From positions 3,450,001 through 3,482,000 of the forward strand of contig NC_014034.1 in the NCBI RefSeq assembly GCF_000021865.1: DNA of 32,000 nt. The letters run 5' to 3'. Every line of letters starts with the position of its first letter. Positions within the stretch are counted from its first letter, which is position 1. The DNA is from Rhodobacter capsulatus SB 1003 (GTDB taxonomy: Bacteria > Pseudomonadota > Alphaproteobacteria > Rhodobacterales > Rhodobacteraceae). Shown in pieces: positions 1 to 32,000 of the stretch. The notes beneath the pieces are model-generated. The model was not told where the DNA came from and made no database searches. It saw only the letters and a program-made list of their open reading frames with translations. A program made the position numbers and the translations under genes.

Positions 1-16
1 CAAGACCGAAGGCTCG

Positions 17-1711
17 ATGACCGAAACCTGTCTTTCCCCCGCTGACGCCAAGGCCGAACTGGCCCGCCTGACCGCCCCGGTATCGAAGCAGCTGCGTTCG
101 GCCGGGATGCTGGCCTCGCTTTCCGAAGTGCTCTGGGCGGCGCAGGCGGCGCTGGTCGCGCTGGCCTTGGGCGGGCTTGTCGCCCCGCCCGCCAGCCTGA
201 GCGTGCCGCAGGCGGCGCTGGGCTTCGTCTTCGTGATGCTGCTGCGCGCCGGGCTGGATGCGGCGGCGCAGGCCCGCGCCAACCGCGCCGCGACGACGCT
301 GGTGGCGGCCGAACGCGCCCGGCTGCTGACCGAGGCGGCACGGCTGGATGCCCGGGCGACCGGCCTTGCCCCGGCGCAGCTGGCCAGCCTTGCGGGCGAG
401 AAACTGGCGCTGCTTGGCCCCTATGTCTCGCGCTTCACCCCGGCGATGACGCGCTCGCGCATCGTGCCGATCGTGTTTCTGGCGCTGGTGGCGCCGCTCT
501 CCTGGGTCGTGGCGGTGATCTTCCTGATCGCCGGGCCGCTGATCCCGGTCTTCATGGCGCTGATCGGCATGGCGGCGCAGCAGGCCTCCGAGCGGCAGAT
601 GGCGCATCTGGGCACGCTGAACGGCACCTTGGCCGATCGCATCGCCGCCAGCGCCGATCTGCGGCTGCTGGGCGCCGAGGACCGGGCGGGGCGCGAATTG
701 TCGATCGTGTTCCATATCCTGCGGGCGCGGACGATGAAGGTTCTGACGGTGGCCTTCCTGTCCTCGACCGTGCTCGAGCTTTTTTCCGCGCTCGGTGTCG
801 CGCTGGTCGCGGTTTACGTCGGCTTCAACCTGCTGGGCGAAATCACCTGGGGCTCCTGGGGCACGCCGCTGCATCCGGCGGGGGGGATCTTCCTTCTGAT
901 GCTGGCGCCGAACATGTTCCAGCCGATGCGCGATCTGGCCGCGGCCTGGCATGACCGGGCCTCGGCCTTTGCCGTCGCGGGCGAGCTCAAGGCCGCCAAG
1001 GCGATGCTGTCCGAAGAAGGCCAGATCATGGGCACGGGCGCCGCGGCCAGGGCGCTGCCGCCTGCGGTTCTGTCCTGGGCCGGGCTCGCGCTGCGGCCGG
1101 GCCCCGGGGCGGCGCCGATCGCCCTGCCCGACGGGCAGGTGGCGCCCGGAGAGGCCGTGGCGATTTCCGGCCCCTCGGGGGCGGGGAAATCGACGCTGAT
1201 CGCGGCGCTGGCCGGGCTGATCCGGCCCGATGCGGGCGAAATCCGCTGGGGCGAGACCGTGCTGGCCGAGGACAGCGCCGATGCGATCCGGGCGGGGATG
1301 GGCTGGCTGCCGCAAGCGCCGCAATTCATCGCCGCGCCGCTCTCCGAGGCGATCACCTTGGGCCGTCCGGGCGATCTTTCGGCGGCGCTCAAGGCCGCCC
1401 ATGCCGAGGAAATCATCGCCGCCCTGCCCGAGGGTCTGGCGACGCCCTTGGGCGATATCGGCGGCGGGGTTTCGGGCGGCGAGGCGCGGCGGCTGATGCT
1501 GGCCCGCGCCCATCACGCCCAGGCGCATCTGATCCTGGCCGACGAGCCCACGGCCGATCTGGATTCCGAAACCGCGCAGGCGGTTCTGGCCGGGCTGATG
1601 GCGCTGCGCGCGGGCGGTGCGGCGCTTTTGATTGCCAGCCATGACCCCGCGGTGATCGCCGCGATGGATCGGGTCATCACCCTGGGTCACGATGCGGAGG
1701 ACCGGACATGA
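17..1711 (+). CDS. cydD: ABC half-transporter (fused permease/ATPase), CydD-type thiol-reductant exporter subunit
   Basis: 564-aa ORF with an N-terminal multi-TM region and a C-terminal ABC ATPase. Motifs: Walker A GPSGAGKST, signature VSGGEARRL, Walker B LILADEPT. The ATGA overlap (1708-1711) with a second half-transporter gives the classical cydDC layout. Confidence 0.75.
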   Translation: MTETCLSPADAKAELARLTAPVSKQLRSAGMLASLSEVLWAAQAALVALALGGLVAPPASLSVPQAALGFVFVMLLRAGLDAAAQARANRAATTLVAAERARLLTEAARLDARATGLAPAQLASLAGEKLALLGPYVSRFTPAMTRSRIVPIVFLALVAPLSWVVAVIFLIAGPLIPVFMALIGMAAQQASERQMAHLGTLNGTLADRIAASADLRLLGAEDRAGRELSIVFHILRARTMKVLTVAFLSSTVLELFSALGVALVAVYVGFNLLGEITWGSWGTPLHPAGGIFLLMLAPNMFQPMRDLAAAWHDRASAFAVAGELKAAKAMLSEEGQIMGTGAAARALPPAVLSWAGLALRPGPGAAPIALPDGQVAPGEAVAISGPSGAGKSTLIAALAGLIRPDAGEIRWGETVLAEDSADAIRAGMGWLPQAPQFIAAPLSEAITLGRPGDLSAALKAAHAEEIIAALPEGLATPLGDIGGGVSGGEARRLMLARAHHAQAHLILADEPTADLDSETAQAVLAGLMALRAGGAALLIASHDPAVIAAMDRVITLGHDAEDRT

Positions 1712-3369
1712 TCGCGCTTTTCCGTCTGGCACGTCGTCTGTCCGAAGCCGAACGTCAGGCCTTTCTGCGCGGCCTTGCGCTGATGGTGACGGTTCTGGTC
1801 ATGGGGGTCGCGCTGCTCGGCCTCTCGGGCTGGTTCGTCACCGCCGCCGCCGCCGCGGGCATCGCCGGGGTGATCGGCTTCGATTTCTTCCGCCCCTCGG
1901 CCGGGGTGCGGTTTCTGGCGCTGGGGCGGGCGATGGCGCGCTATGGCGAACGCCTTCTGACCCATGACGCCACTTTGCGCGCACTGGCGGGCATGCGCAG
2001 CGCGGTTTACGCCGGGATCACCCGGCTGCCGCATGAGGTGCAATCGCGGCTGCGCGGCGCCGAGGCGCTCAACCGCATCACCTCGGATATCGACGCGCTC
2101 GACGGGTTGATGCTGCGCCTGGTGCTGCCGCTTTCCGCCGCCGTGGCGGGGCTGGCGGCGGGCACGCTGGCGATCTGGTTTCTGGTCACCCCCGCCGCGG
2201 CGCTGGCCGTGGCGCTGATCTATGCGCTGGGGGGAACGCTGGTTCTGGCGGTCACCGCCCGCATCGCCCTGCGCCCGGCCGCCGCCGCCGAGGCCGGGCT
2301 GCAGGGGCTGCGCGCCGCGGGGCTTGATCTGATGCGCAACCGCGCCGATCTGGCGGTGGCCGGGGCGCTCGACCGGCTGACCGGGGTGGCGCTGGACGCG
2401 GTCACCGCCGAGGAAACCGCGCGCAACCGGCTCGATGACATCGAGCGGCAATCCTCCTCGGCGCTGGCGCTGACGGTGGGCACGGCCGCGGCCGCCGCGC
2501 TTTATCTGGGCGGCAGTGCCGCCGAGGCCGGGCTGATTTCGCCCGCCCGCGCCGCGATCGGGTTTTTCGTCGCGCTGGCGCTGGCCGAAAGTCTGGGCGC
2601 GCTGCGCCGGGGTCTGGCGGAATGGGGCCGGATGCAGGGCGCCGCGGTGCGGGTTCTGGCGCTGACCGACACGCCGCCGCGCCCCGATCCGCAGGTGGTG
2701 CCGCTGCCCCTGCCGGAAAAACCGCTGCTGCATATGACCGAGCTGCGCCACCGCCGCCAGGGCGCGCAGCGCGACAGTTTCGGGCCGGTCAGCTTTGAGC
2801 TGATCCGCGGCGAGACGCTGCTGATCACCGGCCCTTCGGGCGTCGGCAAATCGACGCTTCTGGCCACGCTGGCCGGGCTGACGGCGCCGGTTTCGGGGCA
2901 GATCCTGCTTTCGGGCGTGCCGCTTGCGGATTGGTCGGAGGAGCTGTTGCGCTCCTGGCTCACCCTGGTGCCGCAACGCTCGGCGCTGATGGCGGGCACC
3001 GTGGCCGAAAACCTGTCGCTGGCCCTGCCCGAGGGCCAGCCGGTCGATGAAGCGCAGCTGTGGCAGGTGCTGGAGGCCGTCGATCTGGCCGGGCCACTGC
3101 AAGCGCGCGAGGGGTTGGCCACCCAGCTTGGCCCGCATGGATCGGGGCTTTCGGGCGGTCAGGCGAAGCGGCTTGCGCTGGCGCGGGCGCTGTTGCGCCG
3201 CCCCAAGGTGCTGCTTCTGGACGAGCCGACCGAGGGGCTGGATGCGCCGACCGCCAAGGCGACGCTGCAGGGCATCCGCAAGCTTCTGCCCGAGACCGGG
3301 ATCGTTTTCGTCAGCCACCGCAGCCCCGATGCCGATCTGGCCGACCGGGTGCTGCATCTGGCGGAATGA
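1708..3369 (+). CDS. cydC: ABC half-transporter (fused permease/ATPase), CydC-type thiol-reductant exporter subunit
   Basis: 553-aa ORF translationally coupled to the previous gene. Motifs: Walker A GPSGVGKST, signature LSGGQAKRLALARA, Walker B LLLDEPT. Confidence 0.75.
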   Translation: MIALFRLARRLSEAERQAFLRGLALMVTVLVMGVALLGLSGWFVTAAAAAGIAGVIGFDFFRPSAGVRFLALGRAMARYGERLLTHDATLRALAGMRSAVYAGITRLPHEVQSRLRGAEALNRITSDIDALDGLMLRLVLPLSAAVAGLAAGTLAIWFLVTPAAALAVALIYALGGTLVLAVTARIALRPAAAAEAGLQGLRAAGLDLMRNRADLAVAGALDRLTGVALDAVTAEETARNRLDDIERQSSSALALTVGTAAAAALYLGGSAAEAGLISPARAAIGFFVALALAESLGALRRGLAEWGRMQGAAVRVLALTDTPPRPDPQVVPLPLPEKPLLHMTELRHRRQGAQRDSFGPVSFELIRGETLLITGPSGVGKSTLLATLAGLTAPVSGQILLSGVPLADWSEELLRSWLTLVPQRSALMAGTVAENLSLALPEGQPVDEAQLWQVLEAVDLAGPLQAREGLATQLGPHGSGLSGGQAKRLALARALLRRPKVLLLDEPTEGLDAPTAKATLQGIRKLLPETGIVFVSHRSPDADLADRVLHLAE

Positions 3370-3373
3370 CCTG

Positions 3374-3395
3374 CCCCCCGCTCAGGCGCGGGGGG
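3374..3395 (+). terminator. GC-rich hairpin between convergent cydC and P450 genes (possible bidirectional terminator)
   Basis: CCCCCCGC (3374-3381), loop tcaggc, GCGGGGGG (3388-3395). It starts 5 nt after the cydC stop, overlaps the P450 stop codon (3382-3384) and is followed by TCAGTTTCAG on the plus strand. Confidence 0.4.
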
Positions 3396-4782
3396 TCAGT
3401 TTCAGCCTGATCCCGGCATCGGAGCGCACCGTCAGATGCGCGACCGGCATCGGCACCGCGCCCGGGACCGGCTCAAAGCGGAAGGCGCGCAGGAACATCG
3501 ACAGGATCAGCGGCCCTTCGGCCATGGCGAAAGCCGCGCCGGGGCAGACCCGCGGCCCTTCGGAAAACGGCACATAGGCGTCGCGCAGCCCGGCCTTGCC
3601 GTTCTCCGTCTCCCAGCGGCCGGGGTCGAAGGCGTCGGGATTGTCCCAGATCCGTTCATGCCGGTGCAGGTGCCAGGGGGAGACGATGATCTGCGCCCCC
3701 TTCTTCACGCTTCGCCCGCGGAAGGTCATCGGGCAGGCGGCCTCGCGCACGAACATCGGCACCGGCGGGTAAAGCCGCATCGCTTCCCGGAACACCGCGC
3801 GCGACAGTTTCAGCCGGTTTATGATGGAAAACACCGGCACGTCATCGCCCAGCACCTCGGTTGCCTCGGCGGCCAGTTTATCCTGCCAGTCGGGATGGGT
3901 GGCGAGCAGGTAAAGCGACCAGGCCAGCGCCGCGGCCGAGGTCTCGTGACCGGCGAGGAAAAAGATCGCCACCTGATCGACCATCTCGCCGGTCTCGAAG
4001 ACACGTCCGGTTTCGGGATCGGGCGTCGTCATGATCTTGGTCGCCAGATCATCGGGCGCGGTGCCGTTCTCGATCTCGCCCGCCCGCATCGTCGCCAGCT
4101 GCCCGATCAGCGCCCGGATCGCCCGGGCGGTGTCGCGCGTCTGTTTCGAATGGAACGCGGGGACCCATTTCGGCAGGGGCAGGATCGCCGCCAGATTGGC
4201 CACCGGATGCGCCGCCTGATGGGCGCGAAACCCCTCGAAGGCGGCTTGGGCGATCTCGTGCTCGATCGGCATCGAGAACATCGTGCGAAAGATCACATCC
4301 ATCGCCACATGGCTGGTTTCCGCCTCGATTTCCAGCGGTTGCCCGTCGGCTTTCGCCCGCAGCCTCTCGACCGCCGCGACGCCGCTGTCCCACATCGCCG
4401 GAAAGACTTCGCGCAGCCGGCCGCCCTCGAAGGCCGGGTCGATGATCCGGCGCTGATGTTCCCAAAGCGCGCCGTTGGTGATGAAGACAGAGTCGCGCAA
4501 AAGCGGCTTGAGGCCAAAGCGGATGCGCTCGGATTTCGGGAAATCATGCGGCGAGCCGCGCAGGACGCGATGCACCAGCTCGGGCTCGTTGCACAGGAAC
4601 GACCGGAAGAAGGGCGTCTTCATCTCGGCCATCCAGGCGCGGTAAAGATGCGCGGGCTGCGCCGAGAGGATGTCGCGCTGGAAGAGCCGCAGATATTCCA
4701 GAAGCGAGACCTTGCCCGCACGGGCCTGCGGTTTCGGCGGCAGAATCGCCCCTTGCGGCACGGCTGCGGTTTCATCGGTCAT
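3382..4782 (-). CDS. Cytochrome P450 (paralog 1)
   Basis: Motifs: heme-thiolate FSEGPRVCPGAAFA, I-helix LAGHETSAAAL, FDPGRW (PERF-like). Start set at ATG 4782 (MTDETAAV...) because GGAG lies 7 nt upstream and it aligns with the N-terminus of the paralog at 5741-7159. The track ORF extends to 4998, which would run across the divergent regulator promoter. Confidence 0.85.
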   Translation of the reverse strand: MTDETAAVPQGAILPPKPQARAGKVSLLEYLRLFQRDILSAQPAHLYRAWMAEMKTPFFRSFLCNEPELVHRVLRGSPHDFPKSERIRFGLKPLLRDSVFITNGALWEHQRRIIDPAFEGGRLREVFPAMWDSGVAAVERLRAKADGQPLEIEAETSHVAMDVIFRTMFSMPIEHEIAQAAFEGFRAHQAAHPVANLAAILPLPKWVPAFHSKQTRDTARAIRALIGQLATMRAGEIENGTAPDDLATKIMTTPDPETGRVFETGEMVDQVAIFFLAGHETSAAALAWSLYLLATHPDWQDKLAAEATEVLGDDVPVFSIINRLKLSRAVFREAMRLYPPVPMFVREAACPMTFRGRSVKKGAQIIVSPWHLHRHERIWDNPDAFDPGRWETENGKAGLRDAYVPFSEGPRVCPGAAFAMAEGPLILSMFLRAFRFEPVPGAVPMPVAHLTVRSDAGIRLKLTPRA

Positions 4783-4857
4783 CGGCGCACTCCGGGTCTG
4801 CATCTTGGGGGTCTGCGGGGCCATCGGTCGGGTATCCAGAGGCGTTTCGGGCTTGTC

Positions 4858-4873
4858 AGTGACGGCTATCACA
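4858..4873. promoter_or_regulatory. CRP-type operator AGTGA-N6-TCACA in the divergent P450/regulator intergenic region
   Basis: AGTGAcggctaTCACA matches 9 of 10 positions of the TGTGA-N6-TCACA consensus. It is centred about 83 bp upstream of the P450-1 ATG and about 113 bp upstream of the regulator ATG. Confidence 0.45.
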
Positions 4874-4978
4874 GGAAATTGCCCTTGTCCGCCCCGTGAT
4901 ACCTTGGGTCGCACTCGCCCGCGCGGTGAAAGCCGCGTAAACTCCGCCGACCCTCTCCGCCGCAAAGGCCGCTCGTCC

Positions 4979-5734
4979 ATGCTCGACGCCCTCGACACCC
5001 CGGCGCATCCCTGCGGGAAGTGCCTCTTTTACGAAAAGAGCCTGTGGAACCCCGTGGGCCTTGGCGGCGTGTCGGTGCTGGCCTGCGGCTTTTCCCGCCG
5101 CGACATCGCCGCGGGCGAGGTTCTGTTCGAACAGGGCAGCCGCAACAAGGGCGTGTTCTGCGTCTCCAAGGGGCTGATCGCGCTGCGCAGCCACAATCCC
5201 GACGGCTCCTCGACGCTGATGCGGCTGGCCTATCCGGGCGAGATCGTCGGCTTCCGGTCCTTCCTCAGCCATGGCGAACACCAGACCGAGGCCCGGGCGC
5301 TGATGCCCGCGCGGGTCTGCACCGTCGCGCGCGGCAGTGCCGAAAGGCTTCTGCGCAACAATCCCGCGATCATGGAGCGGCTGATGGTGCGGGCGGTGGC
5401 GGAAATCGACCGCAGCCATGCGCGGATCATCGCGGCGGCCACCACCTCGAACAAGGACCGGCTGGAACAGCTTCTGGGCTGGCTGATGGCGCGGCATGGC
5501 GCCCGCGCCGGATCCGAGATGCGGATGCAGCTGCCGATGACGCGCTCGGACCTCGCCGATCTGATCGGGGTGCAGCGGGAAACGATGTCGCGGCTGATCA
5601 AGCGGCTGGAGGAAGACGGCATCTTCCGCTTTTCCGGCCGCGAGGTCTGGATGCGGGTGCCCGGCGATCTGATGGCGCAATGCTCTGACGCCGAACGCGA
5701 AGAGGTCCGGCTGCTGGTGCAACGGCTGCGCTGA
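4979..5734 (+). CDS. Crp/Fnr-family transcriptional regulator (cNMP-binding-like beta-roll plus C-terminal HTH)
   Basis: 251 aa from ATG 4979 (MLDALDTPAHPCGKC...). Effector-domain-like segment GEVLFEQGSRNKGVFCVSKGLIAL. HTH MTRSDLADLIGVQRETMSRLIKRLEEDG, with the CRP-like R-E-x-x-x-R recognition pattern. The longer track ORF from 4670 overlaps the divergent P450. Confidence 0.85.
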   Translation: MLDALDTPAHPCGKCLFYEKSLWNPVGLGGVSVLACGFSRRDIAAGEVLFEQGSRNKGVFCVSKGLIALRSHNPDGSSTLMRLAYPGEIVGFRSFLSHGEHQTEARALMPARVCTVARGSAERLLRNNPAIMERLMVRAVAEIDRSHARIIAAATTSNKDRLEQLLGWLMARHGARAGSEMRMQLPMTRSDLADLIGVQRETMSRLIKRLEEDGIFRFSGREVWMRVPGDLMAQCSDAEREEVRLLVQRLR

Positions 5735-5747
5735 GATCGCTCAGCGC
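5728..5747. terminator. Perfect 8-bp stem/4-nt loop hairpin containing both stop codons of convergent genes
   Basis: GCGCTGAG atcg CTCAGCGC. The regulator TGA (5732-5734) and the P450-2 stop (5741-5743) both sit inside the stem. No U-tract on either side. Confidence 0.35.
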
Positions 5748-7159
5748 GGGGTCAAGGACAGCCAGATCCCGTCGCGGCCACGCACGGTCAGCTGCGCCAC
5801 CGGCATCGGCTCGCGCCCGGGCACCAGCGCGACGCGGAAATGCTTCAGCATCATGGCGAGCAACAGCGGCCCCTCGGCCATGGCAAAGCCCGCCCCGGGG
5901 CAGACCCGCGGCCCGGCCGAGAAGGGCACATAGGCCAGCCGCGAGCTTTCCCGCCCCTCGGGCGTGTCCCAGCGCGTGGGGTCGAAATCGTCCGGGTCCT
6001 TCCAGATCCGCTCGTGGCGGTGCAAATGCCAGGGGCTGACCACGACCAGCGCCCCTTTCGGCACCTTGCGGCCGCGGAAGGTTTCCTCTTGCACCGTCTC
6101 GCGCAGATACATCGGCACCGGCGGGTAAAGCCGCATCGATTCCCGAAACACCGCGCGGGCCAGTTTCAGCCGCGGCACCGAGGAGGCGTAGATCTTTTCA
6201 ACGTCGATCACCGTCTCGGCTTCCTCGGCCAGCTTGTCCTGCCATTCCGGGTAAAGCGCCATCAGGTAAAGCGACCAGGCCAGCGCGGCGGCCCCGGTTT
6301 CATGCCCGGCCAAAAGGAAGATGCCGACCTGATCGACCATCTCGCCCGGGCTGAAGCACTTGCCATCCTCGGGGTCGGGGGTGGACATGATCCGCGTCGC
6401 CAGATCGTCGGGGGCGGTGCCCGCGGCGATCTCGGCCGCGCGGGCCTCGACCAGAGCGGAAATGAAGCCGCGGATCTGTTTCGCCGTCTTCGCCGTCGCG
6501 CCAAAGCGCAGCCGCGGCAGCCAGCGCGGCAGGCTGAACAGGGTGCCGGTGTTCACCATCGGCCTTGAGGCCTGATGCGCGCGGAAGGCGTCGAAGACGG
6601 CATTCGCCGTCGCATTCTCGACCGGGATCGAAAAGAGCGTCCGGAAGATCACATCGAGCGCAATATGGCTGGCCTGGCCCTCCACATCGACGGGGCGGCC
6701 ATCGGCCAAGGGTTTCAGCCGCTCGACGCCCGAGAGCGCCGCATCCCACATCGCGGGCAGCACGTCCTTGGTGCGGCCACCGTCAAAGGCCGGGTCGATG
6801 ATCCGGCGTTGCCGTTCCCATTCCGGCCCGTTGGTGATGAAGATCGAATGGCCCAGAAGCGGCGTCAGCCCCTCGAAAAGCCGCAAGGATTTCGGGAAAT
6901 CCTCGGGGCGGCGGGTCAGGATCAGATCGACCAGATCGGGGTCGTTGCACAGGAAGGAGGTGAAGAAGGGCGAGTGAAATTCGGCCATCCAGGCGCGGAA
7001 CATCCGGGCGGGCTGCACGGCCAGGATGTCCTGCCGGATCAGGCGAAAGAAATCGCGCGGGCCGACACGCTCGGGCCGGGGGGCGGGCTTGACCGGGCGG
7101 CGATGCGCAAAGGGGCATTGCGGGGCCTCGGTGGCGCGGTCTGCGGCGGCGTCTTTCAT
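5741..7159 (-). CDS. Cytochrome P450 (paralog 2)
   Basis: 472 aa. Motifs FSAGPRVCPGAGFA, LAGHETGAAAL, FDPTRW. Roughly 60 percent identical by eye to the 3382-4782 product along the whole length. RBS GAAGGGGA lies before ATG 7159. Confidence 0.9.
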   Translation of the reverse strand: MKDAAADRATEAPQCPFAHRRPVKPAPRPERVGPRDFFRLIRQDILAVQPARMFRAWMAEFHSPFFTSFLCNDPDLVDLILTRRPEDFPKSLRLFEGLTPLLGHSIFITNGPEWERQRRIIDPAFDGGRTKDVLPAMWDAALSGVERLKPLADGRPVDVEGQASHIALDVIFRTLFSIPVENATANAVFDAFRAHQASRPMVNTGTLFSLPRWLPRLRFGATAKTAKQIRGFISALVEARAAEIAAGTAPDDLATRIMSTPDPEDGKCFSPGEMVDQVGIFLLAGHETGAAALAWSLYLMALYPEWQDKLAEEAETVIDVEKIYASSVPRLKLARAVFRESMRLYPPVPMYLRETVQEETFRGRKVPKGALVVVSPWHLHRHERIWKDPDDFDPTRWDTPEGRESSRLAYVPFSAGPRVCPGAGFAMAEGPLLLAMMLKHFRVALVPGREPMPVAQLTVRGRDGIWLSLTPR

Positions 7160-7244
7160 CGGCTATCCCCTTCACCTTCCTCGGCCTCTTGTGCCACGAA
7201 GCAGGCGCAGGTGTGGTGATGATCGTCAAGTTTGCGCTGTGATC

Positions 7245-7913
7245 TCAGTCCGCGACAGGCAGCAGCACCGGCACCTCGCGCCAGTCCTGCGGGAACATCC
7301 GCTCCAGCGCGGCGATCTTCGGCATGTCCACCTGAACGATATAGGGGTGGTCGGGGTTCAGGGTCAGGAAGTTCTGGTGATAGGCCTCGGCCGGGTAAAA
7401 GGCGGCGCCGGGGTCCAGCTGCGTGACGATCGCGGCGTCAAAGGCGCGGGCGCGGCCCAGCTGGTCGATATAGGCTTTCGCGATCCGGGCCTGATCCTCG
7501 GTCACGGGAAACAGGGCCGAGCGGTATTGCGGCCCGACATCGGGGCCCTGACGGTTCAGCTGCGTCGGATCATGCGCGACGGAAAAGAACACCTGCAACA
7601 GGTCGCCATAGCTGATCTGCTTCGGGTCGAAGACCACCTGCACGGCTTCGGCATGGCCGGTCTCGCCGCCCGAGACCTGATCGTAATGGGCTGTCGCCGC
7701 CGTGCCGCCCGCATAGCCCGAGGTGGCGCTGATCACGCCGTTCAGGTGCTGAAACACCCCCTGCACGCCCCAGAAGCAGCCGCCCGCGAAGATCGCGGTT
7801 TCCGGGCCGGTCAGCGCCGCCGCATCCACGGCGGGCGGCGGGATCACCCGGAATTCCTCGGCAAAGGCGGGGGTGGCAAGGGCAAGCGCAAGGGCAAGAA
7901 CAAGGCGGCGCAT
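7245..7913 (-). CDS. msrA: Peptide-methionine (S)-S-oxide reductase MsrA, exported form
   Basis: Active-site motif GGCFWGVQG. N-terminal signal peptide MRRLVLALALALATPAFA. RBS AAGGA sits 11 nt after the dipZ stop. Confidence 0.9.
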   Translation of the reverse strand: MRRLVLALALALATPAFAEEFRVIPPPAVDAAALTGPETAIFAGGCFWGVQGVFQHLNGVISATSGYAGGTAATAHYDQVSGGETGHAEAVQVVFDPKQISYGDLLQVFFSVAHDPTQLNRQGPDVGPQYRSALFPVTEDQARIAKAYIDQLGRARAFDAAIVTQLDPGAAFYPAEAYHQNFLTLNPDHPYIVQVDMPKIAALERMFPQDWREVPVLLPVAD

Positions 7914-7924
7914 CGGGCGATCCT

Positions 7925-9763
7925 TTATCCGAAGGTGAAGGCGAAGGCCTGAACGCCGGGGGCGTCGAAGCGGATTTCAAAGAGGTGGTCGGTGACGGGC
8001 CCCTTGGCGCGGTAAAGCTGATAGAGCCGGTCCTCGGTCACGATGCCCCGGCCCGCGGCATCGACGTCAAGCCCGGCATCGGCGCCGGGGGGCTGGCCGT
8101 CGATCGTCACGGTAAAGGGCACCGGCGCGGCCCCGGGCGCCAGCACCAGATGCAGGTCGCGGGCGTGAAAGCGCATCGTCACGCTGCCGGAGGGCGCAGT
8201 CAGCTGCGCGGCCTCGACCCCCACGGTCCAGTCGCCCGCCAGCGCCCATTCGTTCAGCCGCAGATCAGGCGCGGTGTAGCGATGCGGCTGATCGGCGATC
8301 AACCCCTCGGCATTCAGGTTCCCGCTGGCGCGCTCATGGCCCAGATAAGTCTCGGGCGAGAAGACCGCGCGCATATCGGCGGGGGCGGAAACGCCCGCAG
8401 CTTGCACCTGCGCCGTCGTGTCGGGACTGGCCCCGGCCTCGGCCAGAAGCGTGCGGATCACCTGTTCGGACTCCGCATAGCCGCCCTCGCCGAAATGGTG
8501 GTGGCGGATCTGCCCCTTGGCATCAATGAAGTAATGCGCGGGCCAGTAGCGGTTCGAAAACGCCCGCCACAGCGCGTAGTCGTTATCCAGCGCCACCGGA
8601 TAGGTGATGCCCAGATCGCGGACCGCCTTTTCGACATTGGCCGGGTTCTTTTCAAAAGCGAATTCGGGCGCATGCACGCCGATCACCACCAGCCCCTTGT
8701 CGCGATAGGCGGCGTCCCAGGCCTGCACATGCGGCAGCGCGCGCAGGCAGTTGATGCAGGAATAGGTCCAGAAGTCGATCAGCACGACCTTGCCGCGCAA
8801 CTGTGCGGCGGTCAGCGGCGGCGAATTGAGCCACTGCACCGCGCCGGTCAGATCGGGCATCTGGCCTTCGACCGGCAGGGCCTCGGGCTGGCCCTTGGCC
8901 ACCATCGCCGGGCCCGCCATCATCGCGGGGCCTCCGGTCATCGCGGGGCCTCCGGTCATCGCGGGGCCACCCGTCATCGCGGGGCCACCCGTCATCGCCG
9001 GGGCGGTCATCGCCGGACCCGTCATGGCCGGGGCGGCCTGCATCACCGTGCTGCCCTCGGGGCCGAAGCGGGTGAGCAGCGCCGCTTCCAGCCGGTTCGT
9101 CGAGGCAGTCGAAAGCCGCGTCAAAAGCCCGGTATCAAGCCCCAAAGCAATCGCCGCGACGCCCGCCAGGACCAGCGCGCCCAGACCACGCCGCAGCCCC
9201 TCGCCCAGACCCAGGCTGCGCTTCATCAGCGCAAAGACCCGCCCCCCGGCCAGAAGCGCCACCGCAAGCGCCGTCGCCGCCCCCAAGGCATAGGCGAACA
9301 AAAGCCCCGTCGTCGCGACGCTTGCCCCGTTCAGCGCCGCCCCGGTCAGGATCAGCCCGAGGATCGGCCCGGCGCAGGGCGCCCACAAGAGACCCGTGGC
9401 CACGCCCAAAACGGCCGAACCGAAGACCCCCTCGCCCCGCCCCGCGGCGCGGTTGCCCAGCGCGACCAAGGGTCGGGTCAGCCGTTCGGACAGCGCGGGG
9501 AACAAAAGCATCAGCCCGAAGACAGCCAGAAGGGTCAGCGCAAGCCCCCGCCCCCAGCCATTCGCGGCCACCGCCCAGCCACCGCCCACGGCCGCCAGGC
9601 TTGCCACCGCGGCAAAGGCCAGCGCCATCCCGGCCAGCATCGGCAAGCCATTCGTCAAAAAGGGTTTTCCGGCGCGGGCAAAGACGAAGGGCAAAACCGG
9701 CAGGATGCAGGGGCTGAGGATCGTCAGCACCCCGCCCAGCCAGGCCAGAAGGGCAAGGGTCAT
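7925..9763 (-). CDS. dipZ: DipZ-type thiol:disulfide electron transporter: CcdA/DsbD membrane domain fused to a TlpA-like thioredoxin and a DipZ C-terminal domain
   Basis: 612 aa. Membrane-domain Cys motifs LSPCILP and WAPCAGP, a Met-rich linker, the thioredoxin motif WTYSCINC, then about 180 aa of beta-rich C-terminal domain. Separated by 3 nt from msrB and 11 nt from msrA. Confidence 0.8.
   Translation of the reverse strand: MTLALLAWLGGVLTILSPCILPVLPFVFARAGKPFLTNGLPMLAGMALAFAAVASLAAVGGGWAVAANGWGRGLALTLLAVFGLMLLFPALSERLTRPLVALGNRAAGRGEGVFGSAVLGVATGLLWAPCAGPILGLILTGAALNGASVATTGLLFAYALGAATALAVALLAGGRVFALMKRSLGLGEGLRRGLGALVLAGVAAIALGLDTGLLTRLSTASTNRLEAALLTRFGPEGSTVMQAAPAMTGPAMTAPAMTGGPAMTGGPAMTGGPAMTGGPAMMAGPAMVAKGQPEALPVEGQMPDLTGAVQWLNSPPLTAAQLRGKVVLIDFWTYSCINCLRALPHVQAWDAAYRDKGLVVIGVHAPEFAFEKNPANVEKAVRDLGITYPVALDNDYALWRAFSNRYWPAHYFIDAKGQIRHHHFGEGGYAESEQVIRTLLAEAGASPDTTAQVQAAGVSAPADMRAVFSPETYLGHERASGNLNAEGLIADQPHRYTAPDLRLNEWALAGDWTVGVEAAQLTAPSGSVTMRFHARDLHLVLAPGAAPVPFTVTIDGQPPGADAGLDVDAAGRGIVTEDRLYQLYRAKGPVTDHLFEIRFDAPGVQAFAFTFG
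8921..8992 (-). repeat. In-frame 18-bp tandem repeat (4 units) encoding (MTGGPA)n, core of a Met-rich tract spanning 8903-9043
   Basis: Plus-strand units are catcgcggggcctccggt x2 (8921-8956) and catcgcggggccacccgt x2 (8957-8992). They are flanked by degenerate 15- and 18-bp units. Every cat is a Met codon of dipZ. Confidence 0.9.
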
Positions 9764-9766
9764 CGT

Positions 9767-10237
9767 TCAGGTCTCCGGGGTGAAGGTCATCGCGACCCCG
9801 TTCATGCAATAGCGCAGCCCGGTCGGCGGCGGGCCGTCTTCGAACACATGGCCCAGATGACCGCCGCAGCGGGCGCAATGCACCTCGGTCCGGGTCATCA
9901 TCAGCGCGCCATCAATGCGGGTGCCCACGACCTCGGGGCGGATCGGCTGGTAGAAACTCGGCCAGCCGGTGCCGCTGTCGAATTTCGTCTCGGACGCAAA
10001 CAGCGCCTGCCCGCAGCCCGCACAGGCAAAGGTGCCCTTGCGGTGTTCCTGCTCCAGGGGGCTCGTGTAGGGATATTCCGTGCCCTCCTTGCGCAGCACC
10101 GAATAGGCCTCGGGCGACAGAAGCTTGCGCCATTCCTCGTCGCTGTGCACCACCTCGAAGGTTTCGGCCGCGGCCTTGTGGGGGGCCAGACCGACGGCGG
10201 CCAGCCCCACCGACAGCAAAAGATGTCTCCGGTTCAT
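9767..10237 (-). CDS. msrB: Peptide-methionine (R)-S-oxide reductase MsrB, exported form
   Basis: Zn CxxC pairs CAGCGQ and CARCGG, plus GHLGHVFEDG and the catalytic RYCMN. Start set at ATG 10237 (MNRRHLLLSVGLAAVGLAP..., an RR-containing signal) preceded by GGAGGAG. The track ORF begins at 10294. Confidence 0.9.
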   Translation of the reverse strand: MNRRHLLLSVGLAAVGLAPHKAAAETFEVVHSDEEWRKLLSPEAYSVLRKEGTEYPYTSPLEQEHRKGTFACAGCGQALFASETKFDSGTGWPSFYQPIRPEVVGTRIDGALMMTRTEVHCARCGGHLGHVFEDGPPPTGLRYCMNGVAMTFTPET

Positions 10238-10324
10238 GCGCTCCTCCGCAGCTTGATCCGAAGCATCAGTTAGGGCGCTAACGGCCGCTGTCACGCGGCC
10301 GCGGGCAACGCTTTCGTGACTGGG

Positions 10325-11290
10325 TTAAAAGATCGCGTGATCGCCGCGGTCATCGGCAATCTCGCCGCGCAGCATCGCGGCGACGTAATCCTCGAACCGG
10401 TCGGTGCCGAATTCCGGCGTCGCATCAGCATCATAGCAACCCTTGACCGGGTTCCAGAGCAGCATCGATTCCGAGGCATAATAGCGCCCGATCCGTGCCA
10501 ATTCGGCCTTGCCCGCCAGTTTCGGGGAAAATTTCCCAAGAACGCTCAGCACGCCGACAATCGCATCCATCAGCTTCGGCGTGACATGGCGGATCTTCAC
10601 CGGCTGGCCGGTCAGCCGCTCCAGCATCGCCGCCTGATCCAAGGGCGTGATCGCAGGCCCCGGGCCGCCGATGGGCAGCACCTTCCGCACTTTCTCGGGA
10701 TCGCTCAGACAGGAGGTGAGGAACCGCCCCAGATCGGCATCGGAAATCGGCTTGCAGGCGGTGATCCGGCCATCGCCGAAAACCAGAAACGGTTTGCCCT
10801 TCTGCACCCGCGGGATCTGCCCCGAAAGCGACTTGAAGAACGCCGTCGGCCGCACGATCGACCATTCCAAGGGCGAGCCGCGCAGCTGCGCTTCAAAGGC
10901 CAGTTTCGCCTTCTGGAATTCCAGATAGGGTTTTTGCACGCAGATCGCAGAAAGCAGCACGAATTTGCGCACCCGCGCCTCCATCGCCGCTTCCAGCGCA
11001 TGGGCATGGGCGCGGTCGTCGATCGCCCAGGCATCGGCGGGCAGCCCGGTGCGCGAAGCAAGGCAGGAGACGATCGCGGCGCAGGGATGATCCTTCAGCA
11101 CCCGCGCCACGGTGTCGGGATAGCTCACGTCGCCCTCGATCAGCGTGCAGCCGGGCAGCTTCGCCGGATCGGTCCCCGGCCGCACCAGCGCCCAGACGCC
11201 ATGCCCCTCGGCCAGCAAAGCCGCGGCCGTCGCCCGGCCGATGGTGCCGGTGCCGCCCAGCAAAAGCACACGGAATTTCAGATCTTTCAT
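10325..11290 (-). CDS. NAD(P)-binding Rossmann-fold reductase (extended SDR/NmrA-like), resembling BciA-type divinyl chlorophyllide 8-vinyl reductase
   Basis: 321 aa from ATG 11290 (MKDLKFRVLLLGGTGTIGR = GxxGxxG). From memory, the C-terminal ...ESMLLWNPVKGCYDADATPEFGTDRFEDYVAAMLRGEI...AIF resembles the DVR/BciA C-termini. The family call is tentative. Confidence 0.5.
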   Translation of the reverse strand: MKDLKFRVLLLGGTGTIGRATAAALLAEGHGVWALVRPGTDPAKLPGCTLIEGDVSYPDTVARVLKDHPCAAIVSCLASRTGLPADAWAIDDRAHAHALEAAMEARVRKFVLLSAICVQKPYLEFQKAKLAFEAQLRGSPLEWSIVRPTAFFKSLSGQIPRVQKGKPFLVFGDGRITACKPISDADLGRFLTSCLSDPEKVRKVLPIGGPGPAITPLDQAAMLERLTGQPVKIRHVTPKLMDAIVGVLSVLGKFSPKLAGKAELARIGRYYASESMLLWNPVKGCYDADATPEFGTDRFEDYVAAMLRGEIADDRGDHAIF

Positions 11291-11362
11291 CGCAAGGCCC
11301 CCTTTTCGCACCCGCAGCTTAGCAGGATGCACGGGCGCGGCCAGACGCAGTTTGGCGCAGGG

Positions 11363-11403
11363 CCAAAGGAAGGGGGGCAGCCGACCCCACCGGGCCGCCC
11401 CCC
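11363..11403 (-). terminator. Candidate rho-independent terminator of mop
   Basis: GGGGGGC (11372-11378) pairs with GCCCCCC (11397-11403), 17 nt after the mop stop. It is followed on the minus strand by TTCCTTTGG. The loop is large and GC-rich, so the call is tentative. Confidence 0.4.
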
Positions 11404-11419
11404 AACCCCGGTCGTTCGA

Positions 11420-11626
11420 TCAGTTCTTGCCGACGATGACGTCAGAGGCCTTGATGATCGCGCAGGCCTCGTCGCCGACCTTCAGCGCCAGATCGGCGGC
11501 GGCTTCGTTGGTGATCGAGGCGGTGACCACGGTCCCGCCGATGTCGATCTTGACATGGGTGGTGACATTGCCGGTCTCGACGGCGGTGACCTTGCCCGCC
11601 AGAATATTGCGTGCGCTGAGTTTCAT
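11420..11626 (-). CDS. mop: Molbindin (single TOBE/Mop domain molybdate-binding protein)
   Basis: 68 aa from ATG 11626: MKLSARNILAGKVTAVETGNVTTHVKIDIGG...IIKASDVIVGKN. RBS AAGGA. Confidence 0.85.
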   Translation of the reverse strand: MKLSARNILAGKVTAVETGNVTTHVKIDIGGTVVTASITNEAAADLALKVGDEACAIIKASDVIVGKN

Positions 11627-11711
11627 CGGGGTGTCCTTTCCCGGAACGATTGAGTCGATTTGTGCCAATTGCTTGCGGCAAGGCCAGTGTTAACCTTTGC
11701 TACCCCTTTGA

Positions 11712-11736
11712 CAATATGAGAAAAATCCACATATCG
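11712..11736. promoter_or_regulatory. Mo-box-like AT-rich dyad (candidate MopA/MopB, ModE-family, site) upstream of mop
   Basis: In mop orientation it reads CGATATG-N11-CATATTG, with arms complementary at 6 of 7 positions. It is the only strongly AT-rich dyad in the 160-bp interval, lying 86-110 bp upstream of the mop ATG. Confidence 0.5.
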
Positions 11737-11785
11737 CAGCCATGCGCGGGCTGCATGCCTCCTCTTCCGGCGGCGGGACGCGGGT

Positions 11786-12619
11786 TCAACCCTCGGGCAC
11801 GGTCAAAAGGTCGGTCAGTGCCGAGAGCGGCAGATCCAGACGGCGGATCTGCATCTCCTCCAGGAACTTCTCTTCCATTTTCGTCAGCGGACCGGGGATC
11901 AGCGCGACATGTCCAGCGCCCGAACGCTTGGCGATCTGACGCGCGTAAATCCGCAACAGCTGATCGTCGAAGCGGCAGCCCAGGAACAGGAACGGCCGCC
12001 CGGTGCGACGCTCTCGCACCTCTTCCGGAATCGGGGTCTGGATGTCGATCTCGGTCAGCACCTCGACGTAATCGGCGTCCGACAGAAGGAAGGAAGACCC
12101 CATCCGCACCAGACCGTTGGGCTTGTAGATCAGCGATTTCCAGCCCGGATCGGCGGTCGCGACGGGTTCGCCGAAACTGTCGAAGGCGGCGGTGAAGGCC
12201 TCGGAATGCGTCCCCGCCCGGCTGATCCCCTGCACCAGCCCCCAATCGCCGTCACCCGGGCCGAAGGCGCGCAGGATGCCCTCGTCATACCAGGTGTCAA
12301 CGACCATCGGCACCCGCATCGAGGCCAGCCAGTCATGCACCGGATTGGGCCGGTCGGGGCGGCCGACGAAAGCCTTGCGCACCAACGCGTCCAAGGTCGC
12401 GCGGAACTTCCGGCTTTCGATATATTGCGCCACCGCCCACAGATTGCCCGCGGCCCGGCGCGGCACCCGCACTTCGGCCTCCAGCCTGCGGCACAGCTCG
12501 GCCGTCGTGCCGGGCGCCTGCCCGCCCGACAAAGCCGAGACTTCGGGGCCCAGATAGGGGATGCGACGGCCCGCCCCCACCTCGGCCATGACGGTTTCCA
12601 GAAGCGCGATGTCGGTCAT
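11786..12619 (-). CDS. SIR2_2-like (DHS-like NAD-binding fold) protein with substituted catalytic residues; last cistron of the nifB operon
   Basis: 277 aa from ATG 12619, 2 nt after the nifT stop. Ordered motifs: IPYLGPEVS, NPVHDWL, VVDTWYDE, LIYKPNGLV, PFLFLGCRFDDQLLR. The track ORF start at 12736 would overlap nifT. Confidence 0.6.
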   Translation of the reverse strand: MTDIALLETVMAEVGAGRRIPYLGPEVSALSGGQAPGTTAELCRRLEAEVRVPRRAAGNLWAVAQYIESRKFRATLDALVRKAFVGRPDRPNPVHDWLASMRVPMVVDTWYDEGILRAFGPGDGDWGLVQGISRAGTHSEAFTAAFDSFGEPVATADPGWKSLIYKPNGLVRMGSSFLLSDADYVEVLTEIDIQTPIPEEVRERRTGRPFLFLGCRFDDQLLRIYARQIAKRSGAGHVALIPGPLTKMEEKFLEEMQIRRLDLPLSALTDLLTVPEG

Positions 12620-12621
12620 GC

Positions 12622-12834
12622 TCAGTCCTCGTCGGAAATCTTGCGCGCCTCGACCGTCACCGGCAGCTGCGGCGGGGTGTCGAACTCGGGCATGGCAAAG
12701 ACCCAGCCATTGGCCAGCTTCGCCCAGCCGCCCCAAAGCCCGGGTTTTTCCTGCGCGACCACCATTTCCTCAAGGTCCTTCTTCGGCACATAGGCCTCGA
12801 TCCCCTTGGCGGTTTCACGGATCATCACTTTCAT
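12622..12834 (-). CDS. nifT: NifT/FixU
   Basis: 70 aa, MKVMIRETAKGIEAYVPKKDLEEMVV..., typical NifT. ATGA overlap with the nifZ stop (12831-12834). Confidence 0.85.
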   Translation of the reverse strand: MKVMIRETAKGIEAYVPKKDLEEMVVAQEKPGLWGGWAKLANGWVFAMPEFDTPPQLPVTVEARKISDED

Positions 12835-13184
12835 CGGGAGAGGTCCTTTGCAGTTTGCGCAAGGCTTGCGCGGGTCACGATATGGGATTGCAGCGCCTGT
12901 TCGGCCTCGCGCGCGGCAAGGGTCCCGGCGGGCTTGATTTCCTTTTCGCGCATGCCGACGATCGAGCCGCGCTCGATGAAGTCGATGGCGTAGATGTAGA
13001 ATTGCGACAGGAACACGCCGATGTCGCGGACATAGCCGACGTCGCCCTTTTTCACCACGATGTCGCCGATCTCGAACCCGGCCATGGTGCCGTCGTTCTT
13101 CACCTGCTTGCGGGCGATCACCTTGTCGCCCGGCCGGTAGACGGGGGCGCGGTAGACCTCGATTTCACGGTCGTCGGTCGACAT
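12831..13184 (-). CDS. nifZ: NifZ
   Basis: 117 aa with NifZ-like PGDKVIARKQVKNDGTMAGFEIGDIVVKKGDVGYVRDIGVFLSQFYIYAIDF. The start lies 3 nt after the preceding stop. Confidence 0.85.
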   Translation of the reverse strand: MSTDDREIEVYRAPVYRPGDKVIARKQVKNDGTMAGFEIGDIVVKKGDVGYVRDIGVFLSQFYIYAIDFIERGSIVGMREKEIKPAGTLAAREAEQALQSHIVTRASLAQTAKDLSR

Positions 13185-13187
13185 GGG

Positions 13188-13925
13188 TCACTCCTTCAGA
13201 TGGGCAAGCCGCTGGATCGCGGTCTCGCGGATGATGTCTTCGGGGTCAGAGACAAGGCGGCGCAATTCCTCGCGCCCGCCTTCCTCGGCAACGGTGTGGC
13301 GGACGCGGAGATCGTCATCCGCCACGAAAAGCCCGGGCCGCCGCCGCGCCGCCACCCGCCGCACCAGCGGCTCGGGATCGGTGCGGAAGCGGTCAAGAAA
13401 AGCGGGGTCGATGCGGCGGGCGACCTCGGCGCGGACCTCGGGATCGGGGTCGGCACAAAGCATCGGCAGCATCCCCGTCTCGGCGCGGCGGGCAACGATC
13501 AGCCGGACATGGCCGTCCTTGTCCTGCAGCATCGGCAGCAGCCCGCCCGGCGGCAACCGATGCGCGACGGCGATCCGCACGGCGCGGTCCGGGTCGCGGA
13601 TCAGCCGTTCCGCATGCGCGGCGGGCAGGCGCAGCACCGCCATGCCCCGCACGGCCGGGTCCTCGTCGGCCAGAAGCCGCGGCAGCCGGAACACCGAGGC
13701 CGTCCGCGCCGCCTGCACCCGGGTCTCGAAATAGGGATGACCCAGGTTTTCATCCGCCAGTTCGGGGTTGAGCAGAAAGAACCGCTCGATCCGCTTGGCG
13801 TAGCGATCATTCAGGCAGGACCAGCCCAGCCCGCAATGCCCGCTCTCCAGCAGGTCCTGAAACCGGCAGGCGCCGCATTCCAGCGCCTGACCCGTCCAAT
13901 CAAGGGGTTCGGGGCCTTCGGGCAT
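13188..13925 (-). CDS. LRV-type protein: N-terminal 4-Cys Fe-S domain plus leucine-rich-variant (HEAT-like) repeats
   Basis: 245 aa. N-terminal segment CGACRFQDLLESGHCGLGWSC supplies 4 Cys. About 24-residue repeats of the form D(P/D)xxxVRxxVAxRL follow (DPAVRGMAVLRL, DPDRAVRIAVAHRL, DGHVRLIVARR, DPEVRAEVARRI, EPLVRRVAARR, DLRVRHTVAEE). The start lies 7 nt after the nifB stop. Confidence 0.8.
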   Translation of the reverse strand: MPEGPEPLDWTGQALECGACRFQDLLESGHCGLGWSCLNDRYAKRIERFFLLNPELADENLGHPYFETRVQAARTASVFRLPRLLADEDPAVRGMAVLRLPAAHAERLIRDPDRAVRIAVAHRLPPGGLLPMLQDKDGHVRLIVARRAETGMLPMLCADPDPEVRAEVARRIDPAFLDRFRTDPEPLVRRVAARRRPGLFVADDDLRVRHTVAEEGGREELRRLVSDPEDIIRETAIQRLAHLKE

Positions 13926-13932
13926 CGGATCC

Positions 13933-15426
13933 TCAGGCGGTAATGGCTTGTTTCTGGGTCATTCTTTCGCGGTAAAGCGCAAGGATGGCGGGTTCGATGT
14001 AGTCGTGGGCCCAGCTGTCGCGGGCGGTGATGCCGGCGCTTGCCAGGCCCTCGCGCGGGCAGTCGCCGATCTTGGCCACCAGAACCGTGTCGATCCCGTC
14101 AAGCGCCGCGATGACGCGGTCAAGACGGTCTTCCGCGCCGCCGCCGTCGACGCAATAGTTGTCGCAGCGGCGGTGAAAGGCGAAGCGGACGCCCGTGGCA
14201 TCGACCTCGAAGACCTGGAATTCCGTCGCATGGCCGAAATGCTGGTTGATCCGGCCGCCGCCCTGGGTCGTCACCGCGACCAGAAGTTTCGGCGAGCTGG
14301 CCGCGCAGGCCGCCTCGGTCGCGGCCTGGGCGGCCTCGGCGGCGGCGCGGCGGTCTTCGCGCTCGGCGCCCACCCAGTCGCGATAGGTTTCGCGCGCGGC
14401 GGGATCATAGACCGGCGCCTCGGGCACGAGGTCCAGGGTGAATTCCTGACCCCGATCCTCGCCCAGAAGCCCCACCGCATCGGCGCGGCACTGGCGGCAG
14501 TGCTTCATCAGATTGGCCCCGCCCGCGCAGGCCTCCTGCACCGCCAGAAGCTCGGCCGCCGTCGGGCCGCGCTGCCCGGTCAGGCCGAAATGCGTGCCAT
14601 GTTCGGGCGCCGAAATCAGCGGCATGATGTTGTGCAAAAACGCGCCGCGGCGTTTGACCTCGCGGTTCACCTCCAGGAGATGCGCGTCGTTGATCCCGGG
14701 GATCAGCACCGAATTGACCTTGACCAGGATGCCGCGCGCGACGAGACCATCGAGCGCCGCCATCTGCCGTTCATGCAGGATGCGGCTCGCCTCGACGCCA
14801 TAGATCCGTTTGCGGTTGTAAAAGATCCAGGGGTAGATCTTTGCCCCCACCTCGGGGTCGATCATGTTGATGGTGATCGTCACGTGATCGACATTCATCT
14901 CGACCAGTTCATCGAGGTGATCGGGCAGGGCGAGCCCGTTCGAGCTCAGGCACAGCTTGATGTCGGGGATCTGCGCCGTCACCAGCCGGAAGGTTTCCTT
15001 CGTCTTCAGCCAGTCATAGGCGCTGTCGCCCGGCCCGGCGATGCCCAGAACCGAGAGCTGCGGCACCTCATTCGCCACCGCAATCACCTTGCGCGCGGCC
15101 TCCTCGGGCGTCAGCCGTTCCGACACGACACCGGGGCGGCTTTCGTTCGAACAATCGTATTTGCGGTTGCAGTAATTGCACTGGATGTTGCAGGCGGGCG
15201 CCACCGACACATGCATGCGGGCGAAATAATGATGCGCCTCTTCGGAATAGCAGGGGTGATCCTTGACCTTGGCCCAGGTCGCCGGGTCCATGTCTTCGGG
15301 TTTTTCCTTGCTACCGCAGCCGGTTGCCGATCCGGTCGCGGAACAGCCGCCCGCGGCCAGCGCGGCCGAGAGGCTCTCCTTCGAGCCGATCGCCAGGGTG
15401 CCAAGGGCCACGACATTGTCCGACAT
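13933..15426 (-). CDS. nifB: NifB, radical-SAM FeMo-cofactor (NifB-co) synthase with a C-terminal NifX-like domain
   Basis: 497 aa from ATG 15426 (MSDNVVALG...), RBS GGAGAG. Radical-SAM motif CNIQCNYCNRKY. C-terminal NifX-like segment LLVAVTTQGGGRINQHFGHATEFQVFEV. The track ORF start at 15588 would run through the promoter and the nifA terminator. Confidence 0.95.
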   Translation of the reverse strand: MSDNVVALGTLAIGSKESLSAALAAGGCSATGSATGCGSKEKPEDMDPATWAKVKDHPCYSEEAHHYFARMHVSVAPACNIQCNYCNRKYDCSNESRPGVVSERLTPEEAARKVIAVANEVPQLSVLGIAGPGDSAYDWLKTKETFRLVTAQIPDIKLCLSSNGLALPDHLDELVEMNVDHVTITINMIDPEVGAKIYPWIFYNRKRIYGVEASRILHERQMAALDGLVARGILVKVNSVLIPGINDAHLLEVNREVKRRGAFLHNIMPLISAPEHGTHFGLTGQRGPTAAELLAVQEACAGGANLMKHCRQCRADAVGLLGEDRGQEFTLDLVPEAPVYDPAARETYRDWVGAEREDRRAAAEAAQAATEAACAASSPKLLVAVTTQGGGRINQHFGHATEFQVFEVDATGVRFAFHRRCDNYCVDGGGAEDRLDRVIAALDGIDTVLVAKIGDCPREGLASAGITARDSWAHDYIEPAILALYRERMTQKQAITA

Positions 15427-15467
15427 GCTGCTCTCCGTTCTGGTCCCGCTTGGGTCATCAGGGATGC

Positions 15468-15483
15468 AGCAAGAACCGTGCCA
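15468..15483 (-). promoter_or_regulatory. sigma54 (-24/-12) promoter of nifB
   Basis: The minus strand reads TGGCAC GGTTC TTGCT. The predicted transcription start is about 30 nt upstream of the nifB ATG. Confidence 0.85.
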
Positions 15484-15521
15484 GGCCCGCGGCGGGGCGA
15501 TTGGCACAAAACCTGCGCTTT

Positions 15522-15537
15522 TGTCGGGAATGCGACA
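15522..15537. promoter_or_regulatory. NifA-type upstream activator sequence TGT-N10-ACA for nifB
   Basis: TGTCGGGAATGCGACA is a perfect TGT-N10-ACA. It lies about 40-55 bp upstream of the -24 element. Confidence 0.65.
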
Positions 15538-15543
15538 GGCGCG

Positions 15544-15571
15544 CAAACAAAAACCCCGGCCGAAGCCGGGG
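15544..15571 (-). terminator. Rho-independent terminator of nifA
   Basis: The minus strand reads CCCCGGC TTCG GCCGGGG followed by TTTTTGTTTG. It begins 24 nt after the nifA stop. Confidence 0.7.
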
Positions 15572-15594
15572 TCCGTCGCGTCTTCCAAGCGCCC

Positions 15595-17334
15595 TCAGAT
15601 CTTGCGCAGCTCGATCTCGAATTTCTGCAGCGCATAGGCGATCTGGCGCGGGGTCATGCCCAAAAGCCGCGCCGCCTTCGCCTGCACCCAACCCGCGCTT
15701 TCGAGCGCCCGCAGCAGCTCTTCGCGGCTCAGCTGCGCGGTCTTGGTGCGCAGCGGCACCTCCTCGCGCGGCGGCGCTTCGGGCGCGGGCTCGGGCGCAG
15801 GGGCGGGTTCGGGCGGCGGCGCGCTCACCCGGACCGTCGGCGTGATCACCCGCCCCACCGCCAGCCCGCCGATCGGCGAGGTGCCGTCCTGCAGCCGGAA
15901 CAGTTCCGCCGAAAGGCAGGCCCCCTGCCGACAGGCCAGTTCCTCGGCCAGAACGATCGCCCCATCCGAAAGCGCCGCGGCCCGGTTCACGCAGTTTTCC
16001 AGCTCGCGCACATTGCCCGGAAACTGGCAGCGGCAGATCTGGTCAAAGGCATCGGCGGCGAATTTGACATTGGTGGCGTTCTGCTTGTTGAACCGGTCCA
16101 GGAACAGCTGCGCGAGCGGCTTGATGTCGCTCTTGCGGTTGCGCAAGGGCGGCAGCACGATCGGCACGACGCAGATGCGGAAATAAAGATCGGCGCGGAA
16201 CTGGCCCCGCGCGACGGCGTCTTCCAGGTCGCGGTTCGTCGCGGCGACGATGCGGGTATCGACCTTGATCGTCTTCGCGCCGCCGACGCGCTCGAACTCG
16301 CCCTCCTGCAGCACGCGCAGCAGTTTCGACTGAAAGGCCGGGCTGATCTCGCCGATCTCGTCCAGAAACAGCGTGCCGCCATCGGCCAGTTCGAACCGGC
16401 CCTTTTTCAGCGCGGTGGCGCCGGTGAAGGCGCCTTTCTCATGGCCGAAAAGTTCCGATTCCAGAAGGGTTTCCGAAAGCGCGGCGCAGTTGACGCGGAT
16501 GAACGGGCCTTTCGCGCGGGGGCTTTGGGCGTGCACGGCGCGGGCGAACAATTCCTTGCCGGTGCCGCTTTCGCCGCGCAGCAAAACCGGCATCCGGGTG
16601 GAGGCGACGCGCTTGATCTGCGCCACCACCTCGGCGATGGCGGGGCTGGAGCCGACGATGCCATCGAGGCTGACCGGCGCCGCCGGGCCGCGCTGTTCGG
16701 TGACGGTCTGCAGCATGCGGCGGGTGTCTTCGAGCGCGCGTTCGCGGTCGCGCGCGATGCGGCGGCGAAAGCGCAGCGCCTGTTCGAGGAGCGAGGCGAC
16801 CATCGTCAGCACCCGCACATCGGCATCGGAAAAGCCCGACCGGTTGTGGTCATGGCTGCGATAGGCGGCCAGGACGCCGAGGACGAAATGGCTGCGTTCG
16901 GGGTCGCGCAGCGGCACGGCGATCAGCGTCTGGCCCGCGTCGCGCAGCCGTTTCGGCACCGCCTCGGCGCCGAATTCGGCGGCCAGATCAAAGCTGACGA
17001 AAGGCACGCCGGAGCGAAAGACGATCCGCGCCACGGCATCGGGCAGCACATCCGCGGCGGGGGCCTCGGGGCTGCGCTGAAAGGCCGTCGCGGCGATGAC
17101 ATAGGGGTTCACCCCCGCGCCCTCGCCCGGCTCGGCCAGAAGCGCCAGCACCCCATGGCGCAGATCGAGGAAAGACGACAGCACGTTGAAGATCTGCGGC
17201 ACCTCCGCCACCGGATCCGGCGCCGCCGCAAAGGTCTTCGCGATCTCGTAAAGCGCATCCAAGGCAAGGCGGTCGGCGATCGACTGCGTCGAGCGACGCC
17301 GCGGCGAGGCGGGGCGGGATTGTTGATCGGTCAT
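15595..17334 (-). CDS. nifA: NifA, sigma54-dependent nif-specific transcriptional activator
   Basis: 579 aa. N-terminal GAF-like region. AAA+ core with GESGTGKE and the GAFTGA loop (HEKGAFTGA). Cys-containing interdomain linker (ENCVNRAA...LACRQGAC). C-terminal [22 protein letters not shown]. Confidence 0.95.
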
Positions 17335-17533
17335 GCAGTCACCCCCTCACAGGAAGGAATTTCCGCGGCGGATGACCCGGGGCAAGGGACTCGGGCGGCA
17401 GCCGCTGCAGTCGGGACTTCTGCACTGACCATAGGGCATGGGCGAAAAAAGGCACGTCTTCCGACGCGTCCGGCAGGCAAGTTCGGTTCATTTTTGCAAG
17501 GTCACCGGGTCGATTGCGCAATTATGCGGCGAA

Positions 17534-17550
17534 CCGGCCCCGGGGGCCGG
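17534..17550 (-). terminator. GC hairpin 24 nt downstream of nifW (weak terminator candidate)
   Basis: CCGGCCCC/GGGGGCCGG inverted repeat. The minus strand has TTTT before the hairpin, not after it, so it is not a canonical intrinsic terminator. Confidence 0.3.
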
Positions 17551-17573
17551 AAAATCTGGCAGATTGCAGGCGG

Positions 17574-17912
17574 TCAGGATTTGATCACTTTCAGCGTTTC
17601 AAGGCCGACGAAGCGGGCTTTGCGTTTCGCGGCCTCGGTTTCGAAGACCTTGAAGACCTTTTCCTTGAGCGGCGTCGAGGCGACGAAATCGGCCTGCGCC
17701 CGCAGCAGCGCATCGCGCGCGCGCTCAAAGATCCCGTCTTCGGTCAGGCCGGTCATGTCGGTCTCGCGCAGATAGGCGCCGAAGCGCTTCATGATGTGCA
17801 GCCGGGACGAGTTCAGCACCTCGCGGATCGGCTCGACGCCCAGGAAGGCGAAGATTTCCTCGGCCGAGGACAGTTTCGTCAACGCCGCAAGCGTGGGGCT
17901 TTCGGGGGTCAT
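17574..17912 (-). CDS. nifW: NifW
   Basis: NifW-like LSSAEEIFAFLGVEPIREVLNSSRLHIMKRFGAYL. Start set at ATG 17912, which is preceded by AAGGAGA with 5-nt spacing. The alternative ATG at 17927 has no RBS. Confidence 0.85.
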   Translation of the reverse strand: MTPESPTLAALTKLSSAEEIFAFLGVEPIREVLNSSRLHIMKRFGAYLRETDMTGLTEDGIFERARDALLRAQADFVASTPLKEKVFKVFETEAAKRKARFVGLETLKVIKS

Positions 17913-17941
17913 CTGGGTCTCCTTCATTCACGTTCGGGCAA

Positions 17942-19087
17942 TCAGGTTCGGGGCGACGGGCGGGCGAGCCGCGCCACCATGCGGCGCAGATCCCCGGCCT
18001 CGACGGGGCGTTTCACCCGCACGGCATGGGCGCGCAACAGCGGCTTCAGCCGGTCGAGCACGGCATCGTCGGCGGGCAGGCCCGCCTCCAGCAGGGCGGC
18101 GCGCAGACCGGCGCTGCCCGAATGCTTGCCGATCACGATCTGCCGTTCGCGGCCAAAGCGGGCGGGGGCGCAGCGCGGGTCTTCGTAGGTGTCGGCGCGT
18201 TTGAGGATCGCATCGACATGGATGCCGGATTCATGCGCAAAGACCATCGCCCCGGTGATCGGCTTTTGTGGCGGCAGCGCCCGGCCCGAGGCCTTGGCGA
18301 CGACGGCGGAAAGTTCGGGCAGCGCGCAAAGATCAAGCCCGGTGTCGATCCCCCCGGCTTCCAGCGCGGCGCCGACCTCTTCCAGCGCGGCATTGCCCGC
18401 GCGTTCGCCCAGCCCGTTCACCGTGACCGACAGATGCGTCGCCCCGGCATGGGCGGCCATGATCGTATTCGCCGTCGCCATGCCGAAATCATTGTGGGCA
18501 TGCATCTCGATCGGCAGGGAGATCCGCGCCGAAAGCTCGGCCACAAGCCGAAACGCGCCCAGCGGATCCAGCAAGCCAAGCGTGTCGGCGATGCGGAACC
18601 GGATGGCGCCCGCGGCGGCGGCGACCTCGGCCAGACGGATCAGGAAGTCGGGATCGGTGCGGCTGGCATCCTCGGCGCCGACCGAGACCTGCAGGCCGCG
18701 ATCACTGGCGCAAAAGACCAAAGCCGCGGTCTCGCGCAAGATCCAGTCGCGATCGACGCGCAGCTTGCCCTCCAGCTGCGCGGTGGAGGTGGGCACCGCG
18801 AAATGCACCCGCTTGACCCCGGTTTTCTGCGCCATGTCCAGATCATGCATCCGCAGCCGACACCAGACGACAGGCGTCGCATGGGCGATTTCGGCGACGA
18901 CGGCGCGGATTTCGGCGACCTCGGCCCAGCCCATCGCGGCGATGCCGACCTCGATCTCCGCCACGCCCGCCCGGTCCAGCGCCCGGGCGATGGCCTTCTT
19001 TTCGGCCAAGGAAAAGGCCACCCCGGCGGTCTGTTCGCCGTCGCGCAGGGTGGTGTCGCAAAGCGCAAGCGTCCGGTCGGGTGTCAT
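17942..19087 (-). CDS. nifV: NifV homocitrate synthase
   Basis: 381 aa with N-terminal [17 protein letters not shown] and [13 protein letters not shown] motifs of the HMGL-like/homocitrate synthase family. RBS GGGGAAAGAGG. Confidence 0.95.
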
Positions 19088-19098
19088 CCTCTTTCCCC

Positions 19099-20259
19099 TC
19101 AGGCGGTTACGGGAACGGGGCGCAGCTCGGCCAGGATCTCGGGCAGGATGGCCAGCACGCGGGACAGTTCGGCGGCGGTGGTGTCGGCGGAAAGCGAGAA
19201 CCGCACGACGCCATGCGCCGCGGTAAAGGGCACGGCCATGGCGCGGGTGACATGGCTGGGTTCCATCGCGCCCGAGGCACAGGCCGAGCCGGTCGAAATG
19301 GCGATGCCCGCCCGGGCGAGTTTCGTCAGCACCGCCTCGCTGTCGATGCGGTCAAAGGCGAGGGTGCAGGTATTGGCCAGCCGGTTGGCGGGATCGCCCA
19401 GCCGCTGACAGCCGCCCAAGGCCAGGATTCCGGATTCCAGCCAGTCGCGCAGCGTCGCGATGCGCGAAAGATCGGCCGCCATCCGCGCCGCGACGATCTC
19501 GGCCGCCAGGCCCATGCCGACCAGCGCGGGTACGTTTTCGGTGCCTGCCCGGCGGCCGCGTTCCTGCTTGCCGCCGCGCAGAAGCGGGCGAAAGGCCACG
19601 CCCTTGCGCAGGTACAGCGCCCCTACCCCCTTCGGCCCGTGGAACTTGTGACCCGAAAGCGACAGCATGTCGATTTCGGTATCCGCAAGCGACATCGGCA
19701 GCTTGCCCACCGCCTGCACGGCATCGGTGTGAAACAGCGCCCCCGCCGCATGGGCCTCGGCGGCGAGCTGCGGCACCGGAAAGATCGTGCCGGTTTCGTT
19801 GTTCGCCCACATGATCGAGGCAACGGCCACCCGGTCCGACAGCGCCGCCCGATAGGCCGCAAGGTCCAGCCGCCCCAGATGATCGACCGGAATGCGATGC
19901 ACCCGCACGCCCTCGGTCTTTTCCAGATCGGCGGCCAGCATCAGGATGGCCGGATGTTCGACGGCGGAAATGATGATCTCGCGCCGCCCGTCCTGCACCG
20001 CCAGCGCCGAGCGGATCGCGGTGGTATTCGCCTCGGTCCCGCCCGAGGTGAAGAGGATCTCCTGTTCCGAGGCGGCGCCGATCAGCGCGGCGACGGCAAG
20101 CCTTGCCTTGCGCAGCCCCAGCCCCGCCTGCGCCCCGAAGCCATGGCCCGAGGAGGCATTGCCGAAATGCTCGGTGAAATAGGGCAGCATCGCCGCCACG
20201 ACCTCGGGGAAAACCCGGGTGGTGGCGTTGTTGTCAAGGTAGATGGCGGGCTGGGTCAT
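19099..20259 (-). CDS. nifS: NifS cysteine desulfurase
   Basis: 386 aa. PLP-Lys region [17 protein letters not shown] and active-site Cys loop STGSACASG. The start lies 2 nt after the nifU stop (TGACCATG). Confidence 0.95.
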
Positions 20260-20261
20260 GG

Positions 20262-20669
20262 TCAGTGCCGGATGTCGGGGATGACGCGGAAGGGGCGGCC
20301 AAGGACGTCGGTGATGCGCTTTTGCACGCCGTACAGGGTTTGCCCCGCCAGCATGCAGCCCGCACAGGCGCCCGACAGATGCACGATCACCTTGGCGCCC
20401 TCGACCCGCACCAGTTCGATATCGCCGCCGTCGCGGCGGAAGGTCGGGCGCATTTCGTCGATCAGGGCGCGGATGCGGGTCACCTCGTCGTCAGCGGCGG
20501 CGGCGGCATCCGTCGCCGCTTCGGGGGTGTCCGCCTGCGCGAGCTTGGCGAAGCGGTCGCGCAGCGCGCTGGCATCGGGGGCGGCCTGCCCGGCGGCCCG
20601 ACGCGCGGCCGCGGCGGCGGCGGGCGGCGGCGCGGGCGATTTCGTGTCGTCGTCTTGCATGTCGCGCAT
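20262..20669 (-). CDS. nifU: Short NifU: Nfu-type C-terminal domain only, preceded by an Ala/Pro-rich low-complexity region
   Basis: 135 aa from ATG 20669, with RBS GAGGGGAAAG overlapping the iscA stop. C-terminal segment MRPTFRRDGGDIELVRVEGAKVIVHLSGACAGC (CxxC). No IscU-like N-terminal domain and no central 2Fe-2S domain. Confidence 0.8.
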   Translation of the reverse strand: MRDMQDDDTKSPAPPPAAAAAARRAAGQAAPDASALRDRFAKLAQADTPEAATDAAAAADDEVTRIRALIDEMRPTFRRDGGDIELVRVEGAKVIVHLSGACAGCMLAGQTLYGVQKRITDVLGRPFRVIPDIRH

Positions 20670-20679
20670 CGCTTTCCCC

Positions 20680-21000
20680 TCAGCAGAAGGATTTGCCGCA
20701 GCCGCAGGCGCTTTTGGCGTTGGGGTTGTCAAAGGTGAACCCGGCGCCTTCCAGGTTGCTGACGAAGTCGATCTTCGTGCCCTCGATATGTTCGCGGGTC
20801 AGCGGGTCGATCAGCACGGTGACCTCGCCAAAGGTCAGGCTGGCATCGTCGGGCTGGGCTTCCAGCTCCAGCGCCATGCCGTATTTCAGCCCGGCGCAAC
20901 CGCCTGCCTGCACCATCAGGCGCAGCCCGGCAACGGGTTGACCGGCGCCCTCGATGGCGGCCTTGATCGCTTCCTGGGCGGGTTGGGTGATCTCGATCAT
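20680..21000 (-). CDS. iscA: HesB/IscA-type A-type Fe-S carrier (nif-IscA, orf6 position)
   Basis: 106 aa with LRLMVQAGGCAGLKY and the C-terminal CGCGKSF motif. Confidence 0.9.
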   Translation of the reverse strand: MIEITQPAQEAIKAAIEGAGQPVAGLRLMVQAGGCAGLKYGMALELEAQPDDASLTFGEVTVLIDPLTREHIEGTKIDFVSNLEGAGFTFDNPNAKSACGCGKSFC

Positions 21001-21035
21001 GACGCTCTCCCCTGTGATGCGTTCATCAGGGATGC

Positions 21036-21051
21036 AGCAAGAAGCGTGCCA
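21036..21051 (-). promoter_or_regulatory. sigma54 promoter of the iscA-nifUSVW operon
   Basis: The minus strand reads TGGCAC GCTTC TTGCT. The predicted start is about 25 nt upstream of ATG 21000. Confidence 0.85.
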
Positions 21052-21166
21052 ACCATGCGGGCGGGGGAAAGCAAGCTTCGGGCCGGGCGCGGTGACGCGG
21101 ATGCAAGTTTCGGGCCGACATTGAGGGATTTGCGACAGAGCCCGGGGGGGATTGTCGCATCGCGGT

Positions 21167-21616
21167 TCAGTCGTCCTCTCCGGCCTCGACGCGGGCCAGA
21201 AGCCAGGCGCCGCCGAAACGGTCGGTCGGGTCCAGCGCGGCTGCCTTGGCCAGCACCTGCCGGGCCAGATCGCGCTGCCCGGAACGCGCGGCGGAATAGC
21301 CCAGCCCGATCAGCGCCTGCAGATAAAGCCCGGGGGCAAAGTCATGCGCGGTGAAATCGGCGTCTTCGGGGCGCACCAGCGCGGGATCGGGCGGCAGGTT
21401 CAGCCGCAGCGCCGCCAGCCGCAAGACCGCCTTTGCCTGCGGCACGGCGGCGGCGTAATCATGGGTGAAGAAGTAAAAGCGATAGGCCGCCAGCCGGACC
21501 TCCAGATCCTCGGGCGCAGTTTCCAGCGCGCGGGCGATCACCCCGGCGCAGGCGGCGGTGTCGGACCGGGCGCCCTCGGCCCCGGCCAGAAGCCGGGCCG
21601 GATCAATCGGGGGCAA
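21167..21616 (-). CDS. Hypothetical TPR-like helical-repeat protein downstream of nifQ (start uncertain)
   Basis: Strong GC3 bias in this frame. Helical-repeat-like sequence: AAYRFYFFTHDYAAAVPQAKAVLRLAA...GLYLQALIGLGYSAARSGQRDLARQVLAKAAALDP. The only ATG (21730) lies 128 nt inside nifQ. Alternative starts are TTG 21616 and GTG 21541. Confidence 0.45.
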   Translation of the reverse strand: MPPIDPARLLAGAEGARSDTAACAGVIARALETAPEDLEVRLAAYRFYFFTHDYAAAVPQAKAVLRLAALRLNLPPDPALVRPEDADFTAHDFAPGLYLQALIGLGYSAARSGQRDLARQVLAKAAALDPTDRFGGAWLLARVEAGEDD

Positions 21617-22145
21617 AGCAGGCGGCCCGTTCGTCGCAATCGTCGCAAGAGGGCGAAAGGCACAGCGAAAACGCCGCGTCCGAACAGATCTGCCGGTAAA
21701 AGAACTTTTTCCAACGCATGTTGCGGGCATTGGCCGCCGCCAGACCGGGCAGGAAATGCGCGATCATCCCGCTCAGCCAGGGCCGCGACGGCAGGCCCAG
21801 ATCTTCCCACAGATGCCGCGTCTCCATCGACCGCCGCGCCAGGATCGCGGCCAGCCAGCGCGCTTCGGGCGTGGCAACCCCCGCCCGCCACAGGATCAGC
21901 GTCTCGATCGCCTGCTGGTCGGGCCCCGCTTCGGGGCGGGGCAGGTCCAGATCGGGCAGCTCAAGGCCCGGCGCGAAGCGATCGCGCAGGGCCGCCAGAT
22001 CGGCGCCCGACAGGCCCAGCCGCGCCGTCAGCGGCCCCAGCCCCGCAGCGCATTCGCGCAGACCCTGGGCCAGGATGAAGCCGAGGGCCTCGGCCGGGAT
22101 CACCGGCCCCGGGCCTGTCGCGAAAGGATCAGGAAAGTGCAGCAT
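21603..22145 (-). CDS. nifQ: NifQ (molybdenum processing for FeMo-co)
   Basis: 180 aa. C-terminal Cys cluster CLSPSCDDCDERAAC and the conserved RHLWEDLGL region. The start overlaps the fdxB 3' end by 17 nt. Confidence 0.85.
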   Translation of the reverse strand: MLHFPDPFATGPGPVIPAEALGFILAQGLRECAAGLGPLTARLGLSGADLAALRDRFAPGLELPDLDLPRPEAGPDQQAIETLILWRAGVATPEARWLAAILARRSMETRHLWEDLGLPSRPWLSGMIAHFLPGLAAANARNMRWKKFFYRQICSDAAFSLCLSPSCDDCDERAACFAPD

Positions 22146-22437
22146 GGGTCTGGCATTCAGAGGGGCAGACCCGGGCGCAGGCGCCGCAGCCGATACAATT
22201 CTCGGCCCCGGTCAATGCCATGACCTTCTTGACGATCTCGTCCTCGACCTCGTCCCATTCATCGGTTCCGGGGGCAACGACCTGACCATCTTCGGTCAGC
22301 CCGTGCAGGCTCATCACGTCGCGCCCGCAGACCTTGAAGCAGCGGCCGCAGCCGATGCATTTCTGCTCGTCGATCTTCATCAGGTAAACGGGCGTGTATT
22401 CCGCCCCGCCACGGGTATAGGCAACAGTCGGCATCAT
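22129..22437 (-). CDS. fdxB: FdxB, nif-associated 2[4Fe-4S] ferredoxin III
   Basis: 102 aa with two CxxCxxCxxxC(P) motifs (CIGCGRCFKVC, CIGCGACARVCP). RBS AAGGA. Confidence 0.9.
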   Translation of the reverse strand: MMPTVAYTRGGAEYTPVYLMKIDEQKCIGCGRCFKVCGRDVMSLHGLTEDGQVVAPGTDEWDEVEDEIVKKVMALTGAENCIGCGACARVCPSECQTHAALS

Positions 22438-22447
22438 TTCGTCCTTG

Positions 22448-22645
22448 TCATGCTTGCTTGGCGGCTTTGAGCGCCTTGCGGGCTTCGTCCAGATCCTTGA
22501 AAATCTGATAGGTCGTCGCGGCCACTTCGGGGATCTTCTGCCAGTCGGTCGGCAGCTCCTCGGACAGGTCGTGCAGGTTCATCTTGGCATCGGTCGCGCG
22601 CAGCGACAGCTTCTTCACCCGGGCTTCGAGTTCTTCGAGCGTCAT
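22448..22645 (-). CDS. Small nif-cluster protein of unknown function (DUF683-like)
   Basis: 65 aa from ATG 22645, 1 nt after the preceding stop. Sequence MTLEELEARVKKLSLRATDAKMNLHDLSEELPTDW... is a helical small protein in the usual position between the DUF269 gene and fdxB. Confidence 0.65.
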   Translation of the reverse strand: MTLEELEARVKKLSLRATDAKMNLHDLSEELPTDWQKIPEVAATTYQIFKDLDEARKALKAAKQA

Positions 22646-22646
22646 C

Positions 22647-23117
22647 TCAGGCCCTCGCCGCTTCGGGGAATTCGTTGATCGTGGCGACGGCGCTTTCGAC
22701 CAGCTTCTCGCCCGCCTCGGCCAGTTTCGCCCAGGTTTCAAAGCCGAAACGGTGCACGTCGCGCAGGTGTTTCGACACGACGACCAGCTTGCCCGCGATC
22801 AGGACGACGCGGCCGAAGCCCTCGTGGTGCATCTTCTGCATCTGGCTCGCCATGCAGCCGGTGCGCTTTTCGACCAGAAGCCCGATCGCGTCATAGAATT
22901 TCGTCATCCGCCAGATCAGCTCCGGGTCCGGGTCGCCGATGATCGGCATCGACCGGCGTTCCTCGGCGGTGACGATGAATTCGCGCAGGATTTCCGAATT
23001 CGTCTTGTCGTCCCACAGCCCGTGGCTGTCCTCGGCGCGGATCACCGCAACAAGTTGTGCCAGAAACGGGCTCTCCACCATCTCGCCGCCGCGGGCGGCA
23101 TCCAGCGTCATCGTCAT
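22647..23117 (-). CDS. NifX-associated nitrogen fixation protein (DUF269; orf4 position)
   Basis: 156 aa, FLAQLVAVIRAEDSHGLWDDKTN...MHHEGFGRVVLIAGKLVV. The start codon shares one nucleotide with the nifX stop (TGATG). Confidence 0.85.
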   Translation of the reverse strand: MTMTLDAARGGEMVESPFLAQLVAVIRAEDSHGLWDDKTNSEILREFIVTAEERRSMPIIGDPDPELIWRMTKFYDAIGLLVEKRTGCMASQMQKMHHEGFGRVVLIAGKLVVVSKHLRDVHRFGFETWAKLAEAGEKLVESAVATINEFPEAARA

Positions 23118-23596
23118 CAGACCTCTTCCTCTTCGAAATCGGCGGTGAAATCGGGTTTTTCCCAGGTGCCCAGAACCTTGCGCAGGAAGGGCGGCGGGGT
23201 GCCGTTCAGCATCACCTGCACCTGCTCGATCACCGCCGAAATCGGCTCGGGTTCCTTGCGCTTGATCGGATGCATCCCCGCCCGCACCATCCGCGCGGCA
23301 GACGGCCCGCCGACGGCCAGGGCAAAGACCAGCGTGCAGCCCGAAAGCGCCTCGAGCTTCGGGCCGATGCGGTCCTCCAGCTCGTCATGGCGGCCCTTCT
23401 GGTCGGTGGCCGAGGAAAACTGATGCACCTCGACGAAACGGGCGCCGGTCTTCCAGACCTCGTAAACCGCGATCTGCCGGGCCGAGCCGAAATGCGCGTC
23501 AAGATTTTCCAGATCGTTCGAGGCGATGGCGACGCGCAGCGGCTTTTCACCGGGGGCGGGGCCTGCCGGCTCAACAAGGCGCAGGGTGCGGGACAT
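23117..23596 (-). CDS. nifX: NifX (FeMo-cofactor precursor carrier)
   Basis: 159 aa from ATG 23596, RBS AGGAG at 6-nt spacing. LRVAIASNDLENLDAHFGSARQIAVYEV is a dinitrogenase FeMo-co biosynthesis domain. Overlaps the nifN 3' end by 26 nt. Confidence 0.9.
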   Translation of the reverse strand: MSRTLRLVEPAGPAPGEKPLRVAIASNDLENLDAHFGSARQIAVYEVWKTGARFVEVHQFSSATDQKGRHDELEDRIGPKLEALSGCTLVFALAVGGPSAARMVRAGMHPIKRKEPEPISAVIEQVQVMLNGTPPPFLRKVLGTWEKPDFTADFEEEEV

Positions 23597-24956
23597 GGTC
23601 AAACTCCTGAGGGATGGGGGCTGCCCCGAAATCCTCGGGGCGGGGGCGGTGATGGATCGCCTGCATCGCATTGGCGATTTCGAAAAAGAACGCGCGGGTG
23701 CCGCGATAGCCGATGCGGCAGGTATCCTGCGCGCCGATGCGGTCGAAGATCGGGAAACCGGCGCGGACCAGCGGCAGATGCAGCGCCGCGGCGGCATGGC
23801 GGCCGTGGCTGTGGGTGATCAGGATCTGCGCCTCGGCCTGCCCTGCGCCGCGTTCGACATCGCCCAGATCGCCCAGAATGACCTCGGCGCAGGGCATTTT
23901 CTCGATCAGCGCGGAATTCTGCGTGGTGGTGACGGCGGTGACGATCTCCGCCCCCATCGACACAAGCGCGGTGGAGAGCGCGAACATCAGATCGGGATCG
24001 GCGCCGATGGCGACGCGCAAGCCCCCGGTGAAGAAATGCGCATCAAGCGCCGCATCCATCATCCGCGCCCGGTCGCGCTTGATCGAGGGGGGCGGGTCCT
24101 GCATCCCCGAAAGCTCCATCAGCACCCGGACAAAGGCATCGACGGCCTTCAGCCCGGTCAGGCTTTGAAAGACGCGATAGGGCACCAGCGCGCGGTCCTC
24201 GATCATCTGCGCGGCGGCGCGCATCTGCTCGCCGATCGCCAGCGTCACGGCCGAACGGGGAATGCGGGCGATGTCGTCCAGACGGGTGCCGCCGAGCGAA
24301 TGGCCCGACCAGTCATCCGACAGATGCCCGTCGAGCGAAGTGGAGAGATCGGGCAGCACGATGGGCGACAGACCAAAGGCGCGGATCATCCGCACCGCCT
24401 CGTCAATCTCGGCGGTGGTGAAGTAGCTCGGCACCAGCAGCGTCACCTGCCGCAGATCGGGGTCGCGTTCGGCCGTCACCGGGACCAGCGCGGCGACGAT
24501 CGCCTCGACAGCCTTCGCCCAGCCGTCCTGCTGACCGCCCTCGAAATCCGGGGTGGCGGCATGGACGACCGCGGTCCCGGCCCAATCCTTGCGCCGGGCC
24601 TGCATCGCGCGCAATTCGCCCGCGATATCCTCGCCCCGGGTTTCGGTCAGCGCGGTGGAGGCGATGCCGATGAATTTCGGGTTCGCCCGCTTGCGGATGT
24701 TGTCGATGGCTTCCTCGATCTGCTCGCCCCCGCCAAGGATCGTCGAGACCTCGTTCATCGCGGTGGTCTGCAGCGGCACGGCTTCCTTGAAATGGCGGAC
24801 AAGGTGAACCACGCCGAAGGCGGTGCAGCCCTGCGCACCGTGAAACAGCGGCACCGCGCCCTCGATGCCCAGATAGGCCATGGCCGCGCCAAGGGGGGCC
24901 GAGGTCTTCAGCGGATTGGTCGAAAGGGCGCGGCGGGGATGGGTCAGCACGGCCAT
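23571..24956 (-). CDS. nifN: NifN, FeMo-cofactor biosynthesis scaffold subunit
   Basis: 461 aa with N-terminal NPLKTSAPLGAAMAYLGIEGAVPLFHGAQGCTAF (NifN/NifK-like). The start lies 1 nt after the nifE stop. Confidence 0.95.
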   Translation of the reverse strand: MAVLTHPRRALSTNPLKTSAPLGAAMAYLGIEGAVPLFHGAQGCTAFGVVHLVRHFKEAVPLQTTAMNEVSTILGGGEQIEEAIDNIRKRANPKFIGIASTALTETRGEDIAGELRAMQARRKDWAGTAVVHAATPDFEGGQQDGWAKAVEAIVAALVPVTAERDPDLRQVTLLVPSYFTTAEIDEAVRMIRAFGLSPIVLPDLSTSLDGHLSDDWSGHSLGGTRLDDIARIPRSAVTLAIGEQMRAAAQMIEDRALVPYRVFQSLTGLKAVDAFVRVLMELSGMQDPPPSIKRDRARMMDAALDAHFFTGGLRVAIGADPDLMFALSTALVSMGAEIVTAVTTTQNSALIEKMPCAEVILGDLGDVERGAGQAEAQILITHSHGRHAAAALHLPLVRAGFPIFDRIGAQDTCRIGYRGTRAFFFEIANAMQAIHHRPRPEDFGAAPIPQEFDHVPHPAPC

Positions 24957-24957
24957 G

Positions 24958-26526
24958 TCAGCAATCCTCGAAATCGGTGGCGGAATTGGTCATCGCGGCC
25001 AGACCGGGCGCGGCGGCCGGGGCCAGCGGCGCCGCGGCGGCCTGTTGCGGCACCAGCACCGGGGCCCGCCCCATCGGCGCGGAAATCCCGGTCACCGGGC
25101 AGGCGCCCGAGGGGGCGGGCACGACCGATCCGGTCAAGGGCGCATCCCAGGGCGCCGGGGCGCGCAGATCGGCCCACATCGGGTTGTTCACCGACCGGTC
25201 GATGGCGCGGACCAGATCGACCATGCCCATATACCCGGCATAGGGTTCGTGCTTTTCCTGATTGACATCGACCCAGGGCACCAGCGCCTTCAGGGCGACG
25301 AATTGCGACCGCCCGCCCGACAAAAGCACATCCGCCCCGGCGTCGCGCAGCATCTGATACATCTCGCGCGGGGCCATGTTTTCATACATGTGCTTGTCGT
25401 CGCCCATGATCTCGATCACCCGGTCGCGGTCATTCGCCGTCGCCTTGCGCATCGAGGTGCCGACGACCTCCATCCCCAGTTCCTGCAGCGCCGAGACGAC
25501 GGACCAGGATTTGTGCCCGCCGGTGTAAAGCAGCACCCTGCGCCCCGCGACGCGCGGGCGAAATGGTTTCAGCGCCGCCCAGGCCTTTGCCTCTTCCCTG
25601 GCGATCAGCACCTCGCAGCGGTTCAGAAGGTCCTTCGGCGCGCCCTGATCCACCAGCAATTCGCACATCCTGCGCAGCGATTGCGAAGTGTCGGAAATGC
25701 CGTAGAAAGACCCCTCGAAATAGGGGATGCCGTAGCGCTCCTGCATCTTGCGCGCGACATTGATCAGCGCCTGCGAACAGACCAGCATCGTCACCTTGGC
25801 CCGATGCGCCATCGCCACCTGCTTGTAGCGCGCATCCCCGGCGATCGAGCCCAGAATGCGGATGCCGAGCTTGTCGAGCAGCGGCTTCACCTGCCACAGC
25901 TCGCCCGACAGGTTGTAATCGCCGATGATGTTGACGTCATAGGGCGTCACCGTCTCGGGTTCCAGCGTGCCGATGACGTGATCCAGAAGCGCCTCTCCGC
26001 CCAGCTTGTTGCCCAGGTTCTTCGACCCCGCGAACCCCGGCACATTGACCGGAATGCAGGGCGTGCCCCATTTCGCCGTCGCCGCCTTGCAGACCGCATC
26101 CAGATCGTCGCCGATCAGCGCCGTCACGCAGGTCGCATAGACGAAGACGGCGGCGGGGCTTTCCGCCTCGATCACCTCGCGGAGCGCGCGGTAAAGTTTC
26201 TTCTCGCCGTGGCCCATGACGATGTCGAGTTCCGACAGATCGGTGGTGAAGCCCTTGCGGTAAAGCTCCGAGCCCGACGAGGCCGAAGAGCGGTTGTCCC
26301 AGCCGTTCGACCAGCAGGCGGCGGGGGCATGGACCAGATGGGCGACATCCACGATCGGCTGCAGCGCGATCATCGCGCCGTCAAAGGCGCAGCCACCGGC
26401 CGCGGCCCCCGGGGTCAGCTGCTTGGTGCAGCCCTTCTTGCGCAAAACATCGGTCTTGGTCGAGTTGGTGGCACAGCCCGGCTCGTTCAGGACATCGGCG
26501 ATTTTCGACTTCAAGGCTTCGGACAT
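24958..26526 (-). CDS. nifE: NifE, FeMo-cofactor biosynthesis scaffold subunit
   Basis: 522 aa from ATG 26526 (MSEALKSKIADVLNEPGC...). NifE/NifD-like segments GCAFDGA, ATCVTALIGDD and VGTSMRKAT. Carries an Ala/Pro-rich C-terminal tail of about 60 aa. The track ORF start at 26625 would run through the promoter. Confidence 0.95.
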   Translation of the reverse strand: MSEALKSKIADVLNEPGCATNSTKTDVLRKKGCTKQLTPGAAAGGCAFDGAMIALQPIVDVAHLVHAPAACWSNGWDNRSSASSGSELYRKGFTTDLSELDIVMGHGEKKLYRALREVIEAESPAAVFVYATCVTALIGDDLDAVCKAATAKWGTPCIPVNVPGFAGSKNLGNKLGGEALLDHVIGTLEPETVTPYDVNIIGDYNLSGELWQVKPLLDKLGIRILGSIAGDARYKQVAMAHRAKVTMLVCSQALINVARKMQERYGIPYFEGSFYGISDTSQSLRRMCELLVDQGAPKDLLNRCEVLIAREEAKAWAALKPFRPRVAGRRVLLYTGGHKSWSVVSALQELGMEVVGTSMRKATANDRDRVIEIMGDDKHMYENMAPREMYQMLRDAGADVLLSGGRSQFVALKALVPWVDVNQEKHEPYAGYMGMVDLVRAIDRSVNNPMWADLRAPAPWDAPLTGSVVPAPSGACPVTGISAPMGRAPVLVPQQAAAAPLAPAAAPGLAAMTNSATDFEDC

Positions 26527-26553
26527 GATGCATCCCCCTGTCAGGAGGGATGA

Positions 26554-26569
26554 AGCAAGCAACGTGCCA
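26554..26569 (-). promoter_or_regulatory. sigma54 promoter of the nifENX operon
   Basis: The minus strand reads TGGCAC GTTGC TTGCT. The predicted start is about 17 nt upstream of the nifE ATG. Confidence 0.85.
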
Positions 26570-26618
26570 GGTGAAACGGCCCGGTTTTTGCAGCCACGGC
26601 GCCGGGTTTGGAGCATAT

Positions 26619-26634
26619 CCGACAAATTGTCGGA
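26619..26634. promoter_or_regulatory. 16-nt element CCGACAAATTGTCGGA (15-bp palindrome plus A; NifA half-sites in ACA-N3-TGT order) upstream of nifE
   Basis: An identical 16-mer recurs at 30938-30953. Here it is flanked by two imperfect enhancers, TGG-N10-ACA (26609-26624) and TGT-N10-GCA (26628-26643). It lies 50 bp upstream of the -24 element. Confidence 0.5.
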
Positions 26635-26644
26635 CGGCCTGCAA

Positions 26645-26672
26645 CAGAAAAGCCCCGCCGGACGGGCGGGGC
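26645..26672 (-). terminator. Rho-independent terminator of the peroxiredoxin gene
   Basis: The minus strand reads GCCCCGCC CGTC CGGCGGGGC followed by TTTTCTGTT. It begins 24 nt after the prx stop. Confidence 0.65.
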
Positions 26673-26695
26673 TTTCGGAACCTCTGTCGGATCGC

Positions 26696-27235
26696 TCAGG
26701 CGGCTTTCGCGGTTTTCAGCCAGGCCAGAACGTTTTCCGGGCTGGAGACGCCATAGGGATCCTCGGGGCAGTTGTCCATCAGGCCGGGCTCTTCGAACCA
26801 GGCCTCGATCACGCCATTCGTCACGATGGCGGCATAGCGCCAGGACCGCAGGCCGAAGCCCAGGTTGTCCTTGCGCACCAGCATCCCCATGCGGCGGGTG
26901 AATTCGCCCGAACCGTCCGGGATCACCTGGACGTTTTCCAGACCCTGCGCCTTGGCCCATTGGTTCATCACGAAGCTGTCGTTGACCGAGAGGCAATAGA
27001 TCTCGTCGATGCCCTGCGCGGCAAATTCCGGGAAGCCCTTTTCGAAGCCCGGCAGCTGATAGGTCGAGCAGGTCGGCGTGAAAGCGCCCGGCAGCGAGAA
27101 CAGGATCACCCGCTTGCCCGCGAAGTAATCGGCGGTGGTCATGTCCTGCCAGCGGTAGGGGTTCGGGCCGCCGACGCTTTCGTCGCGCACGCGGGTGTGA
27201 AAGGTCACGTCGGGCAATTTGCTGTTGGTTTTCAT
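26696..27235 (-). CDS. Prx5-type (atypical 2-Cys) peroxiredoxin
   Basis: 179 aa with KRVILFSLPGAFTPTCS (peroxidatic Cys). RBS GGAG before ATG 27235. Confidence 0.9.
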   Translation of the reverse strand: MKTNSKLPDVTFHTRVRDESVGGPNPYRWQDMTTADYFAGKRVILFSLPGAFTPTCSTYQLPGFEKGFPEFAAQGIDEIYCLSVNDSFVMNQWAKAQGLENVQVIPDGSGEFTRRMGMLVRKDNLGFGLRSWRYAAIVTNGVIEAWFEEPGLMDNCPEDPYGVSSPENVLAWLKTAKAA

Positions 27236-27363
27236 CTTTGGCTCCAGCTGCGGTCAGGCGGGGGTCGGTCCCCGCGGAAATCCCGGTCCGAGGGGGTAGC
27301 GTGATCGTCGCCGCGCTGCAACATGGAATCGTTCCAAATCCAGAATGTGACAGAAGCGGCCGG

Positions 27364-27378
27364 GCAAAGCCCGTGCCA
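27364..27378 (-). promoter_or_regulatory. Candidate sigma54 promoter for the peroxiredoxin gene
   Basis: The minus strand reads TGGCAC GGGCT TTGC, starting 9 nt after the rnfF stop. It gives a leader of about 117 nt. No canonical TGT-N10-ACA was found within about 200 bp upstream. Confidence 0.5.
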
Positions 27379-27386
27379 AAGCGCGT

Positions 27387-28487
27387 TCAGCCCTCGGGAC
27401 AAAGGGGGATTGCCACATCCTTGGGCAGATCGACGACGGTGATCGGCGCGGGGAAGCCGCCCTCGACCGCTTCGAGTCGCGCCCTCATCTCGGGGGTGGC
27501 GAAGATCGATCCGTCATCGGTGATCCTGAGCACGGCGCGGACCCCCATCTGCGCGGCGATCCGCGGCCAGTCCTCTTCGCCCGCGACGCAAAGCGCGGTG
27601 GCGGCGGCATCCGAGAGCGCGCCATTGTCGGACAGGACCGAGACCGAGACCACCCCCCGCATCGGCCTTGCGGTGCGGGGATCGATGATATGGGAAAAGC
27701 GGATGCCGCCCCTGTCGAAGTAGCGTTCGTAATTGCCCGAAGTGTGCAAAGCCTCGCCCGGGCGCAGCGACACCGCGCCGACGACGCCCCATTCGAACGG
27801 ATCGCGGATCGCCACCCGCCAGGGCCGCGACCCGTGATCGCCCAGAACCTGCACGCCGCCGCCCGCGTTCAGCACCGCATCACGGATGCCCGCGGCGGTC
27901 AGGTCCGCCTCGGCCAAGTCCAGCGCCGCGCCCTTGGCATAGGCGCCCAGATCCAGCTGCACCGCGGGGTTCGACGAGCGGACCGTCGTTCCGGTGATCG
28001 TCAGATCGGTCATTTTCGGAGCGCCCGCCAGAAGCTTCGCCACCACCGCGTCAGAGGGCGGATCGCCCTCGGGCGGGGTGTCGGCGTGAAAGCCCCAGGC
28101 CTCGACCATGCCGCCCACGGCGGGATCAAACAGCCCCTCCGAGCGGCAGGCAAGGTCCCTGCCCTGCTGCAAGAGTTTTGCCAGCCCCGGATCGACCTCG
28201 AAGCTTTGCCCGGCGGCCATCGCGGCATTCAGGCTTTCGAGTTCACCGGGGGCCCAGGCGTGCCAATCGCGGTGCATCTGCCGGAAATGCGCGCCAAGCA
28301 CCGCCATCGCGTCGCGGGCCTGCGCCTCGGGGACACCATGGGTTTCGACCTCGAGCAGCGTGCCGAAGACGTAAAAGGTCTCGGATACATCGGGGGCCGG
28401 TGCGGTCAGCACCCGCACGCCCCCCGCAAGGACAAGCCCGGCCGCAAGCGCCAGACCGGTGCGAAACGCGGCCCTGCGGCCGATCAT
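27387..28487 (-). CDS. rnfF: ApbE-family FAD:protein FMN transferase (RnfF)
   Basis: 366 aa. N-terminal signal-like MIGRRAAFRTGLALAAGLVLAG, ApbE motifs GAYAKGAALD and SHIIDPRTARP. ATGA overlap with the rseC stop. Confidence 0.9.
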   Translation of the reverse strand: MIGRRAAFRTGLALAAGLVLAGGVRVLTAPAPDVSETFYVFGTLLEVETHGVPEAQARDAMAVLGAHFRQMHRDWHAWAPGELESLNAAMAAGQSFEVDPGLAKLLQQGRDLACRSEGLFDPAVGGMVEAWGFHADTPPEGDPPSDAVVAKLLAGAPKMTDLTITGTTVRSSNPAVQLDLGAYAKGAALDLAEADLTAAGIRDAVLNAGGGVQVLGDHGSRPWRVAIRDPFEWGVVGAVSLRPGEALHTSGNYERYFDRGGIRFSHIIDPRTARPMRGVVSVSVLSDNGALSDAAATALCVAGEEDWPRIAAQMGVRAVLRITDDGSIFATPEMRARLEAVEGGFPAPITVVDLPKDVAIPLCPEG

Positions 28488-28963
28488 CGGCCGTGCCCCG
28501 GATGCACGTCGAGCACCTGCAACGCCCGCGACAGCCGCGCGCGGCGTTCCAGCAGCACCAGCGGCAGGAAGGAAAACATCAGCACGACGCCCCCAACAAG
28601 GGCCGCGCCCCCGTCCGACAGGCCCGCCCCGGAGGCCAGCGCCAAAGCGACGACAAAGGCCAGCGCCGGAAGCAGATAGGCAAGCCCCGCCCCGGCCAGA
28701 AGATTGTTGCCCGACATCGCCACCTCGACCTCGTCCCCCGGCGCGACGATCAGCCCGGCCGGACGCGCGATCGTCATCAGATCGGTGCGGTGCATCGACA
28801 TCAGCGCCCTGGTGCCGCAGCCCTTCGCCTCGGCGCAGGCGGCACAGGCCGAGGCGCGGTCTGCCGCGACGACAAGGCTTTCGCCCCTGACCGCGACCAC
28901 GCGCAGTCTTTCGCGCAGATCGCGCGGTCCGGTCGCCGGACCGTCGTCGCAGCAGCCGGTCAT
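28484..28963 (-). CDS. rseC: RseC/MucC-family membrane protein
   Basis: 159 aa. N-terminal Cys motif SACAACAEAKGCGTRAL (compare E. coli RseC SCSSCASRAGCGSRVL), followed by two TM helices. The start lies 1 nt after the fdxN stop. Confidence 0.8.
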   Translation of the reverse strand: MTGCCDDGPATGPRDLRERLRVVAVRGESLVVAADRASACAACAEAKGCGTRALMSMHRTDLMTIARPAGLIVAPGDEVEVAMSGNNLLAGAGLAYLLPALAFVVALALASGAGLSDGGAALVGGVVLMFSFLPLVLLERRARLSRALQVLDVHPGHGR

Positions 28964-28964
28964 C

Positions 28965-29162
28965 TTACGCCGCCGGGTTGATGCAGTTGTCGGTCATGCA
29001 GGCGTTGACGCATTGCGGCAGGTCATGCTCGCCTTCGCATTCGGTGCAGGTGTCGGCGTTGATCACATAAACGCCTTTCTTCGGCGCGATCGCATTGGTC
29101 GGGCAGACCGGTTCGCAGTCGCCGCAAGAGGTGCAGAGTTCGGGATCGATCTTCATGGCCAT
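28965..29162 (-). CDS. fdxN: FdxN, 2[4Fe-4S] ferredoxin I (electron donor to nitrogenase)
   Basis: 65 aa from ATG 29162 (MAMKIDPELCTSCGDCEPVCP...CTECEGEHDLPQCVNAC). RBS AGGAAAGGAAA. Confidence 0.9.
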   Translation of the reverse strand: MAMKIDPELCTSCGDCEPVCPTNAIAPKKGVYVINADTCTECEGEHDLPQCVNACMTDNCINPAA

Positions 29163-29205
29163 GGCTGGTTTCCTTTCCTGGCAAATGGCTTGGCTTCGTT
29201 TCGTT

Positions 29206-29508
<303 letters not shown>

Positions 29509-30816
29509 TCAGCGCGCCGCGATTTCGGCGAAGTCGACCTCGCGGGGCGCGGCCCGGCCGGTCAGGTGATCGGCAAGGCGGCGCCCGAAGGCCCGCCCCT
29601 CTTCCAGTTCCGCCGCGGAGGGGTGCAGCTTCACCCGCAACCCCGGTTCCGGCAGACGCATCTTCAGCCCCTGCAGCCGGGTTTCGACCAGCCGCACCGC
29701 CTCGCCCGACCAGCCATAGGAGCCGAAAGCCGCCCCCAGCTTGCCGCGGGTTTCGATATCGACCAGCGCCGCCAGCATTTCCCAGATCGTGCGCACCGCA
29801 TCGCCGTTGATCGTCGGCGTGCCCAGCGCAATGCCGTCGGCCTCCTCGATCAGATCCAGGAAGGGGGTGATCTCGCCGCCCTCCAGATCAAAGAGCGACA
29901 CCCGCACATCGGGGCTTTCGGCGGCACCGTCATGGATCGCCTGCGCCAGCTGCGCGGTGGCGCCATAGGCCGAGACGTAAAAGATCAGCAGCGTCTTTTC
30001 GCTGCCGGTTTCGGCGGCGAGCCGCGAGGAAATCAGCCGCCGCGTATGGGTCAGATAATCGCGCGGATGGCTGCGCAGGATCGGCCCATGCGCGGGGGCG
30101 ATGATGCCGAAATCGAGCGGCTCGATCAGGTCGAGCGCCTGCGCCACGAAACTGCGGAAGGGGCGCATGATCCGGTCGAAGTAATACTCAAAAGAAAACC
30201 GGAAATCGCCGACAAGGTCATTGAACAGCCGCCCGTCGCAATAATGGCTGCCGAACAGGTCACAGGTGAACAGCACCCGTTCCGCCGCCAGCCAGGTGCA
30301 TTGCGTGTCGGGCCAATGCACGAAAGGCGTGGTGAAGAACTGCAGATCGCGGTCGCCCAGGCTGACCGATTGCCCGGTGGTGACGCCCTTGATGTCGTAA
30401 CGCTCGAAGTCGTCCTTCAAAAGCGCGCGCAGCATCGGCAGGCCGCGGGGCGACAGCCGGACCTGCGCCTGCGGTGCGCGGCGCAAGAGTTCGGGCACGG
30501 CGCCGGTGTGATCGGGCTCCAGATGGTTCAGCACGATCAGGCGGATTTCGTCATAGCGGGCAACGGCTTCCAGCCGGGCAAAGAAGTCGCCCGCGAATTC
30601 GGCCTTGACCGTGTCGATCACCGCGACCCCCTCTGACCCGCGCACGGCATAGGCATTGTAGGTGGTGCCATTCGCGGTTTTCAGGATCACGTCGAAATTG
30701 CGCAGCCCCGGATCGAGCGCCCCCACCCAATGCACGCCGGGCGCCACCGCGACAGGGCCGGTGGGGCCGTCAAGGCGGGGCGCGGCCGGGCGGATGGTGA
30801 AAGGCGGAACGGACAA
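29509..30816 (-). CDS. fprA: FprA-type flavodiiron protein (metallo-beta-lactamase-like diiron domain plus flavodoxin-like domain)
   Basis: Diiron motif HLEPDHTG. Flavodoxin-like segment [16 protein letters not shown]...GTPTINGD. Start proposed at TTG 30816, with AGGAG 7 nt upstream. The in-frame ATG 30849 coincides with the predicted sigma54 transcription start. Confidence 0.8.
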
Positions 30817-30858
30817 GGGAACACTCCTGTGGTTGCGGGCAGGCCGCATCAGATGTGC

Positions 30859-30874
30859 AGCAAGAACCGTGCCA
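30859..30874 (-). promoter_or_regulatory. sigma54 promoter of the fprA-fdxC-fdxN-rseC-rnfF operon
   Basis: The minus strand reads TGGCAC GGTTC TTGCT, identical over 19 nt (TGGCACGGTTCTTGCTGCA) to the nifB promoter. Confidence 0.8.
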
Positions 30875-30946
30875 AGCGCGGAAGCCCAAGGAAACAGGGG
30901 TGCGGGGCCGCAAGACGACAGAAGCCGCGGCGCGGCCCCGACAAAT

Positions 30947-30962
30947 TGTCGGAAACCCGACA
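30947..30962. promoter_or_regulatory. NifA-type UAS TGT-N10-ACA in the fprA/rnfA divergent region
   Basis: TGTCGGAAACCCGACA has perfect 6-bp arms. It overlaps the 16-mer CCGACAAATTGTCGGA at 30938-30953. It lies 73 bp upstream of the fprA -24 element and about 200 bp from the rnfA -24 element. Confidence 0.65.
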
Positions 30963-31159
30963 ATGCGGCGAAAGCGCCGAAAACACGCGGAAAACCGGCT
31001 CCCGAAGCCGTGATCGGGGCGATTTCCCCCCGAAACCGACGGGCTTTGCCGCTGCGGCGGGAGCGCTCACATCTTTATCGCGGGCGCGGGGGCGGATGCG
31101 CGCGCGGACACGCGTGCGGGCGGGCACGCGGGGGCGCGACAGGCCGCGATCCGCCCGCT

Positions 31160-31175
31160 TGGCACAGCCCTTGCT
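31160..31175 (+). promoter_or_regulatory. sigma54 promoter of the rnfAB... operon
   Basis: The plus strand reads TGGCAC AGCCC TTGCT. The predicted start is about 50 nt upstream of the rnfA ATG. Confidence 0.8.
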
Positions 31176-31237
31176 TGATCCCCGATGAAGCCCTTCGCCA
31201 CGCCTTGGCGCGACGGCACAGCCAACCGGGGAGACCG

Positions 31238-31819
31238 ATGCAAGACTTCCTTCTCGTCCTCTTGAGCACCGCGCTCGTGAACAACGTCGTGCTGGTGAAA
31301 TTCCTCGGGCTCTGCCCGTTCATGGGCGTCTCGCGCAAGACCGATGCCGCGATCGGCATGGGGCTGGCCACGACCTTCGTGATCACCGTCGCCTCGGCCG
31401 CCTGCTGGCTGGTCGAGGCGCTGATCCTGGAACCGCTCGACCTGAAATTCCTGCGCATCCTGAGCATGATCCTGGTCATCGCCGCGATCGTGCAGTTCAT
31501 CGAGACGGTGATGCGCAAGGTCACCCCCGACCTGCACAAGGCGCTCGGCATCTATCTGCCGCTGATCACCACGAACTGCGCCGTCCTCGGCCTGCCGCTG
31601 ATGTACATTCAGGGCCATCTGAGCCTTGCGATGAGCACGCTGAGCGGCTTTGGCGCCTCGGTCGGTTTCACGCTCGTTCTGGTGATCTTTGCGGGCATGC
31701 GCGAACGGCTGGCGCAGCTTTCGGTGCCCGCGGCCTTTGCCGGAACCCCCATCGCCTTCGTGTCCGCAGGGCTTCTGGGCCTCGCCTTCATGGGCTTTGC
31801 CGGGCTCGTGCACGTCTGA
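31238..31819 (+). CDS. rnfA: RnfA, membrane subunit of the Rnf ferredoxin:NAD+ oxidoreductase complex
   Basis: 193 aa from ATG 31238 ([32 protein letters not shown]...[10 protein letters not shown]). RBS GGGGAG. The track ORF from 30662 is an upstream extension through the promoter. Confidence 0.95.
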
Positions 31820-31839
31820 TCGTCGAAAGGAGACCTGCC

Positions 31840-32000
31840 ATGATCGCAGCCGCCGCTTCCATGTCGGCCCTCGGGCTCGGGCTGGGCTACCTGCTCGGCG
31901 CCGCCGCCCGCAAGTTCCACGTCGAGACCCCGCCGATCGTCGAGGAAATCGCCAAGATCCTGCCCGGCACCAATTGCGGCGCCTGCGGCTTTCCCGGCTG
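31840..32000 (+). CDS. rnfB: RnfB, N-terminal fragment (runs off the window)
   Basis: ATG 31840 is preceded by AAAGGAGA. Translation MIAAAASMSALGLGLGYLLGAAARKFHVETPPIVEEIAKILPGTNCGACGFPG matches the RnfB TM anchor plus its first Cys motif. It is absent from the ORF track because it is truncated. Confidence 0.85.
   Translation, partial: MIAAAASMSALGLGLGYLLGAAARKFHVETPPIVEEIAKILPGTNCGACGFPG

Follow-up and report, generated by a model that had tools for sequence, protein, structure and literature searches.

The DipZ-type membrane protein encoded in the analysed window (32,000 nucleotides of Rhodobacter capsulatus SB 1003, contig NC_014034.1, positions 3,450,001 to 3,482,000) carries ten Met residues in a 47-residue stretch between its membrane and thioredoxin domains, and its gene is flanked by those of two putatively exported methionine sulfoxide reductases. 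From comparison with relatives and a structure model, we infer that this tract exemplifies, at the present locus, a conserved, Met-rich and disordered periplasmic tether of a DipZ subfamily, which appears to be dedicated to periplasmic MsrA and MsrB. Because related bacteria keep a Met-rich linker despite changes in its length, the linker has probably been selected for oxidation and repair rather than as filler. In our preferred reading, which is about as likely as not, the linker is an intrinsic element whose Met(O) is recycled by Msr, serving either to shield locally against oxidants or to bait the reductases, by analogy with MrpX-MsrP. A description of a Met-rich DipZ linker was not found in the searchable literature. 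Coordinates of the features discussed are collected in Table 1.

Table 1. Features of the msrB-dipZ-msrA locus, in window coordinates; residue numbers refer to the DipZ-type protein.
Feature	Position	Strand	Description and evidence
msrB, exported peptide-methionine (R)-S-oxide reductase (putative)	9767..10294 (longest ORF)	-	Pfam SelR E=3.5e-48; TIGR00357, 173 bits
DipZ-type gene, 612 aa	7925..9763	-	CcdA-like 6-TM electron transporter, Met-rich linker, thioredoxin domain, Thioredoxin_10 domain
CcdA-like membrane domain, aa 1-233	9065..9763	-	PDB CcdA 5VKV E=9.5e-10, aa 3-220
Predicted disordered periplasmic linker, aa 234-292	8888..9064	-	Sole DipZ segment with AlphaFold pLDDT <50
Met-rich tract, aa 241-287	8903..9043	-	10 Met/47 residues; PAM(T/M)G(G) repeats
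Four exact 18-bp units, AABB pattern	8924..8995	-	ATG-first register
Thioredoxin-fold domain, aa ~298-445	8429..8872	-	Pfam Redoxin/AhpC-TSA above cutoff; 2HYX alignment
CxxC (C336-C339) of thioredoxin domain	8747..8758	-	Both Cys invariant in 64 sequences
Thioredoxin_10 C-terminal beta-sandwich domain, aa 469-612	7928..8359	-	Pfam PF17991 E=1.5e-44, 152 bits
msrA, exported peptide-methionine (S)-S-oxide reductase (putative)	7245..7913	-	Pfam PMSR E=1.7e-56; TIGR00401, 170 bits

The gene has the domain order of a DipZ-type CcdA-thioredoxin fusion, comprising a six-TM domain with two conserved Cys and a thioredoxin fold with a CxxC motif, followed by a Thioredoxin_10 domain. Its nearest named homologue is an R. 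capsulatus ‘cytochrome c biogenesis protein DipZ’ (88% identity), and a PDB sequence search identifies Mtb DipZ (2HYX, E=7e-67). The Pfam DsbD_TM match to residues 3–176 is weak (16.8 bits, under the cutoff of 27.1); Cys19 and Cys130 of the membrane domain do not vary among 64 sequences. In the AlphaFold model, helical structure extends as far as residue 233 (helix 213–233), and the six TM helices, together with a positive-inside loop pattern, place the linker on the periplasmic side (topology by inspection). The Pfam Redoxin/AhpC-TSA match spans residues 312–426. The Pfam and PDB matches and the AlphaFold model agree with the sequence-only reading that the tract separates the CcdA-like membrane domain from the thioredoxin domain. 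The Thioredoxin_10 domain has no Cys in its sequence. A redox-active C-terminal domain of the kind reported for the SOQ1 CTD (bioRxiv 10.1101/2024.11.01.621559) was rejected for the window DipZ on account of this absence.

The three genes msrB, dipZ, and msrA lie on one strand with gaps of 3–11 nt, as part of an NmrA-msrB-dipZ-msrA-P450 cluster, and Pfam SelR and PMSR matches on either side of dipZ confirm the earlier proposal that it is sandwiched by the two reductase genes. The probable start of msrB is an ATG near 10237, from which the protein reads MNRRHLLLSVGLAAVGLAPHKAAA, by inspection a signal of twin-arginine type; its homologues in relatives are called at 156–157 aa. The signal peptide of MsrA, likewise by inspection, is MRRLVLALALALATPAFA. 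Putatively exported MsrA and MsrB are encoded with a membrane reductant, the gene-level arrangement of an extracytoplasmic CcdA/DsbD-Trx-Msr pathway, and the DipZ-type membrane protein probably feeds electrons to these two periplasmic methionine-sulfoxide repair enzymes. No promoter-like sites were detected in a scan of positions 5600–12000, and terminator-like sites did not exceed background.

The minus-strand codons of the tract read MQAAPAMTGPAMTAPAMTGGPAMTGGPAMTGGPAMTGGPAMMAGPAM, in agreement with the ten Met originally counted. The sequence, internal to DipZ, is 21% Met and otherwise rich in Pro, Ala, Gly, and Thr, contains no charged residues, and has Met-to-Met spacings of 6, 5, 5, 6, 6, 6, 6, 1, and 5. 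Other 47-residue stretches in the six frames of the window contain at most 7 Met, and the binomial chance of the observed count at 2.5% Met is 2e-7. Across 80 related loci, 619 neighbouring ORFs reach a maximum of 6 Met per 40 residues, against 12 for DipZ.

At the DNA level, Tandem Repeats Finder reports an array of period 18 (5.6 copies, 90% matches, 8903–9004) and a further degenerate 15-bp array (8991–9036). In the ATG-first register, the core consists of two A units, ATGACGGGTGGCCCCGCG (8995–8978 and 8977–8960), and two B units, ATGACCGGAGGCCCCGCG (8959–8942 and 8941–8924); A and B units differ solely at two synonymous sites. The core of four 18-bp units in two identical pairs first noted at 8921–8992 is the same array offset by 3 nt. 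Its attribution to recent slippage or duplication stands for the array, given the AABB units and the purely synonymous differences, but not for the Met-rich linker, which is old and widespread. The expected variation in repeat number was observed: for two proteins identical at 590/597 positions, the sole difference is one 5-residue linker unit, and Rhodobacter relatives contain 3 to 8 PAM-type units. As part of the best explanation of these sequences, unit number would shift fast via slippage while selection holds the Met content. An antisense ORF (8790..9293, + strand) was not accepted as a gene, since it is a mirror of the repeat and GC3 in the minus-strand frame is 0.84.

Linkers delimited by alignment-column anchors were compared in 201 homologues (57–92% identity) from Alpha-, Beta-, and Gammaproteobacteria and one Terriglobus genome (Acidobacterium). 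Pooled, they contain 14.5% Met, compared with 1.2% in the remaining protein, and 13% charged residues (DEKR); residues one mutation from ATG are scarce (Ile 0.4%, Leu 1.3%, Val 3.2%). An MM motif occurs in 183/201 linkers, and the last MM lies a median of 12 residues (IQR 12–15) ahead of the LPVEG anchor, that is, before the thioredoxin domain, with the surrounding consensus G-[GN]-P-A-M-M-x-A-K-P. The wider DipZ family (83 full-length representatives, 35–60% identity) has linkers with a median length of 25 residues and 1.8% Met, and a single representative, P0138, has an MM motif. Sampling is possibly biased, one genome-scan pattern having been MTGGPAMM and word- or score-based ranking being liable to favour Met-rich homologues, so that the Met-richness of all the best 120 matches overstates prevalence. 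For 13 independent close ungapped pairs, site-level selection was not detected, Met columns being conserved to the same extent as other linker columns (71.3% both); any selection thus acts on content and not on sites, and fixed ligand positions are unsupported.

Met richness tracks msr linkage, which was scored within ±4 kb of dipZ only. Besides the window, 64/80 loci have msrB and/or msrA within this distance, and 44/80 have both. Linked loci average 5.6–5.9 linker Met and unlinked loci 2.4 (Mann-Whitney p=1e-4). The association holds under Brownian phylogenetic GLS (t=3.2), and the MM motif is found in 57/65 linked and 7/16 unlinked loci (Fisher p=5e-4). In the three distant Met-poor representatives whose genomic context could be read, msr genes are absent from the neighbourhood; P0194 and P0150, on contigs too short or lacking DNA, fall outside this comparison. 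There are exceptions to the linkage, which count against Met(O) cycling: the msrB-dipZ-msrA loci L071, L058, and L045 have 0–1 linker Met, while L002 (8 Met) and L078 (15 Met) have no msr gene within 4 kb. Met-poor msr-linked linkers, for example those of Paraburkholderia, usually retain one MMR/MMM motif. In P0138, MsrA, linker, Trx, and Thioredoxin_10 form one fusion protein, and msrB is the following gene; 118 members of this fusion family retain GGAMMM...GGAMMSAQGAS, with approximately 10% Met.

The proposal that the tract is an oxidant sink or sensor recycled by the neighbouring Msr enzymes is partly borne out: comparison of sequences favours it, since Met richness is confined to a mostly msr-linked subclade and recurs in the MsrA-Trx fusions, and MrpX-MsrP provides a published precedent by analogy. 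By homology, cytoplasmic thioredoxin would supply electrons that the CcdA-like domain (Cys19/Cys130) passes on to C336xxC339 of the tethered thioredoxin domain. Because of synteny and the Rosetta-stone fusion, the latter domain can be expected to re-reduce the products of the flanking genes, exported MsrA and MsrB. Periplasmic oxidants (HOCl, chloramines, H2O2) would convert exposed tether Met into mixed R- and S-sulfoxides, which MsrB and MsrA would reduce back, with the thioredoxin domain that this tether carries at its end recharging both enzymes. Met and Met(O) would in this way be cycled catalytically at the membrane by a self-contained system. With approximately ten Met in each membrane protein the capacity is small, so the benefit is likely to be local and not bulk scavenging; the tether may shield the electron-entry thiols, or oxidised Met may serve as bait holding MsrA/B near their reductant. 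Low capacity relative to an inducible soluble sink such as MrpX also counts against the Met(O)-cycling reading.

Binding of Cu(I), the other function initially suggested by likeness to CopA, PcoA, and CueO, is the weaker of the two and is disfavoured by spacing and His/Cys content and, less clearly, by gene context. Met thioethers of the tract would here bind periplasmic Cu(I), shielding the thiol pathway or sensing copper, which is improbable. Met-only Cu(I) sites and MMM clusters occur in known copper proteins, and the tract resembles Met-rich Cu(I) motifs (CueO/PcoA/CopA, CusF, Ctr1 ‘Mets’) in the density of Met within an exposed extracytoplasmic segment. However, the linkers are essentially devoid of the MxxM/MxM register of these motifs: among about 1,400 Met-Met spacings, three are MxxM (0.2%) and 7% are MxM, the dominant spacings being 1 and 5–7. 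His occurs in 17/201 linkers (0.9% of linker residues, under the protein background) and Cys in none of the 201, Asp is scarce, and acidic residues are missing from the window tract. Copper tolerance has been tied to DsbD-family systems, among them ScsB (PMC3322552), and Met-rich copper proteins can themselves be Msr clients, as CusF is repaired by MsrP (PMC9302797), both of which speak for copper, but copper-homeostasis genes are absent from the recurring neighbour clusters of the 80 loci and Met richness follows msr linkage instead. A sensor kinase adjacent to dipZ in 33/80 loci aligns full-length to the heavy-metal sensor kinase subfamily, albeit with 133 bits against a cutoff of 293. The two-component system in question adjoins beta- and gammaproteobacterial loci, and its assignment to CopS/CusS or HprS, as a copper sensor, was not supported, every match falling under the family cutoffs.

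Two further explanations concern the linker itself. The conserved AMM motif and its repeats may be a pseudo-substrate, the oxidised form of which would sit in the active sites of MsrA/MsrB and keep both enzymes at the membrane reductant; in a variant, the change in polarity upon Met oxidation would modify how far the tether extends and gate the flow of electrons. The two taken jointly are unlikely, though consistent with the positional conservation of the last MM approximately 12 residues ahead of the thioredoxin domain, the MMR/MMM motif usually kept in otherwise Met-poor msr-linked linkers, and retention of the motif in MsrA-Trx fusions, where a bulk sink adds little; low Met capacity, moreover, speaks against bulk scavenging. 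It is doubtful, by the same token, that Met oxidation recruits MsrA/MsrB to the DipZ thioredoxin or alters tether reach, coupling electron export to periplasmic Met oxidation. The single-chain AlphaFold model gives disorder only, the msr-linked DipZ proteins of L071, L058, and L045 have no MM at all, and such a switch overlaps the Met(O)-cycling reading, the two being inseparable in silico. If correct, an electron-transfer protein would contain a linker that mimics a substrate, and this linker would be conserved throughout Proteobacteria and employed again in the MsrA-Trx fusions. A neutral flexible spacer, in which Met is present only since the slipping unit happened to hold ATG, would fit the young window array with its identical or synonymously different units, the drift of unit number between near-identical proteins, the ordinary conservation of Met sites, and the Met-free linkers of some, presumably functional, orthologues. 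Such an origin is very improbable, as the twelve-fold Met enrichment spans lineages with unalignable linkers and genomes of ~60–67% GC, which disfavour ATG, while the wider DipZ family lacks it. The correlation with msr linkage, moreover, survives phylogenetic correction, the MM motif is positionally conserved, and no neighbouring ORF has a comparable Met density.

Periplasmic methionine repair is known mainly through MsrPQ and the MsrAB fusions of a few pathogens. The locus described here represents a widespread, unstudied msrB-dipZ-msrA module of environmental and plant-associated Proteobacteria, for which the current annotation is ‘cytochrome c biogenesis protein DipZ’. Should the tether be Msr-recycled, the sacrificial-methionine principle of MrpX would extend from a free peptide and a molybdoenzyme to a tethered sequence in a thiol-based MsrA/B pathway. 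The natural variation in unit number, and the standing of R. capsulatus as a genetic model organism, would then offer a simple genetic test of exposed Met as catalytic antioxidants, and the MM/PAMM-rich linker would be a sequence signature marking Msr-dedicated DipZ proteins.

The closest precedent for Met(O) cycling is MrpX, a periplasmic, unfolded protein of 20% Met that is oxidised by HOCl and regenerated by MsrP/YedY1 (PMC4436054); BcrX in Brucella resembles it (PMC8315932). MrpX/BcrX with MsrPQ (YedYZ) and the DipZ tract share a periplasmic, disordered sequence of about 20% Met beside methionine sulfoxide reductase genes, and the same proposed logic of sacrificial Met oxidation and enzymatic regeneration. 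However, MrpX is a small, free secreted peptide, 44% charged, strongly inducible and paired with the molybdoenzyme MsrP, whereas the DipZ tract is an internal linker of a membrane electron transporter and is paired with thiol-based MsrA and MsrB. Far from a small stand-alone secreted peptide, the tract occupies residues 241–287 of a 612-residue membrane protein, and it has neither the MXKDX motif nor sequence homology to MrpX, its repeat being PAM(T/M)GG. No MsrP/MsrQ or ECF sigma clusters (the MrpX-type pairing, SigF/NrsF) were found among recurring neighbours in the 80 loci.

Mtb DipZ (Rv2874; PDB entries 2HYX and 5CYY) has the same domain architecture and a clearly homologous periplasmic module, but distant DipZ representatives carry short, Met-poor linkers. 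Mtb dipZ is not known to be adjacent to msr genes. Known extracytoplasmic thiol-based Msr pathways include CcdA-Trx-MsrAB in S. pneumoniae, H. influenzae, and F. nucleatum, together with DsbD-PilB in Neisseria (PMC13488963; PMC3914529). A Met-rich repeat at the CcdA-Trx junction of these pathways is not reported in the searchable literature. As in CcdA-Etrx-MsrAB2 of S. pneumoniae, CcdA/Trx-MsrAB, and DsbD-PilB, the window locus would connect a membrane CcdA/DsbD protein through a Trx-fold protein to exported MsrA/B. In contrast to these systems, a single DipZ-type polypeptide combines CcdA with Trx and has Thioredoxin_10 as an additional domain, while MsrA and MsrB are separate proteins. By sequence, the window Trx domain matches Etrx (4HQZ, 2YP6) as well as the Trx domain of PilB (2JZR).

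DipZ is predicted to be a CcdA-type transporter fused to a Trx domain via a disordered, periplasmic, Met-rich tether. In PDB sequence searches its N-terminal region matches Thermus CcdA (5VKV; aa 3–220, E=9.5e-10), and aa 298–560 match the periplasmic fragment of M. tuberculosis DipZ (2HYX, E=7e-67). Weaker matches are to S. pneumoniae Etrx and the Neisseria PilB thioredoxin domain, both of which are electron donors to extracytoplasmic Msr enzymes. Pfam assigns Redoxin/AhpC-TSA to aa 312–426 and Thioredoxin_10 to the C-terminus, with a sub-threshold DsbD_TM match; Cys19, Cys130, Cys336, and Cys339 are invariant across 64 homologs. The AlphaFold model has a mean pLDDT of 80.7, with low values (~31–46) only at aa 234–292, between the last membrane-proximal helix (aa 213–233) and the thioredoxin fold. 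By inspection, six TM helices with positive loops 1–2, 3–4, and 5–6 would place the linker and C-terminal domains in the periplasm. The lumenal region of plant SOQ1 (7DJJ) matches aa 302–501 (E=3.4e-26), and a redox-active Cys pair and Msr activity have been reported for the SOQ1 C-terminal domain (preprint 10.1101/2024.11.01.621559). The Thioredoxin_10 domain of the window DipZ contains no cysteine, which rules out a redox-active C-terminal domain of this type and makes the SOQ1 mechanism inapplicable.

Putatively exported MsrA and MsrB are co-encoded with DipZ, the N-termini of both resembling signal peptides by inspection. The order NmrA-like/msrB/dipZ/msrA/P450, adjoining nif genes in this 67% GC window, is shared with Rhodobacter capsulatus CP198946 and a related metagenomic contig. 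Throughout the Rhodobacter group the NmrA-like NAD-binding gene lies 30 nt upstream of msrB and the cytochrome P450 gene 85 nt downstream of msrA. By synteny with CP198946, the nif region against the msr cluster contains nifA, nifB, nifZ, nifT, a SIR2_2-domain gene, and a TOBE-domain gene. Next to a Crp/Fnr-type regulator gene is a 538-aa ORF of high GC3; its counterparts in genome loci L081 and L082 are 564 aa, with no Pfam match on record.

Coordinates of features in the window and in compared loci (L numbers)
Feature	Position	Strand	Remarks
DipZ-type ORF	7925..9763	−	612 aa
msrB	9767..10294	−	same strand as dipZ, 3 nt from it
msrA	7245..7913	−	same strand as dipZ, 11 nt from it
Thioredoxin_10 domain	7928–8359	−	aa 469–612, 152 bits
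Met-rich tract	9043..8903	−	MQAAPAMTGPAMTAPAMTGGPAMTGGPAMTGGPAMTGGPAMMAGPAM
18-bp array	8903–9004		5.6 copies, 90% matches (Tandem Repeats Finder)
15-bp degenerate array	8991–9036		Tandem Repeats Finder
Repeat unit A, x2	8995–8960	−	ATGACGGGTGGCCCCGCG; ATG-first register
Repeat unit B, x2	8959–8924	−	ATGACCGGAGGCCCCGCG; ATG-first register, directly after A pair
Antisense ORF	8790–9293	+	167 aa, mirrors repeat (IAGPPVIAGPPV...)
nif region	11400–26700; also 5741–7159, 10325–11332
538-aa ORF	3382–4998	−
P0138 fusion	L085 806–2581		signal peptide, MsrA, linker, Trx, Thioredoxin_10
Exported msrB after P0138	L085 ~2596–3162
Met-rich dipZ loci	L002 4001–5857; L078 3989–5989		alphaproteobacterial MAGs
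Two-component system	L065 1046–2572; 2569–3384		kinase; regulator

Minus-strand translation bears out the sequence-only reading of 10 Met in 47 residues; the tract contains no charged residues, His, or Cys. Its binomial probability is 2e-7 (at 2.5% Met), and nowhere else in the window, with all frames scanned, do more than 7 Met occur per 47 residues. The four 18-bp units described in that reading are indeed two identical pairs (AABB core, 8995–8924), with A and B differing only at two synonymous third positions. This order is not obtainable from AB-block duplication, implying separate single-unit duplications or gene conversion. Repeat number had been named as possibly variable between strains, and comparison of orthologs found 3 to 8 PAM-type units, PAM(T/M)G(G) in the window tract, among Rhodobacter relatives: 3 in R. 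capsulatus and R. viridis and 4–8 in others, with 8 in the window by the same count. DipZ lengths in the group are 584, 597, 601, 602, 603, or 612 aa, the differences falling in the linker, and database proteins P0004 and P0393 are identical at 590/597 positions, with one 5-residue linker unit as the sole indel. These differences mean that the array is actively expanding and contracting.

Linker composition was compared in 201 sequences (the window, 120 database homologs, and 80 genome loci; 57–92% identity) from Rhizobiales, Rhodobacterales, Acetobacteraceae, Burkholderiales, Pseudomonas, Steroidobacteraceae, and one Terriglobus genome, the linker being delimited by alignment columns, with the end of the ...NRLEAALL helix on one side and the LPVEG motif on the other. 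The linker (median 58 aa) is 14.5% Met compared with 1.2% elsewhere in the protein, and 183/201 linkers contain an MM pair, although Met-rich prevalence among these best homologs is inflated because MTGGPAMM was one of the peptide patterns of the genome scan and homolog choice by words and score ranking may favor Met-rich relatives. Linkers are rich in Ala, Gly, Pro, Ser, and Thr, with Ile, Leu, and Val almost missing, His at 0.9%, and no Cys. A median of 12 residues (IQR 12–15) separates the last MM from the LPVEG that follows, and this MM falls within a loose consensus G-[GN]-P-A-M-M-x-A-K-P. Among 619 neighboring ORFs across the 80 loci, the highest count is 6 Met per 40 aa, whereas DipZ reaches 12. 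HMMER, run exhaustively against 1.84 billion cluster representatives (50% identity), returned 2,425 proteins at E<1e-30. Of the top 150, 83 were full-length (35–60% identity), and these have short linkers (median 25 aa) with 1.8% Met and MM in only one. By this comparison the Met-rich linker is a conserved trait of a DipZ subclade. Among close pairs whose linkers align without gaps (13 independent pairs), Met columns were no better conserved than others (71.3% each), so any selection, if present, would act on Met content or number and the presence of a terminal MM rather than on a fixed set of sites.

Across the 80 loci and the window, the Met-rich trait is associated with msr genes within ±4 kb of dipZ. 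Linkers average 5.6 Met (11.8%) where both msrB and msrA are present (44 loci + window), 5.9 (11.6%) with msrB only (n=16), 2.2 (4.4%) with msrA only (n=5), and 2.4 (6.9%) with neither (n=16). Linker Met differs between loci with any msr gene and none (Mann–Whitney p=1e-4, 81 loci), the association gives t=3.2 in GLS with Brownian covariance on a rough NJ tree of conserved columns (81 loci), and MM occurs in 57/65 linked vs 7/16 unlinked loci (Fisher p=5e-4). The pattern is broken both ways: L071, L058, and L045 are msr-linked but have 0–1 linker Met, and L002 and L078 lack msr genes within 4 kb yet have 8 and 15. The linkers of the latter two are internally duplicated. For three of the distant, Met-poor representatives the genomic neighborhood could be read, and none has msr neighbors. 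Met richness hints at tracking msrB more than msrA, with n=5 for msrA-only loci and three of these from one genus. Those five (L005, L006, and L011 from Paraburkholderia; L072; L073) have long, Ala/Asn/Ser-rich linkers with 0–3 Met, typically with a single GAMMR motif. The window has no two-component system beside the msr cluster; in 33/80 loci (beta- and gammaproteobacterial) an OmpR-type system encoded on the other strand lies immediately upstream of msrB-dipZ-msrA, and its kinase aligns full-length to the heavy-metal sensor subfamily, far below cutoff.

The sole Met-rich distant representative, P0138, has a different architecture from DipZ, with MsrA fused to the Trx module. GGAMMMAAAEKPAEGGAMMSAQGAS is kept, near-invariant, between MsrA and Trx in at least 118 clusters of these exported fusions (69–92% identity), mostly from soil metagenomes, Burkholderiales, and Steroidobacteraceae. 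As a Rosetta stone, the fusion is evidence for the periplasmic module of DipZ working together with MsrA, and it shows that the Met motif travels with the Trx–Msr partnership and not with the membrane domain. An exported msrB comes next after each member of this family.

The comparative data, from msr linkage and the fusions, lend support to the reading of the tether as an oxidant sink served by Msr, which is still a proposal; we give the Met(O) cycling mechanism an even chance. Electrons would pass from cytoplasmic thioredoxin via CcdA Cys19/Cys130 and Trx C336xxC339 to MsrA/MsrB; oxidants acting on tether Met would yield R- and S-sulfoxides, which MsrB and MsrA would reduce back. The periplasmic, unfolded MrpX (20% Met) is oxidized by HOCl and regenerated by the MsrP homolog YedY1 (PMC4436054), and Brucella BcrX follows the same logic (PMC8315932). 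The sacrificial-Met logic is alike, but here a thiol-based Msr pair would have it built into its own reductant. At about 10 Met, the capacity of each membrane protein is small, which favors a local role: the tether may shield thiols at the electron-entry site, or its oxidized Met may be bait holding MsrA/B at the reductant. A docking or switch variant of the tether role is judged unlikely.

Cu(I) binding like that of CopA/PcoA/CueO, also suggested from the sequence, is disfavored by Met spacing, which is bimodal (39% at 1, 47% at 5–7), with spacing 3 (MxxM) at 0.2% and the MxxM/MxM register essentially missing. Met-rich Cu(I) sites are known, copper tolerance is affected by DsbD-family systems (PMC3322552), and Msr enzymes have Met-rich copper chaperones among their clients (PMC9302797); however, linker His and acidic residues are scarce, copper genes do not recur near dipZ (80 loci), and Met richness tracks msr genes, so that a primary copper role is less likely and, in our estimate, quite improbable. 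That the tether is a neutral spacer seems about as improbable.

Literature searches across about 8.3 million full texts turned up neither a DipZ/CcdA-Trx protein described as having a Met-rich linker nor any account of msrB-dipZ-msrA as a module. The components and the sacrificial-Met principle are already known; what is new is that a conserved Met-rich tether lies within the protein donating electrons to Msr, as well as within MsrA-Trx fusions.

Both B units (ACC GGA GGC CCC GCG ATG) carry GGAGG, a perfect Shine–Dalgarno core, 7 nt 5′ of an in-frame ATG. This is probably a by-product of Gly-Gly codons, but it could permit translation to start internally and give a truncated Trx fragment without a signal peptide. 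The antisense ORF, opposite a minus-strand frame with a GC3 of 0.84, most likely results from high GC plus the repeat.

Follow-up and report, generated by a model that had tools for sequence, protein, structure and literature searches.

The last cistron of the nifB operon of Rhodobacter capsulatus SB 1003 (Rcc03262) encodes a SIR2-like protein that has the predicted fold of anti-phage NADases, depends on NifA for its production and carries a Trp at the position of the catalytic Asn. The gene has not gone unnoticed: it is on record among the nif genes as 'SIR2 family', though it is uncharacterised. New from the present analysis are the defence-type SIR2_2 fold, the universal replacement of the catalytic Asn by Trp together with the dispensability of the catalytic His, and the location of the gene almost always downstream of nifT. 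The reading that we favour, with a probability of about 0.5, is that of an accessory protein that is no NADase, has a remodelled and frozen pocket and acts with NifT. Table 1 lists the features concerned and their positions in the stretch of DNA that was analysed (32,000 nucleotides, hereafter the window).

Table 1. Features of the nifB operon and its SIR2-like gene, with positions counted from the first nucleotide of the window.
Feature	Position	Strand	Description
SIR2-like gene (Rcc03262)	11786..12619	minus	277-aa ORF, N-terminus MTDIALLE; fifth and last nifB-operon cistron
Shine-Dalgarno GAGGA of SIR2-like gene	12626..12630	minus	6 nt 5′ of ATG, within nifT 3′ end; read from sequence
nifT, 70 aa	12622..12834	minus	NCBIfam TIGR02934, E 4.8e-29; immediately 5′ of SIR2-like gene
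nifZ	12831..13184	minus	Pfam NifZ on identical locus
245-aa Cys-rich ORF	13188..13925	minus	ORF call; 'lrv' of the sequence-only reading
nifB, 497 aa	13933..15426	minus	Radical_SAM and Nitro_FeMo-Co domains
σ54 −24/−12 promoter of nifB operon, TGGCACGGTTCTTGC	15469..15483	minus	TGGCAC-N5-TTGC, upstream of nifB
NifA UAS, TGTCGGGAATGCGACA	15522..15537	unassigned	TGT-N10-ACA, upstream of nifB
Spacer, SIR2-like stop to mop, 159 nt	11627..11785	minus	operon end, without strong terminator
IPYLGPEVS, I20-S28	12536..12562	minus	counterpart of GAGxS dinucleotide loop, rebuilt to G-P-(G/E)
Trp110, codon TGG	12290..12292	minus	at catalytic Asn of TTNYD (ThsA N112); KomC and ThsA alignments
Asn168, codon AAC	12116..12118	minus	at catalytic His (ThsA H152, KomC H146); lineage-specific His-to-Asn
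Acidic helix and loop, S180-P198, SDADYVEVLTEIDIQTPIP	12026..12082	minus	16/19 positions ≥97% identical, 80 species
FLFLGCRF, F210-F217	11969..11992	minus	counterpart of canonical LFLGY(G/S)L strand and loop

Tight junctions, a σ54 site and a NifA UAS place the SIR2-like gene in the NifA/σ54-driven nifB operon. From nifB onwards the spacings are 7 nt to the 245-aa ORF, which matched nothing in Pfam or NCBIfam, 3 nt to nifZ, a 4-nt overlap of nifZ with nifT, and 2 nt from the nifT stop to the SIR2-like start (TGA GC ATG on the coding strand). A sequence-only reading of this DNA had described the 277-aa ORF, 2 nt after the nifT stop, as the fifth cistron of a σ54-driven operon and as translationally coupled to nifT; junction, promoter and UAS agree with the former, and the same junction, with a GAGGA lying within the nifT 3′ end, agrees with the latter. 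Gene calls in R. capsulatus genomes include the identical protein, again with 277 aa. A scan from the nifB start to the SIR2-like start found no terminator-like site. The sole one listed nearby (12009..11995) is a 5-bp stem within the SIR2-like coding region, and the five present in the scanned stretch are no excess over shuffles (mean 3.2, sd 1.9). A σ54-like site inside nifT (TGGCTGGGTCTTTGC, 12695-12709) comes without a UAS and was treated as a chance match, because loose σ54 matches are frequent (43 in the window). On its other side the SIR2-like gene is flanked by mop. The spacer between them contains a hairpin (GCAGCC-N7-GGCTGC) plus a T-run, which was rejected as a terminator since its fold is no better than shuffles (z = −1.08), and the terminator scanner listed nothing in the spacer. 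An ATATG..CATAT palindrome in the same spacer is Mo-box-like by eye.

At the protein level Rcc03262 ('SIR2 family protein') is NifA-dependent in R. capsulatus. It was found at 7.3 and 6.6 fmol in the wild type and was absent from a nifA1-nifA2 deletion strain, and NifT follows the same pattern (17.8 and 11.5 fmol in the wild type; PMC6925177). We suggest that the SIR2-like protein is made only once NifA turns on the nifB operon, with its translation in step with that of NifT. The same family is represented by M. loti msi351, R. etli RHE_RS30545, Z. mobilis ZMO1821 and P. stutzeri PST_1325, the last two being likened to Rcc03262 from published accounts, and by a Thalassolituus SIR2-2 gene adjoining nifH. 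These relatives have in common with Rcc03262 their placement, after nifT/fixU or before nifH, and a NifA- or N2-dependent expression: msi351 lies within the NifA-regulated nifB-fdxN-nifZ-fixU-msi351 operon (PMC3538637) and expression of ZMO1821 is raised under N2 fixation. There is no difference in kind between them, Rcc03262 being the R. capsulatus member; in the alignment the R. etli sequence shows 43% and the M. loti 582 sequence 40% identity, and both have retained the Trp. The literature searched assigns no function to the nif-linked SIR2-like gene, as the sequence-only reading had said of a SIR2 fold in a nif operon. Since an msi351::lacZ mutant of M. loti is Fix+ and fully effective in symbiosis (PMC3538637), and NifT itself is non-essential, any role is therefore subtle or conditional.

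By profile and by modelled fold the SIR2-like protein is a SIR2-type Rossmann protein of the SIR2_2 family, the membership first proposed from its motifs. Pfam SIR2_2 (PF13289) matches residues 105-259 with an E value of 4.7e-19 and 69.3 bits, the gathering cut-off being 24.5 bits; an NCBIfam search with the protein matched no family. The AF2 model (pLDDT 93.9, pTM 0.92) was compared with the PDB using Foldseek, and the top 50 matches were all KomC, DSR2 or ThsA (TM 0.59-0.66, E 7e-9 to 1e-6). Best among these are the SIR2 domains of KomC (Kongming) and DSR2 (E 7e-9 to 3e-8), of which KomC is likewise a stand-alone protein (~264 aa). The SIR2 domain of ThsA (PDB 6LHX, 7UXT, 8BTO) has the same SIR2_2 fold (Foldseek E ~4e-8, TM ~0.64), and a profile of the nif-linked family matches SeThsA at 2.8e-8 and BcThsA at 6.8e-6; common to ThsA and the SIR2-like protein are the Tyr-Asp of NYD, an (S/T)xDDY helix, an IP motif and an LG strand. 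The SIR2-like protein is single-domain, with no fused SLOG, TIR/ThsB, HEAT repeats or KomA/B. Unlike ThsA it has neither the SLOG sensor domain nor a ThsB/TIR partner, and unlike KomC and DSR2 it has no KomA/KomB or HEAT-repeat sensor. Its gene, again unlike ThsA, is NifA-regulated and embedded in nif operons.

The five ordered motifs quoted in the sequence-only reading are all present (I20-S28, N91-L97, V106-E113, L163-V171 and P209-R223), and both the catalytic Asn of (T)TNYD and the catalytic His of K(L/M)HG are missing from the SB 1003 protein. Sequence and profile alignments to KomC and ThsA place W110 and N168 at these two positions. KomC and DSR2, which are activated NADases, have an intact N-Y-D...H pocket, whereas here it reads W-Y-D...N. 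The replacement of the Asn, which that reading had proposed, holds throughout: the position aligned to ThsA N112 is Trp in 280/280 relatives (80 species genome loci, 120 close homologs and 80 second-branch members). Its other proposal, that the His is replaced by Asn, is true of SB 1003 but not of the family. His stands at position 168 in 76 of 80 species loci and in 112 of 120 close homologs, among them the 95% identical ortholog of R. capsulatus DSM 1710, and the residue is Tyr in R. etli and His in M. loti 582. Judged from these alignments, the His-to-Asn change is a recent polymorphism within R. capsulatus and no family trait. In the alphaproteobacterial branch residue 168 is mostly His (~95%), with sporadic N, Y, Q, L or I, and the pocket His168, Tyr111 and Asp112 are kept in ~95% of orthologs; in a second nif-linked branch the residue is L, F or I in 73/80 members and the His is missing in 77/80. 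Both catalytic residues are lost in SB 1003, but for different evolutionary reasons. The change natural in SB 1003, at a position that is variable across the nif-linked family, is the same as that in the engineered inactive KomC H146N, and in the alignment to KomC(H146N) N168 falls on N146.

Two further NAD-contact motifs are rebuilt in the nif-linked family: GAGxS has become GP(G/E)xx and LGY(G/S) has become LGCRF (LGF/YS in ThsA). In the profile alignment to SeThsA lipylgPevla stands opposite LGAFIGAGLSI. Within this dinucleotide loop G24 is invariant, P25 is found in 84% and either Gly or Glu occupies position 26, the Glu replacing the second Gly of the loop in Rhodobacterales. At the other motif Cys215-Arg216-Phe217 is nearly invariant. 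Because ThsA N112A neither cleaves nor binds NAD (PMC7272460) and because these two motifs are rebuilt as well, analogy makes it doubtful that the SIR2-like protein binds NAD or ADP-ribose without hydrolysing it.

The SIR2-like gene is under strong purifying selection and is not decaying (dN/dS 0.09 and 0.08). Across 80 species 56 positions are at least 97% identical, and the C-terminal ends of the core strands hold more than their share of them (Fisher p = 0.02). Conservation mapped onto the AF2 secondary structure also outlines the S180-P198 block, which is present in the His-less second branch too.

We also checked whether orthologs co-occur with nif genes, as the sequence-only reading had proposed, and they do. 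The nif-linked family has at least 578 loci in a one-genome-per-species collection; a nif cluster is present at 80/80 genome loci and on all 50 metagenome contigs of 4 kb or more, and the placement of the gene relative to nifT and nifH is constant where flanks are available. In all 80 genome loci, which span three different cluster architectures, nifT is directly 5′ of the SIR2-like gene, with a gap of −4 to +8 nt between nifT stop and SIR2-like start in 60/80. In the second branch nifT lies within 2.5 kb upstream at 35/39 loci, and one to three genes (DUF6129, a DegT-type aminotransferase, a ferredoxin) stand between the two. With these intervening genes and four loci that have no upstream nifT, a strict partnership with NifT is therefore not universal. 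The mirror-tree partial correlation of SIR2 with NifT is 0.49, compared to 0.32 and 0.22 for control pairs, a weak signal that is uncorrected for phylogeny.

On the reading that we favour, Rcc03262 would belong to a nitrogen-fixation-dedicated offshoot of the SIR2_2 family that shares its fold with ThsA, DSR2 and KomC. Its NAD-cleaving centre would have been rebuilt rather than decayed, with the catalytic Asn always Trp, the catalytic His dispensable, and new, frozen residues (Asp108, Cys215, Arg216, Phe217) in the dinucleotide loop and the strand-4 loop. A protein with its pocket rebuilt in this manner would therefore neither hydrolyse NAD nor deacylate proteins. It may instead be a non-catalytic binding or adaptor protein, whose remodelled crevice and invariant acidic helix (180-198) would accommodate a small ligand and/or a partner protein, and which could act jointly with NifT in nitrogenase assembly, stability or protection, making a conditional and not an essential contribution. 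For the alphaproteobacterial branch, keeping His168, Tyr111 and Asp112, residual or altered chemistry is conceivable, a point against this reading. More tentatively, the SIR2-like protein and NifT, joined by DUF6129 in the second branch, might form an unrecognised nitrogenase accessory module. Here the former NADase pocket would be plugged or re-tuned by the invariant Trp, the pocket would sense a redox metabolite or a nucleotide, or else the invariant acidic helix would grip a Nif protein, and nitrogenase maturation, protection or turnover would be adjusted under particular stresses. Such a module, if true, would give NifT its first mechanistic context and would be an instance in which core metabolism has domesticated an immune-type NADase fold.

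A rebuilt pocket need not be a silent one, and a possible but improbable alternative is that it (Asp108, Trp110, Tyr111, Asp112, Lys166, Cys215 and Arg216) catalyses or chaperones another reaction, with a nucleotide-like or anionic small molecule for nitrogenase cofactor or cluster supply. This would fit replacement residues that are invariant and grouped at the ligand-binding C-terminal ends of the Rossmann strands, as well as the strongly purifying selection, and the flanking DegT-type aminotransferase and small ferredoxin of the second branch hint at small-molecule chemistry. However, such an enzyme is without a candidate substrate, the M. loti ortholog mutant is Fix+, and the sole polar catalytic candidate shared with SIR2 enzymes, the His, changes freely to Leu, Phe, Ile, Asn or Tyr. 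Moreover, we know of no precedent for non-NAD chemistry by SIR2_2 proteins.

We consider it unlikely that the protein is an NAD-dependent sirtuin-type enzyme (deacylase, ADP-ribosyltransferase or NADase) regulating nitrogenase or NifA post-translationally, a guess put forward for Z. mobilis ZMO1821 and Thalassolituus. The database label 'SIR2 family NAD-dependent protein deacylase' that the protein carries speaks for it, as do the pocket His, Tyr and Asp retained by most alphaproteobacterial orthologs and the acetylation of Nif proteins in Z. mobilis (PMC8600466). The CobB/Sir2 deacylases (PF02146) do have a distantly related Rossmann-type NAD-binding fold and the same catalytic Asn/His logic, but the protein belongs to SIR2_2 and not to CobB/Sir2. 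The Pfam SIR2 (PF02146) profile gave no match even at E values up to 10, there is no Zn-binding Cys4 module because the protein has only two cysteines (Cys43 and Cys215), and the catalytic Asn is missing, so that the name 'NAD-dependent protein deacylase' lacks support. The Asn is Trp in every member, and the equivalent N112A kills ThsA. In addition, the His is missing in SB 1003 and in the second branch as a whole with the rest of the protein conserved, and Rhodobacterales have a Glu for the second Gly of the dinucleotide loop.

R. capsulatus possesses DraT/DraG, and a fold of the dinucleotide-binding type could in principle serve as an NAD/ADP-ribose sensor feeding the switch-off of nitrogenase by ADP-ribosylation, a tie that the sequence-only reading had hinted at. 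This we regard as very unlikely, and the hint is not supported by the comparison with other species. The Asn needed for NAD binding in ThsA is missing (N112A, PMC7272460), and the family is found in Z. mobilis, in which no draT or draG homologue was identified (PMC8594446). It is also carried on symbiotic plasmids of Rhizobium, Sinorhizobium and Mesorhizobium, and occurs in Bradyrhizobium, Methylocystis and Acetobacter, a distribution therefore far wider than that of DraT/DraG. Horizontal transfer of nif clusters is frequent, the nearest structures are all anti-phage NADases and an ortholog mutant has no symbiotic phenotype, but a defence-derived hitch-hiker in nif islands with no nitrogen-fixation function is highly improbable for a gene that at its 578 or more loci is always in nif clusters where flanks are available, at a fixed position to nifT/nifH, that is expressed in a NifA-dependent manner at a dN/dS of ~0.09, and that at this locus has no Thoeris, DSR or Kongming sensor or partner genes nearby and only a weak PADLOC match to ThsA (E 0.002, 14.8 bits, residues 40-119).

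Hundreds of diazotroph species among the proteobacteria have the gene in their nif clusters, rhizobial symbiotic plasmids included. It is expressed together with nitrogenase, yet commonly bears the wrong label 'NAD-dependent protein deacylase'. Given the fold, the state of the Trp and His positions and the location next to nifT, partners and ligands, NifT first, therefore matter over acetylomes. The gene also matters where minimal nif gene sets are to be engineered. If the favoured reading is confirmed, the SIR2-like protein would join the cases in which an immune NADase fold was taken over for a non-catalytic accessory role in metabolism, the Fix+ M. loti mutant tempering the physiological impact to be expected.

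The nif-linked SIR2_2 subfamily is definable by signature motifs, PYLGP(G/E), xDxWYD, YKPxG, SDxDYVEVLTEIDIQTPIP and FLFLGCRF, together with a nif-cluster location downstream of nifT, and every one of these motifs is present in the SIR2-like protein. Candidates for natural NifT-SIR2 fusions were rejected: the longer representatives P0224 and P0156 are NifT-like at the start but are frameshifted junk, and P0237, P0238, P0266, P0268 and P0269 are canonical TTNYD/HG SIR2_2 proteins instead. Among metagenomic members, P0124, P0139 and P0163 are on contigs too short for a call of nif linkage, and P0155 adjoins modABC-like genes and sufE.

The window is nif region A of R. capsulatus, and an identical 277-aa SIR2-like protein is found in several R. 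capsulatus genomes within the gene order fdxB-nifQ-orf-iscN-nifU-nifS-nifV-nifW, nifA-nifB-orf245-nifZ-nifT-SIR2_2, mop. The nifT frame ends at 12622 and joins the SIR2-like gene through TGA GC ATG, with a Shine-Dalgarno sequence (GAGGA) 6 nt 5′ of the ATG; the junctions upstream within the operon measure 7, 3 and −4 nt. A σ54 site (TGGCACGGTTCTTGC) lies 43 nt 5′ of the nifB start and a NifA UAS (TGTCGGGAATGCGACA) farther upstream. A terminator scan detected no terminator-like site between the nifB and SIR2 starts; the sole listed site is a 5-bp stem within the SIR2 coding region, and the five sites in the scanned stretch are no excess over shuffles. The junction, the tight upstream gaps and the σ54 site with its UAS bear out the claim, made from sequence alone, that the gene is coupled to nifT, and it is confirmed as the last of the five cistrons in the nifB operon. 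The ATG at 12619 is taken as its start, since homolog N-termini, gene calls and the ribosome-binding site all agree, in preference to a longer TTG-started frame (to 12736) from the ORF finder, which was rejected.

Expression of the gene is NifA-dependent. Wild type contained 7.3 and 6.6 fmol of the protein (Rcc03262, named 'SIR2 family protein'); it was missing, as was NifT, from a nifA1-nifA2 deletion strain (PMC6925177). In the same strain Mop at low Mo was about halved (161 vs 86 fmol; PMC6925177), a drop that could stem from nifB-operon read-through. Between the SIR2-like gene and mop, the 159-nt spacer has a short hairpin, an AT-rich palindrome (ATATG..CATAT, Mo-box-like by eye) and no convincing terminator.

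A Pfam search matched the protein to SIR2_2 (E 4.7e-19), with no match to the classical Pfam SIR2 family or in NCBIfam, and the sole PADLOC match was a partial ThsA (14.8 bits). An AlphaFold2 model built from 58 homologs (pLDDT 93.9, pTM 0.92) has as its best PDB matches exclusively anti-phage NADases, namely KomC, DSR2 and ThsA (E 7e-9 to 1e-6, TM 0.59–0.66). A profile of the nif-linked family also picks up SeThsA (2.8e-8) and BcThsA (6.8e-6) by sequence. The SIR2_2 fold first recognised by eye therefore holds in both the profile search and the confident prediction.

In sequence and profile alignments W110 aligns with the Asn of TTNYD (ThsA N112) and residue 168 with the catalytic His (ThsA H152, KomC H146), the natural Asn168 pairing with the engineered H146N of KomC. 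In ThsA, N112A abolishes both NAD cleavage and NAD binding (PMC7272460), and the DSR2 pocket is N133-Y134-D135...H171 (PMC11263360). Trp110 is kept in 80/80 species loci, 120/120 close database homologs and 80/80 metagenomic loci of a second, His-less branch of nif-linked relatives. Residue 168 is mostly His (76/80 species loci, 112/120 close homologs), with Tyr (R. etli) or Gln elsewhere among the relatives; in the second branch (n = 80) it is Leu (50), Phe (13), Ile (10), His (3), Met (2), Trp (1) or Val (1); among the homologs scored, Asn168 is limited to the clade around SB 1003 and R. viridis. Of the two substitutions in the sequence-only reading, Trp110 is thus invariant, and Asn168 is real in SB 1003 but not family-wide. 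The residue is polymorphic within R. capsulatus (window 12116–12118; locus L007, 2562–3392): the 95% identical DSM 1710 ortholog has His, and the SB 1003 codon AAC recurs in R. viridis. More distant representatives keep canonical PFLGAGAS, TTNYD, K(M,I,L)HG and LFLGYGL motifs intact, and therefore the nif-linked clade derives from ordinary SIR2_2 enzymes. A sister SIR2_2 clade (loci L087, 4329–7213, and L095, 174–2740) has DTNRD and Met or Leu for the catalytic His, and sits in a different conserved order of small ferredoxin, thiol-peroxidase-like protein, SIR2_2 and ClpX paralogue; the flanks examined showed no nif genes.

The gene is under strong purifying selection, with dN/dS of 0.09 against DSM 1710 and 0.08 against R. 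viridis; constraint is therefore independent of His or Asn at residue 168. Across 80 species (mean identity about 46–60%), 56 positions are at least 97% identical. They are enriched right after core β-strands (Fisher p = 0.02), where Rossmann folds bind their ligands. Replacements of canonical NAD contacts are frozen (Pro25, Asp108, Trp110, Cys215, Arg216, Phe217), and S180–P198 (SDADYVEVLTEIDIQTPIP), an acidic helix and loop, is nearly invariant in both branches. This conservation pattern points to a site or interface remodelled and then fixed, not a drifting pseudo-enzyme.

We suggest, as the most economical reading, that the protein, a distinct SIR2_2 variant dedicated to nif, is nif-specific and non-NADase. 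It would be produced in step with NifT, its rebuilt crevice and invariant acidic surface may bind a ligand or Nif partner, and it would help nitrogenase assembly or stability under certain conditions only. What is demonstrated is the position in the operon, the NifA dependence, the fold, the substitutions, purifying selection and synteny; a lack of NAD chemistry, a partnership with NifT and the binding role are inferred. That the rebuilt pocket, with its frozen replacements, has gained a new enzymatic activity is unlikely but deserves some weight; retained sirtuin-type chemistry, for which the common His168 might speak and against which the invariant Trp110 speaks, is more doubtful still.

A scan of a one-genome-per-species collection gave at least 578 loci with the gene; the best 80 include members of Rhodobacterales, Bradyrhizobium, Methylocystis, Acetobacter, Rhodopila, Gallionellaceae and Methylophilaceae. 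All of these best 80 lie in nif clusters with nifT as the nearest detected upstream same-strand nif gene, in line with the expected co-occurrence of orthologs with nif genes. The upstream nifT is constant across three architectures (X, SIR2-like gene): nifB-orf-nifZ-nifT-X, nifS-nifT-X-nifB and nifA-nifT-X-nifB. In 60/80 the SIR2-like gene begins −4 to +8 nt from the nifT stop; larger gaps mostly look like mis-chosen start codons, and nifT lies 272 to 1505 nt away in three betaproteobacterial loci (L052, L061, L085). Mirror-tree partial correlation gives a weak co-evolution signal for SIR2-NifT (0.49 vs 0.32 and 0.22 for control pairs). Two database entries resembling NifT-SIR2 fusions (P0224, P0156) begin with a NifT N-terminus, run out of frame past the junction and are products of poor-quality assembly rather than Rosetta-stone fusions. 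Two complete R. capsulatus assemblies have nifB called as two pieces (240+276 and 269+113 aa, vs 497 aa; L001 7195–8687, L003 7194–8687), owing either to frameshifts in the assembly or to disruption of nifB1.

In a metagenome search started from the His-less branch, other nif genes occur on 50/50 contigs that are 4 kb or longer, nifH usually lies 3′ of the SIR2-like gene, and a same-strand nifT lies upstream in 35/39 loci with enough flank, being missing in four. In 19/35 at least one gene (DUF6129, DegT-type aminotransferase or small ferredoxin) is inserted between the two. Loci with a small DUF6129 ORF there (L061 8277–10846, L117 5801–8861, L092 5510–6861) often also have a DegT-type aminotransferase and 2Fe-2S-like ferredoxin inserted.

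Among plasmids, 74 records carry the gene, nearly all rhizobial symbiotic plasmids; R. etli p42d and M. loti 582 share the order nifA-nifB-fdx-nifZ-nifT-SIR2. This carriage, together with that in Z. mobilis, where no draT/draG homologue was identified (PMC8594446), contradicts the ADP-ribosylation link hinted at earlier and makes a sensor feeding DraT/DraG highly improbable. The observation behind the sequence-only reading was confirmed and its interpretation partly supported. Distribution, regulation and selection all run counter to a hitch-hiking defence relic, which, for all the protein's likeness to defence NADases, is just as improbable.

The existence of the gene is already documented, its nature being misread as a deacylase. 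The M. loti R7A operon (nifB-fdxN-nifZ-fixU-msi351) carries a NifA-type promoter, and Msi351 is labelled 'prokaryotic sirtuin-like family' (PMC3538637). Z. mobilis ZMO1821, for which a deacetylase role was guessed, is induced during N2 fixation (PMC8600466, PMC8594446), P. stutzeri PST_1325 directly precedes nifH (PMC11332353), a SIR2-2 gene adjoins nifH in Thalassolituus genomes, and Rhodovulum and Paenirhizobium have similar mentions. In the part of the literature covered, we found no paper that describes the replacement of Asn by Trp, the affinity to defence-type proteins or the pairing with nifT. This very widespread gene has as its partner a second nif gene that is itself unexplained, NifT being described as small, conserved, non-essential and of unknown function. 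As a counterweight, the single mutant tested, M. loti msi351::lacZ, was fully effective, and a fixU mutant showed a slight defect (PMC3538637).

Coordinates of features in the window
Feature	Position	Strand	Remarks
SIR2-like ORF	11786..12619	minus	277 aa
Residue 168 codon	12116-12118		AAC
Terminator-like site	12009..11995		5-bp stem
mop	within 11420-11785, after the spacer		68 aa, TOBE
msrB-like gene	9767..10294
Repeat-bearing ORF	7925..9763	minus	612 aa
Tandem repeats	8898-9036		18 nt, about 5.6 copies, 90% matches
msrA-like gene	7245..7913
TGGCAC-N5-TTGC σ54-type sites	21037-21051, 26555-26569, 27364-27378, 30860-30874	minus	upstream of other nif/rnf-region genes
Second perfect TGT-N10-ACA NifA site	30947-30962		accompanies one of these σ54-type sites

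Elsewhere in the window, the tandem repeats encode a (G)PAMTG repeat linker in an ORF between the msrB-like and msrA-like genes. The σ54-type site paired with the second NifA site has a −24/−12 sequence identical to that of nifB.
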